Translations under genes and position numbers: made by a program | Notes under the pieces: generated by a model | Database searches by the model: none | Seen by the model: the letters and a program-made list of their open reading frames with translations, nothing else | What the model was told of the DNA's origin: nothing | Source of the DNA: a bacterium | Lineage (GTDB): Bacteria > Patescibacteriota > Minisyncoccia > Moranbacterales > UBA1568 | Assembly: GCA_021821305.1 (NCBI GenBank) | Contig: JAKACP010000001.1 | Span: forward strand, 468,349 to 532,348 | Direction: 5' to 3' | DNA length: 64,000 nucleotides | Part shown: piece by piece, positions 1 to 64,000 of the stretch | Layout of the letters: every line of letters starts with the position of its first letter | Numbering within the stretch: position 1 is the first letter of the stretch

Positions 1-1
1 A

Positions 2-124
2 CAGAAGCAGCCGGGTGTGAACGGCATGCCCGTCACGATTTCCATCGTCGCCGAGGACGGCACGAGGACGGAGAAGGATATCGTCCTCAACCGTGACTTC
101 GTCCTGAGCCGGGCGACAGAATAG
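2..124 (+). CDS. partial CDS (3-prime end) of unknown protein running off window start
   Basis: Open frame from window edge to TAG at 122-124 (…GMPVTISIVAEDGTRTEKDIVLNRDFVLSRATE*). No recognisable family. Confidence 0.3.
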   Translation, partial: QKQPGVNGMPVTISIVAEDGTRTEKDIVLNRDFVLSRATE

Positions 125-162
125 GGACGGAAGGATTCCGTGGCGGCGAAGCGGAAGCGGTA

Positions 163-284
163 TGCTTCCGTTTTTGCTTTTTTCGGGCTACAATAAAGAA
201 AAGCACAACTCTCAAAACACAAAGACCAAACAAAACACAAAACACAGAAACCAAGCTAGTGCCTCTGTTCGTGTTTTTATACAT
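163..284. repeat. AC-rich/GT-rich imperfect inverted-repeat element, copy C (shorter), immediately upstream of trmD
   Basis: gtttttgcttttttcg … ctcaaaacacaaagaccaaacaaaacacaaaacacagaaacc … ctctgttcgtgttttt. Same caaaacaca/tgtgttttg building blocks as copies at 918-1062 and 50690-50820. AT-richer than the 65 percent GC background. Confidence 0.45.
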
Positions 285-986
285 ATGCGTTTCGACATCC
301 TCTCCCTGTTTCCCGAAAGTTTCGAATCCTACTTCGGTGCCTCCATGCTGAAGCGCGCGAGGGAGGACGGAAAAATCGATATCAGGCTCTGGAATCCGCG
401 CGACTTCACCCGCGACAAGCACCGCTCCGCTGACGACACGCCCTATGGCGGCGGGGCCGGGATGGTCATGAAGCCGGAGCCGATTTTCGAATGCGCGGAA
501 AGGGCGCTCTCGGAGGGTCCCTCCCGCGAGAAGACGCGGATCATCCTCTTTTCCGCGAAGGGGAAACCCTTCGTCCAGGAAGACGCGAGGCGGCTTTCGC
601 GGTATGAACGTCTCATCCTTATCTGCGGCCGATACGAGGGCGTGGACGAACGCGTGGCGGAGCACCTCGCCGACGAGGAGGTCTCGATCGGGGAGTACGT
701 GCTCACGGGAGGGGAATTGCCCGCGATGGTCGTGACCGACGCGGTGGCGCGGCTCGTGCCCGGTGTCCTCGGCAACGTCGAGAGCGCGGAGACGGAATCG
801 CACAGCGAGGAAGGCGTGCTCGAATATCCCCAGTACACGAAGCCCGAGGAATATCGGGGATGGCGCGTGCCGGACGTACTCCTCTCCGGGCATCACGCGG
901 AGATCGCCAAGTGGAGAAAAAGCAAATCACAAACCATCCAAAACACAAAAAGCCAAACAAAACACGAAACACAGGATCCAAACTGA
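285..986 (+). CDS. trmD: tRNA (guanine37-N1)-methyltransferase TrmD
   Basis: MRFDILSLFPESF…GYNKEK…DDTPYGGGAGMVMKPEPI…ICGRYEGVDERV…GEYVLTGGELPAMVV: SPOUT/TrmD signature. ATG at 285 after the repeat. Last ~20 aa (KSKSQTIQNTKSQTKHETQDPN) are encoded by repeat copy A. Confidence 0.9.
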   Translation: MRFDILSLFPESFESYFGASMLKRAREDGKIDIRLWNPRDFTRDKHRSADDTPYGGGAGMVMKPEPIFECAERALSEGPSREKTRIILFSAKGKPFVQEDARRLSRYERLILICGRYEGVDERVAEHLADEEVSIGEYVLTGGELPAMVVTDAVARLVPGVLGNVESAETESHSEEGVLEYPQYTKPEEYRGWRVPDVLLSGHHAEIAKWRKSKSQTIQNTKSQTKHETQDPN

Positions 987-1062
987 CGCGCTTATTTTGT
1001 GTTTTGAAATTTTTGGAGTTTGTTTGGTCTTTTGTGCTCTGGGCTTTGTGTTTTTGAAAAAA
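918..1062. repeat. AC-rich/GT-rich imperfect inverted-repeat element, copy A (trmD-ftsW intergenic, overlapping trmD 3-prime end)
   Basis: caaaacacaaaaagccaaacaaaacac is 27/27 identical to 50696-50722. It is followed by a GT-rich arm (ttttgtgttttg…gtttggtcttttgtgctctgggctttgtgtttttg) that can fold back on the AC arm, then a T/A run before the ftsW ATG. Confidence 0.55.
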
Positions 1063-2199
1063 ATGGTCAAAAAGAAAAAAACAGGTGCGATATCGGCTCC
1101 CTTCATCTCCGGCGATAAGCCGCTCCTGTTCACCGTGTTTCTCCTCCTCGGAATAGGACTGCTCATGGTGGCGAGCGCCGGGGTATCGTACGGCAATATC
1201 CGTTTCGACGACGGGTACTATTTTTTCAAGCGGCAGTTGATCGGCGTCGGCGTCGGACTCTTCGCGCTTTTCGTTTTCCAGCGGATCCCGTACGGATTCT
1301 GGAAAAAGATATCGATACCGTTTTTCCTCGGGTCCATCGTGCTCCTGGTGCTCGTGCTCATACCGAGTCTGGGTACGGAAGCCTACGGCGCCTCCCGGTG
1401 GCTCGATATCGGGCCGATATCCTTCCAGCCCTCGGAAGTCATGAAACTCGCGCTCGTCATCTATTTCGCCGCATGGCTCTCGAGCAAGAGCATGGCGAAA
1501 AAGACCGACTTCAGCGAGAGCGTCGTCCCGTTCTCGATCGTGCTCCTCGTCGTCGGTTTCCTCATCCTGAAACAGCCCGACACGGGGACCCTCGGGATCC
1601 TGTTCATCATCGCGCTTTCGCTCTTCTTCGCGTCCGGCGCCAAGCTCTCGCACATCGGGCTCCTGCTCGGTACGGGCTTCGCCGGTCTGCTCATCCTCAT
1701 CTGGCTCGCGCCGTACCGGATGCGCCGGATGCTCGTCTTCCTCGACCCGGAACATGATCCGAGCGGTGCCGGCTATCAGATCAAGCAGGCGCTCATCGCC
1801 GTCGGTTCCGGCGGCATACTCGGACTGGGGCTGGGGCACAGTCGGCAGAAATTCGCCTATCTTCCGGAGCCGATGACCGATTCCATCTTCGCGATCCTCG
1901 GGGAGGAACTCGGTATCGTCGGCGGAGCGTTCCTGATCGCCCTCTTTGTCTTCTTCGCGTATCGGGGATTTCATATCGCCCGGCGCGCGCCGGACGAGTT
2001 CGGCCGCTACCTCGCCATCGGTATCGTCTCGTGGATCGTATTCCAGGCGTTCGTGAATATCTTCGCCATCACCGGCATGATCCCGCTCACCGGCGTCCCG
2101 CTTCCGTTCATAAGCTACGGAGGCACGTCGATCGCGGTGCTCCTCGGAGCGGTCGGCATATTGCTCAACGTCTCCAAACATTCTAGAATGGTGAAATGA
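1063..2199 (+). CDS. ftsW: SEDS-family peptidoglycan glycosyltransferase FtsW/RodA (FtsW by dcw context)
   Basis: 379 aa polytopic membrane protein (…GGTSIAVLLGAVGILLNVS). Directly followed by murG-murC-murB. The listed ORF start at 763 is an artefactual extension through the repeat; ATG at 1063 chosen. Confidence 0.85.
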   Translation: MVKKKKTGAISAPFISGDKPLLFTVFLLLGIGLLMVASAGVSYGNIRFDDGYYFFKRQLIGVGVGLFALFVFQRIPYGFWKKISIPFFLGSIVLLVLVLIPSLGTEAYGASRWLDIGPISFQPSEVMKLALVIYFAAWLSSKSMAKKTDFSESVVPFSIVLLVVGFLILKQPDTGTLGILFIIALSLFFASGAKLSHIGLLLGTGFAGLLILIWLAPYRMRRMLVFLDPEHDPSGAGYQIKQALIAVGSGGILGLGLGHSRQKFAYLPEPMTDSIFAILGEELGIVGGAFLIALFVFFAYRGFHIARRAPDEFGRYLAIGIVSWIVFQAFVNIFAITGMIPLTGVPLPFISYGGTSIAVLLGAVGILLNVSKHSRMVK

Positions 2200-2229
2200 G
2201 CCGCGACATTCACGAGTTTCCGAAAAGCT

Positions 2230-3348
2230 ATGAGCAATGAGATCCGGGTCGTACTGACGGGAGGATTGTCGGGCGGGCACACGTTTCCGCTCATCGCGGT
2301 CGCCCGGGCGATCCGCGCGCGCGCCGGCGCGCCGGCGGATTTTCTCTATATCGGGTCGCGCGGACAGTTCGAGGAAAACGCGATGACCGCCGAGGGCATA
2401 CCGGTGCGATACGTGCTTTCCGGGAAGATGCGCCGGTATTTCTCGCTTCAGAACTTCGTCGACCCGTTCAAGGTCCCGATCGGGTTCCTGCAGTCGCTCT
2501 GGCATCTCTTCCGGTACATGCCCGACGCCGTGTTCGCCAAGGGCGGATCCGTCTCGATACCCGTGTGTCTCGCCGCATGGGTGTTCCGCATACCGATCGT
2601 CATCCATGATTCCGATGCGGTGGCCGGTCGGGCCAATAAACTGCTCGCGCGGTTCGCGTCGCGCATCGCGATCGCCTATCCGTCGGCGCAGGAATTTTTC
2701 CCCGCGCGGAAGACGGCGCTCACCGGCAACCCCGTCCGTGCGGAGATCCTTTCCGGGGACCCGGCTACGGCCGACGCCCGGTTCGGATTCGCTTCGGATC
2801 GACCGGTCGTACTCGTGCTCGGGGGGAGTCTCGGCGCGCAGTCGCTCAACAAGGCGGTCGTCCGCATGTTGCCGCAGCTCCTCCGCGAAGCGCAGGTACT
2901 GCATCAGACCGGAAACGCCAACTACCAGGAGACGGTGGCGCTCGCCGGGGAAATGGGGGTCAAGGCCGGATACGAGGGATATATCCCGGTCCCGTTCCTC
3001 GGTCCCGCGGATCTCGCGCTCGCGCTCGCGCGGGCGGATCTGGTCATTTCCCGCGCCGGAGCCGGATCGATCGCGGAGATCGCGGCCTGCGGCAAACCGG
3101 CGATACTCGTGCCGCTTCCGACGGCGGCCAACGACGAACAGCGCAAGAACGCCTATGATGTGGCGCACGGCGGCGGCGCGCTCGTACTCGAAGAGGCCAA
3201 TCTCGGCGAGCACATCTTCTTTTCGAAGACGGATGAGCTCCTGAAGAATCCCGAGCTCCGATCGACGATGGGACGGAATATCCGCTCGTTCTACAATCCC
3301 GACGCGGCGGACATGATCGCCGAAGGGGTCTTGTCGCTCACCCGCTAG
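2230..3348 (+). CDS. murG: UDP-GlcNAc:lipid I GlcNAc transferase MurG
   Basis: GGLSGGHTFPLIAVA N-terminus and GGSLGA motif; GT28 fold order; dcw context. Confidence 0.9.
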   Translation: MSNEIRVVLTGGLSGGHTFPLIAVARAIRARAGAPADFLYIGSRGQFEENAMTAEGIPVRYVLSGKMRRYFSLQNFVDPFKVPIGFLQSLWHLFRYMPDAVFAKGGSVSIPVCLAAWVFRIPIVIHDSDAVAGRANKLLARFASRIAIAYPSAQEFFPARKTALTGNPVRAEILSGDPATADARFGFASDRPVVLVLGGSLGAQSLNKAVVRMLPQLLREAQVLHQTGNANYQETVALAGEMGVKAGYEGYIPVPFLGPADLALALARADLVISRAGAGSIAEIAACGKPAILVPLPTAANDEQRKNAYDVAHGGGALVLEEANLGEHIFFSKTDELLKNPELRSTMGRNIRSFYNPDAADMIAEGVLSLTR

Positions 3349-3358
3349 GTACGCTTCT

Positions 3359-4798
3359 ATGACGCACGAACCGCGCATGACATCATTGGCCGGAAAAAAG
3401 ATCCACTTCATCGGCGTGAAAGGTGCCGGCATGGCCGCTTTGGCGGAGCTCTTCGCCGGGAGCGGTGCCGTCGTGTCCGGCTCCGATACCGATGAATCGT
3501 TTTTCACCGACAAGGTGCTGAAGGCTATCGGTCTCGTTCCCTCGGTCGGCTTCTCGCCGGAGCATATCCCGGGCGATGCCGATCTCGTGGTCTATTCGAC
3601 CGCCTATGAGCGGGAGACCAACGCCGAGCTCGAATCCGCGTTCTCGAGAAAGCTCCCCGTACTCTCCTATCCGGAAGCGGTCGGGGAGTTCACGAAGGAG
3701 CGGATGAGCCTGCTCGTGTCCGGGACGCACGGCAAGACCACAACGTCCGCCCTCCTTGCCGAGACGCTCCGCGTGGCGGGGCTCGACCCTTCCGCGATCA
3801 TCGGCAGCCGTGTCCGGAGCTGGGAAGGGAATGCGCTTGCCGGTTCCGGCGAGTACTTCGTCCTCGAAGCGGACGAGTATCAGAACAAGCTCCGATACTA
3901 TCAGCCGTTCGCGGTGATCCTCACGAGCGTCGACTGGGATCATCCGGACTTTTTCCCCGATGTGGAGAGCTACAAGAACACGTTCAAGGAGTTCGTCCGG
4001 CGCATTCCGCGACACGGCGTCCTCGTCTATTGCAACGACTCGGCCGCGGTGGCGGAGATAGCCGCGGAAGCGACCTGCGAGAAACGAAGCTACGGTTTCC
4101 ACGAAGATTCCGATTTCCTCGTGAGGGGATATGAGCCGAAGACGCTCGAGGGAGCGGATCCGGAGGGCGAGAAGCAACGGTTCGAAGTCGTGTCCGGCCA
4201 GGGTTCGCTCGGGAGTTTCTCGATCCGTCTCGCGGGACGGCATAACACGCAGAACGCGGCGGCCGTCGTCGCGCTCGCCTCGTTCCTCAGGATCGACATG
4301 GACCGGGTCCGGGAAGGACTGGCTTCGTTTCCCGGAACGGAACGGCGATTCGAATACGTCGGGGAGCGGCATGGCGCGCTCGTGTATGACGATTACGCGC
4401 ATCATCCGGAGGAGCTCATGGCGACGATCGGAGCGTTCCGCGATCTCTATCCGACCAGACGGCTCACGGCGGTCTTTCACCCCCATACGTTCAGCCGAAC
4501 GGAGGCTCTTCTCCCTGAGTTTTCCCAGAGTTTCGACCGTGCCGACCGCGTACTGGTGCTCGATGTCTACGGGAGCGCGCGCGAACACGGGGGCGGTGTC
4601 TCGTCCGAGGACCTCGTCCGGGAGATCAACCGCTACGCACCGGGAAAGGCCGAATATGTCGGAACCGTCGATGCCGCGGTCGCGGATCTGTCGGAAACGA
4701 TCGGGGCGAACGACCTTGTCGTGACCTTCGGTGCGGGCAATGTCTGGGAAGTGGCAAGGAAATTTGTCGAGTCCGAAAATCCTTCACCTAAAAGCTAA
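3359..4798 (+). CDS. murC: UDP-N-acetylmuramate--L-alanine ligase MurC
   Basis: IHFIGVKGAGMAALAE N-terminus and GTHGKTTTSALL P-loop; Mur ligase architecture. Alternative start at 3377. Confidence 0.9.
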   Translation: MTHEPRMTSLAGKKIHFIGVKGAGMAALAELFAGSGAVVSGSDTDESFFTDKVLKAIGLVPSVGFSPEHIPGDADLVVYSTAYERETNAELESAFSRKLPVLSYPEAVGEFTKERMSLLVSGTHGKTTTSALLAETLRVAGLDPSAIIGSRVRSWEGNALAGSGEYFVLEADEYQNKLRYYQPFAVILTSVDWDHPDFFPDVESYKNTFKEFVRRIPRHGVLVYCNDSAAVAEIAAEATCEKRSYGFHEDSDFLVRGYEPKTLEGADPEGEKQRFEVVSGQGSLGSFSIRLAGRHNTQNAAAVVALASFLRIDMDRVREGLASFPGTERRFEYVGERHGALVYDDYAHHPEELMATIGAFRDLYPTRRLTAVFHPHTFSRTEALLPEFSQSFDRADRVLVLDVYGSAREHGGGVSSEDLVREINRYAPGKAEYVGTVDAAVADLSETIGANDLVVTFGAGNVWEVARKFVESENPSPKS

Positions 4799-4817
4799 AA
4801 CCTATCATCTTCCACTT

Positions 4818-5759
4818 ATGACTTTCAGGAGTCACGTGCCCCTCGCGCAGTATACGACGTTCCGGATCGGCGGCAAGGCGTCCTTGTTCGCCGAGGCGGC
4901 CAATGCGATCGATCTCGCGGAGTGCTATGAGCGGGCCGCCCAGGATAATCTGCCGGTATTCGTATTCTCCGGCGGAAGCAACGTCCTGTTCTCCGACAAC
5001 GGATTTCCGGGTCTCGTCGTCCGTCTCATCGATGGCGGGATGCACGTCGGGGACAACGGTCGGATCTCCGCCGGGGCGGGACGGTCGCTCGCCGAGCTGG
5101 TGTCTTCCGCCGGTGAGGCCGGCCTTTCCGGTCTGGAAAATCTCGCGGGCATCCCCGGGTCGGTCGGCGGGGCGGTGCGCGGCAATGCCGGAGCGTTCGG
5201 TACGGAAATCGGGGACAGGGTCCTCTCCGTCAAGGCGTTCCATATCGAATCGGGCATGGTCAAGGAATATACCCGGGCCGAATGCGGATTCGAGTACCGG
5301 GACAGTTTTTTCAAGCAACATCCGAAATATATCGTCTTGTCCGCGGAATTCCGGCTGACGCCGTCCGCCGATCCGGAGCGGCTCTTCGAGAAGGCTCAGG
5401 AGATTCGTGATCTGCGCGAGGAAAAACATCCGCAGGACGTATTTTCGGCCGGCTCCTTCTTCATGAATCCGATCGTCCGTGACGAGAAGCTCCGGGACGA
5501 ATTCCGCAAGGACAGCGGCAAGGAGCCGAAGGACGACAAACTCCCGGCCGGATGGCTCATCGACCAGGTCGGTCTGCGCGGCAAGACCATCGGACACGCG
5601 AAAGTGAGCGAAGCGCACCCGAATTACCTCATCAATACCGGCGGCGCGACCGCCGAGGACGTGCTGACGCTCGCGAGCATCGTCAAACAAAAGGTTCGTG
5701 ACGAGGTCGGAGTGATGCTCACGCAGGAGGTGCAGTTGGTCGGGTTCGGGAAGGCATGA
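4818..5759 (+). CDS. murB: UDP-N-acetylenolpyruvoylglucosamine reductase MurB
   Basis: YTTFRIGGKA…VFSGGSNVLF FAD-binding motifs. ATG at 4818 chosen just after the murC stop; the ORF at 4731 overlaps murC. Confidence 0.9.
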   Translation: MTFRSHVPLAQYTTFRIGGKASLFAEAANAIDLAECYERAAQDNLPVFVFSGGSNVLFSDNGFPGLVVRLIDGGMHVGDNGRISAGAGRSLAELVSSAGEAGLSGLENLAGIPGSVGGAVRGNAGAFGTEIGDRVLSVKAFHIESGMVKEYTRAECGFEYRDSFFKQHPKYIVLSAEFRLTPSADPERLFEKAQEIRDLREEKHPQDVFSAGSFFMNPIVRDEKLRDEFRKDSGKEPKDDKLPAGWLIDQVGLRGKTIGHAKVSEAHPNYLINTGGATAEDVLTLASIVKQKVRDEVGVMLTQEVQLVGFGKA

Positions 5760-5833
5760 CGCATATCGGGATTTTTGGACTTTTGAAGAGGAAAGAATGG
5801 GTGTGGTATGCTTGTAGTAATGAATGAGGGATA

Positions 5834-6202
5834 ATGTTTAAGATAACTGTTATGAAAACCCGGTTTCTGTTCAAGGACGTGGAGGTGGATGAGAAGACGA
5901 AGGATTATATTCTGAAGCGATTGGAGGAAATAAGCGATTTGTTCCATGAATTGACCCTGTTCGATACGGAGGTAAGCAGGGACAAAAGAGGGTTTTTCTA
6001 CGTCGAGGTGAATGTCCGGGAGCCTCACAAACTGCATCGCGCCAAGGAGACGTCCAAAAGCATTGAGGGATCCATCGATATGGTCATCGCCAAACTCCGC
6101 GTGCATATCGTCAAGGAGAAGGACCGGCGGCGTGAACTGCGCGAACGCGGAGCCCGTTCCATCAAGAAGGGCGTCGTCGTCGACGAATCGGCGAGATTCT
6201 GA
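5834..6202 (+). CDS. hpf: ribosome hibernation promoting factor / RaiA (S30AE family)
   Basis: Typical HPF N-terminus (KDVEVDEKTKDYILKRLEEI…). hpf-secA synteny as in Bacillus. Alternative start at 5852. Confidence 0.8.
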   Translation: MFKITVMKTRFLFKDVEVDEKTKDYILKRLEEISDLFHELTLFDTEVSRDKRGFFYVEVNVREPHKLHRAKETSKSIEGSIDMVIAKLRVHIVKEKDRRRELRERGARSIKKGVVVDESARF

Positions 6203-6244
6203 TATGATGGAAATGTCGGAGAATAAACATAAACATATCGCGCT

Positions 6245-6340
6245 ATGAAACCTCAGGATAGGAAGAATGAGACGGTATTGCTTCTGTTCGTCATCGGCGG
6301 ACTCACCGCTTCCGCGCTCATCTTCGTGATCGGATTGTAG
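6245..6340 (+). CDS. small hydrophobic ORF (31 aa, single TM), hypothetical
   Basis: MKPQDRKNETVLLLFVIGGLTASALIFVIGL. Sits between hpf and a hairpin terminator. Not in the ORF track (too short). No clear SD. Confidence 0.3.
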   Translation: MKPQDRKNETVLLLFVIGGLTASALIFVIGL

Positions 6341-6364
6341 CGGCACATCGCGCCGATCGTACCG

Positions 6365-6396
6365 GACCCCCTCTTTTGACGGGGGTCTTTTTGTTT
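6365..6396 (+). terminator. rho-independent terminator-like hairpin after hpf/small ORF
   Basis: gaccccc-tcttttgac-gggggtc followed by tttttgttt. Confidence 0.5.
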
Positions 6397-6404
6397 GGTA
6401 CACT
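6376..6404 (+). promoter_or_regulatory. sigma-70-like promoter for secA (TTGACG-17-TACACT), overlapping the upstream terminator loop
   Basis: TTGACG 6376-6381, 17-nt spacer, TACACT 6399-6404; about 120 nt upstream of secA ATG. Confidence 0.4.
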
Positions 6405-6524
6405 GAAACGGCTTTATCAAGGGGAAAAGCAACAAGCAACTCACAGTCAACAAAAAGAGGGAACTGATTTTTCTGTCCCTTGTTCTCTGTTAATTGTTCT
6501 CTGTTTTTCTGTTAACTGACCTTT

Positions 6525-9167
<2,643 letters not shown>

Positions 9168-9292
9168 AGAAAAAACCGCCGGAACGACATGAAATGGGTA
9201 TCTGATCCATTTCACTCCGACGGTGGCACTCTGGCCACCCTGATACTAGCAACTTCCCGCGACAGTGACAATATTTACGGAATACGGACGCT

Positions 9293-9766
9293 ATGCGCAT
9301 CCTCGAGGCGAAAATCGGCGAGAAATGGATGGCTGCGGCGGCAGATGTCGCGAAGAAGGCGACTTGCGAGCGTTCGAAATGTGGATCGGTGATCGTCCGA
9401 GATGGGCGGATCATCGGCGAGGGATCCAACTCTCCGGCGGGGAATCTCGAGAGCGAGCGGCGATGCGGCGCCGACAAGTCCTCGTACGATACGAAGGTGA
9501 CGGACAAGACCTGCTGCGTGCATGCCGAGGAGCGGGCGATCATGGATGCGCTCCGGCGTCACCCGGACGAGGTTTCCGGATCGATGCTCTATTTCGTCCG
9601 GCTGGATGCGGACGGAAATCCGAAACATTCGGGGAAACCCTACTGCACCATCTGCAGCAAACTCGCCCTCGATGCCGGTATCGCGGAATTCATCCTCTGG
9701 CACGAGGAAGGCATCACCGCCTACCCGACGGATGAGTACAACCGTCTGTCGTATCTCTATCAATAA
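9293..9766 (+). CDS. cytidine/deoxycytidylate deaminase family zinc-binding protein
   Basis: CVHAEERAI (H-A-E zinc ligand motif) and PCTICSK (PCxxC) define the CDA fold. Confidence 0.8.
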   Translation: MRILEAKIGEKWMAAAADVAKKATCERSKCGSVIVRDGRIIGEGSNSPAGNLESERRCGADKSSYDTKVTDKTCCVHAEERAIMDALRRHPDEVSGSMLYFVRLDADGNPKHSGKPYCTICSKLALDAGIAEFILWHEEGITAYPTDEYNRLSYLYQ

Positions 9767-10035
9767 AAAAGAAAAGCCCCCGGACTCGTCAACTCTGCCG
9801 GGACGTTGCCGCGGCGAGATGGGCGCATGAGTTCGGGGGGCGCGAGGAAGGGGATCGGGGAGTGGGGGAAATGATGTCATGGGTTCGTCGTGAACCCTGC
9901 TGCCCCGAATGCCCTATCCTCGCACGATCAGTATACAAGGGGATGTCCCATGACACAACCGCACGGTTGACGGATGTTCCTTCCGGATGTATTTTCGAGA
10001 TAAGTTCCAGTTTTTTTACAGGAAGGAGAAGGAAA

Positions 10036-10509
10036 ATGGCAAAGTTTCTGGATGGATGGAGGGTTCAGCCATGGGTGCCGCGGAGTGTCGCCTTCGTTCT
10101 CGGTACGCAGGGATATCATTACGCTATCCGCCAGGGGAGCATCGAGGATCTGGCGGCCGCGATCTTCTTCATACGCGAGGCCGAAAAACGCGGAGTGCGT
10201 ATCCGGAAAGATTTTCCCGGAGAGGCGCTCATCGTCCGCGAGATGATGGAGAGCGGGTACTACGGTCTCAAGCGGAGCGACTATACGGATCAGATCACGC
10301 TCTGGATGTCGCTTGCGGACGGGAAACGCCTGGTCGTGGAAGACCTGAGGCAGGCGATCGTGTTCGGTGCGGATCCCGATCTGACATTTTGGCCACAACT
10401 CGAGGAATCGATGACGGGAACGGCTTGCGAGATATTCGTCGGCGGGAAATCCTATCCCTTTTCGATAGCCAACCTCTGCTTTTTCCTGGAGCAGGCCAAA
10501 GCCGCATGA
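10036..10509 (+). CDS. hypothetical protein (about 157 aa)
   Basis: Start chosen at MAKFLDGWRVQPW behind SD aggaaggagaagg. TTGACG-17-TATTTT promoter-like element at about 9976-10004. No family recognised. Confidence 0.5.
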   Translation: MAKFLDGWRVQPWVPRSVAFVLGTQGYHYAIRQGSIEDLAAAIFFIREAEKRGVRIRKDFPGEALIVREMMESGYYGLKRSDYTDQITLWMSLADGKRLVVEDLRQAIVFGADPDLTFWPQLEESMTGTACEIFVGGKSYPFSIANLCFFLEQAKAA

Positions 10510-10556
10510 ACCTATGCGGCTTTTTTTCGCGCTTCACAAAGTCCGCGCCATCCGCT

Positions 10557-11618
10557 ATGGTTCCGTATATGCGATACGAAGATCTGGAAAGATATGACTA
10601 TGTCCTCCCGCCGGAACTCATCCGGAAGGAGGGAATCGAACCGCGCGACTCGGCGAGGCTCTTCGTCTACGATACCCGGACGGACGAGCTCCGCCACGGC
10701 TTCTTTTACGAGCTTGCGGCGTATCTCCCGGAGAAATCCCTCATGATCCTCAATGAGACGCGCGTCGTCCCGGCGAGACTCTGGCTTCGCAAGGAGACCG
10801 GCGGCAGGATCGAGGCCTTCGTGCTCGCGAACGAGTGGGATGGCGCAGGCGAGATCCCGCTCCTTGTCGATCGCAAGTGCATGCCGGGGATGCGGCTCTC
10901 CTTCCCGAACGGGAGTTTCCTCGAAATCGTCCGTCAGGAGGAGAGCCGGTTCTTCGCGCGGCTCGAAAGCGGGAAACCGCTCGAGATACTCCTCGACACG
11001 TTCGGCGAGACACCGATCCCGCACTACCTCGAAGGAGCGGAGAAAGGAGACGAGCAGGAGCTTCGGAGACGGTATCAGACCGTATTCGCGAAGACGGGCG
11101 CTTCGGTCGCCGCACCGACCGCATCGCTCCACTTCACCGATCGCGTGTTCGAATCACTCGATCGCAAGGGTATCGATATCGCGAAGGTGACGCTCGACGT
11201 CGGACAGGGGACGTTCGCGCCGCTCCGTGAGGAGAATTTCCGGACGAAGACGCTCCATCGGGAGCGTATCGACGTATCCCCCGAGACCGCTCGCCGCCTC
11301 GATACCGCAAAGCAGGACGGAAGGCCGATCGTCGCCGTCGGCACCACCGCACTCCGTACGCTCGAGTCGGTGTCGGGGGACGACGGATTCCGGGCGCATT
11401 CCGGACCGACCGATATCTTCATCTTCCCGCCGCACGTGTTCCGCTCGGCCGATATCCTCCTCACCAACTTTCATCTGCCGAAGACCTCGCTCATGCTCCT
11501 CGTGGATGCTTTCCTCGAACACAAGGGGTCGAAACGACGCATCCTCGATCTCTACGGGGAAGCGATCCGCGAGAAGTACGCGTTCTACTCCTTCGGCGAT
11601 TCGATGCTCATCCTTTGA
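10557..11618 (+). CDS. queA: S-adenosylmethionine:tRNA ribosyltransferase-isomerase QueA
   Basis: YDYVLPPELI…LFVYD…MILNETRVVPARL…GTTALR: QueA signature. The ORF from 9987 is an upstream extension; alternative starts at 10506 and 10569. Confidence 0.9.
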   Translation: MVPYMRYEDLERYDYVLPPELIRKEGIEPRDSARLFVYDTRTDELRHGFFYELAAYLPEKSLMILNETRVVPARLWLRKETGGRIEAFVLANEWDGAGEIPLLVDRKCMPGMRLSFPNGSFLEIVRQEESRFFARLESGKPLEILLDTFGETPIPHYLEGAEKGDEQELRRRYQTVFAKTGASVAAPTASLHFTDRVFESLDRKGIDIAKVTLDVGQGTFAPLREENFRTKTLHRERIDVSPETARRLDTAKQDGRPIVAVGTTALRTLESVSGDDGFRAHSGPTDIFIFPPHVFRSADILLTNFHLPKTSLMLLVDAFLEHKGSKRRILDLYGEAIREKYAFYSFGDSMLIL

Positions 11619-11622
11619 AATT

Positions 11623-11651
11623 TTGCGCGGATGAAATAAAGACAGTATACT
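11623..11651 (+). promoter_or_regulatory. sigma-70-like promoter for the PBP gene (TTGCGC-17-TATACT)
   Basis: TTGCGC 11623-11628, 17-nt spacer, TATACT 11646-11651. Confidence 0.45.
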
Positions 11652-11675
11652 GGAAACGTTTCCGAAATCCGTATC

Positions 11676-13712
11676 ATGACCGAACGAATGACCAAGAAAT
11701 CAGGGGAAAAGATTCGACTTACGAGGCTCGTATACGGTATTTTCCGGGAGGCACTGTTCTTGTGCCTCCTTTTCGTCGCCGGCGGTGTGGCCGGCTTCGC
11801 GCTCATCTATTTCTTCCGCGTGCCGTCCGGGGACGACCTGTTCGAACGCAAGCTCGCGCAGACCTCGATCATCTACGACCGGACCGGGACGCGCGTCCTC
11901 TATGAGATCCACGGCGAGGAGAATCGAAAGCTCCTCCCGCACGACGCGATACCCGATGTCGTGCGCTCTGCCACGATAGCGGCCGAGGACGACGCGTTCT
12001 ACCGTCATTTCGGGTTTGATCCGGTCTCGATCGGTCGTGCGTTCATGAAAAACCTGGAGGAAGGGAGTATCGTCCAGGGCGGATCGACCATCACCCAGCA
12101 GGTCGCGCGCATCTTCTACCTCGACCGGGAGCGATCCTTCGTGCGCAAACTGAACGAGATCGTGCTCGCGTTCAAGATCGACCGGAAATACGAGAAGGAT
12201 GATATCCTCGATCTCTACCTCAATACCGTCCCGTACGGATCGAACGCCTACGGGATACAGGCGGCGGCCGAAGTCTTCTTCGGCAAGGATGCCATCGATC
12301 TCTCCGTCGACGAGGCGGCATTCCTCGCGGCATTGCCCAAGGCGACGACGACGCTGTCTCCCTATCGGGATCCGAACAAGGCGCTCGCCGACCGCCAGCG
12401 ACAGATCATTCTCCGGATGGCGGAGATCGGCCTCATCGATGAGGCGACCCGGCGCCAAGCCATCGCGAGCGACACCTTCGCCCGCGTACAGCCGAGGCGC
12501 GATCCGATCGTCGCCCCGCATTTCGTCTTCTCCGTCCTCGGTGACCTCGAAGAGCGCTATGGGCGCACCGCGCTCGAGACGGACGGTCTCCGTATCACGA
12601 CGACGATCGACCTTGATCTTCAGGAGAAGGCCGAAGCGAGCGTTGAGCGCGGCGTCGAGCGCAACCGGTCCCGTAATGCGGAAAACGCGGCCTTGGTCGC
12701 GGTCGACGTCGCGACGGGCGAGGTGCTCGCGATGGCCGGCAGCCGCGACTATTTCGATACCGCCATCGACGGGCAGGTCAACGTGGCCATCCGCGCCCGC
12801 CAACCGGGTTCGGCGTTCAAGCCGTTCGTCTACGCGAGGGCCTTCGAGGAGGGATTCGAACCCGAAACGAGGATACTCGACGCCCCGGTCAATTTCGGCC
12901 CCGACGGCTCCGGCCGCGACTATATCCCGCAGAACTACAGCGGCAAATCCTACGGCATGCTCACCATGCGGCAGGCGCTCTCGATGTCGCTCAATGTCCC
13001 GGCCGTGCAGACGCTCGCCGTCGTCGGCGTCGAAGATGCGATCGGCCTCGCCGAGCGGCTCGGCATCACGACGCTTGGCGATCCCAAGCGGTACGGGCTC
13101 TCGCTCGTGCTCGGGGGCGCCGAGGTTCGGCCGCTCGACATGGCGTCGGCGTTCTCGGTGTTCGCCGCAGACGGCATCCGCCGCCCCTCGGTATCGATCC
13201 GGAGCATCAAACGCGACGGACGCGAGATATACGGGATCCTCGATCGCGATCCGGAGGAGCGTGTGCTCGAGCCGGAGATAGCCCGCCGCATCAACTCGAT
13301 ACTCTCCGACAACGCCGCCCGCACGCCCGTGTTCGGGCCGTCGAGCCCGCTCGCCTTCCCGGACGGTTCCGCCGCCGCCAAGACGGGGACGACCCAAGGG
13401 TTCCGTGACGCGTGGACGGTCGGGTACACCTCCCGCCTGTCGGTCGCGGTCTGGGCGGGCAACAACGACAACCGTCCGATGGCGCCCGGAGCGGATGGCG
13501 TGTTCGTCGCGGCTCCCATATGGCGCGATTTCATCGACCGGGTCCCGGAATATCGCACGGGACCCTTCATCGCCTATGCGCCGAGGACGGCGGACGACAC
13601 GCGCCTCATCGCCGGCGGGACGCTGACCACCTATGACAAGGACCGCTTCGAGCCCGAGGACGAGAAGAAGACCAAGAAGGGCGGGAAGAAGAAAAAGACG
13701 AAAAAAGGCTAA
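11676..13712 (+). CDS. class A penicillin-binding protein (bifunctional GT51 transglycosylase / transpeptidase)
   Basis: N-terminal TM, GT51 motifs (ATIAAEDDAFYRHFG, GGSTITQQ), transpeptidase module (SAFKPF, KTG). Lys-rich C-terminal tail EDEKKTKKGGKKKKTKKG. Confidence 0.9.
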   Translation: MTERMTKKSGEKIRLTRLVYGIFREALFLCLLFVAGGVAGFALIYFFRVPSGDDLFERKLAQTSIIYDRTGTRVLYEIHGEENRKLLPHDAIPDVVRSATIAAEDDAFYRHFGFDPVSIGRAFMKNLEEGSIVQGGSTITQQVARIFYLDRERSFVRKLNEIVLAFKIDRKYEKDDILDLYLNTVPYGSNAYGIQAAAEVFFGKDAIDLSVDEAAFLAALPKATTTLSPYRDPNKALADRQRQIILRMAEIGLIDEATRRQAIASDTFARVQPRRDPIVAPHFVFSVLGDLEERYGRTALETDGLRITTTIDLDLQEKAEASVERGVERNRSRNAENAALVAVDVATGEVLAMAGSRDYFDTAIDGQVNVAIRARQPGSAFKPFVYARAFEEGFEPETRILDAPVNFGPDGSGRDYIPQNYSGKSYGMLTMRQALSMSLNVPAVQTLAVVGVEDAIGLAERLGITTLGDPKRYGLSLVLGGAEVRPLDMASAFSVFAADGIRRPSVSIRSIKRDGREIYGILDRDPEERVLEPEIARRINSILSDNAARTPVFGPSSPLAFPDGSAAAKTGTTQGFRDAWTVGYTSRLSVAVWAGNNDNRPMAPGADGVFVAAPIWRDFIDRVPEYRTGPFIAYAPRTADDTRLIAGGTLTTYDKDRFEPEDEKKTKKGGKKKKTKKG

Positions 13713-13736
13713 GGGCCAGTCGAAACGTGCTATACT

Positions 13737-14045
13737 GTGGGCATGCGATACGACAAACTCGTCCGGGATCGGATCCCGGGTATCATCATGGCGAAAGGGG
13801 AATCGTGCACGACCCATATCGCCGACGAAGCCGAATACGAGACCAAGCTCTTCGAAAAACTTCGCGAGGAGGCGGAGGAACTTGTCCGTGACAAATCGAT
13901 CGGCGAGATCGCCGATGTGCTCGAGGTGATCGATGCGATCGCGGCTCTCAAGGGATTCTCCCAGGAGGAAATCGGTGCGGTAAAACGAAAAAAACTCGAG
14001 GAGCGCGGCGGATTTTCCGGGCGCATCGTCCTCGAGGAATCATAG
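13737..14045 (+). CDS. MazG/HisE-like nucleoside triphosphate pyrophosphohydrolase family small protein
   Basis: YDKLVRDRIPGII…EELVRDK…EIADVLEVIDAIA is the characteristic all-alpha NTP-PPase motif. Alternative start at 13743. Confidence 0.6.
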   Translation: MGMRYDKLVRDRIPGIIMAKGESCTTHIADEAEYETKLFEKLREEAEELVRDKSIGEIADVLEVIDAIAALKGFSQEEIGAVKRKKLEERGGFSGRIVLEES

Positions 14046-14050
14046 ATCAT

Positions 14051-14440
14051 ATGAAAACCGTCGTCATACTGGGCGCGAGCGACAAGCCGGAGCGCTATTC
14101 GAACAAGGCATTGCTTCTCCTCAAGGAAAAAGGGTACGACGTCGTACCCGTCAATCCGACGCTCGAAACGATCGAGGGAATACCGGTCGTCCACGCGCTC
14201 TCCGATGTCGCCCGGCATCCCGATGTCCTCACCGTGTATGTGAACCCCGAGCGGAGCGCGGCTCTGGCCGATGATATCCTCGCGCTCTCACCCCGAGTCG
14301 CCATCTTCAATCCGGACACCGAAAACGACGCGCTGGAATCCCGACTCGCCGAAGCCGGCATAAGGATCGTCCGAGCCTGTTCCGTCGTGCTTCTCACGAC
14401 CGACGCATTCGAACCGACCGTCACTCAGAAAACGGTATGA
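14051..14440 (+). CDS. CoA-binding domain protein (YccU/YneT-like)
   Basis: VVILGASDKPERYSNKALLLLKEKGYDVVPVNP Rossmann-like CoA-binding signature. Confidence 0.7.
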   Translation: MKTVVILGASDKPERYSNKALLLLKEKGYDVVPVNPTLETIEGIPVVHALSDVARHPDVLTVYVNPERSAALADDILALSPRVAIFNPDTENDALESRLAEAGIRIVRACSVVLLTTDAFEPTVTQKTV

Positions 14441-15576
14441 AGCGAAGATCTTTCATGAAAATGGCATCCGTCACGCTGGCGGTGATCGCCGGGCTCGTTC
14501 CCGTATTCCTCTTCATATCCGGTTCGGAGTGGGCGCTCGAAAATGTGCGGGCCGAAGTCCTCTCCGAGAGCATCCTTCGCACGCCTCAGGATCCCTTCGA
14601 GATCCGTTTCTCGCGGGCGGTCGATCCGGAGAGCTACCGCGACAATATCTCCGTCGTGCCCGCGACCCCGCTTCTCTACTCGTGGAGCAAGGACGGTCGG
14701 ACCCTGTCGCTCAAACCCGAGGGCAAATGGGCGGAAGGATCGCAGTATCAGATACTCCTCGGTCCGGGGAAATCGGGCTTCGGCAGGACGGTGCCGATGG
14801 CGTCGTTTTCTTTTCATACCCCTACCTATCCGGAAATCGTGTCCATGACTCCCAAGGACGGCGCCACGGACCTCATCCTCGACATCGAGGATCCGATCAC
14901 TGTCCGTTTCGACCGCTCCGTCGCCGATTTCTACGTCGATTTCCGTCTGTCCCCCTCGATACCGGTGACGTATCAGAACGACGACGCCAAGACCGAGTTC
15001 AAGATCCTCCCGAAGGAGCCGGTCAAACCCGGTACCGAGTATCGTCTCGAGGTGTTCGCCAAGTGGCGGAGCGAGCCGGATGGCGCCTATCGATCGATCG
15101 GCGCGACGACCTTTACCACGCTGCCCGAGCGGCCGAAGGAATGGAGCCGCGACCTCGCGGCGCGTCTCATCGAGGCCAAGCGCTTCGCTCGCCCGATCAT
15201 CGCGACGGGGAAATACATCGATATCGATACCGAGGCGCAGGTCATGACCATCTTCGAGGACGGCTCGCTCCTCGACACCTACCTCGTCTCCTCGGGTCTC
15301 CCCGGCATGGACACCCCGAAGGGGCAGTACAAGATCGAGAACAAGGCGAGGCGTCCTTGGTCGAAGATGTATGAACTCTATATGCCCAACTGGATGGCGT
15401 TCACGGCGGACGGAAAGTATGGCATCCATGAATTGCCCGAATGGCCGAGCGGGTACAAGGAAGGCGCGAATCACCTCGGCATACCGGTCTCGCACGGCTG
15501 TGTCCGGCTCGGCGTCGGTTCCGCCGCACGCGTATGGAACTGGGCGGAAATCGGCACGCCGGTCGTGGTGCATTGA
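14437..15576 (+). CDS. L,D-transpeptidase (YkuD domain) with N-terminal Ig-like domains
   Basis: Signal/TM N-terminus. C-terminal YkuD catalytic motif …GIHELPEW…GANHLGIPVSHGCVRL. Confidence 0.85.
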   Translation: MKRRSFMKMASVTLAVIAGLVPVFLFISGSEWALENVRAEVLSESILRTPQDPFEIRFSRAVDPESYRDNISVVPATPLLYSWSKDGRTLSLKPEGKWAEGSQYQILLGPGKSGFGRTVPMASFSFHTPTYPEIVSMTPKDGATDLILDIEDPITVRFDRSVADFYVDFRLSPSIPVTYQNDDAKTEFKILPKEPVKPGTEYRLEVFAKWRSEPDGAYRSIGATTFTTLPERPKEWSRDLAARLIEAKRFARPIIATGKYIDIDTEAQVMTIFEDGSLLDTYLVSSGLPGMDTPKGQYKIENKARRPWSKMYELYMPNWMAFTADGKYGIHELPEWPSGYKEGANHLGIPVSHGCVRLGVGSAARVWNWAEIGTPVVVH

Positions 15577-15727
15577 GCGGCGATGCAAGATTCGGAAACA
15601 AGTATTGTAGTAATCGGCATCAAGAGAAAATCGGACAGCGTACAATAAAATATCTCAGCGTCGTTTCCGTAATTCGCTCACAGGGGGATCTATGAGCCGG
15701 ACAGGGGACAGGTTTTTTGGAGGTGCC

Positions 15728-15782
15728 CAAAAAGACCGACGATCGTCAGCCCGTTTTCGGGTAACGGCCGTCGGTCTTTTTG
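15728..15782. terminator. long hairpin with flanking A/T runs (bidirectional terminator-like) downstream of the L,D-transpeptidase
   Basis: caaaaagaccgacg … cgtcggtctttttg (13-14 bp stem) with inner cccg-tttt-cggg mini-hairpin. Confidence 0.45.
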
Positions 15783-15892
15783 ATTCTCCATTTCTTTCTT
15801 CATTCGTAGCCTTTCGATCGAAGGGCAGGGCATCGGAGTGCACCCTATTTCGGTGCCCGGCTTTTTGATTGTTTGTCGGAAGGGTCTATCCG

Positions 15893-15914
15893 GACTTTTC
15901 CGACAGGCTCTCAG
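15893..15914 (+). promoter_or_regulatory. conserved 22-nt intergenic motif GACTTTTCCGACAGGCTCTCAG (copy 1 of 4)
   Basis: Near-identical to 41518-41539 and 28521-28542, partial at 62287-62305. Embedded mini-hairpin cgga-cuuu-uccg. 135 nt upstream of the first secreted repeat-protein gene. Confidence 0.4.
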
Positions 15915-16047
15915 GGGGCCTCGGTCGATCGGACAAATGCGCGAGGCAAAGAGGTGCAAGCGCCTCGGGCATTCTGTCTGAAAAGTATTCCCGTTCGGCG
16001 CGTCGCGGCGCGCGGAGCGGAGCACTAGGAAGGAAGGTGAACAGACT

Positions 16048-16563
16048 ATGAAAACAATGTTTATGGTTCTTCCGGCGCTCGCCCTCGCTTTCGCGTTCGC
16101 GGCTCCGGCATCGGCGAATGGTGATGGCCATTGGTGGATGCACTTCAACGATGAGCTCAATGTGCAGAGTTCGAACAACGCGAACGTATACAACGTCACG
16201 AAGGCGGAGAGCGACACGGGCGACAACTCGACGTTTCTCAACTATGGATTCGGCTCGGGGAATATCGTGACCGGCGCGGCTATGGCCGGTGCGGACTCGG
16301 GTCTCTTCGTGAACAGCAACATGACGACCCTCGGGGCGCCGTGTGACTGTTTCGACGACGTGACGATCACGAGCGCGAACAACGCGGTCGTCTACAATAA
16401 GACGAAGGCCGAGGCGGAAACCGGCGAGAATACCACCACGGGCAATGGTGGGTACTTCGATGACTGGTACTACGGTGGAGGGAGCGGCAATATCGTGACC
16501 GGCGCCGCGGTAGCGGGCGCTACGTCGTGGACAGTCGTCAACTCCAACGTGACGGGTTTCTAG
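16048..16563 (+). CDS. secreted repeat protein R1 (signal peptide plus 2 copies of a TG(D/E)N-containing repeat)
   Basis: Signal peptide MKTMFMVLPALALAFAFAAPASA. Two internal repeats: NANVYNVTKAESDTGDNST…GSGNIVTGAAMAG…VNSNMT and NAVVYNKTKAEAETGENTT…GSGNIVTGAAVAG…VNSNVT. Strong SD (aggaaggaagg). Confidence 0.7.
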   Translation: MKTMFMVLPALALAFAFAAPASANGDGHWWMHFNDELNVQSSNNANVYNVTKAESDTGDNSTFLNYGFGSGNIVTGAAMAGADSGLFVNSNMTTLGAPCDCFDDVTITSANNAVVYNKTKAEAETGENTTTGNGGYFDDWYYGGGSGNIVTGAAVAGATSWTVVNSNVTGF

Positions 16564-16643
16564 CCGATTTTTTCCAGGAGGCGGGGGCGTGAACCGCGGA
16601 TCATCGCCCCCGCGCTTCCGGAAAGGGAAAAAATATCCCGAGT

Positions 16644-17108
16644 ATGAATTTCAAGACCTTTTTCTTCGCTCTCGTATCCTTTCTCCTGTTTTCGAGCGGC
16701 GCGGATGCCGTGATGGTCATCGAGAACAGCGGACAGAATACGATCATCGAGTCGAGGACGAGCGCGGTCTCGGATACCGGCGGGAATAGCGGATCGGGAA
16801 ACATCGAGACCGGTGACGCCAAGGCGACGAGCGCGACCGAAGTGCGTTCCTCCGGTAGCGAGACGACGGTAAAGGCGGAAGCCGTGTCGGAAGCGGACGG
16901 GCAGGAATCATCCGTCAGTGCGGTCCAGGAGGGTCCGGGGACGGTCTCCGTAGAGGAGCAAGAAGGTGGCGCGGAGGCGCGGATCGACGTGTCGGTATCC
17001 GAGGAAAGCGCGGCTGGTGCGTCCTCGGAAGAGGCAACAGGAGTGTTCGAAAAAGTCGGGGCGTTCCTGTCGGGAATAGGGGATTTCATACGGTCTATCT
17101 TCGAATGA
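16644..17108 (+). CDS. secreted protein R2 (signal peptide, one TGGN-type repeat, Ser/Glu-rich tail)
   Basis: Signal peptide MNFKTFFFALVSFLLFSSGADA. VIENSGQNTIIESRTSAVSDTGGNSGSGNIETGDAKATSA matches the R1/R3 repeat. Confidence 0.65.
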   Translation: MNFKTFFFALVSFLLFSSGADAVMVIENSGQNTIIESRTSAVSDTGGNSGSGNIETGDAKATSATEVRSSGSETTVKAEAVSEADGQESSVSAVQEGPGTVSVEEQEGGAEARIDVSVSEESAAGASSEEATGVFEKVGAFLSGIGDFIRSIFE

Positions 17109-17126
17109 TTTCATGAGAAAGAGAGT

Positions 17127-19874
17127 ATGTCGTCCGAACGGATGCGATATGTCTACGCGGCAAGCAGAGGGCAGAGGATATATTTCTCGCCCCGTTGGTC
17201 GCGCCCCGTTTCTCCGAGGAGGGTCTCTTGGATCCTCCCCGCGTACGCGCGGGCAGTTTTTCTGAAAAAATCCTTCATCATAAGCCTTTCTTTGGCTGTC
17301 GCGTTTTATCCCATGGCGCCGATGGCCGCGGTCGCGGACGATACCGCTCCGGAAAGCGAGCCCGTCCTTGAGTCCGAGTCACCGGAAGCGGATCCGGAAG
17401 AAGCGCCTGCGGAGGAGACTGCGGAGAAAGAACCTACTGAAGAGACTCCGGAAGAAGCACCGGCGGAAGAAGAAGCGGCACCCGAGAAGGTCGTCGAACC
17501 CGATGCCGAACCTGATATGGCTGTAACCGCGTCGTCGGAACCGGAAGTCGCGCCGGACCCGGAGGCGGAGCCGGAAACATCGGAAGCGTCTCCCTGTGAC
17601 GAGGGAGCGCCAGCGGATGAACATGAAGTGCCAGTGGATGGACATGAGGACGGCACGGTCATCGAGAGCTGTAACGAAGCCGAAACGGAGAGTGATGTGA
17701 CAGCCTCATCCGATACCGGTGAAAATGCCATCGTCATCGAGGAGGGTGATCCCGTCGGAGAGGAGGAAGGAACTGATACCGATGAATCGACGGAAGCGGA
17801 TACCGTGAGTGCCGCCGCCGAACCCGCCGTCGCGGAAGTCGCTCCGGATGAGGGCGTCGATTCCGCTATCGACACCGGCGATGCCGGCGCGACCGCCGTG
17901 CTCGTCCAGGACGTGAATACCGATATCGTGGGGAATGATGTCGACAAGGAAGTGATCGTGGCGGACGAGGAGACGGGAGATATCGACCTGCTCGAGGCAT
18001 TCGTCGGCACGGAGGAGGAAAATGGAGAAGCGGCGGAAACGAATCAGCCCGGGGAAACGGATGGATCCGGTGGCGGGGTCGCGGTCGTGAACGGCAATGA
18101 GGCCACCGTCGAGAATACCGTCGTCGCGACAGCCGAGACCGGGGACAACTCGATCGAGGGCGGCGACGGGGCGGCCATCGATACCGGGGACGCTTCCGCG
18201 CTCGCGGTGGCGGTCAACGTCGTCAACACCACGCTCGTCGGGTCCAACGGACTCCTCGCCATCGTCAATATTGTCGGCGACTATGCCGGCGATGTCATTT
18301 TGCCCGGCGAGGGCCTGCTCTCCTTCGGCGGAGGCGACCCGAGTCTGGAGACCGTCGAGAACGGGAACGAGGCGACCATCGAGAATACGGTCACGGCATC
18401 CGCCGATACGGGCGGCAATACGATCGAGGGTTCCGGCGACGCATCCATCGAGACGGGCGATGCGGTCGCCGTGGCGGAAAGCGATACCATCGCCAATACG
18501 AATTTCGTCGGCGACAACTGGCTTGTCGTCGTGGTCAATGTGTTCGGTGAATGGCTGGGCGGCATCGTCGACGGCGAGGATGCGGATGGCGACGGAGTCA
18601 TCGGATTCCTCTTCGGCGGCGGAGGGGAGAGCGATGGTTGCGACGCGGAGTGCGGCGATATCGTGTCGGTCTCGGGCAAGAACGTCGCCTATGTGGTCAA
18701 CACCGTCTCGGCGAGCGCGGACACGGGCGGCAACACCATCACCAGCGCGGACGATGCGTCGATCGTGACCGGAAACGCCTCCGCGACCGCCGCCGCGTTC
18801 AACTTCGTGAACAACAATATCGTCGGGCATAACTGGCTCCTCGCGGTCATCAACGTCTTCGGAAGCTGGGGTGGCAACCTCGTCTTCGCCTATCCGGACC
18901 TCTCGACCTCGGTCAGCGACGGGAGAGAGACCGCACTTCCCGGCGACACCCTCGAATATGTCGTCCGGGTCGAAAACGGCGGCATGGCCGACGCGGAGGG
19001 TGTGTCGGTGGCATTCCGGATTCCGGGATCATCCGAATACCGGTCCGCTTCCGACGGGGCGGAGCGCAACGGCGACACGGTCATCTGGACGCTTTCATCT
19101 CTGAAAAAAGGCGAAAGTAAGGGATTTACCGTGACGGTGGCAGTGGACGGCGGGACACCTGACGGAGCCGAGCTCCGCGCATACGCGCAGGCGGGGACGG
19201 ATACCGCCGAGAAGCATCCGGAGAACAACGTCTCAGACGACGAGACGACCGTCGATATCCCCGATGCGGTCATCACGCAGATCGACGCGGAATACGTTGA
19301 TGGAAACTCTTATCACACTGGGCTCCGCGTGAAGCGGAGTAAACCCGATGGCGCGTTCCGAGGCGGGGACACGGTCACGCATCGGATCACCGTCGAGAAC
19401 ACCGGCAAGAATCCAGCCTACGATGTCGTGGCGGAGGACTCGTTCGAGACACCCGACGGTACGCTTATCGCCACGCTCGAATGGAACATAGGCGGAATCG
19501 ACTCGGGCAAGGGCGTGCTCATCGAATACACGATCGCCATCCCGAACCAGGTCGGAGCCGGACAGTATCGCTACACCGCCCGTGCCGAGGGCAAACAGTA
19601 CGATGACGATGATATACGGTCCAAGAAGGCCTATGCCACGCTCACCATCGTCGGGTCCGCCTTCGCCGGGGCGTTCGGTGCGGAGACGGTCGAAGCGGCA
19701 TCGCCGGAAGACGTGACGATCCCGGGCGAAGTGCAGGGCGCGCAGGCCGCGACGGTCGGGGAGGTCGTCGGGAACGGGAAGTTCCCGCTCTGGATGCTTC
19801 TTCTCTCCGGGCTCGCCTATTTCCTCATGATCAACTGGTCGTTCTTCCCGAAAACTCACCGGAGAATCATATGA
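17127..19874 (+). CDS. large cell-surface protein R3: acidic Pro/Glu-rich linker, 3 tandem TG(D/G)N repeats, DUF11-like conserved-repeat domains, C-terminal hydrophobic anchor
   Basis: Three ~95-aa repeats (ENTVVATAETGDNSIEGGDGAAIDTGDASALAVAVNVVNTTLVG / ENTVTASADTGGNTIEGSGDASIETGDAVAVAESDTIANTNFVG / VNTVSASADTGGNTITSADDASIVTGNASATAAAFNFVNNNIVG). Then TLEYVVRVENGGMADAEGVSVAFRIP and VTHRITVENTGKNPAYDVVAED (DUF11-like). C-terminal PLWMLLLSGLAYFLMINWSFFPKTHRRII. True start uncertain (no start codon directly before the hydrophobic segment). Confidence 0.75.
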   Translation: MSSERMRYVYAASRGQRIYFSPRWSRPVSPRRVSWILPAYARAVFLKKSFIISLSLAVAFYPMAPMAAVADDTAPESEPVLESESPEADPEEAPAEETAEKEPTEETPEEAPAEEEAAPEKVVEPDAEPDMAVTASSEPEVAPDPEAEPETSEASPCDEGAPADEHEVPVDGHEDGTVIESCNEAETESDVTASSDTGENAIVIEEGDPVGEEEGTDTDESTEADTVSAAAEPAVAEVAPDEGVDSAIDTGDAGATAVLVQDVNTDIVGNDVDKEVIVADEETGDIDLLEAFVGTEEENGEAAETNQPGETDGSGGGVAVVNGNEATVENTVVATAETGDNSIEGGDGAAIDTGDASALAVAVNVVNTTLVGSNGLLAIVNIVGDYAGDVILPGEGLLSFGGGDPSLETVENGNEATIENTVTASADTGGNTIEGSGDASIETGDAVAVAESDTIANTNFVGDNWLVVVVNVFGEWLGGIVDGEDADGDGVIGFLFGGGGESDGCDAECGDIVSVSGKNVAYVVNTVSASADTGGNTITSADDASIVTGNASATAAAFNFVNNNIVGHNWLLAVINVFGSWGGNLVFAYPDLSTSVSDGRETALPGDTLEYVVRVENGGMADAEGVSVAFRIPGSSEYRSASDGAERNGDTVIWTLSSLKKGESKGFTVTVAVDGGTPDGAELRAYAQAGTDTAEKHPENNVSDDETTVDIPDAVITQIDAEYVDGNSYHTGLRVKRSKPDGAFRGGDTVTHRITVENTGKNPAYDVVAEDSFETPDGTLIATLEWNIGGIDSGKGVLIEYTIAIPNQVGAGQYRYTARAEGKQYDDDDIRSKKAYATLTIVGSAFAGAFGAETVEAASPEDVTIPGEVQGAQAATVGEVVGNGKFPLWMLLLSGLAYFLMINWSFFPKTHRRII
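18080..18880 (+). repeat. three tandem protein-level repeats (~280-300 nt period) inside R3
   Basis: Repeat cores at about 18109, 18380 and 18695 (gagaataccgtc…accggggacaac / gagaatacggtc…acgggcggcaat / aacaccgtctcg…acgggcggcaac). Confidence 0.6.
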
Positions 19875-20065
19875 GTGAAAATCGTACAAACGTGAACCTA
19901 TCGGGATGGCGGACGATATTCGTCCCGTTGCTCGTGACCGTGGCCGCGATCGCGTTTTGGATGACATATTACGGTTCCATCGGTTGGTGGCCGTTCGTCC
20001 TCTTCGTCATCTGGGTGGTGCAATACACGCGATTTTCGCAGAGGCGGAGGTCTTCGGATGATTGA
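19871..20065 (+). CDS. small 2-TM membrane protein (64 aa), hypothetical; start overlaps R3 stop (ATGA)
   Basis: MSENRTNVNLSGWRTIFVPLLVTVAAIAFWMTYYGSIGWWPFVLFVIWVVQY…; translationally coupled geometry. Confidence 0.4.
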   Translation: MSENRTNVNLSGWRTIFVPLLVTVAAIAFWMTYYGSIGWWPFVLFVIWVVQYTRFSQRRRSSDD

Positions 20066-20160
20066 CATCGGTGTTTTTTCGGTTCCGGCTCGGGTGTATA
20101 CTGGAACGGTAACGAAGACGGTGCGCAGGTCGACGTGCCGAAAACGGAGGGAAATTAATC

Positions 20161-20694
20161 ATGAAGACAAATGATATGAAGAAATCTCTTATCTTGTCCG
20201 GTGTCCTCACGTTCGCCTTTATTTTCATCGGTGGAGTCATTGCGACTCCCGTGTCTGCGGGAAAACCGGATACGACCGGATTCAATCAGTTCGGATATAA
20301 TTATGGAGCCAGATTATTTAACGGATTGGCGGATGGCGTCGATAAGAATCTTGATGGAAAGGTGTGGGGCAGTCCGACGTATGCGAGTGACAGGGTTGTC
20401 ATGAAATGGAATGCGGCTTGGGATGCATGCAATGCTGCCGGGTACGATGATCCGGACGTCTGCGCCGGAGCCTGGACCGATAACGAATGGAACGGAAAAG
20501 GCAAGGATGGTTCGGGCGAGGTGTGGCACTATAAAATCATCTGGGTTGGGTCAGAAGCCGAACAGAGTCCTTATTGGAAAGATGGCGGGTATTCCGTCTG
20601 GGGAAATTATGAAGTCATAATGGACCAGGGTACGTTCGAGGGAGTGCATACGTGGTATGCGCATGGCATACCCAACGGATATGGGGCCGAATAA
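20161..20694 (+). CDS. secreted Trp-rich hypothetical protein (signal peptide)
   Basis: Signal peptide MKTNDMKKSLILSGVLTFAFIFIGGVIATPVSA; W/G/Y/D-rich mature part. GC about 48-50 percent, well below background; start of lower-GC island. Confidence 0.6.
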   Translation: MKTNDMKKSLILSGVLTFAFIFIGGVIATPVSAGKPDTTGFNQFGYNYGARLFNGLADGVDKNLDGKVWGSPTYASDRVVMKWNAAWDACNAAGYDDPDVCAGAWTDNEWNGKGKDGSGEVWHYKIIWVGSEAEQSPYWKDGGYSVWGNYEVIMDQGTFEGVHTWYAHGIPNGYGAE

Positions 20695-20847
20695 TTGCAG
20701 GTAACTGTCGAAAACAGCCATATTCTTGGCTGTTTTCGCTTTTTTATACGGAGGAAAATGATGCCACGCTATACTAATGGGCGGAGGGAGCACATCATTT
20801 CCCGACGGGTGGTGGCGACGGTTTTGAGGAAGACAGGGAGGTTGCCC

Positions 20848-20876
20848 TTGACAGAACCACAAAATTCTGCTATATT
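20848..20876 (+). promoter_or_regulatory. consensus sigma-70 promoter (TTGACA-17-TATATT) for the GT2 gene
   Basis: TTGACA 20848-20853, 17-nt spacer, TATATT 20871-20876. Lies inside the listed ORF 20695.., so the true GT2 start must be downstream. Confidence 0.55.
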
Positions 20877-20988
20877 CTCATGTCTGCGATTGCACAGGCA
20901 ATTGTATTTTTTTGGCTTATTTGATGCAGACCGCATCGGGTATTTATTCAATGGGCTCCCCAGGGGAGACTGGTACGGAAGCAACATT

Positions 20989-23283
20989 ATGAATGGTAAA
21001 ACCCTACATAAGAAAACACGTGGCACGCATGCTGTCCGTAAAAGACAATGGGGAACCGAGCGAGAGACTCTGCCGCTGTCCAATCTCCATGACCAACCTT
21101 CAAGCTACGCCGTCGTATTCAGCAGGCTTTCAATCGTCCTGACGATACTGTTTTGGGCGATGTATGTCATTTCGGTTGTTATCCGCCAACTTATCGATGG
21201 CCCCCAAAACTATCACTTTACTGTGGAAGCCTTCGGCTACCTTATCGTCGTAACCTTCCTGACTTTCTCGGCGTTGGTGTACTTGATCGCTCGACAGGGA
21301 GCGTTTCAGCGTTTCAGTGCGCATGTGCGTGTTCCGCGGGCCGTACTCGAGAGATATTTTTCTACTAACCAGCCATCGATTACCGTTCTGGTTCCCTCCT
21401 ATAGCGAGGAGACCCAGGTCATACGGAAGACGATGTTGTCCGCGGCGCTGCAGGAGTATCCCGATATCCGCGTGGTCCTTTTGCTCGATGACGATCCCGC
21501 GAGGGTTCGCCCAGAGGACGTTCCTCGGCTTGAAGCGACACGTGCGCTGAGCGGTGAAATCAAGGCTCTTCTCTCCGAACCGCACAAACGCTTCGATGAA
21601 GCGTTGGCGCGGTTTGAAGATGCTGATCTCAAGGATGAAGCATTGATCAGGAACTCTATTCCGGAAATAGCGCAACATTATAAATGGGCGGCGAAATGGT
21701 TGGAAAAGCTTGCGGAAAAGGAGGTGGCCGAAGATCATGTGGACATATTTTTTGCCGATCAGGTGCTGCGTGAGCTTGCTAAAGACCTACGTCTCGTCGG
21801 GGAAGCGCTGATCGCCTCGCATAAGGAAGGCGCGCGATTCTCTGCGGATCGCCTATTGCAGCTCTATCACCGGCTTGTGTGGATATTCAATGCGGACTTG
21901 GAAGTCTTCGAGCGGAAAAGATATGTTTCGTTGTCGCATGAGCCGAACAAGGCGATGAATCTCAATTCGTACATCGGACTCATGGGAAGCGCATATCGGC
22001 AGGAGCAGACACCCGATGGAATCGTCCTGGTACCGATGGCGCGCCGTAGAGGCGCGGACATGATCGTCCGTGACAGCGAGTTCATACTTACGTTGGATGC
22101 GGACTCCATTCTGTTGCGGGACTATTGTTCGCGTCTGGTCTACTTCCTGCAGCAGCCCGATAACGCGGATGTCGCGGTCGCACAGACGCCGTACTCCTCG
22201 TTCCGTGGCGCTCCTACGCGTATCGAACGGTTGTCCGGCGCCACGACCGACATCCAACACATCATTCACCAGGGAATGAGCCATTATGGCGCGACTTTTT
22301 GGGTGGGGGCCAATGCGGTCATACGAAAACGCGCCCTCGAGGATATAGTCGAGAAAGAATGGGTAGGCGGATTCGAGATAAAGAGATACGTACAGGATCG
22401 CACGGTCATAGAAGACACCGAGTCGAGCATCGACTTGGCGCTTCATGGTTGGAGACTGGTAAATTATCCGGAGCGCCTCAGCTATAGCGCGACACCTCCC
22501 GATTTCGGGTCCTTGGTCATACAGCGTCGTCGGTGGGCGAACGGCGGCCTCTTGATACTTCCGAAATTGTGGACGCTGCTTCGCGAACGCAAAAATCAGG
22601 GCAAGCCCGTATCGAAGGTCGAGTTCATGATCAGGCTCAACTACATGGCCTCTATCGCCTGGTCGAATCTTGGACTCGTGTTTCTTCTCATGTACCCTTA
22701 CGATGGACGGTTATTGAGCTCACTGGTTCTTCTTGCCGCGACACCCTACTTTTTGGCCATGGCTGCCGATTTGAAATACTGCCGCTACAACTATAGCGAC
22801 ATCGTCCGCATCTATGGTTTCAATCTGATACTGCTTCCGGTCAATATCGCTGGAACGCTTAAATCGCTGGAGCAAGCGTTGACTACTAAAAAAACACCGT
22901 TTGCTCGAACCCCGAAGGTCAAGGACCGGACAGCGGTGGCGTTGCCGTATGTCCTTTCGCCTCTGCTTATCGTCGGTTTCTCGTTCTTTACGTTGTGGCG
23001 CAATGTCGAAGGGGAGAATTGGGGGAATGCGGCATTCGCCGGATTCAATACCTTCGCGGCCACATGGGCTATCGTCTCGTATATCGGAATCAAAAATCTG
23101 TTTGTTGATGTGTGGCTCGGGTTGACGGACATGCTCTATGTCGAGACTGCTCCCGGCAAAGTGTCTCAAAAACCCGTCGAAACCGAATCCGAGTTCAATT
23201 GGAAGAGCGTGCTGTATCATGGAGAAGCAGGTGGCGTCGCACCCCATGAATCCATGAGCCGCGCGATGTTACATGAAAAGTAG
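20989..23283 (+). CDS. processive family-2 glycosyltransferase (cellulose/chitin-synthase-like beta-glycan synthase), polytopic membrane protein
   Basis: N-terminal TMs. GT-A core VLVPSYSEE…LLLDDDP…TLDADSILL (DxD)…IEDTES (TED)…QRRRWANGG (QxxRW). 4-5 C-terminal TMs. First in-frame ATG downstream of the promoter taken as start. Confidence 0.8.
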   Translation: MNGKTLHKKTRGTHAVRKRQWGTERETLPLSNLHDQPSSYAVVFSRLSIVLTILFWAMYVISVVIRQLIDGPQNYHFTVEAFGYLIVVTFLTFSALVYLIARQGAFQRFSAHVRVPRAVLERYFSTNQPSITVLVPSYSEETQVIRKTMLSAALQEYPDIRVVLLLDDDPARVRPEDVPRLEATRALSGEIKALLSEPHKRFDEALARFEDADLKDEALIRNSIPEIAQHYKWAAKWLEKLAEKEVAEDHVDIFFADQVLRELAKDLRLVGEALIASHKEGARFSADRLLQLYHRLVWIFNADLEVFERKRYVSLSHEPNKAMNLNSYIGLMGSAYRQEQTPDGIVLVPMARRRGADMIVRDSEFILTLDADSILLRDYCSRLVYFLQQPDNADVAVAQTPYSSFRGAPTRIERLSGATTDIQHIIHQGMSHYGATFWVGANAVIRKRALEDIVEKEWVGGFEIKRYVQDRTVIEDTESSIDLALHGWRLVNYPERLSYSATPPDFGSLVIQRRRWANGGLLILPKLWTLLRERKNQGKPVSKVEFMIRLNYMASIAWSNLGLVFLLMYPYDGRLLSSLVLLAATPYFLAMAADLKYCRYNYSDIVRIYGFNLILLPVNIAGTLKSLEQALTTKKTPFARTPKVKDRTAVALPYVLSPLLIVGFSFFTLWRNVEGENWGNAAFAGFNTFAATWAIVSYIGIKNLFVDVWLGLTDMLYVETAPGKVSQKPVETESEFNWKSVLYHGEAGGVAPHESMSRAMLHEK

Positions 23284-24889
23284 TTCAAATGCTATGAAAG
23301 AGTCCGGCGCGGAAAAAGTAAACATCGGCCCCAGAAGGCGACTGTCCCCATGGCGGGTCTTGAGCGCTATCCTGATAGTGGGCGGGCTTGTCTATGGAAC
23401 GACCCTTGGCTGGAGCGAACGGCGGGAAACCGAGTCCGCTGCCGTTCATAAGCCATGGTTTGCCGCCTATGTGGATGTGACATCCACTCCGGCGTATGCC
23501 TTTGAGCAATTGGGGTCGACTACGACACCCGCTGTCGTGCTTTCTTTTATCGTGTCTTCCGCATCCGATGCTTGCATGCCTACTTGGGGAACCCACTATA
23601 CGCTGGATGAAGCGGCAGCATCGCTTGATCTCGACCGCCGGATCGCCCGGCTCCAACAGCAGGAGGGCAGAATAGCGGTGTCTTTCGGGGGAGCGTTGAA
23701 TTCCGAGCTTGCCCTTGGATGCACGGATCCCGACAAGCTATTCGCCGCGTATGAATCCGTCATAGAACGCTATACTATCGATACCGTAGACTTGGACATC
23801 GAGAACCAGGCGCTGAAGGATATCGAGGCATCCAAACGCCGTGCAGACGTCATCGCACGGCTGCAGGAACATTATCGGAGCAAGGATAAAAATTTGGCGG
23901 TTTGGCTGACTTTGCCGGTGACTCCACAGGGCCTGACTCCGGAAGGTACGGATATTGTCGCTCAAATGCTCTCAAGCGGAGTGGATTTGGCCGGAGTCAA
24001 CTTGATGACCATGGACTACGGCGCAAGCCGTGCGGAGGGTCAGACGATGCTCGAGGCGTCCGAACGGGCCCTGATCGAGACACATCGCCAGCTCGGAGTG
24101 CTCTACAAACAGGCCAGGATCAATCTGAACGAAGGTTCGCTGTGGCGGAAGATCGGAGCGACGCCGATGGTCGGTCAGAACGATGTCGTGGAGGAGGTGT
24201 TCACGCTTGAAGACGCCAAGGCTTTCAATCTCTTCGCGCGCGACCGTGGCATCGGTCGGATGTCGATGTGGTCGGCCAATCGGGATATCCCTTGCGGAGA
24301 GAACTATGTAGACGTAAAAGTCGTTTCTGATTCGTGCAGTGGTGTAAAGGCTTCCAAGTTCAGTTTTGCTCAGGCATTGAGCGATGGGTTCGACGGGGAT
24401 CTCGCGCAGAGTGCCAATATTTTGACGACGGAAGACCCGGAAAGCAACACGTATGTGGTCGATGACCCGGAGAGAAGTCCGTATCAGATATGGCAAGGGA
24501 CGGGAGCGTACCCGAAAGGAGTGAAGGTCGTCTGGCATGGCAATGTCTACGAGGCGAAATGGTGGACGAAGAACGACCTGCCTGACAACCCTGTGTTGCA
24601 ATCATGGGAAACTCCTTGGCAATTGATCGGGCCTGTCTTGTCGGGCGAAAAACCCATTCAGCAGGCGACGCTTCCCAGTGGAACATATCCGAAATGGTCT
24701 GGAGAGGTCGTGTACGAGGGTGGCGACCGCGTGTTGTTCGAAGGCATGCCCTTTCAGGCAAAATGGTGGAATCAGGGCGAAAGCCCGGCCGCCTCTGCCG
24801 CTAATTCGGACAGTTCGCCTTGGATCCCGCTTACGCAGTCGCAAATCATGGACATACTCAAAGAGTTCGATGAAACTACAGAAGAATAG
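23273..24889 (+). CDS. GH18 chitinase-like glycoside hydrolase with N-terminal TM anchor and two C-terminal CBM5/12 chitin-binding modules
   Basis: GH18 catalytic motif IDTVDLDIEN (DxxDxDxE). C-terminal repeats YQIWQGTGAYPKGVKVVWHGNVYEAKWWTKNDLPDNP and GTYPKWSGEVVYEGGDRVLFEGMPFQAKWWNQGESP fit CBM5/12 (…Y.AKWW..G..P). Alternative start at 23294. Confidence 0.8.
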   Translation: MKSSSNAMKESGAEKVNIGPRRRLSPWRVLSAILIVGGLVYGTTLGWSERRETESAAVHKPWFAAYVDVTSTPAYAFEQLGSTTTPAVVLSFIVSSASDACMPTWGTHYTLDEAAASLDLDRRIARLQQQEGRIAVSFGGALNSELALGCTDPDKLFAAYESVIERYTIDTVDLDIENQALKDIEASKRRADVIARLQEHYRSKDKNLAVWLTLPVTPQGLTPEGTDIVAQMLSSGVDLAGVNLMTMDYGASRAEGQTMLEASERALIETHRQLGVLYKQARINLNEGSLWRKIGATPMVGQNDVVEEVFTLEDAKAFNLFARDRGIGRMSMWSANRDIPCGENYVDVKVVSDSCSGVKASKFSFAQALSDGFDGDLAQSANILTTEDPESNTYVVDDPERSPYQIWQGTGAYPKGVKVVWHGNVYEAKWWTKNDLPDNPVLQSWETPWQLIGPVLSGEKPIQQATLPSGTYPKWSGEVVYEGGDRVLFEGMPFQAKWWNQGESPAASAANSDSSPWIPLTQSQIMDILKEFDETTEE

Positions 24890-24953
24890 AACGTGCCAAA
24901 ATAAAGTGAAAGAAAAATCGCTCCGATACGATGTATCGGAGCGATAGCTGCTT

Positions 24954-25646
24954 CTAGTGGCGGTGGCCATGGTGATCGTGGTCATGATCAGCCTCCCTGT
25001 TTTTCCCTAGGACCGCGTCGGAGAGCGTCATGAAGACATATTTCCCGGTGCGGAGCCAGATGAAAAGCACGATCGCGAACGAGACGTAGACATCGGCGAG
25101 GGGGAATCCCGCCCAGGCGATCGCGATGCCGATGAGGGCCAAGACGCTGCCGCTTATGTCCGCCACGATGTGGAGTTTCTGCCATGCGTGGGTGATGTTG
25201 CGGTGCTCGTCGGGTGCCTCCTCGTGGATCAGGTACTGCCACGCGTTGACGCTGATCGCGGCTATGGCCATGACCGCGGCTCCGAGGATGTGGAGCTCGG
25301 TCGGTGCGTTGAGCCGTTCGAGGGCTTCCATGGCGATATACCACGCGATGATCGATATGAGGACGGCGCTCACCATCCCGCCGATCTTGCGTATCCGCCG
25401 CTCGTGGTCCGAGAACCGCGACTTGTGGGCGACGAAGGCCGAGAGGATGTTCTCGGTGCCGTCGAAGATCGTGTGGAAGGCGTCCGCGAGGAGCGCCATG
25501 CTGCCGGCGAGGATGCCTCCGGCGGCCTCGATGATAAACATGAGAAACGAGAGCTTGGCGAGCTTGATATATCGCGCGCTCTCCTCCTTGCAGACGCAGG
25601 TTCCGGTTTCTTGGTACCGGCACGCGGCGATGTGGCCATTTGACAT
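24954..25646 (-). CDS. cation diffusion facilitator (CDF) family transporter, TMD-only with His-rich C-terminal tail
   Basis: LLADAFHTIFD signature and 6 TMs. Only 230 aa (no cytoplasmic CTD); ends HDHDHHGHRH. N-terminal Cys cluster CRYQETGTCVCKEE. Confidence 0.8.
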   Translation of the reverse strand: MSNGHIAACRYQETGTCVCKEESARYIKLAKLSFLMFIIEAAGGILAGSMALLADAFHTIFDGTENILSAFVAHKSRFSDHERRIRKIGGMVSAVLISIIAWYIAMEALERLNAPTELHILGAAVMAIAAISVNAWQYLIHEEAPDEHRNITHAWQKLHIVADISGSVLALIGIAIAWAGFPLADVYVSFAIVLFIWLRTGKYVFMTLSDAVLGKNREADHDHDHHGHRH

Positions 25647-25822
25647 GATACGCCTCCTTTGACGTCGGTTGTGAAAAAACTGGTTCAGGGAAGTATGTGG
25701 GGAAACGGGTCTTGGGTCAAGCTCGGGACGACAGACTCGGGATTCTTGCCTTCCTCGGGGTTTTTTGATACCGTAATACTGTTCTGGGCCCCGAGGGTCG
25801 GAAGGGGCCCGTAGCCCCTCAC

Positions 25823-26098
25823 ATGGATTCGATTATGTTTTATGTGTATGTGTTAAAAAGCAGGAAAGACGCTAGTTTGTACGTCGGTTATACGAATGAT
25901 TTGAAAAGGCGTTTTGAAGAGCATAACAACGGAAAAAGTTTTGCTACCAAGAACAAAGCACCTTTTGAGATCGTTTATTACGAAGCGTATCAGTCGAAAA
26001 GCGATGCGAAGTATCGTGAAACGAATCTCAAAAGGCATTCTGGGGCATATACGCACCTGAAGAAAAGGATTCAAAACAGCCTTATCGAATCCATGTGA
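25823..26098 (+). CDS. GIY-YIG nuclease superfamily protein (UPF0213-like)
   Basis: FYVYVLKSRKDASLYVGYTNDLKRRFEEHN is the GIY-YIG motif. AT-rich gene ending 1 nt before tRNA-Ala. Alternative start at 25838. Confidence 0.75.
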   Translation: MDSIMFYVYVLKSRKDASLYVGYTNDLKRRFEEHNNGKSFATKNKAPFEIVYYEAYQSKSDAKYRETNLKRHSGAYTHLKKRIQNSLIESM

Positions 26099-26099
26099 G

Positions 26100-26172
26100 G
26101 GGCCTGTAGTTAAGTGGTACAACGCTGCATTCGCATTGCAGAGGCGGGAGTTCGATTCTCCCCAGGTCCACC
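26100..26172 (+). tRNA. tRNA-Ala (anticodon CGC)
   Basis: Manual fold: acceptor GGGCCTG/CAGGTCC with G3:U70 wobble (Ala identity); anticodon stem CTGCA/TGCAG; loop TTCGCAT (anticodon CGC); T-arm GGGAG-TTCGATT-CTCCC; discriminator A. CCA not fully encoded. Confidence 0.8.
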
Positions 26173-26246
26173 GAGAGAAACCAAACGGATTCCCCGGAAG
26201 GGGAAAGAGGTACTTTTACAACGTGTTTTCGAGGAAGGAGAACGTG

Positions 26247-27188
26247 ATGATCCGCTTTCTGATAGCAGTACTGCTTTTCCTGCCGTTCTCCCTCGGGAGG
26301 GCCGCGGAAGGGGATATTCGCCTCGTCTTCGGGGGAGATGTGACGCTGGCCGCGTGGTATCCGGAAGTCGTTCCGGACGCCCGCGATCATGAGTGGCCGT
26401 TCGCACGGCCACAGGAACTGTTCCGCTCCGCCGATGTCGTGATGGTAAATTGCGAGACGGCGATCACCCGTTCGGAGAAACGGGAGCCGAAACAGTTCAA
26501 CTTCAAGATGGATCCCGATCTCGTATCGGTGTTTCCGAAGAGCGGTATCTCGCTCGTGACACTCGCGAACAACCATGTCTACGACTACGGAGCAGAAGGA
26601 TTGCGCGATACCCTCGCGTATCTCGATCAGGCGGGCGTGGAGCATGTCGGCGCGGGGATGACCCTCGCCGAGGCTCGAAAGCCGGTCGTTCGCGATATCA
26701 AGGGGAAGAAGTTCACCTTTCTCGGCTACGGGAACTATTCCGCGGCGACGGAGAAGGGTCCCGGGACTGCCTATCGGCACCCCGAACATGTCGCGGAGGA
26801 TGTCCGTCTCGCGAAGAAGAATGGCGCCGATATCGTGATCGTCAATTTCCACTGGGGTCTCGAGCGGGCGACCGAGCCGACCGAACGCGATCGCGCGCTC
26901 GCCCGTCTCGCGATCGACAGCGGCGCCGACGTCATCGTCGGTCATCATCCGCACGTGCTCCAGCCGGTCGAGATCTACCGGGGCAAGGTGATCGCCTATT
27001 CGTTGGGCAATTTCGTCTTCGGTGGCAACCGACGTGCGGGCAAGAACAGCGCTTTGCTGGAAATCCTCGTCGTACCATCAGGTGGCATCGCTCACCGGCT
27101 CCTGCCGATACGGATCGATACGGCGGAGACGCGGTATCAGCCGTATCTTCTCGATCCGGCCACGACGCTCGCCGATCGCTCGAATTGA
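26247..27188 (+). CDS. CapA/PgsA-family metallophosphatase (poly-gamma-glutamate capsule synthesis-like)
   Basis: Signal peptide MIRFLIAVLLFLPFSLG, then GGDVTLA…ANNHVYDYG…GHHPHVLQP. The listed ORF start 26136 overlaps the tRNA; ATG 26247 chosen. Confidence 0.75.
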   Translation: MIRFLIAVLLFLPFSLGRAAEGDIRLVFGGDVTLAAWYPEVVPDARDHEWPFARPQELFRSADVVMVNCETAITRSEKREPKQFNFKMDPDLVSVFPKSGISLVTLANNHVYDYGAEGLRDTLAYLDQAGVEHVGAGMTLAEARKPVVRDIKGKKFTFLGYGNYSAATEKGPGTAYRHPEHVAEDVRLAKKNGADIVIVNFHWGLERATEPTERDRALARLAIDSGADVIVGHHPHVLQPVEIYRGKVIAYSLGNFVFGGNRRAGKNSALLEILVVPSGGIAHRLLPIRIDTAETRYQPYLLDPATTLADRSN

Positions 27189-27282
27189 CAGCAGGGCCTT
27201 CTCCTATGAGAAGGCTCTTTTTTTTATTTTTATAAAAAAACCGACCCGATGGTTTTCGGGTCAGGATGCGTCCGAAAGGCGT

Positions 27283-28332
27283 TTATCCTTTCGCGGTTTG
27301 ACGCAGGGTATATCGCGACAGGCGTTGGGCGAAGCGTCGGAGTTTGGGGATACCGCTCTCTTCGGCTTGCTTGCACCATGTCTGCAGGTGATCGAGGAGC
27401 TGTTCCTTGGAATGCGTGGAACGTTGCCACAAGGCGACGAGACTTTGTCGCAATGCGTCGATTTCCTCGGTCTTCGCGTGCATTTTCTTGGAGAGCCGGT
27501 CGAAACGGGCCAGTATGTCCAATCGGAGCGCGAGGACCGCCTCGAGTGTCCCGAAGTCGCACGCCTGTTTGGGCGCGACGAGCTTCACTTTCGGAGCGAC
27601 GCGCTTGACGTGCGCCAGGCCCAGCATCTGCATGGAGCGTATGTACAGCCAGCCGATGTCGAACTCGTACCACTTGTTCGACAGGCGTGCCGACGTGCAG
27701 TATGCGTGGTGGTTGTTGTGCAGTTCCTCACCGCCGATGAGAATTCCCCAGGGAAGTATGTTGGTACTCGCGTCTTCACAGGGAAAATTCCGGTAGCCCC
27801 GGTAGTGGCCGAGACCGTTTATGATTCCGGCGGCGGTGACGGGGATCCAAAGCATCTGAACCGCCCACATGGTGAGCCCGATGGGACCGAACAAGACGAG
27901 ATCGATCACGAGCATGAGGCCGACTCCTCGCCAGCTGTAGCGCGAGTAGAGGTGTTTCTCGATCCAGTCATCGGGAGTGCCGTGGCCGTACGTGGTCAGG
28001 GTCTCGGAATTCTTCGATTCCTTCCGATACAGTTCGGACCCCTGCAAGAGCACCGTCCCTATGCCGAGGATCTGCGGACTGTGCGGATCCTCGGGGGTCT
28101 CGCACTTGGCATGGTGTTTGCGGTGGATGGCGACCCATTCCTTGGTCACCATGCCGGTCGTGAGCCACAGCCAGAAACGGAAGAAGTGGCTGACGATGGG
28201 GTGAAGATCGAGCGCGCGATGCGCCTGGTGACGGTGGAGGAATATCGTCACGGATGCGATGGTGATATGTGTCAGGGTCAGCGTGACCAGCACGTATCCC
28301 CACCAGGGAAGTGCGACGAGGCCGATATGCAT
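27283..28332 (-). CDS. membrane fatty-acid desaturase (delta-9-type, three His boxes) with C-terminal extension
   Basis: HRHQAH, HRKHH and HNNHH histidine boxes; N-terminal TMs; about 100-aa soluble C-terminal tail. Confidence 0.8.
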   Translation of the reverse strand: MHIGLVALPWWGYVLVTLTLTHITIASVTIFLHRHQAHRALDLHPIVSHFFRFWLWLTTGMVTKEWVAIHRKHHAKCETPEDPHSPQILGIGTVLLQGSELYRKESKNSETLTTYGHGTPDDWIEKHLYSRYSWRGVGLMLVIDLVLFGPIGLTMWAVQMLWIPVTAAGIINGLGHYRGYRNFPCEDASTNILPWGILIGGEELHNNHHAYCTSARLSNKWYEFDIGWLYIRSMQMLGLAHVKRVAPKVKLVAPKQACDFGTLEAVLALRLDILARFDRLSKKMHAKTEEIDALRQSLVALWQRSTHSKEQLLDHLQTWCKQAEESGIPKLRRFAQRLSRYTLRQTAKG

Positions 28333-28520
28333 GGATGCTCTCCTTTTGTGTCAGAGGGTTGTCAAAGAAACTGCTAAGAGCCTGTTGAAAAAGTCCGTAT
28401 TCTGCTGCAATCCCGGAATTCCGGCTGCAAAATCCGTGCATCTCGTCGGGTTATATTCCATATAGCCCTCCTCCATCCCCGAATTTTTCGCTCGGGATTC
28501 CAGGATTTCGCGACGAAAGA

Positions 28521-28542
28521 GACTTTCTCAACAGGCTCTGAG
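28521..28542 (+). promoter_or_regulatory. conserved 22-nt intergenic motif GACTTTCTCAACAGGCTCTGAG (copy 3 of 4)
   Basis: Matches the motif family; mini-hairpin gaga-ctt-tctc shows compensatory changes relative to copies 1 and 2. Confidence 0.4.
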
Positions 28543-28565
28543 AGTATAGGATACTTTTTCGTATT

Positions 28566-28592
28566 TACAAAAAAACCGCTTCGACAATTGCT
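28566..28592 (-). terminator. rho-independent terminator downstream of the PIN-PhoH gene (minus strand)
   Basis: ccgcttcgaca-attgc-tgtcgaagcgg perfect 11-bp stem. T-run on the minus strand (aaaaaaa on plus at 28559-28565). Confidence 0.55.
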
Positions 28593-28618
28593 GTCGAAGC
28601 GGGGAGCGGATGTGCCGA

Positions 28619-30070
28619 TCAGAGCACTTCCGCGGCGTAGTCGGCGAGACGCGAACGTTCGCCTTTGAGGAGAGTGATGTGCCCATTGTGCGGCCATCCT
28701 TTGAAACGGTCGACCACGAAAGTCAGGCCCGAACTGCCTTCCGTCAGATAGGGCGTGTCGATCTGCGCGAGATTGCCGAGACAGACCACCTTGGTGCCGG
28801 GACCGGCTCGGGTGATGAGCGTCTTCATCTGTTTCGGCGTGAGGTTCTGCGCCTCATCGATGATGAGGAACTTATTGAGGAAGGTCCTCCCGCGCATGAA
28901 GTTGAGCGACTTCACCTTGATCCGTGAACGTATGAGATCGCGTTGTGACACTCGGTCCCAGTCTCCCTTGTCATGGTGCTGGTCGCTGAGGACATCGAGG
29001 TTGTCGTCGACGGCACCCATCCAGGGATTCATTTTTTCCTCTTCGGTTCCGGGAAGGAAGCCGATGTCTTCGCCCACGGGGACAGTGACTCGGGTGAAGA
29101 TGATCTCGGAATACCGCTCAGACCCTTTCGTCAGGGTCTGCTGCAGTGCTGCCGCGAGCGTGAGGAGCGTCTTGCCGGTGCCGGCCTGTCCGAGAAGGGT
29201 GATGAAGTCGATCTCGGGATCCATGAGGATGTTGAGGGCGAAATTCTGCTCTCGGTTCCTCGCGGTGATGCCCCAGACGTTGTTCTTGGCATGGCTGAAG
29301 TCGCGCACCGTGATCATTTCAGCCTGTCTCCCCCTGGTTTTCGTTACCTTGGCGTAGAGGGGCTTCAGTCCTTCCAGATAGACGAACTCGTTCAGCGACA
29401 AACTCGGTACCAGCGGGCCCTTGATGCGGTAGTGGGTGTGACCCTTGTCCTGCCAGGATTCCATACCTTTGCCATGAGTATTCCAGAAATCCGAGGGCAA
29501 TTCGTGCAAGCCCGTATACAGGAGATCGGTATCCTCCAATACCTTGTCGTTGAAATAGTCTTCGGCGGGCAATCCCAACGCACGGGCCTTGATGCGCATG
29601 TTGATATCTTTCGATACCAGGATGACCTGCCGTTTCGGATGGTGGCGGGCGAGGAAGAGGACGACGCCGAGAATCTGGTTGTCGACCTTGCTGGTCGGCA
29701 GACTCATGGGAATGTCGCCCGTGATCGCCTGGGTCTGCAAGAACAGCTTGCCGGTGGCGGAATCGTTGCTGTGTATGGCGAGCGGCGCGCCGTCCTCGAT
29801 GCTATCGAGTTGTCTGATGACCTCGTCGATGTAGCGGCTGGCCTGGCGCGCGTTGCGCGACACCTCGGTCGAGCCTTTCTTGTGTTGGTCCAGCTCTTCC
29901 AGCGTGGCGATCGGCACGTAGACATCGTGCTCCTCGAACCGGAAGAGGCTCGTCGGGTCGTGCATGAGCACGTTCGTGTCGAGCACGAACAGCTTGGTCG
30001 GGGCTTTTTCTTCCTTCGGAAGTGCCCCCTCCATATGTTCATGAACTTCCCTGCGTCTCAGTGCGGGCAT
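28619..30070 (-). CDS. PhoH-like ATPase with N-terminal PIN domain (YlaK-like)
   Basis: N-terminal KLFVLDTNVLMHD…ILGVVLFLARH (PIN). C-terminal LLGQAGTGKTLLTLAAAL (Walker A) and FLIIDEAQNLTP (Walker B). ATG at 30070 chosen (MPALRR…). Confidence 0.85.
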   Translation of the reverse strand: MPALRRREVHEHMEGALPKEEKAPTKLFVLDTNVLMHDPTSLFRFEEHDVYVPIATLEELDQHKKGSTEVSRNARQASRYIDEVIRQLDSIEDGAPLAIHSNDSATGKLFLQTQAITGDIPMSLPTSKVDNQILGVVLFLARHHPKRQVILVSKDINMRIKARALGLPAEDYFNDKVLEDTDLLYTGLHELPSDFWNTHGKGMESWQDKGHTHYRIKGPLVPSLSLNEFVYLEGLKPLYAKVTKTRGRQAEMITVRDFSHAKNNVWGITARNREQNFALNILMDPEIDFITLLGQAGTGKTLLTLAAALQQTLTKGSERYSEIIFTRVTVPVGEDIGFLPGTEEEKMNPWMGAVDDNLDVLSDQHHDKGDWDRVSQRDLIRSRIKVKSLNFMRGRTFLNKFLIIDEAQNLTPKQMKTLITRAGPGTKVVCLGNLAQIDTPYLTEGSSGLTFVVDRFKGWPHNGHITLLKGERSRLADYAAEVL

Positions 30071-30155
30071 GGTAGCGCTCCTTTCGTGGTTGGTTGTCAA
30101 AGTGCAACAAGGAATCGTCCCATGATGCGGTATTTTTTGCAAGTTTCCCTGTTCC

Positions 30156-30184
30156 TTGCCAAAAAGACGCCAAAAACCTATACT
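30156..30184 (+). promoter_or_regulatory. sigma-70-like promoter for rplI (TTGCCA-17-TATACT)
   Basis: TTGCCA 30156-30161, 17-nt spacer, TATACT 30179-30184; about 30 nt upstream of rplI ATG. Confidence 0.55.
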
Positions 30185-30213
30185 GAAACGAAGAAAATAT
30201 ATCGGAAGTGTCC

Positions 30214-30660
30214 ATGAAAGTCGTTTTCCTGAAAGCCGTGAAGAATGTCGGGAATCCGGGAGAGATCAAGGAGGTCTCCACCGGCTATGCCTCCAACTTT
30301 CTCATCCCCAAAGGATTGGCCATCGCCGCGACCAAGGACGCCGTCGTCCGCGTCGAGAGCGAGAGACGGAAGAAGGAGACGTCCCTGTCGCGGCAGAAGG
30401 AGCTCGATCGGAAACTCGCGACCGGCCTGTCCGGGCAGGAAGTGACGATCGCGGCCAAATCGGAAGGCGGCAAGCTCTTCGGCTCGATCGGGCCGCGCGA
30501 GATCGTGTCCGCCCTGGAGAAACCGTTTCCGGGCGTCACGGAAAAGAATATTTCCCTCAAGGAGCACATCAAGACGACGGGGACATTCCCCATGGAAGCG
30601 CGATTCGGGTCCGAACGGGCGAAGTTCACGGTCATCGTCCGGTCGGATGAGAGGGGATAG
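30214..30660 (+). CDS. rplI: 50S ribosomal protein L9
   Basis: [40 protein letters not shown] is the canonical L9 N-domain. Alternative start at 30208. Confidence 0.85.
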
Positions 30661-30723
30661 CCCCCTCTTTTTTCATGAGATAGCAGAGAGGCCCTAACTC
30701 ATCAATCGGCATATCCATACCAT

Positions 30724-32367
30724 ATGGCGACACGGAAACAGAGGCGGACCAAGTATATCTTCGTGGTGGGCGGCGTGATGTCGGGCGTCGGCAAGGGCAT
30801 CGCCGCCTCGTCGATCGGCAAGATTCTCCAGGCGAGAGGGCTGACCGTCACCGCGCTCAAGATCGACCCGTATATCAACGTCGACGCGGGGACGATGAAC
30901 CCGACCGAGCACGGGGAAGTGTTCGTACTCCAGGATGGCTATGAGACCGACCAGGACATGGGCAACTACGAGCGGTTCATGGGGCTGTCGCTCGACCGGG
31001 GCAACTACATGACGACCGGGTCGGTGTACAAGAGCGTGATCGACCGGGAGCGCAACCTCGAGTACGGTGGACGGTGCGTGGAGGTGGTCCCGCATATCCC
31101 GCTCGAGGTGATCGGCCGGATACGTGCCGCGGCCAAGAAGGCCGATGCCGACGTCGCGATCATCGAGATCGGCGGGACGATCGGTGAGTACCAGAATATC
31201 CTCTTCCTGGAAGCGGTTCGGATGATGAAGATCGAACGGCCCGAGGATGTCCTCGTCGCACTCGTGAGCTATCTCCCCATCCCGGGGAAGATCGGCGAGA
31301 TGAAAACCAAGCCGACTCAGTACGCCTCGCGGACTCTCAACTCCGCCGGTCTCCAGGCGGATATCATCATCGCCCGATCGGCTGTCCCGCTCGATGAACG
31401 GCGCAAGGAAAAGATCGCGACCTTCTGCAGTCTTCGCAAGGATTCCATCGTCTCGGCGCCGGACGTCGACAGCATCTACGACGTACCGCTCAATTTCGAA
31501 AAAGACCACCTCTCCGACATCCTTCTCAAGAAGCTCGGCCTCCGCGCCCGCAAGAACACGCTCGGAGATTGGGCCCGGGTCGTCTCGCGCGCCAAAAAGG
31601 CCGAGAAGCCGGTCAGGGTCGCCGTCGTGGGGAAATATTTCAAGACGGGGGATTTCGTGCTCTCGGACGTGTACATAAGCGTCATCGAGGCGCTGAAGCA
31701 CGCGGCGTTCGCGGTCGGACGCAAGCCGGAGCTCACCTGGATCGACAGCGAGGAATACGAGAACGATCGGAAGAAACTCGCGGAGCTCAAGGGGTTCGAC
31801 GGCGTACTCATACCGGGAGGATTCGGCTCGCGCGGCGTCGAGGGAAAACTGCAGGCGATACGGTTCTGCCGGGAAAACAAGATCCCGTATTTCGGCCTCT
31901 GCTACGGCATGCAGCTCATGGTCATCGAATATGCGCGTCACGTGCTCGGGCTCAAGTCCGCGAACACGACCGAGGTCGATCCGAGGACGAAGGATCCGGT
32001 CATCGATATCCTGCCCGAACAGCGGGCCAAGCTCGCCCGCAAGGACTACGGCGGAAGCATGCGCCTCGGATCGTACACGGCGGTCATCGCGCCCAAGACG
32101 ATCGCGGCCGCGGCCTATGGCGCAAGCGAGGCGCTCGAACGCCACCGCCACCGCTACGAGGTGAATCCGGAATATGTCGACAGGATCCGCGGAGCCGGAC
32201 TCGTCTTCTCGGGGACGTCTCCCGACGGTACGCTCATGGAGATCGCCGAGCTTCCGAAGTCGAAGCACCCGTTCTTCCTCGCGGCGCAGTTCCATCCGGA
32301 ATTCCAGTCGTCGCTCGAACATCCGCATCCGCTTTTCCTCGCCTTCCTCAAGGCGTGCGCGAAGTAG
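30724..32367 (+). CDS. pyrG: CTP synthase PyrG
   Basis: YIFVVGGVMSGVGKGIAASS N-terminus; GATase domain with GLCYGMQ catalytic Cys; 547 aa. Confidence 0.95.
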   Translation: MATRKQRRTKYIFVVGGVMSGVGKGIAASSIGKILQARGLTVTALKIDPYINVDAGTMNPTEHGEVFVLQDGYETDQDMGNYERFMGLSLDRGNYMTTGSVYKSVIDRERNLEYGGRCVEVVPHIPLEVIGRIRAAAKKADADVAIIEIGGTIGEYQNILFLEAVRMMKIERPEDVLVALVSYLPIPGKIGEMKTKPTQYASRTLNSAGLQADIIIARSAVPLDERRKEKIATFCSLRKDSIVSAPDVDSIYDVPLNFEKDHLSDILLKKLGLRARKNTLGDWARVVSRAKKAEKPVRVAVVGKYFKTGDFVLSDVYISVIEALKHAAFAVGRKPELTWIDSEEYENDRKKLAELKGFDGVLIPGGFGSRGVEGKLQAIRFCRENKIPYFGLCYGMQLMVIEYARHVLGLKSANTTEVDPRTKDPVIDILPEQRAKLARKDYGGSMRLGSYTAVIAPKTIAAAAYGASEALERHRHRYEVNPEYVDRIRGAGLVFSGTSPDGTLMEIAELPKSKHPFFLAAQFHPEFQSSLEHPHPLFLAFLKACAK

Positions 32368-32404
32368 CCTGTCAAAAATCTCACGCTGAAACGGCCGGAA
32401 AGAC

Positions 32405-32440
32405 AAAACCGGTCCGACGTGAGTCGGACCGGTTTTCTTT
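32405..32440. terminator. bidirectional rho-independent terminator between convergent pyrG and rpmA
   Basis: aaaa-ccggtccgac-gtga-gtcggaccgg-ttttcttt. Confidence 0.6.
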
Positions 32441-32448
32441 CGTGGAAT

Positions 32449-32736
32449 CTACTTCTTCTCGGCGGGGAGGACGTTGACGAAGGTCCTCTTGGCGAGCTTG
32501 CCGGTGAAGCTGACGACCTGCTTGGTCTTGAAGCTGACGATGCCGGTCACGAGGGACACGAGCGTATCGTCGCCGCCTTTCATCACGTTCTCGCCGGGAT
32601 GGAACTTGGTGCCGCGCTGGCGTATGACGATGTTACCGGGCTTGGCGACCTGACCTCCGAAGAGCTTGACGCCGAGGCGCTGGGACCTCGAATCGCGGCC
32701 GAGACTGGTAGAACCGCCTGCTTTCCTGTGTGCCAT
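32449..32736 (-). CDS. rpmA: 50S ribosomal protein L27
   Basis: [29 protein letters not shown]…[16 protein letters not shown] is the canonical L27. Confidence 0.9.
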
Positions 32737-32804
32737 AGTATTCCTTTTAGATTGAAATCAGTATATACTAGGATAAAACGAAACGGGACGCATGTCAAGA
32801 TGCT

Positions 32805-33191
32805 ATGAAGAAGCTTCTTTTGCGGTGGATGAGCGCATTGCGGCGTGAACGGGAGCGTATAGGGGTATTCGCCTCGATATGCCTCGTCGGAGTCCTCGGA
32901 TTCGAGGCGGGGACGATGGTCGCGGGGTCCGCCGGAGCCGCTCCGATCGTGATAGAGATCCCGGCCGCGGCGCCGCCGATAGCGGCCGCCGAAGGCGTCG
33001 TCGCAGGGGTCACGGCCACTGCCACGGATGTCGCGAAAAAGGACTGTGCCTTCGTCGGAAGCCGGAACTCGGATCTCTACCACTTGCCGACCTGCGCCTC
33101 CGCGAAGCGCATCAAACCCGAAAATATCGTCTGCTTCACGGATCCGGAGGATGCCGAAAAACGCGGGTATCGACCGGGGTGCCTGAAGTAA
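32805..33191 (+). CDS. membrane-anchored hypothetical protein with small C-terminal Cys/His domain
   Basis: N-terminal TM (IGVFASICLVGVLGF), Ala/Pro-rich linker, C-terminal …SDLYHLPTCASAKRIKPENIVCFTDPEDAEKRGYRPGCLK (YHxPxC…F…A…GYRPxC). Confidence 0.5.
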   Translation: MKKLLLRWMSALRRERERIGVFASICLVGVLGFEAGTMVAGSAGAAPIVIEIPAAAPPIAAAEGVVAGVTATATDVAKKDCAFVGSRNSDLYHLPTCASAKRIKPENIVCFTDPEDAEKRGYRPGCLK

Positions 33192-33201
33192 ACAAAAAAC
33201 C

Positions 33202-34422
33202 ATGATCACGCCATCGTCTGGAAACGCGCATCAGGAGAAACTCGATGAACGGAAGATACGTTTCATCAGTATCCTCTCCTTCATTTTCGGATTCACCGAC
33301 GCGTTCTTCATCTATATCATCTCGTCGTATTTCTCCGAGGTCGTCGGCTCGGACAGCGTCGGTGCCTTTTATCTCGTCGCCTTCTCCATCGTCCTCACCC
33401 TCCTGTGGTGGCTCCATCGGATCATACGGAAAATCGGCGGAAGCATCCGCGCGTTCTTCCTCTTCATCCTGATGGCCGTGGTCCTCGGGACGGTGCTCTC
33501 CGCTCTCCAGACGGGATGGGTCGGCGCCCTCTGTATCGCGCTTCTCCTCATCGTTTCCAATATCGCCTGGGTGATCCTCGACGTGATCCTCGAGGAGCAC
33601 TCTTCCGACGGGGCGACCGGCCGCGTCCGCGGGCTCCATCTTACCATCATGAACGCGGGGCTCCTCCTCGCGCCGTTCCTCTCGACACGGGTCGTCGATA
33701 TCTACGGATTCAGCGGGGTGTTCTTCGGTATCACGCTCGGGTACGCGCTCCTTTTCGCGGCCGCCATACTCTTCCTCCGCAACGGTCGGACCTATACCTC
33801 GGCCAAGATGGACGCGGGCGACGCGTGGAGGAAGATGCTCCGGCAGAAGAACCTGCTCCGCATCTACGGCATCTCCTTCGCGCTCGAGTTCTTCTACGTG
33901 ATCATGATCATCTATTCGCCGATCTACCTCCGGTCCATCGGGGTATCGTGGGGCGATATCGGTATCCTGTTCACGTTCATGCTCCTGCCGTTCGTCCTCT
34001 TCCAGTATCCGCTCGGCGTGCTCGCCGACAAGCGGTTCGGCGAGAAGGAGTTCCTCGTGCTCAGCCTGGCGCTCGGCGCCGTGAGCGTCGCCGTATTGGG
34101 GATATTCCCGTCGGCGGACCTGCTGTTCCTCGGCGCCGTTCTCTTTCTCACCCGTATCGGAGCGGCCGGTATCGAGGTCCTCCGCGACGCGTATTTCTAC
34201 AAGCAGATCGACGGCGGGGATGACGATCTCATCGCGTTTTTCCGGACCGCACGCCCGACGGCCAATATCCTCGGCGCCGTGGTGGCGATCCCGTTTCTCG
34301 CCGTGTTTCCGCTTCAGGGGATATTCCTCCTCGCGGCCATTATGCTCGGGGTTATGGTCATCCCGGCGCTCGCGCTCGATGATACGCCCGGGGAGCGGGA
34401 GTCAACTGGAATTCCCGTCTGA
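33202..34422 (+). CDS. MFS-type transporter (12 TM), hypothetical substrate
   Basis: 406 aa; alternating hydrophobic segments typical of the major facilitator superfamily. Confidence 0.7.
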   Translation: MITPSSGNAHQEKLDERKIRFISILSFIFGFTDAFFIYIISSYFSEVVGSDSVGAFYLVAFSIVLTLLWWLHRIIRKIGGSIRAFFLFILMAVVLGTVLSALQTGWVGALCIALLLIVSNIAWVILDVILEEHSSDGATGRVRGLHLTIMNAGLLLAPFLSTRVVDIYGFSGVFFGITLGYALLFAAAILFLRNGRTYTSAKMDAGDAWRKMLRQKNLLRIYGISFALEFFYVIMIIYSPIYLRSIGVSWGDIGILFTFMLLPFVLFQYPLGVLADKRFGEKEFLVLSLALGAVSVAVLGIFPSADLLFLGAVLFLTRIGAAGIEVLRDAYFYKQIDGGDDDLIAFFRTARPTANILGAVVAIPFLAVFPLQGIFLLAAIMLGVMVIPALALDDTPGERESTGIPV

Positions 34423-34468
34423 TTTATGCTATTTTAAGGAGGAAGGAGCCTTCCTGTGCCTATTTTCT

Positions 34469-35191
34469 ATGCCCTGTCACGTGAAACTCGCACAATTCGA
34501 AGGCCCGCTCGAGCTCCTGCTCTCCCTCATCGAGGATCGCAAGCTCGATATCACGCAGGTGAGCCTCGGATCGGTCGCTGACCAGTACCTCGAACGGCTC
34601 GCCGTCGACAAGGACGCGATCTCGCTCGAGAACCTCTCGAGTTTTCTCGTCATCGCGGCGCGGCTCATCCTCATCAAGTCGAAGATGCTCCTGCCGGTGC
34701 TCGAGTTCACCGACGATGAGGAAGAGGCGATGGAGGACCTCGAGCTCCGGCTCGCGGAGTACAAGCGTTTCCGGGAAGCCGCTCTCGGCATAGGCGCTCT
34801 CCTCGCGCAGGGCGGCCGCTCGTTCACGCGCGAGAAATTCGCCGGAGCACCCGAGGTCTTCGCGCCGCCGAAAGGGGTCACGGGAGATACGCTCCGGGCC
34901 CACTTCGCGTCGATACTCGGTGAACTGCCCACGCGGGAGGAGACGATCGAAGAGGTGATCGAGGAGATCATCAGCCTCGAGGAACGCATCGTTTCCCTGC
35001 GGCACTCGCTTCGGAACCGCGCCGAGCAGACCTTCCGCGAACTCGCGGCGGATGCCGAGAACCGCATGGAGGTCATCGTCTCGTTTCTCGCGATGCTCGA
35101 GCTCGTCAAACAGCGTACCGTCGTCGTACACCAGCAGGACGTCTTCGGCGATATCCGTATCACCATGAGCGAAACCGTCACCGTCCGTTGA
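34469..35191 (+). CDS. scpA: segregation and condensation protein A (ScpA kleisin)
   Basis: …KLAQFEGPLELLLSLIEDRKLDITQVSLGSVADQYL is the ScpA N-terminal signature; followed by scpB. ATG at 34469; the listed ORF 34220 is an extension. Confidence 0.75.
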   Translation: MPCHVKLAQFEGPLELLLSLIEDRKLDITQVSLGSVADQYLERLAVDKDAISLENLSSFLVIAARLILIKSKMLLPVLEFTDDEEEAMEDLELRLAEYKRFREAALGIGALLAQGGRSFTREKFAGAPEVFAPPKGVTGDTLRAHFASILGELPTREETIEEVIEEIISLEERIVSLRHSLRNRAEQTFRELAADAENRMEVIVSFLAMLELVKQRTVVVHQQDVFGDIRITMSETVTVR

Positions 35192-35805
35192 ACACACTCC
35201 CTATGTCGAACACGTCACCATCCGTCGCATCCCTCATCGAATCGCTCCTCTTCATCCATGGCGAGCCGCTTTCGCGCGCCCGCCTCGCCAAGGCGCTCTC
35301 CGTTTCCGAAAAGGACATCGCATCCGGCCTCGACATGCTGCGCAAGCGCTACGAGGACCCGGACTCCGGGCTCACCCTCATCGAGAAGGGAAAGGATGTC
35401 GAGATAGCCACGAGACCCGACAACGCGGGTGCGGTGGAGCGGCTCATCGTGGCCGATCGCGAAGAGACGCTCGGCAAGGCGACGCTTGAGACGCTCTCGG
35501 TCGTCGCGTATCGGGCACCGGTCAGCCGGGCGAGCATCGACGCGATCCGGGGAGTCAATTCCTCGTTCGCGCTCCGCAGCCTGCTCCTCCGGGGGCTGAT
35601 CGAGCGCCGGTCGAATCCGCTCGACGCGCGCGAATACGAATATGAGCCGTCGTTGCGATTGCTCGAGCTCCTCGGCATCGGATCCATCGAGGAGTTGCCG
35701 GACTACGGCTCGCTCGCACGCGATGCCGCGCTCGAAGCGGTCGTCGCGGGGGACACCGTTCCCCGGGAACATCAAGACCTCCATGAAACGGACAATGGAC
35801 ACTAA
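35188..35805 (+). CDS. scpB: segregation and condensation protein B (ScpB)
   Basis: ESLLFIHGEPLSRARLAKAL…TLETLSVVAYRAPVSRASIDAIRGVNSSFALRSLLLRGLI winged-helix tandem; start overlaps scpA stop (ATGA). Confidence 0.8.
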   Translation: MNTLPMSNTSPSVASLIESLLFIHGEPLSRARLAKALSVSEKDIASGLDMLRKRYEDPDSGLTLIEKGKDVEIATRPDNAGAVERLIVADREETLGKATLETLSVVAYRAPVSRASIDAIRGVNSSFALRSLLLRGLIERRSNPLDAREYEYEPSLRLLELLGIGSIEELPDYGSLARDAALEAVVAGDTVPREHQDLHETDNGH

Positions 35806-35821
35806 CGGCACATTGCGCGGT

Positions 35822-36871
35822 ATGAGAAGATTCCTCCTCTTTTTTTCAGTCGCTTTCCTCGTCGGTTTTTCCCTGCTCATCGGGGGAACGGCGATACTCG
35901 CGAGCGGGGATTTTCTCTCCAAGACGATCTCCCTGATCCCCGGATCCCAGGGGTATTCGGAGCGCTTCGACGGACGCGTCGCGGGGGATTTCGCCGTCGC
36001 GGCACAGCCGGTCATCTCGGAACAGCGGGCCTCCTCGTCGGAGTTCCGCCCCATCAGGAAGGACGGCATCGGCACCTTCGCGGTCCCTACGGCGCACGCC
36101 GCCATCATCCTCGACGCCGGGACGGAAACCGCGCTCTTCGAATCGTCCGCCGACGAGCGGCGATCCATCGCCTCGATCACCAAACTGTTCACCGCGATGA
36201 TCGTCGTGGAAACCGTCAAGGATCTCGATGAGCCCGTGACGATCACCGAGGACTCCGTCTACGCGGAAGGGACACGGGTCGGCTGTCCGCGCTCCGGATA
36301 CTGCATCAGCCAGCGGCTAGAGGTCGGGGAAAAGATCTCCGTGCGAAGCCTGCTCAAGGCGGCGCTCATGAACAGCGCCAACGATGCGGCGATCGCGCTC
36401 GCGATCCACGTGGACGGGAGCCAGGAGCGTTTCGCCGACCGCATGAACGCGCGGGCGAAGGAGCTCGGCATGGAGAATTCGCATTTCTGCACGTCGTCCG
36501 GCCTGGAGCTCGACGGGCGGGAGGAAGAATGCTATTCTTCGGCCCGTGATATCGCCAAGGTGGCCGCCCACGCGCTGGAATATGATGTCCTCTGGAATAT
36601 CATGCGAACCGGAGAAACGACGATCACATCCGTCGACGGAGCGTATGTCCATGAGATTTTCAATACGAACCAGCTGCTCGGGCAGTACCCGAATCTCGTC
36701 GGCACCAAGACGGGGTTCACTCCGCGTTCCGGATACTCGCTTCTCGCGGTCGCCGAAGACCCCGCCGACCGGAAACACCGCCTGATCGCCGTGGTGCTCG
36801 ACGACGCGTATCGCTGGGACAGCATCCAGGAGATGTTCGCGTGGGGGTTCGGATCCTTCGAGTGGCGTTGA
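35822..36871 (+). CDS. D-alanyl-D-alanine carboxypeptidase (serine-type, PBP5/6-like, peptidase S11)
   Basis: Signal peptide MRRFLLFFSVAFLVGFSLLIG. SITKLFTAM (SxxK), SANDAA (SxN), KTGFT (KTG). The listed ORF 35642 overlaps scpB. Confidence 0.8.
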   Translation: MRRFLLFFSVAFLVGFSLLIGGTAILASGDFLSKTISLIPGSQGYSERFDGRVAGDFAVAAQPVISEQRASSSEFRPIRKDGIGTFAVPTAHAAIILDAGTETALFESSADERRSIASITKLFTAMIVVETVKDLDEPVTITEDSVYAEGTRVGCPRSGYCISQRLEVGEKISVRSLLKAALMNSANDAAIALAIHVDGSQERFADRMNARAKELGMENSHFCTSSGLELDGREEECYSSARDIAKVAAHALEYDVLWNIMRTGETTITSVDGAYVHEIFNTNQLLGQYPNLVGTKTGFTPRSGYSLLAVAEDPADRKHRLIAVVLDDAYRWDSIQEMFAWGFGSFEWR

Positions 36872-36904
36872 GCATGCGATGTTAAATACCTTTGAAACGG
36901 ACAT

Positions 36905-38026
36905 ATGAACGAAGTGGCGCCGATCATGGAAGTGGCACAGATACAGAATATTCCGGCGGTCATGAACACGCTCAAGGTGCTCACGACCGGACTGCTCGCG
37001 TTCCTGCTCGCCTTCGCGCTCACGCCGCTGTGGACGCATATCCTCTACAGGTACAAGATCGGCATCAAGATCAAGAGTGCCGACGTGAACGGGGAGAAGC
37101 TGACCTTCGTGAGCAAGCTCCACGCGAGCAAGGCCGGGACCCCTACCATGGGTGGCGTCATCGTCTGGGTGACGGTGCTCATACTCGCGTTTTCCTCGGA
37201 ATACCTGCTCCCGCTCATCGCGGAGTGGACGGATACCAATTTCCTCGCGCGACTCGATTTCCTTCGCCGTTCGCAGACCTGGCTCCCGCTTTTCGTGCTC
37301 GTGACCGCCGGCATCCTCGGGCTCTTCGACGACTGGATGAGCGTGCGCGGCAAGGGGACGAACAAAGGGGGCGGCATGCGGTTCGCGCTCCGGTTCTGGT
37401 GGCTCATCGGGATCGCTTCGGCCGGCGCGTGGTGGTTTTATTCCAAGCTCGGATGGGACGAACTGCATGTCCCGGCGCTCGGGGATTTCACGATCGGCTG
37501 GTGGTATATCCCGCTTTTCCTCTTCATCATCCTGTTCTCCGCGATCTCCTCGAACGAGACGGACGGCCTCGACGGTCTCAATGGCGGAGTGCTGCTTCTC
37601 GCCTTCGGCTCTTTTTCGCTCATCGCGTACTTCCAGAACAGCATGGATCTCGCGGCCTTCTGCGCGGCGGTGGCGGGGGCGCTTCTCGCGTTCCTGTGGT
37701 TCAACATCTATCCGGCGCGGTTCTTCATGGGTGATACGGGCGCCATGGCGCTCGGTACGACGCTCGGCGTGGTCGCGATGCTGACCAATTCGGCGCTGGT
37801 CCTCTTCCTCATCGTCTTCATCTACGTCCTCGAGTCCGGCAGTGCGGCGATACAGCTCCTCTCGAAACGGTTCCTGCACCGAAAAGTGTTCCTCGCCGCT
37901 CCTCTTCACCACCACTTCGAGGCCAAGGGGTGGCCGGAGCCGAAGGTCGTCATGCGCGCGTGGATCTTCACGGCGATCACGGCGCTCCTCGGGGTGATCA
38001 TCGGCATCATCGGTATGGGAGAGTAG
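36905..38026 (+). CDS. mraY: phospho-N-acetylmuramoyl-pentapeptide transferase MraY
   Basis: NETDGLDGL, GDTGAMALG and PLHHHFE motifs; 10 TMs. Alternative internal starts exist. Confidence 0.9.
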   Translation: MNEVAPIMEVAQIQNIPAVMNTLKVLTTGLLAFLLAFALTPLWTHILYRYKIGIKIKSADVNGEKLTFVSKLHASKAGTPTMGGVIVWVTVLILAFSSEYLLPLIAEWTDTNFLARLDFLRRSQTWLPLFVLVTAGILGLFDDWMSVRGKGTNKGGGMRFALRFWWLIGIASAGAWWFYSKLGWDELHVPALGDFTIGWWYIPLFLFIILFSAISSNETDGLDGLNGGVLLLAFGSFSLIAYFQNSMDLAAFCAAVAGALLAFLWFNIYPARFFMGDTGAMALGTTLGVVAMLTNSALVLFLIVFIYVLESGSAAIQLLSKRFLHRKVFLAAPLHHHFEAKGWPEPKVVMRAWIFTAITALLGVIIGIIGMGE

Positions 38027-38109
38027 CGAAAGTCTGGTATACTCAGGGAAACGGTCTTATCATAGCGGTGAGATATTGAACAGGCTTTTATCATAATAAA
38101 CGAGCGAAT

Positions 38110-39180
38110 ATGGCAGGCATCCGAAGCATCGAATCGATCGATTTCACGGGAAAGAAAGTGCTGCTCCGGGTCGATTTCAATGTCGAACTCAACAAGAAGC
38201 AGGATGTCCAGGAACAATTCAAACTCGAGGCTCCGAAAAAGACCCTCGCGCACATCCTCTCGTACCCGGGGGTGAAGGTCGCGCTTCTCACGCACTTCGG
38301 CCGGCCGGACGGAGCGCGGAACATGCTGTTCTCGCTCCAGCCGGTCGTGGACGATGCCGAGCGCGCGCTCGGGGTCAAGGTCCGTTTCCATGAGGACTGC
38401 GTCGGTGACGGCGTGTCCGCCGCGCTCGAGACGCTTCCGGAAGGGGAGGCGCTCCTCCTCGAGAACGTGCGTTTCTACCCCGGCGAGGAGTCCGATGACC
38501 CGGCGTTCGCGGCACGGCTCGCGGCACCGTTCGATATCTATGTCAACGAGGCGTTCAGCGTCTGCCACCGTGCGCAGGCATCCGTCTCCGCAATCACCGA
38601 GACTCTCCCTTCGTTCGCGGGATTCCGCCTGGCCGAGGAAGTCCGAAGACTCGAGGAGGTCCGCACGAATCCGGCGCGACCGGCCGTGGCGATCATCGGA
38701 GGCGCTAAGATCGAGACCAAACTGCCGCTCATACGCGAGTTCGAGCGGCTCTATGACGCGGTGCTCGTCGGCGGCAGGGTCGCCAACGAGGCGCTCGACG
38801 AGAACATCGAGTTCTCCGAGAAGGTGCTCCTCCCCAAGGATTTCCAGGGCGGCGACGCGAGGCTTGATATCGGCCCCGTGACGACGGCCATGTTCATCGA
38901 GATCATCGGCAAGGCCAAGACCATCGTCTGGAACGGTCCGATGGGGAAATTCGAGGAGAAGCCGTATGATGCGGGGACCGGTGCGATCCTCCACGCGATG
39001 CTCGCGTCGCAGGCCGATGTCGTCATCGGCGGCGGCGAGTCGCTCGTCATCATCGAGGAGGCGGGACTCATGCACAAGATCGGTTTCGTCTCGACCGGCG
39101 GAGGTGCCATGCTCGAGTACCTTTCCGGGGACGAGCTTCCGGGCTTGGTCGCGCTCGAGCGCGCGGCCGCGCGCGTGTAG
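38110..39180 (+). CDS. pgk: phosphoglycerate kinase (compact form)
   Basis: IDFTGKKVLLRVDFNV N-terminus and …TIVWNGPMGKFEE hinge motif; 356 aa. Confidence 0.85.
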   Translation: MAGIRSIESIDFTGKKVLLRVDFNVELNKKQDVQEQFKLEAPKKTLAHILSYPGVKVALLTHFGRPDGARNMLFSLQPVVDDAERALGVKVRFHEDCVGDGVSAALETLPEGEALLLENVRFYPGEESDDPAFAARLAAPFDIYVNEAFSVCHRAQASVSAITETLPSFAGFRLAEEVRRLEEVRTNPARPAVAIIGGAKIETKLPLIREFERLYDAVLVGGRVANEALDENIEFSEKVLLPKDFQGGDARLDIGPVTTAMFIEIIGKAKTIVWNGPMGKFEEKPYDAGTGAILHAMLASQADVVIGGGESLVIIEEAGLMHKIGFVSTGGGAMLEYLSGDELPGLVALERAAARV

Positions 39181-39211
39181 TCGTTTCCATGATCAGTTTT
39201 AGTGAAAACAT

Positions 39212-40489
39212 ATGAAGATCGTACGCGTAGAAGGGAGAGAGATACTGGATTCGCGCGGGAACCCGACGATCGAGGTCGAAGTCGGGCTCGAGGACGGATC
39301 GGTTGCCGTCGCGGGCGTGCCGTCCGGCGCGTCGACGGGAAAATTCGAAGCGGTCGAACTTCGCGACGGTGACGCGAACCGGTTCGGCGGCAAGGGGGTG
39401 CTCCAGGCGGTCGCGAACGTCAACGGCGAACTTCGCGAGGCGGTGGTCGGCATGGATGCCGCCCTTCAGCGCGAGCTTGACGAGAAGATGATCGCGCTCG
39501 ACGGGACGGAGAACAAGGCACGGCTCGGCGCCAATGCCATCCTCGGTATCTCGCTCGCCGCGGCACGTGCGGAGGCCGTGAGCCGCAAACAGCCGCTCTA
39601 CCGATATATCCGATCGCTCGCCGGACTGCCGGAGAAAATAGGGAAATTTCCGGTTCCGATGTTCAACGTGATCAACGGTGGCAAGCACAGCGACTCCGGC
39701 CTTTCGGCGCAGGAGTTCAAGCTCGTGCCGTCCGGTATCGAAGGGTATCCGGATCAGCTCCGCGCGGGAAGCGAGATCTTCCACGCGCTCAAGGGGATCC
39801 TCGAGAAGGCCGGCCTCTCTGTCGGTGTCGGCGACGAGGGCGGATTCGCACCGCGCATGGAGAGCCATGCCCAGGCACTCGAGACGCTCCACGCGGCGAT
39901 CAGCGAGGCGGGATACGTCCCGGGCAAGGACGTCTTCATCGGGTTCGACGTCGCCGCGAACTCGTTTTATGACGAGAAGGAGGATCAGTACTATCTCCAG
40001 CCGGAAAACGTGAAGCTGTCCCGCGAGAGCATCGTCAACGTCTACCGTGACTGGATGGCCAAATACGCGGTCGTATCGATCGAGGACGGCCTCCACGAGG
40101 AGGACTGGTCCGGGTGGGCGCAGATGAAGGAGAAACTCGAGAAGGAATCCGCCGCCTGGGGTCGCAAGGTGATGCTCATCGGCGATGACTTGCTCGTGAC
40201 CAACGTCAAGCGCGTCGAGAAGGCGATCGCGGAAGGTTCCTGCAACGCGGTCCTGATCAAGCCGAACCAGATCGGGACGCTCACCGAGACGCTCGATTGC
40301 ATGAAACTCACGCACGGGAACGGGTGGGATACCGTCATATCGCATCGCTCAGGTGAGACCGTCGACGACTTCATCGCGGATCTCGCGATCGGCGCCGATT
40401 CGGAGTTCATCAAGACCGGGTCGCTGTCCCGCGGTGAGCGGCTCGCGAAGTACAACCGGATGCTCAAGATTTGGAACGAAACGAGATAA
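39212..40489 (+). CDS. eno: enolase
   Basis: MKIVRVEGREILDSRGNPTIEVEV…SHRSGETVD…LIKPNQIGTLTET are canonical enolase motifs. Confidence 0.95.
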   Translation: MKIVRVEGREILDSRGNPTIEVEVGLEDGSVAVAGVPSGASTGKFEAVELRDGDANRFGGKGVLQAVANVNGELREAVVGMDAALQRELDEKMIALDGTENKARLGANAILGISLAAARAEAVSRKQPLYRYIRSLAGLPEKIGKFPVPMFNVINGGKHSDSGLSAQEFKLVPSGIEGYPDQLRAGSEIFHALKGILEKAGLSVGVGDEGGFAPRMESHAQALETLHAAISEAGYVPGKDVFIGFDVAANSFYDEKEDQYYLQPENVKLSRESIVNVYRDWMAKYAVVSIEDGLHEEDWSGWAQMKEKLEKESAAWGRKVMLIGDDLLVTNVKRVEKAIAEGSCNAVLIKPNQIGTLTETLDCMKLTHGNGWDTVISHRSGETVDDFIADLAIGADSEFIKTGSLSRGERLAKYNRMLKIWNETR

Positions 40490-40492
40490 CCT

Positions 40493-41515
40493 ATGTTTTT
40501 CAAGACACGACCGAAAGTCATCTGCATCGGATCCGCCTCGAAGGACATCTTCTTTCCGACGAGCGAGGGAATCGTGCTCGAGACTCCGGAGGACCTGACC
40601 GCCCAGCGGAAGGTCGCGTTCGAACTTGGCGGCAAATACCGCGTCGACGACCGCTACGAGGCGGTAGGCGGCGTCGCGGCCAACGTCGCGCAGGCGCTCG
40701 CCAAGCTGGATATCCCTACGGCCGTCTACAGCAACGTCGGCGAGGACGAGATCGGGCAGTGGATCGTCTCCGAGCTCGAGCGCGCCCACGTATCGACCAA
40801 GCTGCTCTCCATCGATCCGCTCTCGAGAAGCGACCTGTCCGCGATCATCATCCTGACCCAAAGCGGCGAACGGACCATTTTCCATAATCGCGACGCCAAC
40901 GAGAAACTCGCCGTCGTCCCCGGGAAAATCGCGGGAGCCGAGTGGTTCTTCGTTTCCTCGCTCAACGGCGACTGGAAAGCGAATCTCCGCACGATACTCG
41001 ACACGGCCGAAGCGAACGGGACGAAAATCGCCCTCAACCCGGGACAGCACAACCTCCGCGACGACGCGAGTGCCATCCTCGAGGCGACGTCGAAATCCGA
41101 ACTGCTCGTCCTCAACAAGGACGAAGCGCTCGAACTCGTGATGAAGTCCGGTGTTGAGGCGTCCGACGTCGAACTCAACGACGAACGGTTCCTGCTCACG
41201 GCGCTCCATCATGCCGGGGCCAAGATCATCGGCATGACCGACGGCGCCCGCGGTGCGTGGGGATCCGACGGCAAGGAGATCTGGCACTGCCCGATCGGCT
41301 ACGTCGAACGCGTCGTGGATGCCACGGGAGCGGGCGACGCTTTCAGTGCCGCGTTTTTCGCCGCATTCGTTCTCGGAAAGACGATTCCGGACATGCTCCG
41401 ATACGGCATCGCGGAGAGCGGTAGCGTCGTCGGTCAGTATGGCGCGAACTGGGGATTGCTCACGGTTTCCGAGCTCGAGGAACGCGCGCGTCCGCTCGTC
41501 CCGGAACGCCTGTAA
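40493..41515 (+). CDS. PfkB-family carbohydrate/nucleoside kinase (ribokinase fold)
   Basis: VICIGSASKDIFF N-terminus and DATGAGDAFSAAFF anion-hole/catalytic motif. Confidence 0.75.
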   Translation: MFFKTRPKVICIGSASKDIFFPTSEGIVLETPEDLTAQRKVAFELGGKYRVDDRYEAVGGVAANVAQALAKLDIPTAVYSNVGEDEIGQWIVSELERAHVSTKLLSIDPLSRSDLSAIIILTQSGERTIFHNRDANEKLAVVPGKIAGAEWFFVSSLNGDWKANLRTILDTAEANGTKIALNPGQHNLRDDASAILEATSKSELLVLNKDEALELVMKSGVEASDVELNDERFLLTALHHAGAKIIGMTDGARGAWGSDGKEIWHCPIGYVERVVDATGAGDAFSAAFFAAFVLGKTIPDMLRYGIAESGSVVGQYGANWGLLTVSELEERARPLVPERL

Positions 41516-41517
41516 GG

Positions 41518-41539
41518 GACTTTCCCGACAGGCTCTCAG
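41518..41539 (+). promoter_or_regulatory. conserved 22-nt intergenic motif GACTTTCCCGACAGGCTCTCAG (copy 2 of 4), 57 nt upstream of ftsA
   Basis: Family consensus with ggga-cuu-uccc mini-hairpin; 3 nt after the pfkB stop. Confidence 0.4.
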
Positions 41540-41597
41540 CCTTCGCGGACGCTCTTTTCGTATGCTATACTGATACTGAAAACAAACCGATCATACT

Positions 41598-42863
41598 ATG
41601 AGTTGGCTTCCCTTTTCCTTCGGGAGCGATAAAAAAGTCTATCTCGCGCTCGACATCGGCACCGAAGTCGTCAAAGCGCTGGTTTTCCGCATCGATCGGG
41701 AGACGAAGCGTGCCGAAGTCATCGGTGTGGGCCGCACGCGCCAGAAGATCGGCAACATGCAGAACGGGGCCGTTTCGGATATCGCCGGAGTGGTCGCGTC
41801 CTCGCGCGAGGCGATCGCGCTCGCCAAGAAAAAGGCCGGGGTCAAGGAAGTCCGCAAGAGCATCATCGGCATCGCCGGAGAGCTCGTGAAGGGGACCACG
41901 ACGACCGTCCACTACGATCGCGTGAACCCGACGATCCATATCGGGATGCAGGAACTGAGGATGATCATCGAAAAGGTCCAGGAAAAGGCGTTCGAACGGA
42001 TCAAGCGACAGCTCGCCTGGGAGACGGGACAGGACGATATCGACGCGAAGCTGATCAACGCGGCGCTCGTCGATGTCCAGATCGACGGATACAAGGTGAC
42101 CAACCCGCTCAATTTCCAGGGGCACGAAGTCTCGATGAGCGTCTTCAACGCCTACGCGCCGATGATGCATCTCGGGGCGCTCGGCACCATAGCCAAGGAT
42201 CTCGGGCTCGATCTCATGAGCATCGCCGCGGAGCCGTATGCGGTCGCCCGTGCGGTCGAGGTCGAGGACATGACCGATTTCAGCGCCATATTCGTCGACG
42301 TCGGCGGCGGAACGACCGACATCGCCATCGTCCGCAGCGGCGGTCTCGAAGGGACCAAGATGTTCGCGGTCGGCGGTCGCGCGTTCACCAAACGCCTCGC
42401 GCAGGTTTTCAATATCACCTTCGAGGAGGCGGAAAAGATGAAGATCGCCTACTCCTTCGGTCAGCTTCCTCCCGAACAGATGCGCTCCGTCGCCGACCTT
42501 TTCCAGGAGGACTGCCATGTCTGGCTCGGCGGCGTCGAACTGTCGCTCCTCGAATTCGCGGAAACGGACCTTCTGCCGACGAGGATCTTTCTCTGCGGGG
42601 GCGGATCGGCCCTGCCGGGCATCAAATCGTCGCTCCTGCTCGAGGAATGGTCCGCCGGGCTTCCGTTTCCCAAGAATCTCCAGGTGAGTTATCTCCAGCC
42701 CAAGGATATCGTCCGGGTCGTGGACACCACCGGAGAGCTGACCAATCCGCAGGACATCACCCCGCTCGGTCTCGTGAACCTCATACTCATCGACGAACTG
42801 GACGAAGAAAAGATGCTTTCCGGATTGCTGCGGAGGAGCATGGAATCCATAGATAAAAAGTAA
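41598..42863 (+). CDS. ftsA: cell division protein FtsA (actin-like ATPase)
   Basis: YLALDIGTEVVKALVF…FVDVGGGTTDIAIV…FLCGGGSALPGI actin-fold phosphate motifs. Confidence 0.85.
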   Translation: MSWLPFSFGSDKKVYLALDIGTEVVKALVFRIDRETKRAEVIGVGRTRQKIGNMQNGAVSDIAGVVASSREAIALAKKKAGVKEVRKSIIGIAGELVKGTTTTVHYDRVNPTIHIGMQELRMIIEKVQEKAFERIKRQLAWETGQDDIDAKLINAALVDVQIDGYKVTNPLNFQGHEVSMSVFNAYAPMMHLGALGTIAKDLGLDLMSIAAEPYAVARAVEVEDMTDFSAIFVDVGGGTTDIAIVRSGGLEGTKMFAVGGRAFTKRLAQVFNITFEEAEKMKIAYSFGQLPPEQMRSVADLFQEDCHVWLGGVELSLLEFAETDLLPTRIFLCGGGSALPGIKSSLLLEEWSAGLPFPKNLQVSYLQPKDIVRVVDTTGELTNPQDITPLGLVNLILIDELDEEKMLSGLLRRSMESIDKK

Positions 42864-42875
42864 AGGAGCGCCGCT

Positions 42876-44810
42876 ATGCCGCAGACATTTTACGTCACAC
42901 AGGATGAAGAAATCCTTTCGCTGGTCGGGAGACTCCGGTCGTCCGCGCTCCTCGAGAACGTGTTCGTCGTTCCGAATCATGCGCTCATCCTCCAGAGCGC
43001 CGTCAATCTGCGCATCCTCCATCGTGAGGCGGAAAAACTCGGGAAGGTCGTGACCATCATCACCCAGGACGAGGCCGGGAGAGCGCTCGCGGAAAAAGCC
43101 GGTATCGGAACGAAGCCGTATTCCGAAGAGACCCGACAGGAGGCCGTGGCCGCCGCGCCTCTCAAACCGCATTTTCCGGCCGACGCTTCGATCGGGTCGT
43201 CCGACTTCTTTTCCGGCGCTCCCGAGGCCGCTCCTGCGACGCAGACCCTGCGATCCGCTCCGCCCGCGATCGCCCCGACTCCGATGCCGCTCCGGGTCCG
43301 CGATGCCACTCCGAAGAAACTCACGACACTCAATTCCGTCCGTGAGACCGGACAGGCTCCCGCCCAGGAGGGGACACTCCGGATAGACACGCGGCGCCCC
43401 GCGGCGGAGCAGAACGCGGCCGCTCCGCTTCGTTCTTCGGCCGGTCAGCCCGCGGCGGCCCCTGCCGCTCCCGTCCGTCCTGTCGTCGCACCCGTCATGT
43501 CCCGCGAAACCCCGGAGCGGAGCGCCTCGGCGGCCCAGGCTCCCACGGGTGAGCGGCTCGCCCGAATGTACCGGAAGAACGCTCCGCCGCTTCCGCCCGA
43601 AAGGAGATCGCCGGTCGCCGACCGCCGATCCTCCGCTTCCGGTGAGGTCAAGGGAAAGGGTGGTCTGTGGTTTCTCCTCTTCGCCGGTGTCTCGCTTCTC
43701 TCGCTCATCAGCGCCGGAGTCTTCTTCCTGCTCCCGAAAGCGGAGATAACCGTCGTTCCTCATTCGCTCTCCAAGTCGCTTGAGATCGAGTTCGAGGGGA
43801 AAAAGGACGGTGTCAGCGCGGACCGTGAGGTGCCCATCCGTCTCGTCGAACGTGAGGAGGAGGTCTCGGTTTCCGTCGAGACGACGGGCACGTCGGCCGG
43901 GAACGGGACCAAGGCCCGGGGCACCATCATCATCTCCAACGCGTACGGATCGGAAGCTCAGCCGCTCATCGCGACGACCAGATTCGAGACAGCGGACGGG
44001 AAGGTCTTCAGATTGACCAAGGGTGTTACCGTACCGGGCATTTCGGACGTGGATGGCAAAAAGGAGCCGGGCGTCATCGAAGCCGAGGTGCTCGCCGACG
44101 AACCGGGGGAATCATACAATATCGGCGCCTCGTCGTTCTCCATTCCGGGGTTCAAGGGCAATCCGAAGTATGAGAAAATAACGGGGAAGTCGAAAGAGCC
44201 CATGGCGGGAGGATCCTCGGAGGGCGATTCCGGGGTGAAGACCGTTTCTTCCGAAGATATCACCACGGCGAAAGAGGAGTCCGAAAGCATGTTCCGGTCG
44301 ATGTTCGAGGAGTCACTCAGGAGCGGCATGATCGAGGGTGAGAATTTCCTCCCGGACTCGGTGGAGATCTCATTGGTCGGTTCTCCGGCCCATCCGGAAG
44401 CCGGTGTCGTGGCATCATCCTTCGAATACAAGGCCCGGTTCAAGGCGCGCGTGTTCGTCTTCTCCGAATCGACACTCAAGGACAACGCCTCTCTCATGCT
44501 CCGTCGCGGAGCCGGGCTGGACGATACCTATGAGACCCGGGATGTCTCCTTGGAGTACGGCGAGGCGTCGTCCGATTTCGACAAGGGTACCATGTATATC
44601 AAGGTCCGGGCGACGGCGCTCTTCGCCTCCCATATCGACGTCGGTATGTTGCGCACGGATTTCCTGGGCAAGGACACCGACGGGATCCGGGAAGTCCTCG
44701 AACGGCATACGGAAGTGAAGAAGATCGAGGTGAATCTCAAACCCAAGCTGTTCATCGTCTCCGTGCCGAACGATCCGGATCGGGTGACGATCATCGTCGA
44801 AAAGCCCTAG
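42876..44810 (+). CDS. hypothetical bitopic membrane protein (N-terminal cytoplasmic domain, Pro/Ala-rich linker, TM, large extracytoplasmic domain), possibly divisome-associated
   Basis: 644 aa. TM at …LWFLLFAGVSLLSLISAGVFFLL. Sits where ftsZ/ftsQ would be expected after ftsA, but no tubulin motifs. Confidence 0.6.
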   Translation: MPQTFYVTQDEEILSLVGRLRSSALLENVFVVPNHALILQSAVNLRILHREAEKLGKVVTIITQDEAGRALAEKAGIGTKPYSEETRQEAVAAAPLKPHFPADASIGSSDFFSGAPEAAPATQTLRSAPPAIAPTPMPLRVRDATPKKLTTLNSVRETGQAPAQEGTLRIDTRRPAAEQNAAAPLRSSAGQPAAAPAAPVRPVVAPVMSRETPERSASAAQAPTGERLARMYRKNAPPLPPERRSPVADRRSSASGEVKGKGGLWFLLFAGVSLLSLISAGVFFLLPKAEITVVPHSLSKSLEIEFEGKKDGVSADREVPIRLVEREEEVSVSVETTGTSAGNGTKARGTIIISNAYGSEAQPLIATTRFETADGKVFRLTKGVTVPGISDVDGKKEPGVIEAEVLADEPGESYNIGASSFSIPGFKGNPKYEKITGKSKEPMAGGSSEGDSGVKTVSSEDITTAKEESESMFRSMFEESLRSGMIEGENFLPDSVEISLVGSPAHPEAGVVASSFEYKARFKARVFVFSESTLKDNASLMLRRGAGLDDTYETRDVSLEYGEASSDFDKGTMYIKVRATALFASHIDVGMLRTDFLGKDTDGIREVLERHTEVKKIEVNLKPKLFIVSVPNDPDRVTIIVEKP

Positions 44811-44821
44811 CGCCTGCCGGT

Positions 44822-45151
44822 TTGTCGGTGGGCTTCACATATCCTGAAAACCATAGTATGCTACCAAGCTTCCAGTCCGGCCCGCACGGGGCCCAGGGAG
44901 AGGATCCGGACCGAAAATCAGCCCTACACAGGCTCCAGTCCGAATTCCTCATCCTCCAGCAGGAGCGACAGAAGAAATCGCGATACCGCGATGCGATCGC
45001 GCTCGAGCTGCGGAGGCTCGAGATGGAGCAGGACCGTCTCGCGGTCCGGATCGACGACAAGAAACAGGAAGAAAGCACGCTGTCCCGGGAGCTCGGCATG
45101 CTCGAAGCGGAGGAAAAACGTATGAAACGGAAGATAAGCCTCCTTTCCTGA
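44822..45151 (+). CDS. small coiled-coil hypothetical protein
   Basis: Heptad-rich …LQSEFLILQQERQKKSRYRDAIALELRRLEMEQDRLAVRIDDKKQEESTLSRELGMLEAEEKRMKRKISLLS. Start uncertain. Confidence 0.35.
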   Translation: MSVGFTYPENHSMLPSFQSGPHGAQGEDPDRKSALHRLQSEFLILQQERQKKSRYRDAIALELRRLEMEQDRLAVRIDDKKQEESTLSRELGMLEAEEKRMKRKISLLS

Positions 45152-45210
45152 GTAACTGTCCACACTCTCGACGGATTGGATATGCTGAAACGATATTTTA
45201 GATAGGCTTT

Positions 45211-47004
45211 ATGCACGCGAACGAAATACGGCGCCGCTTCCTCGAATTTTTCCGGAAACGCGGCCACGCCATAATCCCATCCGCACCACTCGTTCCCGAG
45301 AACGATCCTTCGGTCCTGTTCACGACGGCGGGCATGCAGCCGCTCGTACCGTATCTTCTCGGCGCGCCGCACCCCGCGGGCAAGCGGATCGCGAACTCGC
45401 AGAAATGCGTTCGGACGCAGGACATCGACGAAGTCGGCGACAATACGCACGACACGTTTTTCGAGATGCTCGGCAACTGGTCGCTCGGGGACTATTTCAA
45501 GGATGACGCGATCAAGTGGAGCTATGAATTCCTCACCTCGCGGGAAGAGGGGCTCGGGCTCGATCCGAATCGGCTCTACGTGACCGTGTTCGGGGGCAAT
45601 GACGATGCTCCGCGCGACGAGGAATCGTTCGCGATCTGGAAAAGCCTGGGCATCCCCGAGCACCGTATCTATTTCATGACCACGGAACCCTCGGGCAAGG
45701 AACCGAACTGGTGGAGTCCGGGCGACAACGGCCCCTGCGGCCCGGATTCGGAGATGTTCTACGATGTGACCGAGGACGGCCTCGGCGATCTTACCAAGGA
45801 GGAATACATGGCGGCGGACGACCGGCAGGAGGTGGTCGAGATCTGGAACGACGTCTTCATGGAATACGCGAAGAAGGACGGAAAAGTGACGGGCAAGCTC
45901 ACGACCAAGAACGTCGATACCGGGGCCGGCCTCGAGCGCCTCGCGATGGTCATGCAGAAGACCGACAACGTGTTCGCCACCGATCTCTTCGCTCCGCTCA
46001 TGACAGCTATCCGGACGCTGGCGAAAAACGACTGGGACGAGCGCGCGGCGCGCATCGTGGCGGATCATGTCCGGACGAGCGTCTTCCTCGTCGGTGACGG
46101 GGTCTCGCCGTCCAATACCGATCAGGGATATATTTTGCGGAGGCTGTTGCGCCGCGCGGTCCGCTATGCCGATACGCTCGGGATGCCGGGAGGAAGCCTC
46201 GCCTCGCTCGTCCCGACGGTGCTCGACACCTACGCCGAAGCCTATCCCGATCTCGCGGAAGCGAGCGAGGCGATCACGGGAGCGATACTTGCCGAGGAGG
46301 AGAAATTCCGCCGGACGCTCGCGCGCGGCATGAAGGAATTCGAGAAACGGATCGCGTCCGGAGGGCTCACCGGGACGGACGCGTTCGAGCTTTTCTCCAC
46401 GTATGGATTTCCGCTCGAGATGACGGTCGAGCTGGCCTCGGAAAAGGGCGTGACGTTCGACCACGCGGCGTTCGCGGAGGAGTTCCGCCGGCACCAGGAC
46501 CTCTCGCGCACCGCGTCCGCGGGCAAGTTCAAAGGCGGACTCGCGGATCACAGCGAACAGGTGACCATGCTCCATACCGCGACCCATCTCATGCTCGCCG
46601 GCCTCCGGAAATACCTCGGGGACCATGTCCACCAGGCGGGATCCAACATCACCGAGGAACGGACCCGGTTCGATTTCACGCATCCGGAAAAAGTCCCGCG
46701 CGAGACGCTCGACCTCGTGGAAGCCTATGTCAACGAGGCGATAGCGCATAAGTGTCCCATGACCATCGAGCGCATGCCCAAGGACGCCGCGAAGGACCGC
46801 GGAGTGGAGGGGAGCTTCTGGGACAAGTATCCGGAGACGGTGGATGTCTATATGGCCAAGGCGGAGGACGGCACCGTATATTCCCAGGAGCTCTGCGGCG
46901 GGCCGCACGTGAAGAATACCGGTGACATCAAGGGGACATTCCGTATCATCAAGGAAGAGGCGTCGTCGGCGGGTGTTCGGAGAATCAAAGCCGTGATAGA
47001 ATAG
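45211..47004 (+). CDS. alaS: alanine--tRNA ligase, short form (catalytic plus editing domains, no C-terminal DHHA1/oligomerisation domain)
   Basis: N-terminal class II AlaS core (FLEFFRKRGHAIIPSAPLVPENDPSVLFTTAGMQ…GNWSLGDYFK). Editing HxxxH (HTATHLMLAGL) and GGPHV. 597 aa versus ~870 typical. Confidence 0.85.
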   Translation: MHANEIRRRFLEFFRKRGHAIIPSAPLVPENDPSVLFTTAGMQPLVPYLLGAPHPAGKRIANSQKCVRTQDIDEVGDNTHDTFFEMLGNWSLGDYFKDDAIKWSYEFLTSREEGLGLDPNRLYVTVFGGNDDAPRDEESFAIWKSLGIPEHRIYFMTTEPSGKEPNWWSPGDNGPCGPDSEMFYDVTEDGLGDLTKEEYMAADDRQEVVEIWNDVFMEYAKKDGKVTGKLTTKNVDTGAGLERLAMVMQKTDNVFATDLFAPLMTAIRTLAKNDWDERAARIVADHVRTSVFLVGDGVSPSNTDQGYILRRLLRRAVRYADTLGMPGGSLASLVPTVLDTYAEAYPDLAEASEAITGAILAEEEKFRRTLARGMKEFEKRIASGGLTGTDAFELFSTYGFPLEMTVELASEKGVTFDHAAFAEEFRRHQDLSRTASAGKFKGGLADHSEQVTMLHTATHLMLAGLRKYLGDHVHQAGSNITEERTRFDFTHPEKVPRETLDLVEAYVNEAIAHKCPMTIERMPKDAAKDRGVEGSFWDKYPETVDVYMAKAEDGTVYSQELCGGPHVKNTGDIKGTFRIIKEEASSAGVRRIKAVIE

Positions 47005-47063
47005 GGGCACGGCAGGCGATCGTCCGTCTCCGTCCCAGTTCCTTGAAGAAAGGAGAATCGTTC

Positions 47064-47258
47064 ATGAAATCAGCCGACATCATATCTTTTCCCGATCCGA
47101 GCGAACGAAAAAAAAGGCACTCAAAAAAGCGACGGCAGGCGAGACTCATCGATTGCCTTTTCGGTGAAATCGACCTCTTCCGACTCCTCCGGGACTCCGA
47201 AGAAAAGATCATCGCCCTCCGTCGAAAAAACAAACGGGATCCCGAGAGGAACCCATGA
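47064..47258 (+). CDS. small basic hypothetical ORF (64 aa) with good SD
   Basis: gaaaggagaatcgttcATG. MKSADIISFPDPSERKKRHSKKRRQARLIDCLFGEIDLFRLLRD… No homology recognised. Confidence 0.25.
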   Translation: MKSADIISFPDPSERKKRHSKKRRQARLIDCLFGEIDLFRLLRDSEEKIIALRRKNKRDPERNP

Positions 47259-47320
47259 ACCCCGAGCGCTCGGCCGCGAGGGGATTTTTGTTTCTCGAAA
47301 AAGATTGTCTTGAAAAAAGA

Positions 47321-47346
47321 AAATCTCCGTATGGATTCATACGGAG
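47321..47346 (-). terminator. rho-independent terminator downstream of minus-strand gene 47369..47854
   Basis: tctccgtat-ggattc-atacggaga, with T-run on the minus strand (aaagaaaa on plus at 47308-47320). Confidence 0.45.
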
Positions 47347-47368
47347 ATAGCGGTCGAATGTGGTCGCA

Positions 47369-47854
47369 TCAGCTGTCCCTTCGGAGAAGTTTCGGGGAAA
47401 CGGAATAGATGTTCCCGTTTACCGTATCCAGAACCAGGACGCGTTTCGCGGGAATGGTAGTTCCGCCTCCTCGCCGGAACGCTACGATTGTTTTTGTATA
47501 CGACTCCGCTCGTGCGGCGAAGTCGGTGAACTCACAGGGATACATGCGGAGGGATGGTCTTCCTTCCTCGACCGCAAGGACCGAAAGAAGGTGGTCGTTC
47601 AAGGATGTCTCACTGAGGACGGAATGCGTAAATCGCATCCGATCGCCCGGATACAGACAATCCTCTTCCGCCTCCTCCGGAAGATCCGATTCAAGTACGA
47701 AGGTCTTGACCAGCGCTCCCGCGTTCGGTTTCTGCGGTATCACTTTGTTGAATGATTCGCACCAGGGAACATCCCCGAAAATCGATTCATCCCATTCCCT
47801 TGGTTCCTTGCTGTGAGGAAAAGGTTCATAGTACATCATCAGTGCGTGGCCCAT
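47369..47854 (-). CDS. hypothetical protein X1 (161 aa), expressed from duplicated promoter/leader cassette
   Basis: MGHALMMYYEPFPHSKEPREWDESIFGDVPWCESFNKVIPQKP… GC about 54 percent. Strong SD (aaggag) inside the conserved leader. Confidence 0.6.
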   Translation of the reverse strand: MGHALMMYYEPFPHSKEPREWDESIFGDVPWCESFNKVIPQKPNAGALVKTFVLESDLPEEAEEDCLYPGDRMRFTHSVLSETSLNDHLLSVLAVEEGRPSLRMYPCEFTDFAARAESYTKTIVAFRRGGGTTIPAKRVLVLDTVNGNIYSVSPKLLRRDS

Positions 47855-48011
47855 CTCGGTCTCCTTCTTTCAGATTGAAAGGTTCGCGCGTCTGCGCAAG
47901 GAGATACCCCGGAAATCCGGGGAACAGGCAGACACACGACAGAGACCCTCGCGGGCGCTTTTGTGAATGTACTCAGCTGACCATCGTACTCCAAAAAGGC
48001 TTTTTTGTCAA
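47855..48011 (-). promoter_or_regulatory. consensus promoter (TTGACA-17-TACGAT) plus about 120-nt structured 5-prime leader, copy A of a duplicated cassette
   Basis: Minus strand: TTGACA (48006-48011), 17-nt spacer, TACGAT (47983-47988). Leader has CCC-GCGA-GGG (GNRA) hairpin, CCCCGG-AUUU-CCGGGG hairpin, and CUCCUU…AAGGAG pairing that can sequester the SD. About 97 percent identical to 48609-48765. Confidence 0.55.
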
Positions 48012-48089
48012 GAGATTCGGATGTCTGTTCCCGGAATCCGAGTGAAAAAACAACCCCTGAGAGAATTTTCTCTTCAGGGGCTTCGTGTG

Positions 48090-48608
48090 TCAGACATGGA
48101 CCGATTGTTCCGGTTTCATGTTGTCGCTTCGTCTGCGGGCGAAGAACTTGGAAATGGCCGCGTTGTATGCGGCGAGCGTTGTTTCGTTGCTTTCCATTTC
48201 CTGCATCAAACGGTTGAACCGGACATCGAAATCGCACATGAGCACCGCTTTCGTCTGCAAGTCGAGAGACCGGCTCTGGGTGGAGCGGGATATCTCGCAT
48301 ATTATTTCCGCGAGGTCGATCTGGTTCCGTTGAAGCGCGAAAAGGACTTCCTTTCTGGCCACGCTCAGCTCCTCCGCTGATTTTCCCGCGGTCAGTTCCG
48401 ATATTTCGAGCTCGGATGCTTCCGATTCGAATTCTTGGAGCCAGTCCGAATCCGGATTCTCCTTCAGGGCGATCGTCTCGTCCGTCGGAGCTTTCTTGCC
48501 GAATAAGGAAATGGTGTGGACCACTTCCTGCAGGGATGTCGCGAGGAATCCGGCGAACCTGGGAAAAGAAAGGTGCTGATAGCGACCTGCTAGCTGGTGA
48601 AAGTTCAT
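48090..48608 (-). CDS. hypothetical protein X2 (172 aa), expressed from the second copy of the promoter/leader cassette
   Basis: MNFHQLAGRYQHLSFPRFAGFLATSLQEVVHTISLF… Not similar to X1. Confidence 0.55.
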   Translation of the reverse strand: MNFHQLAGRYQHLSFPRFAGFLATSLQEVVHTISLFGKKAPTDETIALKENPDSDWLQEFESEASELEISELTAGKSAEELSVARKEVLFALQRNQIDLAEIICEISRSTQSRSLDLQTKAVLMCDFDVRFNRLMQEMESNETTLAAYNAAISKFFARRRSDNMKPEQSVHV

Positions 48609-48765
48609 GGTTATCTCCTTCTTTCAGATTGAAAGGTTCGCGCGTCTGCGCAAGGAGATACCCCGGAAATCCGGGGAACAGGCAGACACACGACAGAGAC
48701 CCTCGCGGGCGCTTTTGTGAACGTACTCAACTTGCCATTATACTCCGAAATGGCTTTTTTGTCAA
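48609..48765 (-). promoter_or_regulatory. consensus promoter (TTGACA-17-TATAAT) plus structured 5-prime leader, copy B
   Basis: Minus strand: TTGACA (48760-48765), 17-nt spacer, TATAAT (48737-48742). Leader 48611-48712 is identical to copy A. Confidence 0.55.
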
Positions 48766-48916
48766 GATACCGGGGTAATCCGGATATCGTTGTCGAAAAT
48801 CCAAAAAAACGTTTCATTTTTGCCCCTCCTTCTGAAAAAAGGCTTTTCAGAGATTTCGATGCCTTCAGTATAGCATGAAAATGGCTTGTAAAAAACCCTG
48901 TCCGGACACCGAAACA

Positions 48917-48944
48917 TTGACAAAAATCGGAAAACCCGTAGAAT
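48917..48944 (+). promoter_or_regulatory. sigma-70-like promoter for rplU (TTGACA-16-TAGAAT)
   Basis: TTGACA 48917-48922, 16-nt spacer, TAGAAT 48939-48944. Confidence 0.5.
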
Positions 48945-48976
48945 GGGGAATGTTACTTCTTTTTGATGGCATCCTT

Positions 48977-49288
48977 ATGTTCGCAGTGATCAAGACCGGC
49001 GGGAAACAGTACCTCGTATCCGCCGGAACCAAGGTAAAGGTCGAGAAGCTTGAGGGGGAGATCGGCTCCAAACTCTCGTTCGAGACGCTCTATGTCGGCG
49101 ATGAGAAGACCGCCGCTGTCGGTACGCCGCTCGTGTCGGGCGCCGTCGTGGAGGGAAAGATCGTCGACCAGGACCGGCACGACAAGGTCGTCGGTATCAA
49201 ATACAAGCCGAAGAAGCGCTACAAGATGAAATTCGGCCATCGTCAGGCGTATACCGAGGTCGAGATCACCAAGGTGTCGGCGAAATAG
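48977..49288 (+). CDS. rplU: 50S ribosomal protein L21
   Basis: MFAVIKTGGKQYLVSAGTKVKVEKL…KYKPKKRYKMKFGHRQAYTEVEI is the canonical L21. The listed ORF 48875 is an N-terminal extension. Confidence 0.85.
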   Translation: MFAVIKTGGKQYLVSAGTKVKVEKLEGEIGSKLSFETLYVGDEKTAAVGTPLVSGAVVEGKIVDQDRHDKVVGIKYKPKKRYKMKFGHRQAYTEVEITKVSAK

Positions 49289-49305
49289 CTTCCTGCGGAC
49301 AAATG

Positions 49306-49342
49306 AAAACCGCCCATCATTATGACTGGGCGGTTTTTTGTC
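49306..49342. terminator. bidirectional rho-independent terminator after rplU (and after minus-strand gene Y1)
   Basis: aaaa-accgccca-tcattatgac-tgggcggt-tttttg. Confidence 0.55.
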
Positions 49343-49343
49343 G

Positions 49344-49679
49344 CTATGCTTTGGCAAGCACCAGCGGTTCGCTGGAAAGTTCCTTGTAGAAGAAAAGGAT
49401 GATCGAAAATTGTGTGGATTCGCGTTCGGAGGGGAAGAACCCTTTGATGAAGACGTCTTTCCCGTGCCACATGTTCAATGTGGTGATGCCGAGGTGGTAC
49501 TTCGCATTTTGCAGGAACGTTCCGTACGACGAGGTGTATCCGCCGAACTTGCACGGAACCTTGTCTTTCGGATCCTGCTCCGAGGCATTCGCCTGGTTCA
49601 GATAGTGCTGCCTGAGGCTCTCGATGATCGTATCGAGATCGTCATCGGGGCAGGTCCATTCGATGATAGGTCGGTTCAT
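49344..49679 (-). CDS. hypothetical protein Y1 (111 aa)
   Basis: MNRPIIEWTCPDDDLDTIIESLRQHYLNQ…KYHLGITTLNMWHGKDVF… 12 nt downstream of Y2; same orientation. Confidence 0.5.
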   Translation of the reverse strand: MNRPIIEWTCPDDDLDTIIESLRQHYLNQANASEQDPKDKVPCKFGGYTSSYGTFLQNAKYHLGITTLNMWHGKDVFIKGFFPSERESTQFSIILFFYKELSSEPLVLAKA

Positions 49680-49691
49680 GAGATGTCCCTT

Positions 49692-50030
49692 TCATTCGAC
49701 TACGAACACGTGAATCTGGCCGCGAAACGCTTCGCACGGGGCTTCCCCATACTGCCCGCTTCCGGTGGCAGATATCTCGCCACGCCATTCGGGTCCGAAA
49801 TACGGATCCACGACGCGATCGATCTCGACCCGGCCCTCGAAGTCCTTGAGTTCCGGGCCGGCCTCGCGGGGCGGATCCCATTTTCCGGTCAATGCGACCT
49901 GGAAATCCTGCAACGGAATATTGGCCCGATCGGCCACCCTTGCGGCGATGAAGCGTTTGGTTACATCGGAAAAATCCTGACGGGTCACGTAATGGCCCCC
50001 GAGTGAAATCGAAAAGTCTTCGCGTTCCAT
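49692..50030 (-). CDS. hypothetical protein Y2 (112 aa)
   Basis: MEREDFSISLGGHYVTRQDFSDVTKRFIAARVADRANIP… SD aaaaggaggg. Driven by the consensus promoter located in the recR 3-prime end. Confidence 0.5.
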   Translation of the reverse strand: MEREDFSISLGGHYVTRQDFSDVTKRFIAARVADRANIPLQDFQVALTGKWDPPREAGPELKDFEGRVEIDRVVDPYFGPEWRGEISATGSGQYGEAPCEAFRGQIHVFVVE

Positions 50031-50083
50031 GGCTGTACCCTCCTTTTCTCCTCAAAATGTGAACGAACTTCAAAACTGCGTAT

Positions 50084-50111
50084 ATTATACCAGTTTCTCA
50101 CGATTTGTCAA
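50084..50111 (-). promoter_or_regulatory. consensus sigma-70 promoter (TTGACA-16-TATAAT) on minus strand, embedded in the last codons of recR, driving Y2-Y1
   Basis: Minus strand: TTGACA (50106-50111), 16-nt spacer, TATAAT (50084-50089). Confidence 0.5.
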
Positions 50112-50678
50112 TGCTGACTTGAGCGTCATCTCGTCGGCGTATTCGATATCGCCGCCGGTCGCGAGTCCGCGTGCGAGCCGGGAAACGCGTACGCCGAGCG
50201 GTTCGAGCTTCTTTTTCAGGTAAAGGGCGGTCAGATCTCCTTCGGTGGTCGGGTTGAGCGCGAGAATCACCTCCTCGACATGCTCCTCGCCGATGCGGTT
50301 CTGGAGCTCGGGGATGCGCAAGGCGGTACCGCCGTCGCCTCCTGCCTGCATGACTCCGCCCAGGCAGTGATAGCGCCCGTGGAAACTCGCCGACCGCTCG
50401 AGGGCGATCACGTCCATGGGTTCCTCGACGACGCAGAGGATCGACGTATCGCGCTTGGGATCCTCGCAGATGTCGCAGTATTCTCCCTCGGATATGTGGA
50501 AACAGCGGGAGCAGAACGAGAGGTTCTTCAGCTCCTCGAGGCTTTCGGCGAAAGCGAGCAGTTTCGCGTCTTCCTGTTTGAAGAGGTAGAGCACGATGCG
50601 CTCGGCCATCTTCGGTCCGACGGACGGAAGGGCCGCGAAATGCGATATCAGGTTCTGGAACGATTTTGGATACCTCAT
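50085..50678 (-). CDS. recR: recombination protein RecR
   Basis: C4 zinc finger (CSRCFHISEGEYCDIC), Toprim domain, Walker-B-like region. ATG at 50678; the listed ORF extends into the repeat. Confidence 0.9.
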   Translation of the reverse strand: MRYPKSFQNLISHFAALPSVGPKMAERIVLYLFKQEDAKLLAFAESLEELKNLSFCSRCFHISEGEYCDICEDPKRDTSILCVVEEPMDVIALERSASFHGRYHCLGGVMQAGGDGGTALRIPELQNRIGEEHVEEVILALNPTTEGDLTALYLKKKLEPLGVRVSRLARGLATGGDIEYADEMTLKSALTNREKLV

Positions 50679-50689
50679 ACTGAAAACAC

Positions 50690-50820
50690 GATATTCAAAA
50701 CACAAAAAGCCAAACAAAACACAGTCATCAAAGCACAAACGATTTCTTTTTTGTGCTTCTTAACCTTATGTTTTGTGCTTTGTTTGGTATTTTGTGCATC
50801 TGTCTTTTGTGTTTTCCGAA
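50690..50820. repeat. AC-rich/GT-rich imperfect inverted-repeat element, copy B (between dnaB and recR)
   Basis: caaaacacaaaaagccaaacaaaacac is identical to copy A. Followed by GT-rich arm (ttttttgtgctt…gttttgtgctttgtttggtattttgtgcatctgtcttttgtgtttt). Fills the whole dnaB-recR spacer. Confidence 0.55.
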
Positions 50821-50821
50821 A

Positions 50822-52186
50822 TTACATTTCGGAATGGACCCTCTCGAGATTGCGGAAGGTGGTCGAATTCTCGTCGAAGTAGAGGGAGACCTTGCCGACG
50901 GGGCCGTTGCGGTGCTTGGCGATGATGACGTCGGCGATGTTCTTGTTCGGGGTATCCGGTTTCACGCGGTCTTCGCGGTAGAGGAAGAGCACGACGTCGG
51001 CGTCCTGTTCGATGGAACCGGATTCACGGAGGTCGGAGAGCTTCGGTATCTGGTCGGGCCGCGATTCGACGGCGCGGGAGAGCTGGGAGAGCGCGATGAC
51101 CGGGACATTGAGCTCCTTGGCGAGCTGTTTGAGACCGCGGGAGATCTCGGAGATCTCCTGGACGCGGTTGTCGCCGCCGCGGGAGCGTCCTTCCATGAGC
51201 TGGAGGTAGTCGATGATGATGAGGCCGAGCTTGTGCTCCGACTGCAGACGCCGCGCCATGGTGCGCATTTCCATGATATTGGCGGACGAGGTGTCGTCGA
51301 TGAAGATCGGGGCCTCGGAAAGGACGCCGATCGCTTCGCCGATCTTCTGGAAGTCGTTGCCTTCGCCCTCGGTCTGGAGCTTGCCGGTGCGCAGGCGCCA
51401 CAGATCGACGCCGGACTGTGCGGCGATCATACGGTCGACGAGCTGATCCGAGGACATTTCGAGCGAGAAGATGCCGACCGGCACCTTGGAGTGGACACCG
51501 ACCTGCCGCGCGATGTCGAGGGCGAAGGTCGTCTTACCGACCGACGGACGGGCCGCGAGGATGATGAGGTCGGAGTTCTGGAGTCCCGAGAGGACGTTGT
51601 CGAGGTCGGTATAGGTGGTGGGGACGCCGCGGAAGGACTTGTCGCTCTTGTGGAGCTCGTCGATGCGGTTGAACGCGTCCTCGAGGATGGAACGGATCGG
51701 GATGAAGTCCTGCTTGAGGTACTTCTGGCTGACGCCGAAGAGACGCTGTTCCGCGTCGTCGAGGACCTTCTGGACGTCGTCTTCCTCGTTGAACCCCATC
51801 TCGACGATCTCCGAGGCCGCCGTGATGAGTCGGCGGAGGAGGGATTTCTTCTGGACGACCTTGGCGTAGTGCGCGACGTTGGACGCGGAGGGGACGGTAT
51901 TGACGAGCGAGGCGAGGTAGCCCGAGCCGCCGACGGAGTCGAGCTTGCCTTTTTCCTCGAGTTTGTTCGCGAGCGAGAGGACGTCGATCGGATCGCGGTC
52001 CTCGTAGAGCTCGAACATCGACTCGTAGATCAGGTTGTGGTCTCCCTTGTAGAAATCACCGGGGCGGACGAGGTCGGCGACCTTGATGATGGCGTCCTTG
52101 TCCAGCATCAAAGAGCCGAGCACCGACTGCTCGGCTTCGATATTGTGCGGCGGGACGCGGAGGTGTTCGGTGTTCTTGGTAGCCAT
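50822..52186 (-). CDS. dnaB: replicative DNA helicase DnaB
   Basis: N-terminal PPHNIEAEQSVLGSLMLD and RecA-like core (AARPSVGKTTFALDIA Walker A, LIIIDYLQLM Walker B). Confidence 0.95.
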   Translation of the reverse strand: MATKNTEHLRVPPHNIEAEQSVLGSLMLDKDAIIKVADLVRPGDFYKGDHNLIYESMFELYEDRDPIDVLSLANKLEEKGKLDSVGGSGYLASLVNTVPSASNVAHYAKVVQKKSLLRRLITAASEIVEMGFNEEDDVQKVLDDAEQRLFGVSQKYLKQDFIPIRSILEDAFNRIDELHKSDKSFRGVPTTYTDLDNVLSGLQNSDLIILAARPSVGKTTFALDIARQVGVHSKVPVGIFSLEMSSDQLVDRMIAAQSGVDLWRLRTGKLQTEGEGNDFQKIGEAIGVLSEAPIFIDDTSSANIMEMRTMARRLQSEHKLGLIIIDYLQLMEGRSRGGDNRVQEISEISRGLKQLAKELNVPVIALSQLSRAVESRPDQIPKLSDLRESGSIEQDADVVLFLYREDRVKPDTPNKNIADVIIAKHRNGPVGKVSLYFDENSTTFRNLERVHSEM

Positions 52187-52312
52187 GGGAGCCTGTCTTG
52201 AGTGAATCTCATTCTAGCACCATTTCCCGGAAACGGAAACACTGGACAAACGGCGGGAAATAGGGTATATTGTGACGATGTGTCCCTTATCAACCGGAAC
52301 GGAGGATGTGCC

Positions 52313-52681
52313 ATGGCAGTGGAAAATGTCAAGAATCTCGAGAAGTTCTTCGCCAAAAAAATCGATGGAATCGATCTCGAGGGAGAAAACTGCATTCAGG
52401 AATTCTGGGAGTGGTATCGCGGAAACGACGTACGACTGCTTCTCCCGCCGTATATCAATTTCCGAAAAAAGACCCTGAACGCGATCTTCATCCCGCTCAA
52501 GGACGTGCGGAGAGCGGTCTTCCAGGCGAAGAGCCGCGAGAAGGTGCGGGAAAAAGTCGAGAAGTGGAAAAAGACGGAATGCGGAAAAAAATCCTGCATC
52601 CATGACGAGTGGTACGCGTCGTTTCCCTCGGACCTTTCTGCCGATGAACATATCTTCGTCGCCACCGTCTTTTACGAATAG
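52313..52681 (+). CDS. hypothetical protein (122 aa), divergent from dnaB
   Basis: SD ggagg 7 nt upstream of ATG. MAVENVKNLEKFFAKKIDGIDLEGENCIQEFWEWYRGNDVRLLLPPYINF… GC about 52 percent. Confidence 0.45.
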   Translation: MAVENVKNLEKFFAKKIDGIDLEGENCIQEFWEWYRGNDVRLLLPPYINFRKKTLNAIFIPLKDVRRAVFQAKSREKVREKVEKWKKTECGKKSCIHDEWYASFPSDLSADEHIFVATVFYE

Positions 52682-52725
52682 CGAGGCGTAGCGGCATCAC
52701 GAGCCGGAGAATAACACTCCGGCTT

Positions 52726-54129
<1,404 letters not shown>

Positions 54130-54217
54130 AGGCAGGAAGCACTGAACATATATCATGATACCAAACAAAGCAAAAGAGGGATACCTCCCTCTTTTTTCCG
54201 GTATCCGTCGGCGGTGC

Positions 54218-55126
54218 CTAGAACCACTGTTTCCACCTGAAGACCGTGACGGTGAAGGCGGCGATGACGAGCATGAACCCGAAATGGATCCAGAACGCCA
54301 GCGGATGGCTGCCGAACGGGATCGACGCGCTCATCGCGAGCATGTTGGTATACACCGTCATCGGAAGGAGCACCGCCGAGAAGATCGTGAGGACCTTCAT
54401 GGTCATGTCGAGCTTGTTCGAGAGGAGGGAGTTGTTGGTCGCCTCGAGCGCCTCGACGGTCTCCTTGGCGCTCTCGAGGATGTTCCAGATGCGGATGTTG
54501 GTACCGATGAGGTCCTGGAAGTACATCTTGAGTTCGTGGGGGATGAGCGGATGCTCCTTCTGCGCGAGGGAATCGAGGATGGAACGCTGGGGCTTGAGCG
54601 TCCGGCGGAAGTTGAGGATATCGCGCTTCACGATCGAGATCTCGAGCACCATTTCCTTCTCATGCTCGGAGAACACCTGGGTCTCGATATAGTCGAGGTT
54701 CTCGGTGATGTGGTTGAGCTTGGGGAAACAGGAGTTGAGGAGGATCTCCAGGATATGGTAGAGGAGGTCGGCCGGCGTCTTGCCGAAATAGACCCGGCGC
54801 TTGCCCTCGCTCGCGCTCAGCTGTTCGAAGAACTTGTCGAGCTGGTAGATGGCGTGCCGGTGCGAAGTGATGAGGTAATCCTTGGTGAGGATGATATCGA
54901 GTTCGCCCGGATACGTGGTCCGCATCGCTACGTCGAAGAGGGGGATGTGCACGGACAGGAACAGACAGCCGTCGTACTGGACGACTTTGGGCTGGTAGGT
55001 CGGCGTGACGAGCTCCTCGATCGCGAGCGGATGGATGTCGAAGTTCTCCTGGAGGTACGTGATGTCGCTTTGCTGGGGATCCCGGAAATCGATCCAGGTG
55101 AACTTCTTTTCCTTGATGATATTCAT
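54218..55126 (-). CDS. corA: CorA-family divalent cation transporter
   Basis: About 300 aa with N-terminal soluble domain (MNIIKEKKFTWIDFRDPQQSDITYLQ…) and two C-terminal TMs carrying a variant loop motif (YTNMLAM in place of YGMNF). Start chosen at 55126. Confidence 0.75.
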   Translation of the reverse strand: MNIIKEKKFTWIDFRDPQQSDITYLQENFDIHPLAIEELVTPTYQPKVVQYDGCLFLSVHIPLFDVAMRTTYPGELDIILTKDYLITSHRHAIYQLDKFFEQLSASEGKRRVYFGKTPADLLYHILEILLNSCFPKLNHITENLDYIETQVFSEHEKEMVLEISIVKRDILNFRRTLKPQRSILDSLAQKEHPLIPHELKMYFQDLIGTNIRIWNILESAKETVEALEATNNSLLSNKLDMTMKVLTIFSAVLLPMTVYTNMLAMSASIPFGSHPLAFWIHFGFMLVIAAFTVTVFRWKQWF

Positions 55127-55219
55127 GATGTGCGGAGTTTGTTGTTTGTTGCCGTGTCGACCGCATCGTAGCATATTTTCCGATTGACAGGAAGCCCGAA
55201 AAGAGGTATCGTATATCCC

Positions 55220-55462
55220 ATGCTCAAGCGAATACTCCTTTTGACGATACGCGCGTATCAGAAGACATTGTCTTTCGATCATGGCATCGTCGGAATGATA
55301 TCCGGTGAGCGTTTCTGTCGGTTCCATCCGAGTTGCAGTCAGTACACGTACGAGGCGGTGGATCGTCTCGGTATCGTGCGCGGGCTCTGGCTCGGGTTCC
55401 GGCGCATCATCCGGTGTCATCCCTGGAATCCCGGGGGCTATGATCCGGTACCGAAGCGGTAG
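55220..55462 (+). CDS. yidD: membrane protein insertion efficiency factor YidD
   Basis: YQKTLS…[15 protein letters not shown]…[28 protein letters not shown] is the YidD signature. Alternative start at 55184. Confidence 0.75.
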
Positions 55463-55496
55463 CAGTCCATTCACAACATCATACAAGGAGCAGAAA

Positions 55497-55781
55497 TTGT
55501 CACAGAACGCATCGAATCAGCCGTTGTATTGCGGGCTCCTCGAACCGGCGAAAGGGCCGCTCGAGGTAGTCGTCTGTCCCAGAGCCTCCCTTCGTTCCGT
55601 CGCCCGATGTTCCGTCGAAGTCTCGATCAGGACCGTCGCCAACTTCTACGACGAGGAGAGTCTCACCTGTCAGGAATGCCAGCACAGGAAGATCTGCGAC
55701 GTGGCGGCGCCCCGTGTCAGGGACATCAGGGCATCGCAGGATCGGATCATTCCGGAAGTATCCGCCACGCACTCCGCGTGA
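55497..55781 (+). CDS. small Cys-rich hypothetical protein, paralog 1 (putative TTG start)
   Basis: No in-frame ATG/GTG; TTG at 55497 sits 6 nt after AAGGAG. …VVVCPRASLRSVARCSVEVSIRTVANFYDEESLTCQECQHRKICD parallels the downstream gene. Confidence 0.35.
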   Translation: MSQNASNQPLYCGLLEPAKGPLEVVVCPRASLRSVARCSVEVSIRTVANFYDEESLTCQECQHRKICDVAAPRVRDIRASQDRIIPEVSATHSA

Positions 55782-55821
55782 AATGATGTCCGGGACCACC
55801 AAATGGAAAAGGAGAGAAGAC

Positions 55822-56115
55822 ATGTTCACCGATTCACGGAGAAAAGACCAGCGCCCGCAGGCCGGGTTCGCGGCGGTAGTCGTATGTCCGCGTATCGCGG
55901 ATGCCGCACTGCACAACAAGTCCGTCGTCATCTGTATCAGCACCGAAAGTACCACGCATATCTACAACGATGACAGCAAGATATGTTTGGAGTGTCAGAA
56001 TCGATCCGCCTGCAAGGGGAGGGTCGACCGAATGAAAGAGGCCAAGGAGGCCGAACGTCCCCCACGGGAGAGAGTTCCCTTATCGATGGCCGAGGCCCAA
56101 CGTATGCCCATGTAG
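55822..56115 (+). CDS. small Cys-rich hypothetical protein, paralog 2
   Basis: SD aaggag then ATG. …AVVVCPRIADAALHNKSVVICISTESTTHIYNDDSKICLECQNRSACKG shares the VVVCPR…C.EC…C pattern (zinc-ribbon-like). Confidence 0.5.
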   Translation: MFTDSRRKDQRPQAGFAAVVVCPRIADAALHNKSVVICISTESTTHIYNDDSKICLECQNRSACKGRVDRMKEAKEAERPPRERVPLSMAEAQRMPM

Positions 56116-56193
56116 TCCGAAGCAAGGCCGGAAATCGGTTTTTACCGTTCAAAACCCTGAATAATTCAGGGTTTTTTCTTTTTCCCGCGCACG

Positions 56194-56220
56194 CTGGCAC
56201 TCAGTCTTGACGAGTGCCAA
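56194..56220 (+). promoter_or_regulatory. CIRCE operator (HrcA binding site) CTGGCACTC-N9-GAGTGCCAA
   Basis: Matches the CIRCE consensus TTAGCACTC-N9-GAGTGCTAA in the core GCACTC-N9-GAGTGC. Immediately upstream of hrcA and overlapping its promoter. Confidence 0.7.
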
Positions 56221-56235
56221 ACATATATCTATACT
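56207..56235 (+). promoter_or_regulatory. sigma-70 promoter of the hrcA-grpE-hsp20-dnaK operon (TTGACG-17-TATACT) overlapping CIRCE
   Basis: TTGACG 56207-56212 (inside the CIRCE spacer), 17-nt spacer, TATACT 56230-56235; hrcA ATG at 56242. Confidence 0.55.
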
Positions 56236-56241
56236 GGATAT

Positions 56242-56976
56242 ATGAATACGAGACAGCAACAGATACTCGCCGGCGTCGTCGAGCTCTATACCGAGACGGC
56301 CGTCCCGGTCGGTTCGCATGCCCTCCTCGAGCAGGGGCGGTTCGACGTCTCTCCGGCGACGATCCGCAGCGACATGGCGACCCTCGAAAAGGAAGGCTAC
56401 CTCTATCAGCCGCATACGAGCGCCGGGCGGATCCCGACGGACCTCGGGTACCGCTTCTATGTCGAGGAGATCATGTCCGACGAGGAGCTCTCGCTCGCGG
56501 ATCAGAAGAAGCTCAAGCATGAGCTCCTCACTCTCCGTGCCAAGCAGGCCCGCCTCTCGCGGAGCACGGCCAAGCTCCTCTCGGCGCTTTCCGGCAACCT
56601 CGTCATCACCGGCATGATCGGCAAGGACGAGCTCCACGATTTCGGGATGAAGGAACTCCTCGACAAGCCCGAGTTCCAGGAGCTCGATGAGTTCTGCCGC
56701 CTCGTCGAAGCCCTCGACTCGCTCGACGAGCGCTTCGACGCGATATTGAAACAGGTCAAGGACGGAGAAACACATATCTTCATCGGTTCGGAGAATCCCA
56801 TCAAGGGGATCGGCAACTGCTCGATGGTGGTCGCGCCGTATGAATCCAAGGAAGGCAAGGGCATCCTCGCCATCATCGGCCCCAAGCGCATGCAGTATGC
56901 CAAGAACAAATCCCTCCTCGAACATATGAGGAAACTCCTCGGCTCGTCGCTCGTCCTCATCGTCGTCTTATCCTAA
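56242..56976 (+). CDS. hrcA: heat-inducible transcription repressor HrcA (short form)
   Basis: MNTRQQQILAGVVELYTETAVPVGSHAL…ATIRSDMATLEKEGYL winged-helix N-terminus; CIRCE upstream. Confidence 0.9.
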   Translation: MNTRQQQILAGVVELYTETAVPVGSHALLEQGRFDVSPATIRSDMATLEKEGYLYQPHTSAGRIPTDLGYRFYVEEIMSDEELSLADQKKLKHELLTLRAKQARLSRSTAKLLSALSGNLVITGMIGKDELHDFGMKELLDKPEFQELDEFCRLVEALDSLDERFDAILKQVKDGETHIFIGSENPIKGIGNCSMVVAPYESKEGKGILAIIGPKRMQYAKNKSLLEHMRKLLGSSLVLIVVLS

Positions 56977-56987
56977 CCGAAACCCCT

Positions 56988-57557
56988 ATGAAAAAAGAAA
57001 AGAAACAGGCGAATCCCGAGAAAGATGAGATCCTGGAAGAGAATGGAGAGCCTACCGAAAGCGAGGCGGCTATCGCCGAAAAGACCTCCGAAGAACTCGT
57101 CGTCGAATACCTCGACGGATGGAAGCGATGCCAGGCGGAATTCGAGAACTACAAGAAACGCCAGGCGGAATCGCAGAAGGAGCTCGGCGGGTATCTGATA
57201 GAGAAACTGCTCTTCGATATCATTCCGGTCCTCGACAATTTCCGGATGGCGACGGGACATGTGCCCAAGGAAGCGGAAGGAAGTCCCTGGGTCACCGGTA
57301 TACAATATATAGAGAAACAATTGGAAGACGCCCTCCGGGCCCACGGCGTCGAGGTGATAGAGGTCAAGGAAGGGGACGCGTTCGACCCCAATATCCACGA
57401 AGCCATAGACAGTCAACAGCCGACAGAGAACAGTCAGCAGGAAGCCGAAGAAAAAGAAAGCGAAGAGAAGAAAGAGGTCGTCGCGAAGGTATTACAGAAC
57501 GGATACAAGATAGGCGGCCGGGTCGTCAGGCCGGCGAAAGTGACGGTAAAATCCTAG
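56988..57557 (+). CDS. grpE: nucleotide exchange factor GrpE
   Basis: …WKRCQAEFENYKKRQAESQKE…IIPVLDNF… is the GrpE coiled-coil/four-helix signature. Confidence 0.9.
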   Translation: MKKEKKQANPEKDEILEENGEPTESEAAIAEKTSEELVVEYLDGWKRCQAEFENYKKRQAESQKELGGYLIEKLLFDIIPVLDNFRMATGHVPKEAEGSPWVTGIQYIEKQLEDALRAHGVEVIEVKEGDAFDPNIHEAIDSQQPTENSQQEAEEKESEEKKEVVAKVLQNGYKIGGRVVRPAKVTVKS

Positions 57558-57647
57558 AAGGTTGTCGGGTCGGTTCCGCCAAGTAAGTATTCGTCCGCCA
57601 GAGCGTATTATTAATGGGTGAAGAATAACCATTGAACTGGAAAGGAG

Positions 57648-58100
57648 GTGAGTGATATGCGAAACATCATTTCTCTTGAGCCGTTCCTTCCGTCGCTTCG
57701 CGATTTCGATCGCCTTATGAACGACGGGATCGCGACGGGCGACTTTGTCCCGGCGGTGGATATCTTCCAGGACAGGGATAATCTCGTCGTCGAGATGGCC
57801 GCGCCGAGGATCGATCCGGATAAGGTCGAAATCTCGGTCGAGTACGATGTCCTGACCATCTCCGGCCGCACGGCGTCGAAACAGGAGGTGAAGCGCGAGG
57901 ATTACTATCGCAAAGAGGTCCGTGAGGGCGGTTTCTCCCGATCGCTCATCCTCCCGATGCCCGTAAGGGGCGACAAGGCGGAAGCGACCTACGAGAACGG
58001 GACGCTGCGCGTCGTTCTTCCGAAGCGGGAAGAAGTGAAGCCGAAACGGATCGCGATCAAGGTGTCCGCGCCGCCGAAAAAACTGGCGGTCAAGAAGTAA
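57648..58100 (+). CDS. Hsp20/alpha-crystallin family small heat shock protein
   Basis: [40 protein letters not shown]…[11 protein letters not shown] is the ACD domain. Confidence 0.85.
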
Positions 58101-58216
58101 GCTGTCATTCCGAGCGAGAGCGAGGAAAGAGGTTCCTTGCTCCGCTCGGGATAACATCCGAAAAACAAGATGACGCAGTGCCACATCATAATAATAACCA
58201 AGTAAATGTATACAAT

Positions 58217-60163
<1,947 letters not shown>

Positions 60164-60170
60164 TGATTAA

Positions 60171-60195
60171 GCGGGGCCATTTTGGCCCCGCTTTT
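60171..60195 (+). terminator. rho-independent terminator after dnaK
   Basis: gcggggcca-ttt-tggccccgc-tttt. Confidence 0.6.
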
Positions 60196-60220
60196 GTATA
60201 AAATTTAAAAGTAAACTTTT

Positions 60221-60994
60221 ATGGGCAGGTCGTACAAAGCTGATTTGGTAGAAGCGAAAAAACAGAGTAAGGAATTGGAGTCCCTAATAGCGGAACTGAC
60301 AGATAGAAATACTACGTTGGAGGAAGAACTTGCTTCTGCGAAACAGGAGTCTATTGATAATAGATTGGCGTTTGAACAAAAATATTCTACCAAAGAGAGT
60401 GAGCTTTTTTCAGAAAAACAGGCCCTGGAAGTGGAGAAAGGAGTCTTGAAGTCTGAAAATGATTCCCTCAAAAACACCATTACTGAAAAACAGGGCGAGA
60501 TAAATAAAATGCAGGTGAAAAAAATGGCATCAGAGTATGGAAATCAGGAAGATGCGTATCTTGAAGATACTATCAAGTGGAGTAAATATCTCTTGCTAAG
60601 TGCACTGGTACTTTTTTTATCTACATTTTGGTCAGTAATCTTTGCTTCTGGCAAAGCATGGTACGAGCGATTTGAATTCTACCTGATTGATTTCATACTT
60701 ATAAGTGCTGTTTGGTTTTGCGCGTGGCAATATTCTTACTATGTAAAGCTACGAAACGATTACGCGAATAGAAAAACTTTAGCACAAACTTATCACAATA
60801 TACTCCTGAGTATTGGCGAATCCGAAGACCCTAATGAAAATGTAATAAATATTGAAACTAAAAAAGAATTCATGAAGAAAGCAACGGATGTATTGTGCGC
60901 ACCAAGTATTATTGAAGCGAAAGAGCCGCTTCTCTCAAAAGAGCTGTTAAAGAATGCTGGAAAGACTGCGGAGGTTATTATTAAAATGAAATAA
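60221..60994 (+). CDS. AT-rich hypothetical protein: N-terminal coiled coil, two TM helices, C-terminal domain (island gene 1)
   Basis: GC about 35-40 percent versus 65 percent background. Coiled coil residues about 1-100; TMs YLLLSALVLFLSTFWSVIFASG and FYLIDFILISAVWFCAWQYSYYV. Confidence 0.6.
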   Translation: MGRSYKADLVEAKKQSKELESLIAELTDRNTTLEEELASAKQESIDNRLAFEQKYSTKESELFSEKQALEVEKGVLKSENDSLKNTITEKQGEINKMQVKKMASEYGNQEDAYLEDTIKWSKYLLLSALVLFLSTFWSVIFASGKAWYERFEFYLIDFILISAVWFCAWQYSYYVKLRNDYANRKTLAQTYHNILLSIGESEDPNENVINIETKKEFMKKATDVLCAPSIIEAKEPLLSKELLKNAGKTAEVIIKMK

Positions 60995-61024
60995 GCACCA
61001 CAGAAAAATCCGGTGCTTTTTGAG
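60994..61024 (+). terminator. terminator-like hairpin after island gene 1
   Basis: agcacc-acagaaaaatcc-ggtgct-ttttg. Confidence 0.45.
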
Positions 61025-61054
61025 AAGAAGCAATTCCTCTTATTTAGTAATTCT

Positions 61055-61642
61055 ATGGGTATCAGTAAAGCTCATGAAGATTTGTTGGATAGTGCTGAAA
61101 ATCTTTCTCAAAATATCAATCTATTTAGAAATGGTAAAGCCTCTGCCTATAGAATTATTGCGACAATATTATGCTCGTTACTTATTAATGACAAAAAGAA
61201 CGGAGCCTTTCTGAAAAGACTGTTTCCGAAAATAAAACTCCATCCGGTACAGGAAAATAATATGTTAAACATATTAAAATCTATAGGAGTAGATGAAAAG
61301 CATATAAAATTTCTTCAAGACGGGACCCTGTCAGTTAGAGGCAATGGAGATTCTGAACTAATACTTTTCGATTTTTTTGCCAAGCCAATAGAGCTGGATT
61401 CATGGTTAAAGCAAAGAGTTGTATACATCGAAAGCCCCATATCAATAGAAGAACTTTTAAGATCAGTTCGAGATAAAGAGTCATCTCATTTGGATCCAGA
61501 CTACAATGATACGCTTGCAAATACTCGCTCAGTTTCATATGGGGAAAATGGCTGTCACAAGGAAATTATTATTTCGATTGGAGAATATATATTACAAATA
61601 CTAAATGGTATAATTAATTTCAAAAATCTTCCGGATAAATAA
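61055..61642 (+). CDS. AT-rich hypothetical soluble protein (island gene 2)
   Basis: MGISKAHEDLLDSAENLSQNINLFRNGKASAYRIIATILCSLLINDKKNGAF… The ORF opens at 61013; ATG 61055 chosen. Confidence 0.5.
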   Translation: MGISKAHEDLLDSAENLSQNINLFRNGKASAYRIIATILCSLLINDKKNGAFLKRLFPKIKLHPVQENNMLNILKSIGVDEKHIKFLQDGTLSVRGNGDSELILFDFFAKPIELDSWLKQRVVYIESPISIEELLRSVRDKESSHLDPDYNDTLANTRSVSYGENGCHKEIIISIGEYILQILNGIINFKNLPDK

Positions 61643-61680
61643 ATTTTTGAGAAGAAAAGGAATCAAGTACCTTTTTCAAT

Positions 61681-61708
61681 AAAAACTGATATACTCGGAG
61701 CATAAAAG
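61681..61708 (+). promoter_or_regulatory. repeated cassette-leading motif AAAAACTGATATACTCGGAGCATAAAAG (extended -10 TGaTATACT), copy 1
   Basis: 28/28 identical to 63476-63503. Preceded in both copies by GAG(A/C)AGAAAAGGA… 25 nt upstream of island gene 3. Confidence 0.4.
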
Positions 61709-61732
61709 TTCATTGGTTAAAGTATCAAAAAT

Positions 61733-62242
61733 ATGGATAAAATGCTGAGAAATTCAATTATATTAGGAATTGTGGTCGTATCTTTTTCTGTTGGATACTA
61801 TCTTGTTGTATTTTTGCCAGAGAAAGAGGCGACTAGAATAGCTCAACAACAGCAAGAAAAATTATTGGATGAGCAGAAGGAGAGCGAGCGAAAAAGCAAA
61901 GAAGTGGCAAAGGAGCTGGAAATAAAAACAGCAAAGTGCTTTGAGGACGCAAAGAAATTTCATGAAAATTATATTAAATCCATAGCAGGCTATTATCAAG
62001 AACCAAAATATAACTATAATCAGAAGCTAGGAAAGTGTTTATATAGTGGGGGGTATAATAAAAAAACAGTACTTTTATCTGATGTAAATTCGGACAAGCT
62101 AGTAAAAACTCCCGAATATTATTGGGAGCGAATGGTAAAAGATGTTTATACAAACGAAACCTTAATATCAGTCTATAACTTCCAAGATACGGAAAGTATC
62201 AAGGCTTATTGGGATGAGCATAGTAAGCTCATGGGTAACTAG
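61733..62242 (+). CDS. AT-rich hypothetical protein with N-terminal TM anchor and extracytoplasmic domain (island gene 3)
   Basis: MDKMLRNSIILGIVVVSFSVGYYLVVFL…, then charged coiled segment and a Cys-containing Tyr-rich domain. Confidence 0.55.
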   Translation: MDKMLRNSIILGIVVVSFSVGYYLVVFLPEKEATRIAQQQQEKLLDEQKESERKSKEVAKELEIKTAKCFEDAKKFHENYIKSIAGYYQEPKYNYNQKLGKCLYSGGYNKKTVLLSDVNSDKLVKTPEYYWERMVKDVYTNETLISVYNFQDTESIKAYWDEHSKLMGN

Positions 62243-62286
62243 AGCAGAAAAGGAGCCCCTCCAAAGGCGGGATCGACGGGACTGTC

Positions 62287-62305
62287 GACTTTCCGACAGA
62301 AGGGC
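62287..62305 (+). promoter_or_regulatory. partial copy of the GACTTTCCGACAG… motif (copy 4), within hairpin ctgtcg-actttc-cgacag
   Basis: GACTTTCCGACAGAAGGGC matches the first 13 nt of the 22-nt family and sits about 55 nt upstream of island gene 4. Confidence 0.3.
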
Positions 62306-62355
62306 ATATTTTCAAGTTACAAGCTATTTAAATTCTTAGATTGAGGTGTGAGATT

Positions 62356-62682
62356 ATGAAAAAATTTGAAGAAATGCATTTATTGGTTCGGTACCTTGGA
62401 TATCTTTTCGTTGCCAGCATATTTTCGGCTGTTATCTTTGTGCGACCGAGCGACTCTTTTGATGAGTTAAAAAATAGTTGGGGATTTTTCCATATGGTAT
62501 CCACGCTTACGATGGGCATGAGCCTGATCGATATGGTGAAAAGTAGATTTACAGAGAATAGCAAAGCGGATTCTGGCGACGACCGCTCATTTGCTTCGGA
62601 TCAGTTTGTCTATCTGGTTTCCGGAGTTTTCGTCTATATGATCACCTTCGGATTGATTGTATCTGTGCTATCTTTTCTGTAA
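62356..62682 (+). CDS. AT-rich hypothetical small membrane protein (island gene 4)
   Basis: MKKFEEMHLLVRYLGYLFVASIFSAVIFV…FVYLVSGVFVYMITFGLIVSVLSFL with 2-3 TMs. The ORF opens at 62341. Confidence 0.45.
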   Translation: MKKFEEMHLLVRYLGYLFVASIFSAVIFVRPSDSFDELKNSWGFFHMVSTLTMGMSLIDMVKSRFTENSKADSGDDRSFASDQFVYLVSGVFVYMITFGLIVSVLSFL

Positions 62683-62739
62683 GGATATCGGAGAATCCTC
62701 CAATTCCAGATTGTTCTTGGAACTTATAGGTCTAAAGAG

Positions 62740-63441
62740 ATGGAAAGTGCAGGAATTGATTTTGTGAAAATCGACCTCGATGGAGCGGAGATCGACCTTC
62801 ATATACATCGCGCTGACAGTGATGCGGTATTGATTATGTATCCCGGTGCCGACGGGGACATCGATGGCTACAATGGAAAATACCGGAAAATCGCCGAACT
62901 CATCCGGTCGCGAAATATCGCGACGGTCGTCCGGATGGACAACCGATATTGTCCTGTCGCCCGTTTGCCATATCAGGAGTCGATGATCGTAAGGCTGGCG
63001 CATGTCATTGAGCACATCTATGACAATGCCGAACGGATAGCGCTGAGGAAAGAGGTCGGTCTATATCTCGCTGGCGTTTCCGCTGGGGCAAGTAGTGTAG
63101 CTGCGGTTCTGGATGATTTTCCGCTTGTGAAGAAAGTTTTGCTCGTCGCGCCTGCCGATAGCGCAGGTCGGGAAAATATGGAGCGCGGACTGCGGAATTA
63201 TAGGGGTGAGTTGTTTCTTGCAGCCGGAGAGGATGACGAAATCGGGGCACTTGACACCGCGCGGTTTTGCCATGACATATCTGGATTCGCTATGAGGAAA
63301 GAAATAGGGATCATTCCCGAGTGCGGCCACCAGTTCCGCGGTGAAAAAAATGGAAGGATTTTGGCGAACGCCTATCTATGGGCTTTTGCTGGCGAGGGAA
63401 ATTTTCCGAGTCACGAGGGTGGCATTGCTTTGTATGAGTAA
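62740..63441 (+). CDS. alpha/beta-hydrolase fold protein (esterase/dienelactone-hydrolase-like)
   Basis: Nucleophile elbow GVSAGAS (GxSxG); conserved His near the C-terminus (ECGHQF). GC about 50 percent, intermediate. Confidence 0.65.
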   Translation: MESAGIDFVKIDLDGAEIDLHIHRADSDAVLIMYPGADGDIDGYNGKYRKIAELIRSRNIATVVRMDNRYCPVARLPYQESMIVRLAHVIEHIYDNAERIALRKEVGLYLAGVSAGASSVAAVLDDFPLVKKVLLVAPADSAGRENMERGLRNYRGELFLAAGEDDEIGALDTARFCHDISGFAMRKEIGIIPECGHQFRGEKNGRILANAYLWAFAGEGNFPSHEGGIALYE

Positions 63442-63475
63442 TATGAGCAGAAAAGGAGCTAGATACCCTTTTAGG

Positions 63476-63503
63476 AAAAACTGATATACTCGGAGCATAA
63501 AAG
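63476..63503 (+). promoter_or_regulatory. repeated cassette-leading motif AAAAACTGATATACTCGGAGCATAAAAG, copy 2
   Basis: Identical to 61681-61708; 24 nt upstream of a small membrane ORF. Confidence 0.4.
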
Positions 63504-63526
63504 CGTATAAGTATTAAACAGCCATT

Positions 63527-63694
63527 ATGGACAAGATAAAGATCGAGAATCACAGCTTCACCGGATTCTCGTGGTTCGCCGGATGGCTCTTCACGATCGG
63601 ATTTCTCAAGCTGACATTCTTGAAGGGTGTCCTCGCGCTCGTGCTCTGGCCATACTTCATCGGACAGTACATAAGCGCCGTCGTCGCGGACTGA
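63527..63694 (+). CDS. small membrane ORF (55 aa), hypothetical
   Basis: MDKIKIENHSFTGFSWFAGWLFTIGFLKLTFLKGVLALVLWPYFIGQYISAVVAD. Below the ORF-track length cutoff; follows the repeated promoter motif. Confidence 0.3.
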   Translation: MDKIKIENHSFTGFSWFAGWLFTIGFLKLTFLKGVLALVLWPYFIGQYISAVVAD

Positions 63695-63833
63695 GGCAAG
63701 CGGGAAAGCTACACTCGGGCCATGGCGGCCTCGATCGCGATGAGCTACTGTCGAGCGAATACGCCGCCCGGGTATTACTGCTTCATCACCGACTGTAGTC
63801 CGACCTGACAACGGCGCGGGGGAACCCTTTGAG

Positions 63834-63862
63834 CCGGGTATCGAATGATACCCGGTTTTTTT
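63834..63862 (+). terminator. rho-independent terminator
   Basis: ccgggtatc-gaat-gatacccgg-ttttttt. Confidence 0.5.
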
Positions 63863-63942
63863 ATTTGATGAATGCAGGTACTCATCACGGGGTCGATCCG
63901 CCGGATGTAGGCTGATGCCGTAGTGAGGTGTATCATGACAGC

Positions 63943-64000
63943 ATGACATCGCAACGATACTTTCTTTTCATACTCGCCGCCATCGCATTCCCCCTGGTAA
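63943..64000 (+). CDS. partial CDS (5-prime end) of a hydrophobic protein running off the window end
   Basis: ATG 63943 then MTSQRYFLFILAAIAFPLV…; open to the window edge. Confidence 0.2.
   Translation, partial: MTSQRYFLFILAAIAFPLV

Follow-up and report, generated by a model that had tools for sequence, protein, structure and literature searches.

A palindromic repeat family of about 140 bp that fills intergenic spacers in Candidatus Moranbacteria

The AC-rich/GT-rich islands in a 64,000-nucleotide stretch of a Moranbacterales genome (hereafter the window) are, by all appearances, copies of an undescribed palindromic, non-coding repeat family of approximately 140 bp in Candidatus Moranbacteria (Patescibacteria/CPR); this repeat is a new family within a known class of bacterial intergenic repeats, not a new kind of system. 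It may be understood as a MITE- or ERIC-like repeat of mobile origin whose modules selection has maintained, probably because a putative factor recognizes them, an interpretation to which we give an even chance.

Distribution and anatomy of the repeat

A strict motif search of species-representative genomes returned 30 loci, nearly all from Candidatus Moranbacteria MAGs of 33–56% GC, with no more than seven strict matches per MAG and several copies per genome; in metagenomes, the motif was found on 14 contigs, several of the loci being identical. The family is present in at least 12 Candidatus Moranbacteria MAGs (33–59% GC), at a density of approximately one copy per 20–25 kb. An nhmmer profile recognized 50 copies, of which 36 are full length, in loci totalling 364 kb; copies are 120–190 bp long, non-coding and dispersed (three in the window), and some are truncated (copy A of the window, L003, L004, L007, L018, L019). 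These numbers, together with presence or absence at orthologous spacers (see below), bear out the proposal of a MITE/REP-like repeat family made in an earlier, sequence-only reading of the window. That reading had also failed to recognize a described family, which agrees, as far as testable, with our searches: the repeat had no match when the whole window was searched against Rfam at gathering thresholds, E-value mode gave only chance matches for positions 100–1100 (best E 0.98), and the literature on repeats of Moranbacteria and Patescibacteria and on the motif itself yielded nothing relevant.

The alignment consensus resolves each arm into four successive modules, AAA(A/G)CAC - N6 - CAAAACACAAA - N2-3 - CCAAACAAAACAC - N6 - CAAA(A/G)CAC; the second arm mirrors these four AAARCAC-containing modules around a variable loop, which makes the whole element an inverted repeat. 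Because the arms are mirrored, either DNA strand reads the AC-rich arm first and the GT-rich arm second. Arms made of A and C only, or of G and T only, cannot pair with themselves, and the AC arm (copy B) contains no stop codon (TAA, TAG or TGA) in any of the three sense frames. The window has a GC content of 57.8%, rather than the 65% previously ascribed to the genome, and the elements stand out as three related islands of 33–36% GC close to where they had been reported. All eight occurrences of the octamer CAAAACAC (0.71 expected) lie inside the three elements, and the 27-mer CAAAACACAAAAAGCCAAACAAAACAC occurs exactly twice (0 expected, 100 shuffles); two copies do share it exactly, as had been noticed, but its carriers are copies B and C rather than A and B, copy A holding a 26-nt variant at 213–238. 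Copies B and C are the window's only long low-complexity inverted repeats.

The copies of the window and their neighbours

The features concerned are the following (a dot denotes no assigned strand):

148–183, + strand: intrinsic terminator belonging to the DUF4012-type gene that lies upstream, GAAGCGGAAGC-GGT-ATGCTTCCGTTTT followed by a T run (terminator scan); outside the repeat
189–194, + strand: -10-like box TACAAT, conserved; outside the repeat
196–283, strand. : copy A, truncated element (nhmmer 44.8 bits, model positions 11–114 only)
285–986, + strand: trmD, tRNA m1G37 methyltransferase (Pfam PF01746, E 4.8e-62, residues 23–218 of 233)
915–986, + strand: element-encoded C-terminal tail of TrmD, RKSKSQTIQNTKSQTKHETQDPN, with its TGA in the loop (stop-free AC arm; homologue comparison)
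915–1062, strand. : copy B, a complete element that occupies the trmD-ftsW junction (nhmmer 97.4 bits, fold, inverted repeats I1/I2)
939–965, + strand: exact 27-mer, modules L2+L3, common to copy C (exact match)
1063–2199, + strand: ftsW (Pfam PF01098, E 3.9e-113)
50085–50678, - strand: recR (Pfam RecR domains; ORF)
50679–50821, strand. (genes on the minus strand): copy C, a complete element that occupies the dnaB-recR spacer (nhmmer 103.3 bits)
50696–50722, + strand: exact 27-mer, common to copy B (exact match)
50822–52186, - strand: dnaB (Pfam DnaB/DnaB_C; ORF)

Copy A retains its left (AC) arm, with four AAARCAC modules at 201–245, and then the loop; the right arm is reduced to a 12-nt remnant (GTTCGTGTTTTT, 266–277), and the element abuts the trmD ATG. 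A full-length orthologue exists (L032:9859-10006). The element does not begin at 163, as had been assumed, because 148–183 is an ordinary terminator and 189–194 a -10-like box, neither of which belongs to the repeat. The terminator is G+C-rich and kept in seven of seven orthologous loci; GGGCTACAAT is kept in six of seven relatives (L036 has CTACAC), and the sequence from there to the trmD ATG is swapped. TACAAT is probably a promoter -10 box, directly after which the variable trmD 5′ UTR would start.

Copy B comprises an AC arm (~915–972), a loop (~973–994) and a GT arm (~995–1055), copy C an AC arm (50682–50740) and a GT arm (50750–50816). The long imperfect hairpin that had been ascribed to each copy is found in these two, whose RNA folds score below shuffles (z -2.4/-3.1 for B, -6.3/-6.9 for C), but not in copy A (z -1.4/-0.9); copy B itself is a mediocre hairpin, 72% complementary and with a DNA-parameter z of 0.08. 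The ftsW ATG lies 7 nt 3′ of the last GTGTTTT module of copy B and has no Shine-Dalgarno sequence; the recR ATG is 3–4 nt from one end of copy C, and the dnaB stop codon is flush with the other. Orthologues were found for copy B (L034, L035, L036) and for copy C (L014, L028, L054-L056).

The C-terminal tail of TrmD

That trmD ends inside an element was correctly observed before, although the copy that is read through is B and not A. The tail comprises the 23 residues after ...KW (codons from ~915 to the TGA at 984–986) and is confined, among 120 TrmD homologues, to P0001-4, P0011 and P0040; it is kept in frame in four genomes. Homologues of 94–100%, 79% and 68% identity have it, with identical frame and stop, and others of 93%, 88% and 80% identity do not. 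A recent insertion into the 3′ end of trmD had been suggested: the tail is indeed lineage-specific, but its patchiness among homologues down to 68% identity speaks against recency, and the element looks like an old copy that some lineages have lost or replaced. The tail can be regarded as a passive by-product because the AC arm is stop-free, so that a gene losing its own stop reads on to the loop. As an aside, the elements mislead gene callers, which yields false N-terminal extensions (for example P0002, 246 aa versus 233) and element-encoded protein tails.

Placement in spacers and copying between loci

Gene contexts were derived from stop-to-stop frames and database gene calls; flanking genes were recognized by eye, those of the window being confirmed by Pfam. 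Copies make up whole spacers, in both orientations and between tandem, divergent and convergent genes, with ends within ~±5 nt of stop codons and mostly ~0–12 nt, in some cases up to a few tens of nt, from start codons. The neighbours are housekeeping genes (sufB/D, secY/adk, parA/B, smc, ftsW/murG, dnaB/recR and others).

Between trmD and ftsW, the window, L034, L035 and L036 carry an element, and L031, L032 and L033 have an empty spacer; the ftsW-murG spacer has the opposite pattern, and the dnaB-recR spacer is likewise filled or empty, depending on the relative. A 33-nt G+C-rich insert is nested at the identical element position in two copies, one between ftsW and murG (L033) and one between trmD and ftsW (L036), and the presence of this variant at two different loci implies that the element is copied between loci. 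That the family spread by copying between intergenic spacers, in a MITE/ERIC/Correia-like manner, is demonstrated in part. Like MITEs, the copies are short, non-coding and dispersed, with terminal inverted repeats, presence/absence differences and subfamily variants at different loci; a target-site duplication, expected of a MITE, was not seen, as the boundaries of 24 anchored copies carry no consistent direct repeat. Copy ends often read TA-AAA..TTT-TA, which is inseparable from their A/T-rich termini. No flanking spacer sequence is common to filled and empty orthologous spacers, none of which gave a clean empty/filled junction; since the element replaces the whole spacer, its boundaries cannot be defined by such comparison. 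The flanking ORFs of ~40 copies include only housekeeping genes and no transposase or partner gene, and the ~0.43 Mb inspected around copies yielded neither a trans factor nor a transposase nor an autonomous partner. In other lineages the same spacers hold unrelated palindromic families whose arms have a 7- or 9-nt periodicity.

Conservation of sequence and of pairing

Orthologous copies are 77–91% identical where fourfold-degenerate sites are saturated, which, at depth, is only modestly above family level, as low-complexity arms inflate alignment identity and any pair from the family already reaches ~75% identity in its arms. The dnaB-recR copies of the window and of L014 and L028 are identical at 111/131 and 116/142 positions, respectively, versus 24/61 and 23/58 fourfold sites of recR; for four other orthologue sets the values are 0.77–0.91 in the element and 0.38–0.49 at fourfold sites. 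Between the window and L034, only three differences are found in 906–1086 (element 98% identical) versus a fourfold divergence of 27%; no other part of the 3 kb is so well conserved, and an ordinary spacer is the least conserved. The close pair L024/L029 (SufB 99% identical) is 86% identical in the element, which carries indels, and 86% at fourfold sites. Strains identical in RecR show 3/143 differing positions in the element, versus 22/1451 in the flanking genes, which indicates that constraint is limited to the modules. Arm identity is 0.758 within and 0.753 between genomes, and nearest neighbours are orthologues; there is no concerted evolution, recent burst or within-genome homogenization of the repeat. 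The comparisons demonstrate a constancy, in place, of the modules, and not of the loop and the short inter-module spacers.

Compensatory covariation was not detected in a hand-drawn 31-pair structure (86.2% of cells paired versus 86.7% in shuffles, with a score below that of the shuffles), and RNAalifold kept only six invariant pairs across 32 copies. There is no sense-strand G·U bias (32 G·U versus 36 A·C), no difference between sense and antisense MFE (p=0.23), and complementarity near the loop is weak (mean z about -1). Sequence is kept and pairing is not specifically kept; with regard to the binding of Hfq or a nucleoid protein considered in the earlier reading, this pattern does point to some putative sequence-specific binding factor. 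Scans detected no sigma-70-like promoter within copies B or C and called a terminator at 148–183 but neither in B nor in C, where the stem by the U run consists of a few weak pairs and no short G+C-rich stem directly precedes the U tract, so that they do not belong to the intrinsic terminators. The idea of bidirectional terminators gains no support: the scan leaves the elements uncalled, canonical terminators adjoin them, and copies lie in 5′ UTRs and divergent spacers.

Comparison with known repeat families

ERIC (or IRU) sequences, as reportedly described by Hulton (1991), by Wilson and Sharp (2006) and by De Gregorio (2005), are a close parallel in behaviour. ERIC is an imperfect palindrome of ~127 bp with tens of copies per genome in enterobacterial or Vibrio hosts, located in probably transcribed intergenic regions in both orientations, with truncated copies and internal insertions at fixed positions; it is present or absent at orthologous spacers, puzzlingly well conserved across species, and has no identified transposase. 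The Moranbacteria repeat resembles it in behaviour only (a palindrome of similar length, in tens of copies per genome, intergenic, in both orientations, with truncations, insertions and presence/absence, well conserved between species, no transposase having been found) and differs in its host, a CPR bacterium of another phylum, in its AC/GT-skewed arms of four AAARCAC modules, and in occupying the entire spacer, right up to the neighbouring stop and start codons. The ERIC core bears no apparent resemblance to the AC/GT arms, and the sequences are presumably unrelated. Rickettsia palindromic elements (RPE) are typically inserted inside ORFs and can join a protein-coding gene in frame, as the Moranbacteria repeat does with the TrmD tail; in the latter, however, the effect is confined to the 3′ end of a single gene and arises by read-through of a stop-free arm, and the sequence is unrelated. 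Uptake sequences, parS and other known protein-binding motifs presumably do not fit in motif frequency and sequence.

Correia (NEMIS) elements of Neisseria are 100–155 bp long, lie near genes whose expression they can alter, have been mobilized between strains and bind IHF; their transcript hairpin is a substrate of RNase III, and they possess 26-bp terminal inverted repeats, a TA target duplication and end-generated promoters (PMC2649163). Length, inverted-repeat ends and closeness to genes are shared by the Moranbacteria repeat, which has no target-site duplication, no sigma-70-like promoter in copies B or C and an unrelated sequence. REPINs are non-autonomous, palindromic intergenic repeats forming long hairpins, doublets of self-complementary REP units that persist vertically for long times, are kept in sequence by interaction with a protein and form populations clustered tightly around a within-genome master (PMC3116915). 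The Moranbacteria repeat is likewise non-autonomous, palindromic and intergenic, with a long hairpin and long vertical persistence, and its sequence, too, would be kept through a protein, but its arms do not self-pair, its identity is the same within and between genomes, and its copy number is lower; with neither a self-complementary 20–40-nt unit nor a within-genome master cluster, it does not belong to the REP/REPIN group, and no RAYT gene was seen in the fetched loci.

Possible origin and function

We suggest that the family first spread from spacer to spacer in the MITE/ERIC/Correia manner and that most copies are now old residents, each forming an entire spacer (5′ UTR, intercistronic gap or 3′ end) of a housekeeping operon. 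Since conservation concerns the sequence and not the base pairing, the modules would most likely serve as recognition sites of a DNA- or RNA-binding factor acting in trans; this putative factor, perhaps a regulator or a transposase-like protein that has been domesticated, would enable the element to affect expression of the abutting genes. In a more far-reaching version, which we consider unlikely, each element would be a host-selected array of eight heptad recognition sites for a putative Moranbacteria-specific DNA- or RNA-binding factor, and such arrays, as complete UTRs or intercistronic spacers of ~20–50 housekeeping operons (cell division, replication, translation, Fe-S assembly), would constitute a genome-wide "operon punctuation" or growth-control regulon; the palindromic families of other lineages would represent this system too, their factor having co-evolved to a different specificity.

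It is conceivable, although somewhat unlikely, that the repeat is a purely selfish, still active MITE with fast turnover, its master kept constant by a transposase elsewhere and its copies inserted in a few tolerant spacers and then deleted; interspecies similarity would then reflect young copies, with neither selection in place nor host function. Presence/absence differences between close relatives, the nested-insert variant at two loci and the truncated copies agree with this, as does the occupation of the same spacers by unrelated palindromic families in other lineages, which fits successive selfish invasions; a shared master also predicts equal identity within and between genomes, and neither covariation nor strand bias nor, in the pair L024/L029, extra conservation of the element is seen. 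What argues against it is that copies in the same spacer share copy-specific variants and boundaries (at trmD, frame and stop) despite saturated fourfold sites, and that the elements of the window and L034 are 98% identical with fourfold sites at 73%; independent re-insertion would need specificity for site and register, and neither target-site duplications at copy boundaries nor a transposase in the flanks were found. If function instead resided in the RNA, as a bidirectional intrinsic terminator or attenuator, an mRNA-stabilizing stem-loop or an RNase III site between cistrons, the long AC/GU stem and U run would act on either strand. REP and ERIC, two known analogues, affect mRNA stability. 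The Correia transcript offers another as RNase III substrate (PMC2649163); as RNA, copies B and C form more stable folds than their shuffles, GUGUUUU(U) closes the 3′ arm on either strand, all copies lie in probably transcribed regions, and the unrelated families are long hairpins as well (trmD UTRs, z -1.5 to -5.6 in four of six resolved UTRs, window copy A -0.6, L032 -2.0; secA UTRs, z -0.75 to -3.7). We nevertheless judge it improbable, given that compensatory changes are missing and column shuffles pair just as well, that mismatches lack a sense G·U bias and sense is no more stable than antisense, that no element is called by the terminator scan in a host that relies on canonical G+C-rich terminators, one of them immediately 5′ of copy A, that copies are found just behind a -10 box and between divergent genes, positions at which a terminator would serve no purpose, and that copy A has kept its modules and lost the hairpin. 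A known structured RNA or guide-RNA array (riboswitch, sRNA, CRISPR or TIGR array) is scarcely credible: TIGR arrays do occur in CPR bacteria, without conserved sequence (PMC12045711), but nothing reaches the Rfam gathering score, the matches being weak chance ones such as CRISPR-DR63 (21 bits, E 1.6), covariation and G·U bias are absent, tandem periodic units are lacking, and variable segments measure only 2–6 nt. Copies are single and dispersed between housekeeping genes, with no adjacent cas or tas (Nop-domain) gene, and this whole reading is effectively refuted.

Significance

If the repeat were a purely selfish MITE, the finding would be an ordinary one. CPR/Patescibacteria have tiny genomes with few recognizable regulators and almost no characterized non-coding elements; here, whole UTRs and whole intercistronic spacers in core operons consist of a repeat whose conservation roughly matches that of the proteins encoded next to it. 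It represents an independent new instance of the ERIC puzzle, that is, of intergenic palindromes conserved without obvious transposase or RNA covariation; its profile could mark Moranbacteria contigs in metagenomes, and the repeat itself offers a concrete handle on the organization of gene expression in uncultivated episymbionts.

The elements of the window

Three low-GC islands (33–36% GC vs 57.8% for the window; a sequence-only reading had given 65 percent for the genome) have an AC-rich motif in common. The octamer CAAAACAC is confined to them, with 8 occurrences for 0.7 expected, and the 27-mer CAAAACACAAAAAGCCAAACAAAACAC, for which the chance expectation is none, occurs exactly twice (939–965 and 50696–50722, both on the plus strand). 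These sites fall in copies B and C, not in A and B as had been proposed; likewise, the last 23 codons of trmD, ascribed to copy A, lie within the AC arm of copy B, and the 5′ part of what had been read as copy A from 163 onwards is a normal terminator and promoter-like box.

AC/GT elements and adjoining features in the window
148–194: ordinary G+C-rich terminator, then conserved TACAAT box
196–283: copy A, before trmD; AC arm and just 12 nt of GT arm; no fold
285–986: trmD (Pfam)
915–1062: copy B, trmD-ftsW; imperfect hairpin of ~145 nt; RNA z-scores −2.4/−3.1
50679–50821: copy C, dnaB-recR; imperfect hairpin of ~145 nt; RNA z-scores −6.3/−6.9

The long hairpins postulated for all three copies are borne out for B and C, the sole long low-complexity inverted repeats within 64 kb, and not for A, which does not fold. 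Copy B ends 7 nt before the start of ftsW; on the minus strand, copy C accounts for exactly the 143 nt that separate the dnaB stop from the recR start (genes by Pfam).

A repeat family of Moranbacteria

The AC/GT element represents a hitherto undescribed family of palindromic repeats that are dispersed among intergenic regions and, as far as sampled, confined to Moranbacteria. Scanning one genome per species with a strict motif gave 30 loci, nearly all in MAGs of Candidatus Moranbacteria/Moraniibacteriota (33 to 56% GC; up to seven strict matches per MAG); for three MAGs the label “Bdellovibrionales” is probably wrong, because the RecR of at least one (CAZIBB) shares 86% identity with the RecR of a Moranbacteria MAG. 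Scanning metagenomes gave 14 more contigs, and an nhmmer profile made from full copies found 50 copies (36 full length) in 364 kb; the density, ascertainment allowed for, is about one per 20–25 kb. The strict loci across species and the profile copies agree with the earlier suggestion of a MITE/REP-like repeat family.

From the alignment, the arm reads AAA(A/G)CAC - N6 - CAAAACACAAA - N2-3 - CCAAACAAAACAC - N6 - CAAA(A/G)CAC, that is, four AAARCAC-containing modules (L1–L4 in the left arm), and is followed by a variable loop of 40–70 nt and a mirror-image GT arm ending in ...(C/T)TTTGTGTTTT. Owing to this symmetry an AC arm precedes a GT arm on either strand; both strands score with the profile, and the apparent “orientation” of an element stems largely from the search pattern, which required a perfect left arm.

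Genomic placement

Copies occupy tandem (~27), divergent (~4) and convergent (~4) spacers, about as expected from the mix of spacer types, and lie in both orientations relative to transcription. Their neighbours are core housekeeping genes (sufB/sufD/sufC/sufS, secY/adk/map, parA/parB, smc, nusA, tig, ligA, alaS, ftsW/murG, murC/murB, dnaB/recR). The ends are flush with stop codons (~±5 nt), and the outer GTGTTTT module is mostly 0–12 nt from the downstream ATG, which leaves no space for a Shine-Dalgarno sequence; starts lacking one are common across this genome anyway. In the trmD leader the element (full length in L032, one of the loci from relatives' genomes, and truncated in the window) runs from directly after the conserved TACAAT to the ATG, so that it probably makes up the whole 5′ UTR.

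Many window genes (for example, those starting at 11676, 13737, 30208, 41598, 45211 and 56242) have a TATACT/TACACT-like box and then GAAAC, 6–40 nt upstream of the start codon, without a Shine-Dalgarno sequence, and some of the box-to-start spacings suggest that the mRNAs may be leaderless; other genes have clear GGAGG sites. A perfect sigma-70 consensus (TTGACA-16-TATAAT with upstream TG; 50111–50084, minus strand) lies at the recR stop, so canonical promoters are in use by the organism; none was found inside AC/GT elements.

Two further regions of the window stand apart. A 154-nt direct repeat, 95% identical (47860–48013 and 48614–48767, 754 nt apart), with minus-strand ORFs of ~160–170 aa (47369–47854 and 48090–48608) that have the upstream sequence …ctgaaagaaggaga…ATG in common, looks like a local tandem duplication; a low-GC island at 60146–62800 (35–40% vs 58% GC), with several small plus-strand ORFs, is possibly of foreign or mobile origin.

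Copying and turnover

The trmD-ftsW spacer contains the element in the window, L034, L035 and L036, and measures 36–97 nt without it in L031, L032 and L033. Occupancy of ftsW-murG is the reverse: the element is present in L032, L033 and L006, with a remnant in L036, and the spacer is 30–49 nt in the window, L034 and L031. Filled and empty spacers have nothing in common outside the genes. An identical 33-nt G+C-rich insert, CCGCCCGCCACGCTTCGCGTAGCGATTCGGGCAGG, sits between modules L2 and L3 both in the ftsW-murG copy of L033 (11938–11975) and in the trmD-ftsW copy of L036 (1009–1046); the same internal position at two loci is hard to explain unless a variant element was copied between them.

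In a set of 120 TrmD homologues, what follows ...EIAKW is a short and variable stretch rich in lysine, glutamate and serine, and the tail derived from the element (…SQTIQNTKSQTKHETQDPN) is confined to P0001–P0004 (94–100% identical), P0011 (79%) and P0040 (68%; encoded at L036, with the nested 33-nt insert translated in frame). All tail-bearing proteins have a common frame and a common TGA in the loop, and hence appear to derive from a single old copy, with loss or degradation in the lineages between; of the recent insertion formerly proposed at the trmD 3′ end, the restriction to some lineages stands and the recency does not. As the AC arm has zero stop codons in any sense frame, loss of the native stop is by itself enough for the reading frame to continue to the loop.

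Other palindromic families

Moranbacteria spacers appear to house several families of palindromes with periodic arms, since unrelated elements occupy them in other Moranbacteria. At the position of copy A, the trmD 5′ UTRs of relatives carry palindromes of ~100–110 nt whose arms are 7- or 9-nt periodic; because of the one in L034, the gene call for TrmD P0002 is spuriously extended by 13 codons at the N-terminus.

Unrelated trmD-leader elements, TACAAT to ATG (coordinates local to each locus)
L031:1301–1396: AATAGTG/ACTACTC heptads
L033:9897–10000: GATTGAA-type heptads
L034 ~9940–10039: TCCATAAAG nonamers
L035:3659–3765: TCCATAAAG nonamers
L036:173–282: TCCATAAAG nonamers

The secA 5′ UTR (window 6405–6524; ATG at 6525) forms a ~100-nt imperfect hairpin after a conserved terminator and TACACT box, its arms A/C-rich 5′ (AACAAGCAAC...) and G/T-rich 3′ (...GTTCTCTGTT); it belongs to another sequence family and matches the nhmmer profile weakly (E 0.1–0.5). 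Of the secA leaders in relatives (L032:16171–16357, L034:16135–16328, L036:7891–8132, L033:17386–17477), those of L034 and L036 are other variants and that of L033 is short, “empty”. L051, from a Moranbacteria relative whose RecR is 80% identical, lacks AC/GT elements over 20 kb, nor was a copy found in the 62 kb of L051–L053; it has three copies of a TTTCTAA-heptad family (ATTTCTA/TAGAAAT) at 1883–2071, 19030–19136 and 9871–10000, the last being the dnaB-recR spacer, site of copy C in the window. Finally, a G+C-rich palindrome (CCGCCAGCTGGCGG; TCCGCCAGCTGGCGGA) is dispersed (L006:1696, L015:5120, L022:6102, L027:3781, L028:6931), within a longer ~50-nt repeat in L006 and L027, nested in AC/GT elements of L015 (right arm) and L022 (loop), and in L027 inside ligA with the reading frame unbroken.

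Constraint and interpretation

The dnaB-recR elements of the window and of L014/L028 are identical at 111/131 and 116/142 positions, differing mostly in the N6 spacers and loop, at a distance where RecR is 62% identical and fourfold-degenerate sites are saturated (39–40%); four more orthologue sets (sufB-sufD, smc, ftsW-murG) give 0.77–0.91 for the element vs 0.38–0.49 for fourfold sites, values to be read against an arm identity of ~75% between any two family members. Between the window and L034, 906–1086 has 3 differences (fourfold sites, 73% identical) and is the most conserved stretch of 3 kb, the least conserved being the ordinary ftsW-murG spacer (61–65%). The very close pair L024/L029 displays loop indels and no extra element conservation; strain-level comparisons are uninformative on constraint.

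The conserved property is not pairing: the 31-pair structure is 86.2% paired vs 86.7% in column shuffles, its covariation score is lower than that of the shuffles, the A/G position of the heptads varies independently between the arms, and mismatches in the sense transcript are as G·U 32 vs A·C 36. Nor does the sense RNA have a significant stability advantage over the antisense. A role through RNA structure alone (termination, stabilisation or RNase III cleavage) could draw on the folds of copies B and C, but in view of these results is improbable; terminator scans do not call the elements, and the bidirectional terminators once envisaged are not supported.

Less improbable, though still unlikely, is the main rival, a selfish MITE whose master sequence is conserved and whose copies turn over rapidly.

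The AC/GT element behaves similarly to ERIC, Correia/NEMIS and MITEs, and the shared insert and shifting occupancy speak for mobility; unlike those of MITEs, its copies have no detectable target-site duplication. Neither a transposase nor any autonomous partner was seen among the genes flanking about 40 copies (inspection; Pfam for window genes). It also departs from REPINs (PMC3116915) in structure and population behaviour. Concerted evolution is rejected, within-genome arm identity (0.758) equalling that between genomes (0.753) and nearest neighbours being the orthologous copies. Rfam searches excluded an Rfam family, and a CRISPR or TIGR array was rejected.

Given that conservation in place falls on the sequence modules and not specifically on pairing, and that an element makes up a whole UTR or intercistronic spacer, we favour recognition by a sequence-specific factor; such a factor would bind the modules and influence expression of the adjoining genes, a combined reading to which we give an even chance. 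The AC/GT family is a real feature of these genomes, and would gain in interest with proof of a cognate factor or of an effect on regulation.

Follow-up and report, generated by a model that had tools for sequence, protein, structure and literature searches.

A conserved operon of Patescibacteria encoding predicted surface proteins with an undescribed repeat

Three consecutive genes (R1, R2 and R3) of the 64-kb window, i.e. the whole stretch of DNA that was analysed, encode proteins that carry an undescribed Asn/Gly/Thr-rich repeat, predicted to be all-beta and without known family or fold match. On sequence comparison, this repeat makes the three proteins paralogues. The operon and its domain order are conserved, and since the same gene arrangement recurs across Patescibacteria (CPR), the cluster probably represents a core, hitherto unstudied component of the CPR cell surface. 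As to its putative function, we lean towards a reading in which R3 and a small protein, mini, would form a membrane-anchored scaffold with R1 and R2 as secreted partner subunits, the whole being a conserved CPR cell-envelope operon.

Gene cluster

An ORF check placed the four genes exactly where the original prediction had put them:

R1, 16048-16563, plus strand: 171 aa, predicted secreted short-form protein with a hydrophobic signal-like N-terminus
R2, 16644-17108, plus strand: 154 aa, predicted secreted protein with a hydrophobic signal-like N-terminus
R3, 17127-19874, plus strand: 915 aa, repeat protein with a signal-like N-terminus and a putative C-terminal anchor
mini, 19871-20065, plus strand: 64 aa, basic (pI 10.2), predicted membrane protein with two hydrophobic segments rich in aromatic residues

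All four proteins open with a hydrophobic signal-like segment. In R1, R2 and R3 it is followed by ASA, ADA and AVA sites, respectively (read by eye), in line with the signal-type N-termini that had been claimed for them, and cleavage would take place there. Mature R1, R2 and R3 each have a pI of about 4. Together with the C-terminal transmembrane (TM) segment and basic tail and the DUF11/CLIPPER stalk of R3, and with a divergence of R1-R3 that outpaces the adjacent housekeeping genes, these features suggest a surface location; export and membrane topology of the proteins are likewise predicted. No other ORF of the window bears the repeat according to an independent profile of 412 units, built from non-window homologues only.

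The repeat unit

A length of 45-55 aa had been proposed for the unit. This is the length of a short form. R3 has a long form of 75-90 aa with an additional third hydrophobic strand (NWLLxVVNVFGxWxG) that is absent from R1 and R2. The first long strand is amphipathic across the 412 units, with conserved odd positions (N/A/I/N/L/L/A) and polar, variable even ones. The second is conserved on both faces (A/V/A/V/N/A on one, N/x/N/L/F/N on the other), and both faces of the third are apolar. Eight Asn positions are 71-100% conserved in a ladder-like manner, and conservation is highest at structural positions (Asn, Gly, small apolar). The repeat had been described as unassignable to any named family, and it indeed found no match in Pfam, NCBIfam or PDB sequences.

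With the independent profile, the repeat is clearly common to R1 and R3, the two predicted units of R1 scoring 21.8 and 20.7 bits (whole-protein E 1.4e-9). R1 is composed of a signal peptide (aa 1-24), short unit 1 (aa 37-96), a conserved PCDCFDD and short unit 2 (aa 105-171), which ends exactly at ...NSNVTGF. The protein stops just where the third strand would begin, and this C-terminus is invariant among R1 orthologues (64-71% identical; one 42-46%). The size of R1 is 15 kDa, its monomer was not confidently folded in the predicted model (pLDDT 47) and GGAAGGAAGG lies upstream of its ATG.

The repeat of R2 is recovered by profile-profile comparison only: an alignment of eight R2 orthologues matched the unit profile with hhalign (92.4% probability, E 5e-7, 43 columns), whereas the independent 412-unit profile did not detect it and the R3-unit profile gave only 8 bits. 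R2 comprises a signal peptide (aa 1-22), one short unit (aa ~23-70), an acidic Ser/Glu-rich middle and a C-terminal amphipathic segment, GVFEKVGAFLSGIGDFIRSIFE. Orthologues were found in loci L001, L003, L005, L006, L007, L023 and L061. The close relative L004 lacks R2, which is therefore not essential to the module.

Architecture of R3 and its coupling to mini

R3 is divided as follows:

17127-17336, plus strand: N-terminus, with a 45-aa basic extension (YFSPRWSRPV..RRVSWILPAYARAVFLKK) ahead of a hydrophobic segment, AVA and DD
17337-17654, plus strand: acidic region rich in Pro, Glu and Ala, aa 71-176 (E 29%, P 17%, A 16%)
17655-18017, plus strand: degenerate unit, aa 177-297, split by an acidic insertion
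18078-18926, plus strand: three intact long-form units, aa 318-404, 407-500 and 513-600
18900-19619, plus strand: two DUF11/CLIPPER-type beta-sandwich domains, aa 592-704 and 735-831
19779-19874, plus strand: C-terminal TM segment PLWMLLLSGLAYFLMINWSFF, basic tail PKTHRRII and stop

The amino-acid sequence of the basic extension is conserved in L001, L003, L004 and L005, which indicates that the start at 17127 is the one used; some gene callers start R3 at 853 aa. With this long extension, the N-terminal signal of R3 could instead act as an uncleaved anchor. The composition of aa 71-176 agrees with the acidic Pro/Glu-rich stalk of the original prediction. Its three tandem repeats correspond to the intact units, matched by the independent profile at aa 328-402, 418-492 and 523-597 (64-72 bits each), to which the split, degenerate unit has to be added. 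The latter is matched by the independent profile at aa 227-297 (19.8 bits) and by the R3-unit profile at aa 177-218 and 213-289, its first half lying around aa 197 and being parted from the other by the acidic insertion.

Both DUF11-like domains were recovered. PF01345 matched aa 592-704 (E 8.7e-17, 61.9 bits vs a cut-off of 24.6) and aa 735-831 matched NPCBM_assoc, DUF7507 and TIGR01451; CARDB was also among the matches to the DUF11-type region. DUF11 is now characterised as the CLIPPER stalk domain of surface fibrillar adhesins (PMC12617251).

Neither LPXTG in R1, R2 or R3 nor a sortase in the 64-kb window was found, so that the R3 C-terminus reads as a plain membrane anchor: of the sorting or anchor signal proposed earlier, the anchor stands (hydrophobic segment, basic tail) but the sortase signal does not. 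A Trp-rich (L/F)P(L/I/W)W...NWS motif at this C-terminus is common to the R3 orthologues of loci carrying mini. The ATG of mini and the TGA of R3 overlap within ATGA, which supports translational coupling. Homologues of mini (60-69 aa) directly follow the R3 homologue in L001, L004, L005, L006, L007 and L010, making it the conserved partner that had been suggested. It is kept in a Moranbacteria-like clade, down to about 40% R3 identity, co-occurs with the Trp-rich TM type of R3 and may act beside R3 in the membrane.

An AlphaFold2 model of the R3 repeats is all-beta (pLDDT 79, pTM 0.74), with pLDDT >90 inside units; the underlying alignment includes multi-repeat homologues, possibly out of register. 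The pTM, reached despite low-confidence linkers, suggests a rigid multi-unit body. The conserved strand faces and the Asn ladder would agree with a layered, stacked and solenoid-like packing of the units. The model has no significant structural neighbour, and the weak ones, far below significance, are nearly all beta-solenoids or functional amyloids.

Conservation of the operon

The repeat family comprises at least 3,415 clusters at 50% identity with E<=1e-3, and 1,225 with E<=1e-30, out of 1.84 billion. More than 651 family matches are all annotated 'hypothetical' and devoid of a credible Pfam domain; PF22251 occurred, below threshold, in one of the 120 family matches listed. A total of 249 genome loci were confirmed. 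Among the 80 kept, all informatively named ones are Patescibacteria. Several loci in third-party assemblies bear labels such as 'uncultured Gammaproteobacteria', 'Bdellovibrionales' or 'Pseudomonadales', taken as putative mislabels because the operon is the same.

The close relative L001 has all four genes in unchanged order, and in L003, R1 and R2 are followed by the beginning of R3, where the contig stops. The search in CPR relatives extended the co-conservation of the genes well beyond close relatives: at 66 of the 72 loci with enough upstream sequence, the long-form gene is immediately preceded by a short-form paralogue in the same orientation. There is one long-form gene per locus, whose product is the anchored member of the pair, and the operon seems to be nearly universal among CPR. 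In Microgenomates, short-form A is followed by long-form B (INLAW, TM segment and KKR), short-form C and then a sortase (PF04203). Short-form C ends in an LPxTG-like motif (LPATG, LPISG, LPVTG), a TM segment and a basic tail in three of the five loci inspected. The sortase was found in 41 loci. Sortase in general is near-ubiquitous in Microgenomates (PMC6744442).

Proposed assembly and alternatives

In the scaffold model, R3 would be exported via its N-terminal signal and held in the membrane by its C-terminal TM segment. This segment would probably form a bundle with both hydrophobic segments of mini, which is co-translated with R3. The two CLIPPER domains would raise R3 off the membrane and display a rigid body of four long-form units, the flexible acidic Pro/Glu-rich region lying outermost. 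R1 (two short-form units) and R2 (one short-form unit, acidic region and C-terminal amphipathic segment) would be secreted partner subunits which, devoid of the third, doubly hydrophobic strand, may attach to the R3 repeat body, or lengthen it, by like-with-like beta contacts. The outcome would be a surface fibre or layer, and an S-layer, adhesin or fibre role is conceivable. The numbers of short and long units are in no simple ratio and L004 does without R2; both points run counter to the scaffold reading.

In layout, R3 resembles the DUF11/CLIPPER fibrillar adhesins (PF01345; Protein Sci 2025, PMC12617251), with an N-terminal signal, repeated extracellular domains and, close to its C-terminal anchor, CLIPPER domains. 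Unlike these adhesins with their long tandem stalk and known adhesive domain, R3 has only two CLIPPER domains, an undescribed repeat as distal module and a plain TM segment as anchor; by eye, the isopeptide residues do not look conserved. R1, R2 and R3 might then be duplicated binders acting alone, for instance towards ligands on host cells, the repeat serving as a ligand-binding or spacer module without co-assembly, which we regard as possible though doubtful. CPR bacteria are episymbionts in need of adhesins, R1-R3 diverge faster than the neighbouring housekeeping genes and the relative L024 adds a HYR and a PG_binding_1 domain, all of which would suit adhesins. CPR-enriched families have also been linked to cell-cell interaction (PMC6744442). 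The strict same-strand pairing of short and long forms in very distant CPR lineages would however be unusual for independent adhesins. Their copy number and position are normally variable. Moreover, R1 and R2 lack an anchor of their own and the top-conserved positions of the unit are structural, not a variable binding surface. A different comparison is offered by curli (CsgA/CsgB) and Fap, where paralogous repeat proteins, one cell-associated and one secreted, are likewise encoded in one operon. With its stacked units, R3 would be the anchored, CsgB-like nucleator, and R1 the secreted, CsgA-like major subunit that contributes rungs to a cross-beta fibre, which R2 would cap or adapt. The Asn/Gln/Gly/Ala-rich strand-turn-strand units with near-invariant Asn, the unconfident fold of the R1 monomer and the nature of the weak neighbours of the R3 model agree with such a putative amyloid. 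It is nevertheless unlikely, for these structural matches are all far below significance, no unit matches the curlin repeat or any other Pfam family, and the unit, with three long strands, is far longer than curli repeats. The cell is a monoderm without outer-membrane secretion channel, in which CsgG-like machinery is not expected.

An anchored protein and secreted paralogues could also tile the surface as an S-layer or envelope sheath. Anchored base and unanchored partners are co-encoded in the two-component SlaB/SlaA lattice of Sulfolobus, as in the TasA/TapA fibres of Bacillus, an analogy of logic only, with no sequence or fold relation. The apparent near-universality of the operon, its single long-form gene, the acidic proteins and the combination of an anchored stalk with partners devoid of an anchor would fit, yet the domain search found neither SLH nor CWB2 nor any further domain known from S-layers, and R1 is small for a lattice former, making a lattice quite improbable. 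Covalent polymerisation of pilins by a sortase is the remotest of these alternatives. The Microgenomates operon, with its terminal sortase and the tripartite C-terminus (motif, hydrophobic stretch, basic tail) of its LPxTG-type paralogue, does recall Gram-positive sortase-dependent proteins and pili, in contrast with the window, where sortase, LPXTG in R1-R3 and CnaB or pilin-motif domains are all absent and the repeat is not a CnaA/CnaB pilin domain. Even in Microgenomates, wall anchoring fits better than polymerisation because the signal is confined to one paralogue out of three.

The leader of R1

The hairpin-rich leader predicted ahead of R1 was confirmed with its terminator-like elements:

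15577-16047, plus strand: conserved non-coding leader between a YkuD L,D-transpeptidase gene and R1
15728-15782, no strand assigned: palindromic hairpin with A-run and T-run flanks, bidirectional terminator-like
15828-15868, plus strand: second intrinsic-terminator-like hairpin, 13-bp stem, then T-run GGCTTTTTGA
15892-15914, plus strand: 22-23-nt motif GGACTTTTCCGACAGGCTCTCAG

No Rfam family matches the leader. Its conservation is unusually high: nucleotide identity to L001/L003 is 84-86%, on par with YkuD (84-85%) and PBP (88%) and above R1 (76%), R2 (68%) and R3 (71-79%), and identity to L004/L005 is 75-78% vs about 70-72% for PBP and YkuD. The palindromic hairpin (inverted repeat I1; 24-nt arms, 83% complementary) is nearly invariant in five genomes, in which the second one is also conserved. 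The conserved 22-nt motif reported earlier is real, with three copies in the window vs 0 expected by chance, at 15892 (plus), 41517 (plus) and 28374-28396 (minus), each upstream of a gene and in the orientation of that gene. At 15892, a hairpin takes the 5' half of the motif as its 3' arm, and the stem of this hairpin varies compensatorily among the five genomes.

The gene cluster and its products

The four plus-strand open reading frames of the original prediction were recovered with exactly the coordinates that had been assigned to them. R1 and R2 are short-form genes for proteins predicted to be secreted, R3 is the long-form gene and the mini gene codes for a membrane protein with two hydrophobic segments. 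Homologous loci of other genomes carry numbers preceded by L.

Genes of the cluster and regions of R3
16048-16563, plus strand, R1, 171 aa
16644-17108, plus strand, R2, 154 aa
17127-19874, plus strand, R3, 915 aa
17127-17261, plus strand, basic N-terminal extension of R3, 45 aa, preceding the hydrophobic signal segment and also present in R3 of L001 and L003-L005
R3 aa 592-704, plus strand, DUF11 domain 1 (Pfam, E 8.7e-17)
R3 aa 735-831, plus strand, second DUF11-type domain (matches to NPCBM_assoc, DUF7507 and TIGR01451)
19871-20065, plus strand, mini gene, 64 aa, its ATG overlapping the R3 stop codon as ATGA

The sequence GGAAGGAAGG precedes the start of R1. All three secreted proteins are strongly acidic (pI about 4) and possess a hydrophobic N-terminal segment followed by ASA, ADA and AVA in R1, R2 and R3, respectively (sites located by eye). 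An exact look-up of the R1 protein returned no record, since databases start R1 five residues later. The R2 and mini proteins of the window itself are recorded from an 826-kb NCBI contig and several metagenomes. Samples containing the organism include SRR28285720, SRR6670121 and ERZ27236955.

Some gene callers place the R3 start 62 residues later. The long basic stretch YFSPRWSRPV..RRVSWILPAYARAVFLKK that would be lost is maintained at the protein level in four relatives, so the start at 17127 is right and a mis-called start was rejected. The extension could be an extended signal peptide or the cytoplasmic tail of an uncleaved anchor; a sorting tag common to several proteins was also considered and dropped, as the extension occurs in no other ORF examined. 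Further on, residues 71-176 of R3 are composed of 29% Glu, 17% Pro and 16% Ala.

The two DUF11-like domains attributed to R3 were confirmed. PF01345 (DUF11/CLIPPER) matches in two stretches with 61.9 bits against a gathering score of 24.6 (E 8.7e-17), and TIGR01451 reaches 42.8 bits against a cut-off of 24. DUF11/CLIPPER domains have been characterised as stalk modules in fibrillar adhesins of the cell surface, and an intramolecular Lys-Asn isopeptide bond with a catalytic Asp is a feature of CLIPPER domains that is not present in all members (PMC12617251). Inspected by eye, domain 1 has a Ser at the place expected for the Lys and neither domain has the late-strand Asn; a PDB sequence search with R3 585-840 retrieved nothing to which the isopeptide residues could be aligned.

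The R3 protein ends in ...GNGKFPLWMLLLSGLAYFLMINWSFFPKTHRRII and is devoid of LPXTG; its C-terminus reads PLWMLLLSGLAYFLMINWSFF followed by PKTHRRII. A hydrophobic stretch at the C-terminus is lacking in R1 and R2. No sortase was detected in the 64-kb window by tblastn with a CPR sortase (nothing below E 1.4), so that the R3 C-terminus resembles a simple membrane anchor more than a sorting signal. The GEVQGAQ of R3 (19716-19740) is a short motif of the V(L/Q)GA type, which is found 15-30 residues before the C-terminal transmembrane segment in many Parcubacteria-type long-form proteins and in at least one Microgenomates protein.

The repeat unit

To avoid circularity, the repeat was examined with a 75-position profile built from 412 units of homologues, to the exclusion of window members. 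This profile recognised three intact units in R3 at residues 328-402, 418-492 and 523-597 (64-72 bits each) and a degenerate unit at 227-297 (19.8 bits), whose N-terminal half lies near residue 197 and is separated from the remainder by an acidic insertion. R1 contains two units at about 21 bits, with a whole-protein E of 1.4e-9. Low-complexity chance similarity is rejected by these independent-profile scores. R2 was not detected by the unit profile, and a profile of the three R3 units gave it only 8 bits, against 33.6 bits for R1. R2 belongs to an orthologue family present in seven loci, and the alignment of this family matched the unit alignment with an hhalign probability of 92.4% (E 5e-7), which indicates one diverged unit in R2. 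No further ORF of the 64 kb scored with the unit profile.

The repeat predicted to be common to the three proteins is therefore real in R1 and R3 according to an independent profile, and holds for R2 at the profile-profile level only. The predicted length of 45-55 aa describes the short form (profile positions 1-52) and does not apply to R3, every unit of which runs on into a hydrophobic strand, NWLLxVVNVFGxWxG, to reach 75-90 aa. Likewise, the copy numbers stand for R1 (two) and R2 (one, by profile-profile comparison), while R3 carries three intact units plus a degenerate one instead of three. The C-terminus of R1, invariant among its orthologues, stops exactly where the third strand of the unit would begin.

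Known families and predicted fold

The view that the repeat belongs to no named family survived every library searched. Pfam and NCBIfam scans of all proteins produced no match for the repeat, and 24 isolated units compared with both libraries at E values up to 10 matched nothing. PDB sequence searches with the repeat region and with a unit profile were also without a match; the best hits, LpqE (E 0.03) and P-II (E 0.5), were taken as chance. Of the checks proposed with the prediction, those of the isolated repeat against Pfam and PDB and of R1 against Pfam matched no family.

An AlphaFold2 model of R3 305-600, computed from an alignment of 129 sequences, is all-beta with a pLDDT of 79 (above 90 within units) and a pTM of 0.74. 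The R1 model was unusable (pLDDT 47). Foldseek comparison of the R3 model with PDB and BFVD returned nothing at E<=0.001 (TM about 0.1), and the weak neighbours short of that level are nearly all solenoids or amyloids. Over the 412 units, conservation in the first long strand falls on inward-pointing positions (N, A, I, N, L, L, A), and the polar positions between them vary. In the second long strand both faces are conserved (A/V/A/V/N/A and N/x/N/L/F/N), and in the third both are apolar. Conservation amounts to 71-100% at eight Asn and at several Gly positions. These column statistics would fit a layered, stacked packing of units, with a pattern of Asn as in Asn ladders.

Size and distribution of the family

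Word-indexed searching with the R3 repeats yielded 11 relatives and a profile search more than 651, mostly of 700-780 aa. All of the latter are annotated as 'hypothetical' and have no credible Pfam domain; one of the 120 relatives listed had a sub-threshold match to PF22251. Exhaustive HMMER searching with a unit profile gave 3,415 clusters (50% identity) at E<=1e-3, of which 2,330 reach 1e-10 and 1,225 reach 1e-30. In species-representative genomes 249 loci were confirmed. Among the 80 of these that were kept, all informative names are Patescibacteria: Morani-, Zambryski-, Giovannoni-, Ryan-, Woese-, Levy-, Davies-, Gottesman-, Ames-, Chisholm-, Doudna- and Saccharibacteria. The same operon occurs in some third-party assemblies labelled 'uncultured Gammaproteobacteria', 'Bdellovibrionales' or 'Pseudomonadales', and these labels are regarded as unreliable. 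No relatives were found in viral contigs. The family therefore comprises at least 3,400 clusters and is restricted to CPR among its named members. The closest loci are L004 and L005 (77-78% identity), L005 being from Candidatus Moraniibacteriota.

Operon arrangement in relatives

In the window, the short R1 and R2 are followed on the same strand by the long R3. Same-strand short-form paralogues accompany the long-form protein throughout all 84 sequences, and a short-form paralogue lies directly upstream of the long-form gene, on the same strand, in 66 of the 72 loci with enough flank. In the close relative L001 the gene order is PBP, a 100-aa gene, CoA-binding, YkuD, R1, R2, R3 and mini; L003 preserves it up to the start of R3, where the contig ends. 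R2 is absent from L004 and is thus dispensable.

Two layouts can be distinguished. In the Parcubacteria/Moranbacteria layout, to which the window belongs, the long-form protein has 800-1,280 aa and comes after one or two small short-form proteins; DUF11 domains and a transmembrane segment at the C-terminus are part of it in the window and in all three relatives tested. In the Microgenomates layout, protein A (~430 aa) has four short units and is followed by B (~750 aa), which has four or five long units together with INLAW, a transmembrane segment and KKR, and then by C (~390 aa) with three short units. Protein C terminates with LPATG, LPISG or LPVTG, a transmembrane segment and a basic tail in three of the five loci inspected, and a sortase (PF04203, E 5e-29) closes the operon. 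Sortase neighbours occur in 41 loci, almost all of which belong to the Microgenomates type; this fits the published near-ubiquity of sortase in Microgenomates and its patchy occurrence in other CPR (PMC6744442). That statement was the only relevant one found in the literature, where no CPR sortase-linked or S-layer protein of this kind was found described. Three unannotated genes of about 162, 273 (one transmembrane segment) and 71 aa, with no Pfam match, lie upstream in Microgenomates-type loci (L017 1842-9459 and about 40 similar ones).

The mini gene, predicted to be a coupled partner on account of its ATGA overlap with R3, indeed follows the R3 homologue immediately in L001, L004-L007 and L010, with the motif WR..GVPIL...FW..YY...WWP..LF.IW..HY. 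It is present only where the transmembrane segment of R3 is of the Trp-rich (L/F)P(L/I/W)W...NWS type, which suggests that this helix and the two mini helices pack together. Immediately behind the long-form gene, at the place of mini, several loci of the Parcubacteria type (L011, 8288-8803; L015; about 14 more) encode a secreted protein with a CAP/SCP domain (PF00188).

A possible surface assembly

A large part of bacterial diversity consists of Patescibacteria, which live attached to other cells. To our knowledge, almost nothing is known of CPR surface proteins apart from type IV pili. The survey of CPR genomes suggested with the prediction shows that the short-form/long-form arrangement recurs widely. 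This co-conservation strengthens the reading of the cluster as a surface module, which we consider partly supported, its function being deduced from sequence. A surface repeat-protein system is of a known kind; the undescribed repeat or fold and the CPR-specific paralogue operon are new.

We lean towards an arrangement in which R3, together with mini, is an anchored scaffold and R1 and R2 are its partners. After export, R3 would stay attached through its C-terminal helix, partnered by the mini protein. Its two DUF11/CLIPPER domains, along with a 45-aa linker, would carry the repeat body, a single rigid beta structure composed of the four long units, through the wall. R1 and R2, secreted and unanchored, with two-strand units deprived of the doubly hydrophobic third strand, would associate with this body or extend it.

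Other assemblies have to be weighed against this scaffold. A sortase pilus, for which the Microgenomates loci offer both enzyme and signals, is very unlikely for the window, where both are lacking. A curli-like nucleator/subunit system is a live alternative: amyloids figure among the weak structural neighbours, and the curlin repeat model (Curlin_rpt) gave no Pfam match in the R1, R2 and R3 repeats or in the 24 isolated units. An S-layer is a live alternative too; the Pfam and NCBIfam scans revealed no SLH, CWB2 or other known S-layer domain. A third is a set of independent adhesins, with stalk modules of the adhesin type in R3. A bolder proposal seems to us rather improbable: a new beta-solenoid-type fold and a CPR-wide self-templating surface fibre or sheath, the long form nucleating polymerisation of the short form as a monoderm counterpart of curli. 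If true, it would fill a long-standing gap among the structural components of the CPR envelope or attachment apparatus.

The family defined here, its fixed operon logic and a repeat left uncovered by the libraries provide targets for R1 and R3 assembly, cryo-ET tags and knock-outs. Such experiments could reveal the coat of CPR cells or their tether to hosts, and the repeat merits an entry in Pfam as well as structure determination.

The conserved leader and the 22-nt motif

The 471-nt leader preceding R1 shares 84-86% identity with L001/L003 and 75-78% with L004/L005, at least as much as the best-conserved coding genes nearby. R1 (76%), R2 (68%) and R3 (71-79%) diverge faster at the nucleotide level than the neighbouring housekeeping genes (84-88%), which fits exposed proteins. 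Fast-evolving proteins next to a strongly conserved leader suggest regulated expression of a surface structure under selection.

Elements of the leader and copies of the motif
15728-15782, leader, long palindromic terminator-like hairpin ending a nearly invariant block
15828-15868, leader, second hairpin with a T-run
15892-15914, plus strand, motif copy upstream of R1, in the same orientation
28374-28396, minus strand, motif copy upstream of the minus-strand gene at 28332, which has a fatty-acid-desaturase match
41517-41539, plus strand, motif copy upstream of the FtsA-like gene at 41598, in the same orientation

The leader had been described as hairpin-rich, and it does contain terminator-like hairpins, a hairpin with compensatory stem changes and, in the 5' UTR, GC-rich hairpins; the covariation, based on five sequences, is thin and concerns 5 of the 76 predicted pairs. 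Rfam searches of the window and, permissively, of the leader gave only a tRNA-Ala above threshold, and a sub-threshold RybB-like match was dismissed as merely the terminator hairpin. The block 15650-15790 hardly varies, not even in L004/L005, whose housekeeping genes reach only about 70% identity; it contains a hairpin with two covarying pairs, then a 25-bp terminator-like stem. Not in Rfam, this block is a candidate small RNA or attenuator.

The 22-23-nt motif GGACTTTTCCGACAGGCTCTCAG, also predicted, has three copies in the window (0 expected by chance) and looks like a shared promoter or operator element. Its core resembles a small palindrome, AGGCT-N3-AGCCT. L005 has an insertion of ~160 nt exactly at GACAGGCT. 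The R1-R2 spacer (16564-16643) is 85-93% identical to L001/L003, above either flanking gene, and contains a GC-rich hairpin (GGCGGGGGCG...CGCCCCCGC) without a T-run.

Genes downstream of mini

The region 20161-24889, directly after mini, codes for a 177-aa secreted protein without family, an 862-aa GT2 glycosyltransferase (Glyco_trans_2_3) with a weak chitin-synthase match and a GH18-like protein with a CBM5/12 module. Its GC content is 0.51-0.54 against 0.59-0.62 around it. The syntenic L001 is devoid of these genes, a cation-efflux gene coming directly next, and the region looks like an inserted polysaccharide (chitin-like?) island.

Follow-up and report, generated by a model that had tools for sequence, protein, structure and literature searches.

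Gene content and boundaries of the locus

The window (the whole 64,000-nucleotide stretch of DNA analysed here) carries, within a neighbourhood of cell-wall genes (MurG, MurC, a class A PBP and YkuD), a predicted GT2 membrane synthase followed by a putative GH18 chitinase. The features found at and around this gene pair were as follows.

20073-20846 (+): insertion relative to the related locus L085, about 775 nt, holding the Trp-rich gene and its terminator; outside the module
20161-20694 (+): gene for a Trp-rich secreted protein (10 Trp in 177 aa, N-terminal hydrophobic signal)
20709-20738: predicted terminator of the Trp-rich gene
20847-20914 (+): cassette promoter and leader hairpin
20989-23283 (+): predicted GT2 processive membrane synthase, 764 aa
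21502-21924 (+): four-helix-bundle insert in the GT2, about aa 172-312, inside the GT-A domain
23273-24889 (+): putative GH18 chitinase, type II membrane-anchored, 538 aa
24917-24945: hairpin with a perfect 13-bp stem between the convergent GH18 and CDF genes; cassette terminator
24954-25646 (-): CDF transporter, 230 aa; outside the module
25823-26098 (+): GIY-YIG gene, stand-alone domain, 91 aa (PF01541, 6.5e-18); outside the module
26100-26172 (+): tRNA-Ala(cgc), one base 3' of the GIY-YIG stop; outside the module

All sequence features listed in an earlier note on this DNA (the Trp-rich, GT2, GH18-CBM, CDF, GIY-YIG and tRNA genes and the promoter) were present, and the GC dip that it had placed at about 20.1-26.1 kb was confirmed, the measured GC being 49-56% at 20-26 kb vs about 58-64% across most of 1-47 kb. 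Its reading of 20100-26172 as one island bounded by the tRNA gene was not borne out, since the CDF gene is native rather than island cargo, the Trp-rich gene lies in a separate indel, and neither an integrase nor a tRNA repeat was found. The CDF gene showed a GC3 of 0.85, like SecA and YkuD, and was absent next to the cassette in other loci; its product matched the membrane domain only of the Cation_efflux profile, with the cytoplasmic C-terminal domain absent and a His-rich tail. The alignment with L085 jumped from 20072 to 20847, and the Trp-rich protein was rejected as a member of the system, being absent from L085 and from beside the cassette in all other loci; its 978 homologues stand alone in unrelated contexts. 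No integrase or transposase was detected in a Pfam scan of the main ORFs at about 14.4-28.4 kb. A search for tRNA-proximal direct repeats was likewise negative, the 23-nt 3' end of the tRNA-Ala occurring as a single copy in the window with up to 3 mismatches allowed, and the only direct repeats over 14-30 kb were internal repeats of DUF11-type genes. In the closest long relatives (L081-L084), a tRNA-Ala(cgc) gene lies upstream of the GT2 gene, between YkuD and GT2.

The GC3 was 0.55-0.63 for 20073-24965 and 0.47 for the GIY-YIG gene, vs 0.74-0.85 for native genes. Across loci, the GC3 of the cassette stayed at 0.51-0.63 while that of the host flanks varied from 0.45 to 0.83. The related locus L086 matched 20847-20914 and 20946-24965 and carried different flanking genes, and three kinds of upstream context were seen for the cassette in close relatives. 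Comparison of loci upheld mobility for the cassette at 20847-24965, with its foreign composition and variable context, but not an island spanning the whole of 20.1-26.2 kb. The conserved, laterally exchanged unit runs from promoter to terminator, 20847-24965. It appears to move laterally as a whole; transfer between phyla would be old, because the GC is adjusted to each host, and transfer among close Moranbacteria-like lineages more recent, because there the GC is unadjusted.

A promoter, TTGACA-17-TATATT, was found at 20848-20876, with 11 of 12 positions matching the consensus and an extended-10 TG. The earlier note had placed it inside the upstream ORF; it is intergenic, because the real GT2 start is the ATG at 20989, from which homologues align at residue 1-2, and the promoter thus lies in a 294-nt intergenic stretch (20695-20988), 3' of the Trp-rich terminator. 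The leader contains a hairpin with a U7 tract at about 20885-20913 (folding z=-2.4). The promoter-leader stretch was kept in L085 (90%) and L086 (80%) despite different upstream genes, and the L086 cassette ends in a hairpin that is 96.6% conserved relative to the terminator at 24917-24945. The idea that the 5' leader holds a riboswitch or a c-di-GMP element was rejected, as no Rfam family was detected at the gathering threshold in the whole window or at E<=1 in 20690-21010.

A probable synthase of BcsA-like descent and a membrane-anchored GH18 enzyme

The GT2 matched PF13632 (1.6e-36), and hydrophobic segments flank its GT domain on both sides. The following motifs were located: LLLDDD 164-169 (DD 167-168), NKAMNLN 320-326, DAD 370-372, IEDTES 474-479, QRRRW 512-516 and PFARTPK 637-643. 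Among 80 GT2 sequences, the catalytic motifs D, DxD, ED (the base) and QxxRW were each at least 97% conserved, 168 residues in all reaching that level. The claim that all processive-synthase motifs are present stood for D, DxD and QRRRW, but the supposed TED is actually I-E-D. The predicted structure (AF2, pTM 0.76) gave Foldseek matches to BcsA (1.7e-12), CesA (about 1e-10) and HAS (2e-9), with chitin synthases last, and its highest TM-scores were to plant CesA (0.46-0.50). Both the motifs and the transmembrane fold of the model place the GT2 among the processive membrane-integrated synthases of the BcsA/CesA/HAS/CHS superfamily.

The placement of the GT2 relative to NodC, HAS, CHS and PgaC was based on HMM scores and the Foldseek ranking in place of a reference phylogeny. 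BcsA was the sole solved relative detectable by sequence. The score against the cellulose synthase model TIGR03030 (CelA) was 90.3 bits (cut-off 699.1) and that against PRK11498 was 39.6 (cut-off 992); PgaC/IcaA TIGR03937 was the second-best NCBIfam match at 55 bits (cut-off 422.3), NodC TIGR04242 reached 22.6 bits (cut-off 550), and Chitin_synth_2 reached 20.4 bits (gathering 27) over only the 43 residues 222-264. The KAxNLN and FxxTxK motifs are, we presume, of the BcsA type. These data suggest that the GT2 descends from BcsA-type cellulose synthases, and not from chitin synthases, NodC or HAS.

The GT2 shares with the BcsA/BcsZ system a processive GT2 with D/DxD/ED/QxxRW, a gating loop (FARTPK here vs FxVTxK in BcsA) and a hydrolase encoded alongside, BcsA being the best match in both sequence and fold. 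However, the identity to BcsA is only about 16%, no PilZ domain was matched by Pfam in the GT2, no BcsB or BcsC partner was found among the conserved neighbours of 84 loci, and the partner is a membrane-anchored GH18 enzyme with chitin-binding modules, not a soluble GH8. The GT2 also has an insert of about 140 aa, a four-helix bundle modelled with a pLDDT of 85-97 between the DD motif and NKAMNLN. This insert matched 404 cluster representatives, all of them proteins of GT2 size with the match in the same place, and it marks the GT2 as a family of its own. Plant CesA also carries a helical insert, the P-CR, which follows the first Asp motif and precedes DxD; homology to it or to a known domain was rejected, as the insert modelled alone gave no match (best PDB E=0.8), leaving a positional analogy only.

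The first 11 nt of the GH18 ORF lie within the end of the GT2 gene (stop at 23281-23283), and an ATG at 23294 may be an alternative start. A single N-terminal transmembrane segment (aa 29-47) precedes a catalytic domain at about aa 60-375, with the motif DTVDLDIE at 170-177 (D173/D175/E177), and CBM5/12 modules lie at about 403-450 and 470-520. Confirmed by sequence were thus the intact DxxDxDxE, the membrane anchor and the two CBM5/12 modules that had been described earlier. PF02839 (CBM5/12) scored 41.1 in two stretches (gathering 26.2), and PF00704 (GH18) scored 26.4, slightly below its gathering threshold of 29.6. The DxDxE was kept in at least 97% of 79 aligned GH18 sequences, as were the Trp/Tyr residues of both CBM5/12 modules (at least 97% conserved), and four conserved Cys indicate an extracytoplasmic location. 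The nearest solved relatives were deposited as chitinases (9buf, 1.5e-49; Pyrococcus-type 2dsk, 1.1e-21). By its motif and TIM-barrel homology the protein is a probable chitinase, and the conserved DxDxE and the solved chitinase relatives argue for a catalytic rather than a dead, lectin-like form. No exact copy of this GH18 is on record in the assembly collection.

Pairing of the two genes across phyla

We found the GT2 and GH18 genes adjacent in 79 of 80 species-level genome loci, the 80th ending at a contig edge, and the pair was kept in all 83 complete related loci examined, in Patescibacteria, Bacillota and Actinomycetota. The arrangement was tandem, divergent or fused. P0112 is a natural GT2-TM-GH18-2xCBM fusion of 1294 aa, and one ORF covers both genes in eight actinobacterial loci; P0264 (Microbacterium schleiferi, 1183 aa) was rejected as a further fusion, as BLASTP detected no GH18 region and the extra part is a Pro/Gln-rich tail. 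The two proteins co-evolve, their pairwise distances being correlated (r=0.93). The dN/dS values of 0.04-0.11 showed that both genes are under strong purifying selection. In comparison with L081, a single genome pair, the identity was 83% for GT2 and 77% for GH18, and 69% for SecA and 58% for YkuD. Minimal-genome Patescibacteria keep these two genes more conserved than SecA.

When 3,707 ORFs from 84 loci were clustered all against all, no conserved third partner gene emerged. One ORF cluster was present at 32 loci; its coordinates make a shadow ORF, antisense within the GH18 gene, the most likely explanation. The coupling of synthase and hydrolase proposed earlier was therefore well supported, by the adjacency, the correlated distances, the P0112 fusion and the lack of a third conserved gene, and the two proteins probably form a functional pair. 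Enzymes of the GH18-CBM5/12 type are usually catabolic, and a catabolic chitinase might lie beside an unrelated biosynthetic GT2 by chance. However, such chance is effectively refuted by adjacency over three phyla in tandem, divergent and fused forms, by the distance correlation, and by the overlapping or translationally coupled genes at this locus.

The identified carriers of the GH18-paired form all belong to monoderm lineages, and cultured carriers include Microbacterium, Leucobacter, Paenibacillus, Cohnella, Blastococcus, Geodermatophilus and Actinoplanes. The tree grouped Microbacteriaceae and Bacillota with the Patescibacteria clade, apart from other Actinomycetota. The system had been called unusual for a bacterium; the pair is in fact widespread, with 317 matches in genome_contigs (one genome per species), although it is uncharacterised, and we found no published description of it.

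Proposed product and its meaning

We propose, at a probability of roughly 0.55, that 20847-24965 forms an independent transcription unit, complete from promoter and leader through GT2 and GH18 to terminator, encoding a two-protein extracellular polysaccharide machine whose product is most likely chitin-like. The GT2, of BcsA-like descent, would polymerise a UDP-sugar at the cytoplasmic face and extrude the chain via its own transmembrane channel. The GH18 enzyme, anchored in the same membrane by its one N-terminal helix with the barrel and two CBM5/12 modules outside, would bind the emerging chain and cut or trim it, for release, length control or remodelling, in a role that may resemble those of BcsZ for bacterial cellulose and KORRIGAN for plant cellulose. 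The CesA/KORRIGAN system likewise combines a synthase with a type II membrane-tethered glycosidase; the plant enzyme belongs to another family, GH9, and the resemblance is not meant as homology. The analysis shows that the two genes are intact, paired, co-evolving, in some lineages fused and under purifying selection, and it gives their predicted fold and their composition; in this scheme we infer which sugar is used and how it is linked, the GT2-GH18 contact and the biological role.

Because GH18 catalysis employs the 2-acetamido group of the substrate itself, a chitin-like polymer of beta-1,4-GlcNAc, or else chito-oligosaccharides, is the product that we consider most likely. It is the partners only that point to a GlcNAc polymer: GH18 and CBM5/12 here, and, in GT2 paralogues that are 40% identical over 681 aa and have the same active-site motifs, a fused CE4 polysaccharide deacetylase. 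Individual residues of the GT2 gave us no grounds to prefer UDP-GlcNAc to UDP-Glc. The chitin-like product suggested by the earlier note is consequently favoured by the partners but not by the GT2, which sits with cellulose synthases, an outcome that the note itself had listed as counter-evidence, and is closer to these than to any known GlcNAc polymerase. In addition, making a polymer next to an enzyme that degrades it would seem wasteful unless that enzyme is under control.

One alternative, which we regard as unlikely, is that the GT2 makes cellulose or another beta-glucan and that the GH18-CBM protein cuts the peptidoglycan, which contains GlcNAc, and thereby lets the chain through the monoderm wall. 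Consistent with this are BcsA as the sole sequence-detectable solved relative, the cellulose synthases at the top of the Foldseek ranking, the exclusively monoderm carriers, and the YkuD and PBP genes that adjoin the pair in the window and in L081-L084. The GH18 enzyme hevamine cuts peptidoglycan, CBM5 modules can bind cellulose, and CslA of Streptomyces requires wall-opening helpers. That tip glycan system, CslA-GlxA-CslZ/LpmP, shares with the present one a synthase-dependent beta-glycan of a monoderm and accessory enzymes outside the membrane, but its accessory set is a different one, made up of a copper oxidase, an endoglucanase and an LPMO, and has no conserved counterpart beside this cassette. 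Against cleavage of the wall, the nearest GH18 relatives are chitinases that share its active-site signature, two CBM5/12 modules would be atypical of wall hydrolases, in which LysM, SH3b or PG-binding modules are the rule, and the CE4-fused paralogues with near-identical active-site motifs point to an N-acetylated product.

Other GlcNAc products were also considered. The PgaC/PgaB, IcaA/IcaB and NodC/NodB systems share with the chitin-like scheme a GT2 GlcNAc polymerase and a product-modifying enzyme, and CE4 is the partner fused in the paralogues; they differ in that the partner here is a hydrolase, not a deacetylase. That the product is poly-beta-1,6-GlcNAc (PNAG), with the GH18 as an unusual PNAG-processing enzyme, might be argued from the second rank of PgaC_IcaA among NCBIfam matches and from the CE4 partners of the paralogues, which mirror PgaB and IcaB. 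We consider this very improbable, as 55 bits falls far short of the 422 required, the gating loop and the KAxNLN motif resemble those of BcsA, and GH18 and CBM5/12 recognise beta-1,4 chitin; the PNAG hydrolases known to us belong to GH20 and GH153. The tethered chitinase may instead chop the nascent chain into short soluble chito-oligosaccharides that serve as signals or adhesins. The obligatory coupling of the hydrolase, 1:1 in the fusions, would suit such a role, and there is a precedent in the NodC-type bacterial chito-oligosaccharides discussed elsewhere (PMC5122149). On the other hand, a pair of CBM5/12 modules would be better matched to a ligand that is insoluble or crystalline, and the sequence fits polymer trimming equally, and we therefore hold soluble oligosaccharides to be a rather improbable product.

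Chitin is regarded as a eukaryotic polymer, which bacteria degrade and of which they make short Nod-factor backbones. A few proteobacteria have chitin synthase genes that came from eukaryotes and whose activity is untested (PMC5122149); these occur in Gammaproteobacteria and Alphaproteobacteria, with DUF1501/DUF1800 neighbours (Goncalves et al. 2016, PMC5122149). The eukaryotic and proteobacterial chitin synthases have the proposed product and QRRRW in common with the present GT2, but they show no sequence-detectable relation to it, rank lowest in Foldseek and, in the proteobacterial case, belong to other carrier taxa.

Taken together, the data suggest that many single-membrane bacteria make and trim a chitin-like surface polymer. 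A broader and more tentative hypothesis, which we put forward as a possibility that may well prove wrong, is that a cellulose-synthase-like ancestor gave rise to a second origin of chitin synthesis, that this is widespread in monoderms (Actinomycetota, Bacillota and Patescibacteria) as a two-gene unit laying a layer or fibres of chitin on the surface, and that ultrasmall Patescibacteria and Gram-positive lineages of the host type have exchanged the unit. If the chitin-like product is correct, there would be a second evolutionary route to a chitin synthase, and a large number of bacteria from soil, water and hosts that are not annotated as such, including minimal-genome Patescibacteria, would be chitin producers. 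Results of wheat-germ-agglutinin or chitin staining, and of GH18 surveys in the environment, would then call for a different reading, and the unit would offer a compact two-gene system to make chitin or chito-oligosaccharides in bacteria. Some Patescibacteria live attached to other bacteria, and the polymer would be a candidate surface structure for their attachment to host cells.

Gene content of the 20-26 kb region

The ORFs between 20 and 26 kb matched the set described in the earlier note, and its lower GC content was borne out, at 0.49-0.56 across 20-26 kb versus roughly 0.58-0.64 in most of 1-47 kb. A Pfam search of the window ORFs detected Glyco_trans_2_3 (1.6e-36), Cation_efflux, GIY-YIG and two CBM_5_12 stretches, together with a sub-threshold Glyco_hydro_18 match in the chitinase gene.

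Features of the 20-26 kb region
20161-20694, Trp-rich secreted protein, 177 aa with 10 Trp
20709-20738, terminator of the Trp-rich gene
20848-20876, promoter TTGACA-17-TATATT, 11/12 positions matching, TG upstream
20695-23283, ORF of the processive synthase GT2, start ATG 20989, 764 aa
23273-24889, chitinase gene GH18
24954-25646, minus strand, CDF membrane domain plus His-rich tail, 230 aa
25823-26098, GIY-YIG gene, 91 aa
26100-26172, tRNA-Ala(cgc), beginning one base past the GIY-YIG stop

GT2 carries the motifs LLLDDD, DAD, IEDTES and QRRRW, and the catalytic motif of GH18 is DTVDLDIE. Since homologue alignments begin at residue 1-2 of the protein starting at ATG 20989, GT2 was taken as 764 aa. 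With this start, the promoter, previously placed inside an ORF, is present but lies in a 294-nt intergenic stretch, 3' of the Trp-rich terminator. The GH18 start at 23273 does overlap GT2, with ATG 23294 as a possible alternative start. The leader between promoter and GT2 (20883-20988) folds into three hairpins (z=-2.4) and matched no Rfam family. The first hairpin, which starts directly after the -10 element and has a U7 tract, is conserved in L085 and L086, two loci from close relatives, where stem base changes still permit pairing; it may be a transcription attenuator.

Conservation of the synthase-chitinase pair

When one genome per species was scanned, 317 loci with a GT2 relative were found. 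The proposed pairing of synthase and hydrolase held: in 79 of the best 80 of these loci, a full-length GH18 homologue, keeping the N-terminal region and both CBMs, adjoins GT2, and at the lone exception the contig ends there. The pair occurs in Patescibacteria (Moraniibacteriota, Saccharibacteria, WWE3, Collier-, Woese- and Dojkabacteria), Bacillota (Paenibacillus, Cohnella, Paenisporosarcina) and Actinomycetota (Microbacterium, Leucobacter, Blastococcus, Geodermatophilus, Modestobacter, Actinoplanes, Acidimicrobiia and others). Neither the Trp-rich gene nor CDF nor GIY-YIG accompanies the pair in the other loci among these best 80, and when 3,707 ORFs from 84 loci were clustered, no additional neighbour proved to be conserved. 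The genes are in tandem in about 47 loci, divergent in 28, all actinobacterial, and covered by one ORF in 8. In the gene-called fusion P0112, the order is GT2, linker, transmembrane helix, GH18 and two CBMs, a layout that places the C-terminal end of the synthase on the cytoplasmic side and the chitinase on the extracellular side. Pairwise distances of GT2 and GH18 correlate (r=0.93), and dN/dS is 0.04-0.11 for both genes. Over three phyla, 168 residues of GT2 and 76 of GH18 are at least 97% conserved, a set covering every catalytic residue, four Cys and the CBM aromatics. Chance adjacency is effectively refuted as an explanation; these two genes make up the real unit, a cassette.

For the 120 best homologues of GT2, identity was 65-93% over the full length, and their named sources were Patescibacteria MAGs (Moranbacteria, Parcubacteria). 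The genes upstream in the window have cell-envelope and housekeeping functions (MurG, MurC, SecA, dCMP deaminase, QueA, class A PBP and YkuD L,D-transpeptidase). Among long relatives, the 140-kb contig L081 is the closest; it has the order SecA, dCMP deaminase, 122-aa protein, YkuD, GT2 and GH18 in common with the window, so the chromosomal surroundings of the pair are the same within this lineage. It is better conserved between the two than its housekeeping neighbours (GT2 83% and GH18 77% vs SecA 69% and YkuD 58% identity). Compared with L081 and the related loci L082-L084, YkuD and the cassette are separated in the window by about 4.5 kb of additional sequence (15600-19900), of native codon composition. 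This segment encodes repeat-rich surface proteins, namely a 915-aa DUF11/CARDB protein and ORFs 16048-16563 and 16644-17108, the latter two without Pfam hits, and repeat units are common to all three.

Extent and mobility of the cassette

The earlier note had read 20100-26172 as a single tRNA-bounded island, which the data do not bear out. GC3 values were 0.83 for SecA, 0.79 for YkuD, 0.74 for the DUF11 protein, 0.62 for GT2, 0.63 for GH18, 0.55 for the Trp-rich gene and 0.47 for GIY-YIG, and the CDF value of 0.85 is native, so this gene splits the proposed island. The CDF transporter has the membrane domain only, without the usual cytoplasmic C-terminal domain; given its native GC3, it looks like a resident gene rather than a truncated remnant of an island. 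No ORF at 15.6-27 kb matched integrase or transposase families in Pfam, and the search for tRNA-proximal direct repeats found no repeat of the tRNA 3' end within the window. In L081-L084, tRNA-Ala(cgc) sits between YkuD and GT2 and thereby flanks the cassette on the other side than in the window (94% identical; window 26100-26172, L081 9772-9843, L084 2139-2210), which indicates that the surroundings of the cassette were rearranged locally.

In L085, the closest relative (90% nucleotide identity), the match to the window covers 19953-20072 and resumes only at 20847 (to 23666), so the Trp-rich gene and its terminator form a separate insertion of about 775 nt. L086 (80% identity), with unrelated upstream genes, matches 20847-20914 and 20946-24965, terminator hairpin included. 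Together these matches define a conserved block from promoter to terminator, 20847-24965. Among close relatives, cassette GC3 stays at 0.51-0.63 while that of flanking genes varies from 0.45 (L086) to 0.83 (window), suggesting that related lineages have exchanged the cassette laterally. Across phyla, cassette GC follows host GC (r=0.99 over 30-75% GC), indicating that between-phylum transfers are old. The tree splits into two clades, one holding most Actinomycetota broadly along taxonomy, the other Patescibacteria with Bacillota nested inside and Microbacteriaceae as sister. Five MAG contigs labelled Bdellovibrionales, Micavibrio, Gammaproteobacteria or Pseudomonadales (L001, L003, L009, L011, L018) carry cassettes that nest in the Patescibacteria clade at 63-80% identity; these labels may be wrong.

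The Trp-rich protein belongs to a large unannotated family without a Pfam domain (978 homologues, 55-93% identity), named generically or after Patescibacteria (Collierbacteria), plus one 'archaeon' MAG; its homologues are always solitary genes preceded by a long spacer, and their surroundings are unrelated. Elsewhere in the window, 60000-63500, directly after DnaK (58178-60163), is the strongest compositional anomaly (GC 0.33-0.42) and is a better island candidate than the 20-26 kb region. It holds four same-strand ORFs without Pfam match (60221-60994, 61013-61642, 61733-62242, 62740-63441). In a second lower-GC stretch, 47000-51000 (0.50-0.56), several ORFs without Pfam match adjoin recR (50085-50738, minus strand).

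The synthase family and its predicted product

The only solved relatives of GT2 found by sequence were BcsA (1e-15 with the single sequence, 4e-12 with a 58-sequence profile). NCBIfam scores were all far under the cut-offs (CelA 90, PgaC 55, MdoH 27 and NodC 23 bits), and the Chitin_synth_2 Pfam match was sub-threshold. Foldseek with an AF2 model (pLDDT 75, pTM 0.76) returned BcsA (1.7e-12), plant CesA (about 1e-10, TM 0.46-0.50) and HAS (2e-9), with chitin synthases trailing HAS (9e-6 to 4e-4). The invariant NKAMNLN and PFARTPK resemble KAGNLN and FxVTxK (gating loop) of BcsA. Unlike BcsA, GT2 has neither a PilZ domain nor a BcsB-like partner. A four-helix bundle (about aa 172-312), confident in the model and without PDB match, forms an insertion that separates the DD motif from NKAMNLN; it is confined to this family, matching 404 cluster representatives always at the same position. 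On these grounds GT2 is, as judged from sequence and model, a distinct cellulose-synthase-like family.

The argument for GlcNAc comes from the partners of the synthase, not from the synthase itself. GH18 enzymes employ the substrate's own 2-acetamido group in catalysis. The GH18 here has an intact and conserved DxDxE, solved chitinases as homologues (9buf 'Exochitinase 1', 1.5e-49; archaeal 2dsk, 1e-21) and two CBM5/12 modules with conserved aromatics, retained in 97% or more of aligned partner sequences. Longer insert-bearing family members (P0250, P0279, P0289, P0290, P0353, P0358, P0347, P0315, P0369, P0303) carry C-terminal fusions to CE4 polysaccharide deacetylase (3), EAL (4), LytR-CpsA-Psr (2) or a DMFA2_C amidase-like domain (1). 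One member each of the CE4-fused P0358 cluster and the DMFA2_C-fused cluster is named Nitrospira or Nitrospiraceae; the remaining fusion clusters are metagenome proteins without names. The CE4-fused P0353 is 40% identical to GT2 over 681 aa, with NKAMNLN, DADS, QTPY, WVGANA, IEDTESSIDL, QRRRWANGGL and F(A/S)RTPK in common. EAL is a c-di-GMP domain and LytR-CpsA-Psr a ligase; the wider family looks like a modular exopolysaccharide synthase family. The deacetylase fusions and the substrate-assisted hydrolase are two independent pointers to an N-acetylated product, and the combination of GH18 and CBM5/12 speaks for a beta-1,4 linkage. We consider it unlikely that the product is a beta-glucan, with GH18 opening peptidoglycan, and PNAG appears very improbable.

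We prefer the hypothesis of a chitin-like polymer, in which GT2 would polymerise the sugar in the cytoplasm and pass the chain through its own channel. GH18, held beside the synthase by its N-terminal helix or covalently joined in fusions, would catch the emerging chain with its CBMs, and its catalytic domain would trim or release it. That the product is short chito-oligosaccharides, not a polymer, seems doubtful. The proposed division of labour between GT2 and GH18 has counterparts in bacterial BcsA-BcsZ and plant CesA-KORRIGAN. Pairing a synthase with its own hydrolase is already known as a principle. Public records call the family only 'glycosyltransferase family 2 protein' or 'cellulose synthase/PNAG synthase-like', and full-text literature searches found no description of the pair. 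The only reported bacterial chitin synthases, CHS genes of eukaryotic origin in Proteobacteria (PMC5122149), have no relationship to this family. For bacteria, the novelty lies in the synthase family, its GH18 partner and the product they imply, and the existence of cultured carriers makes the proposal testable.
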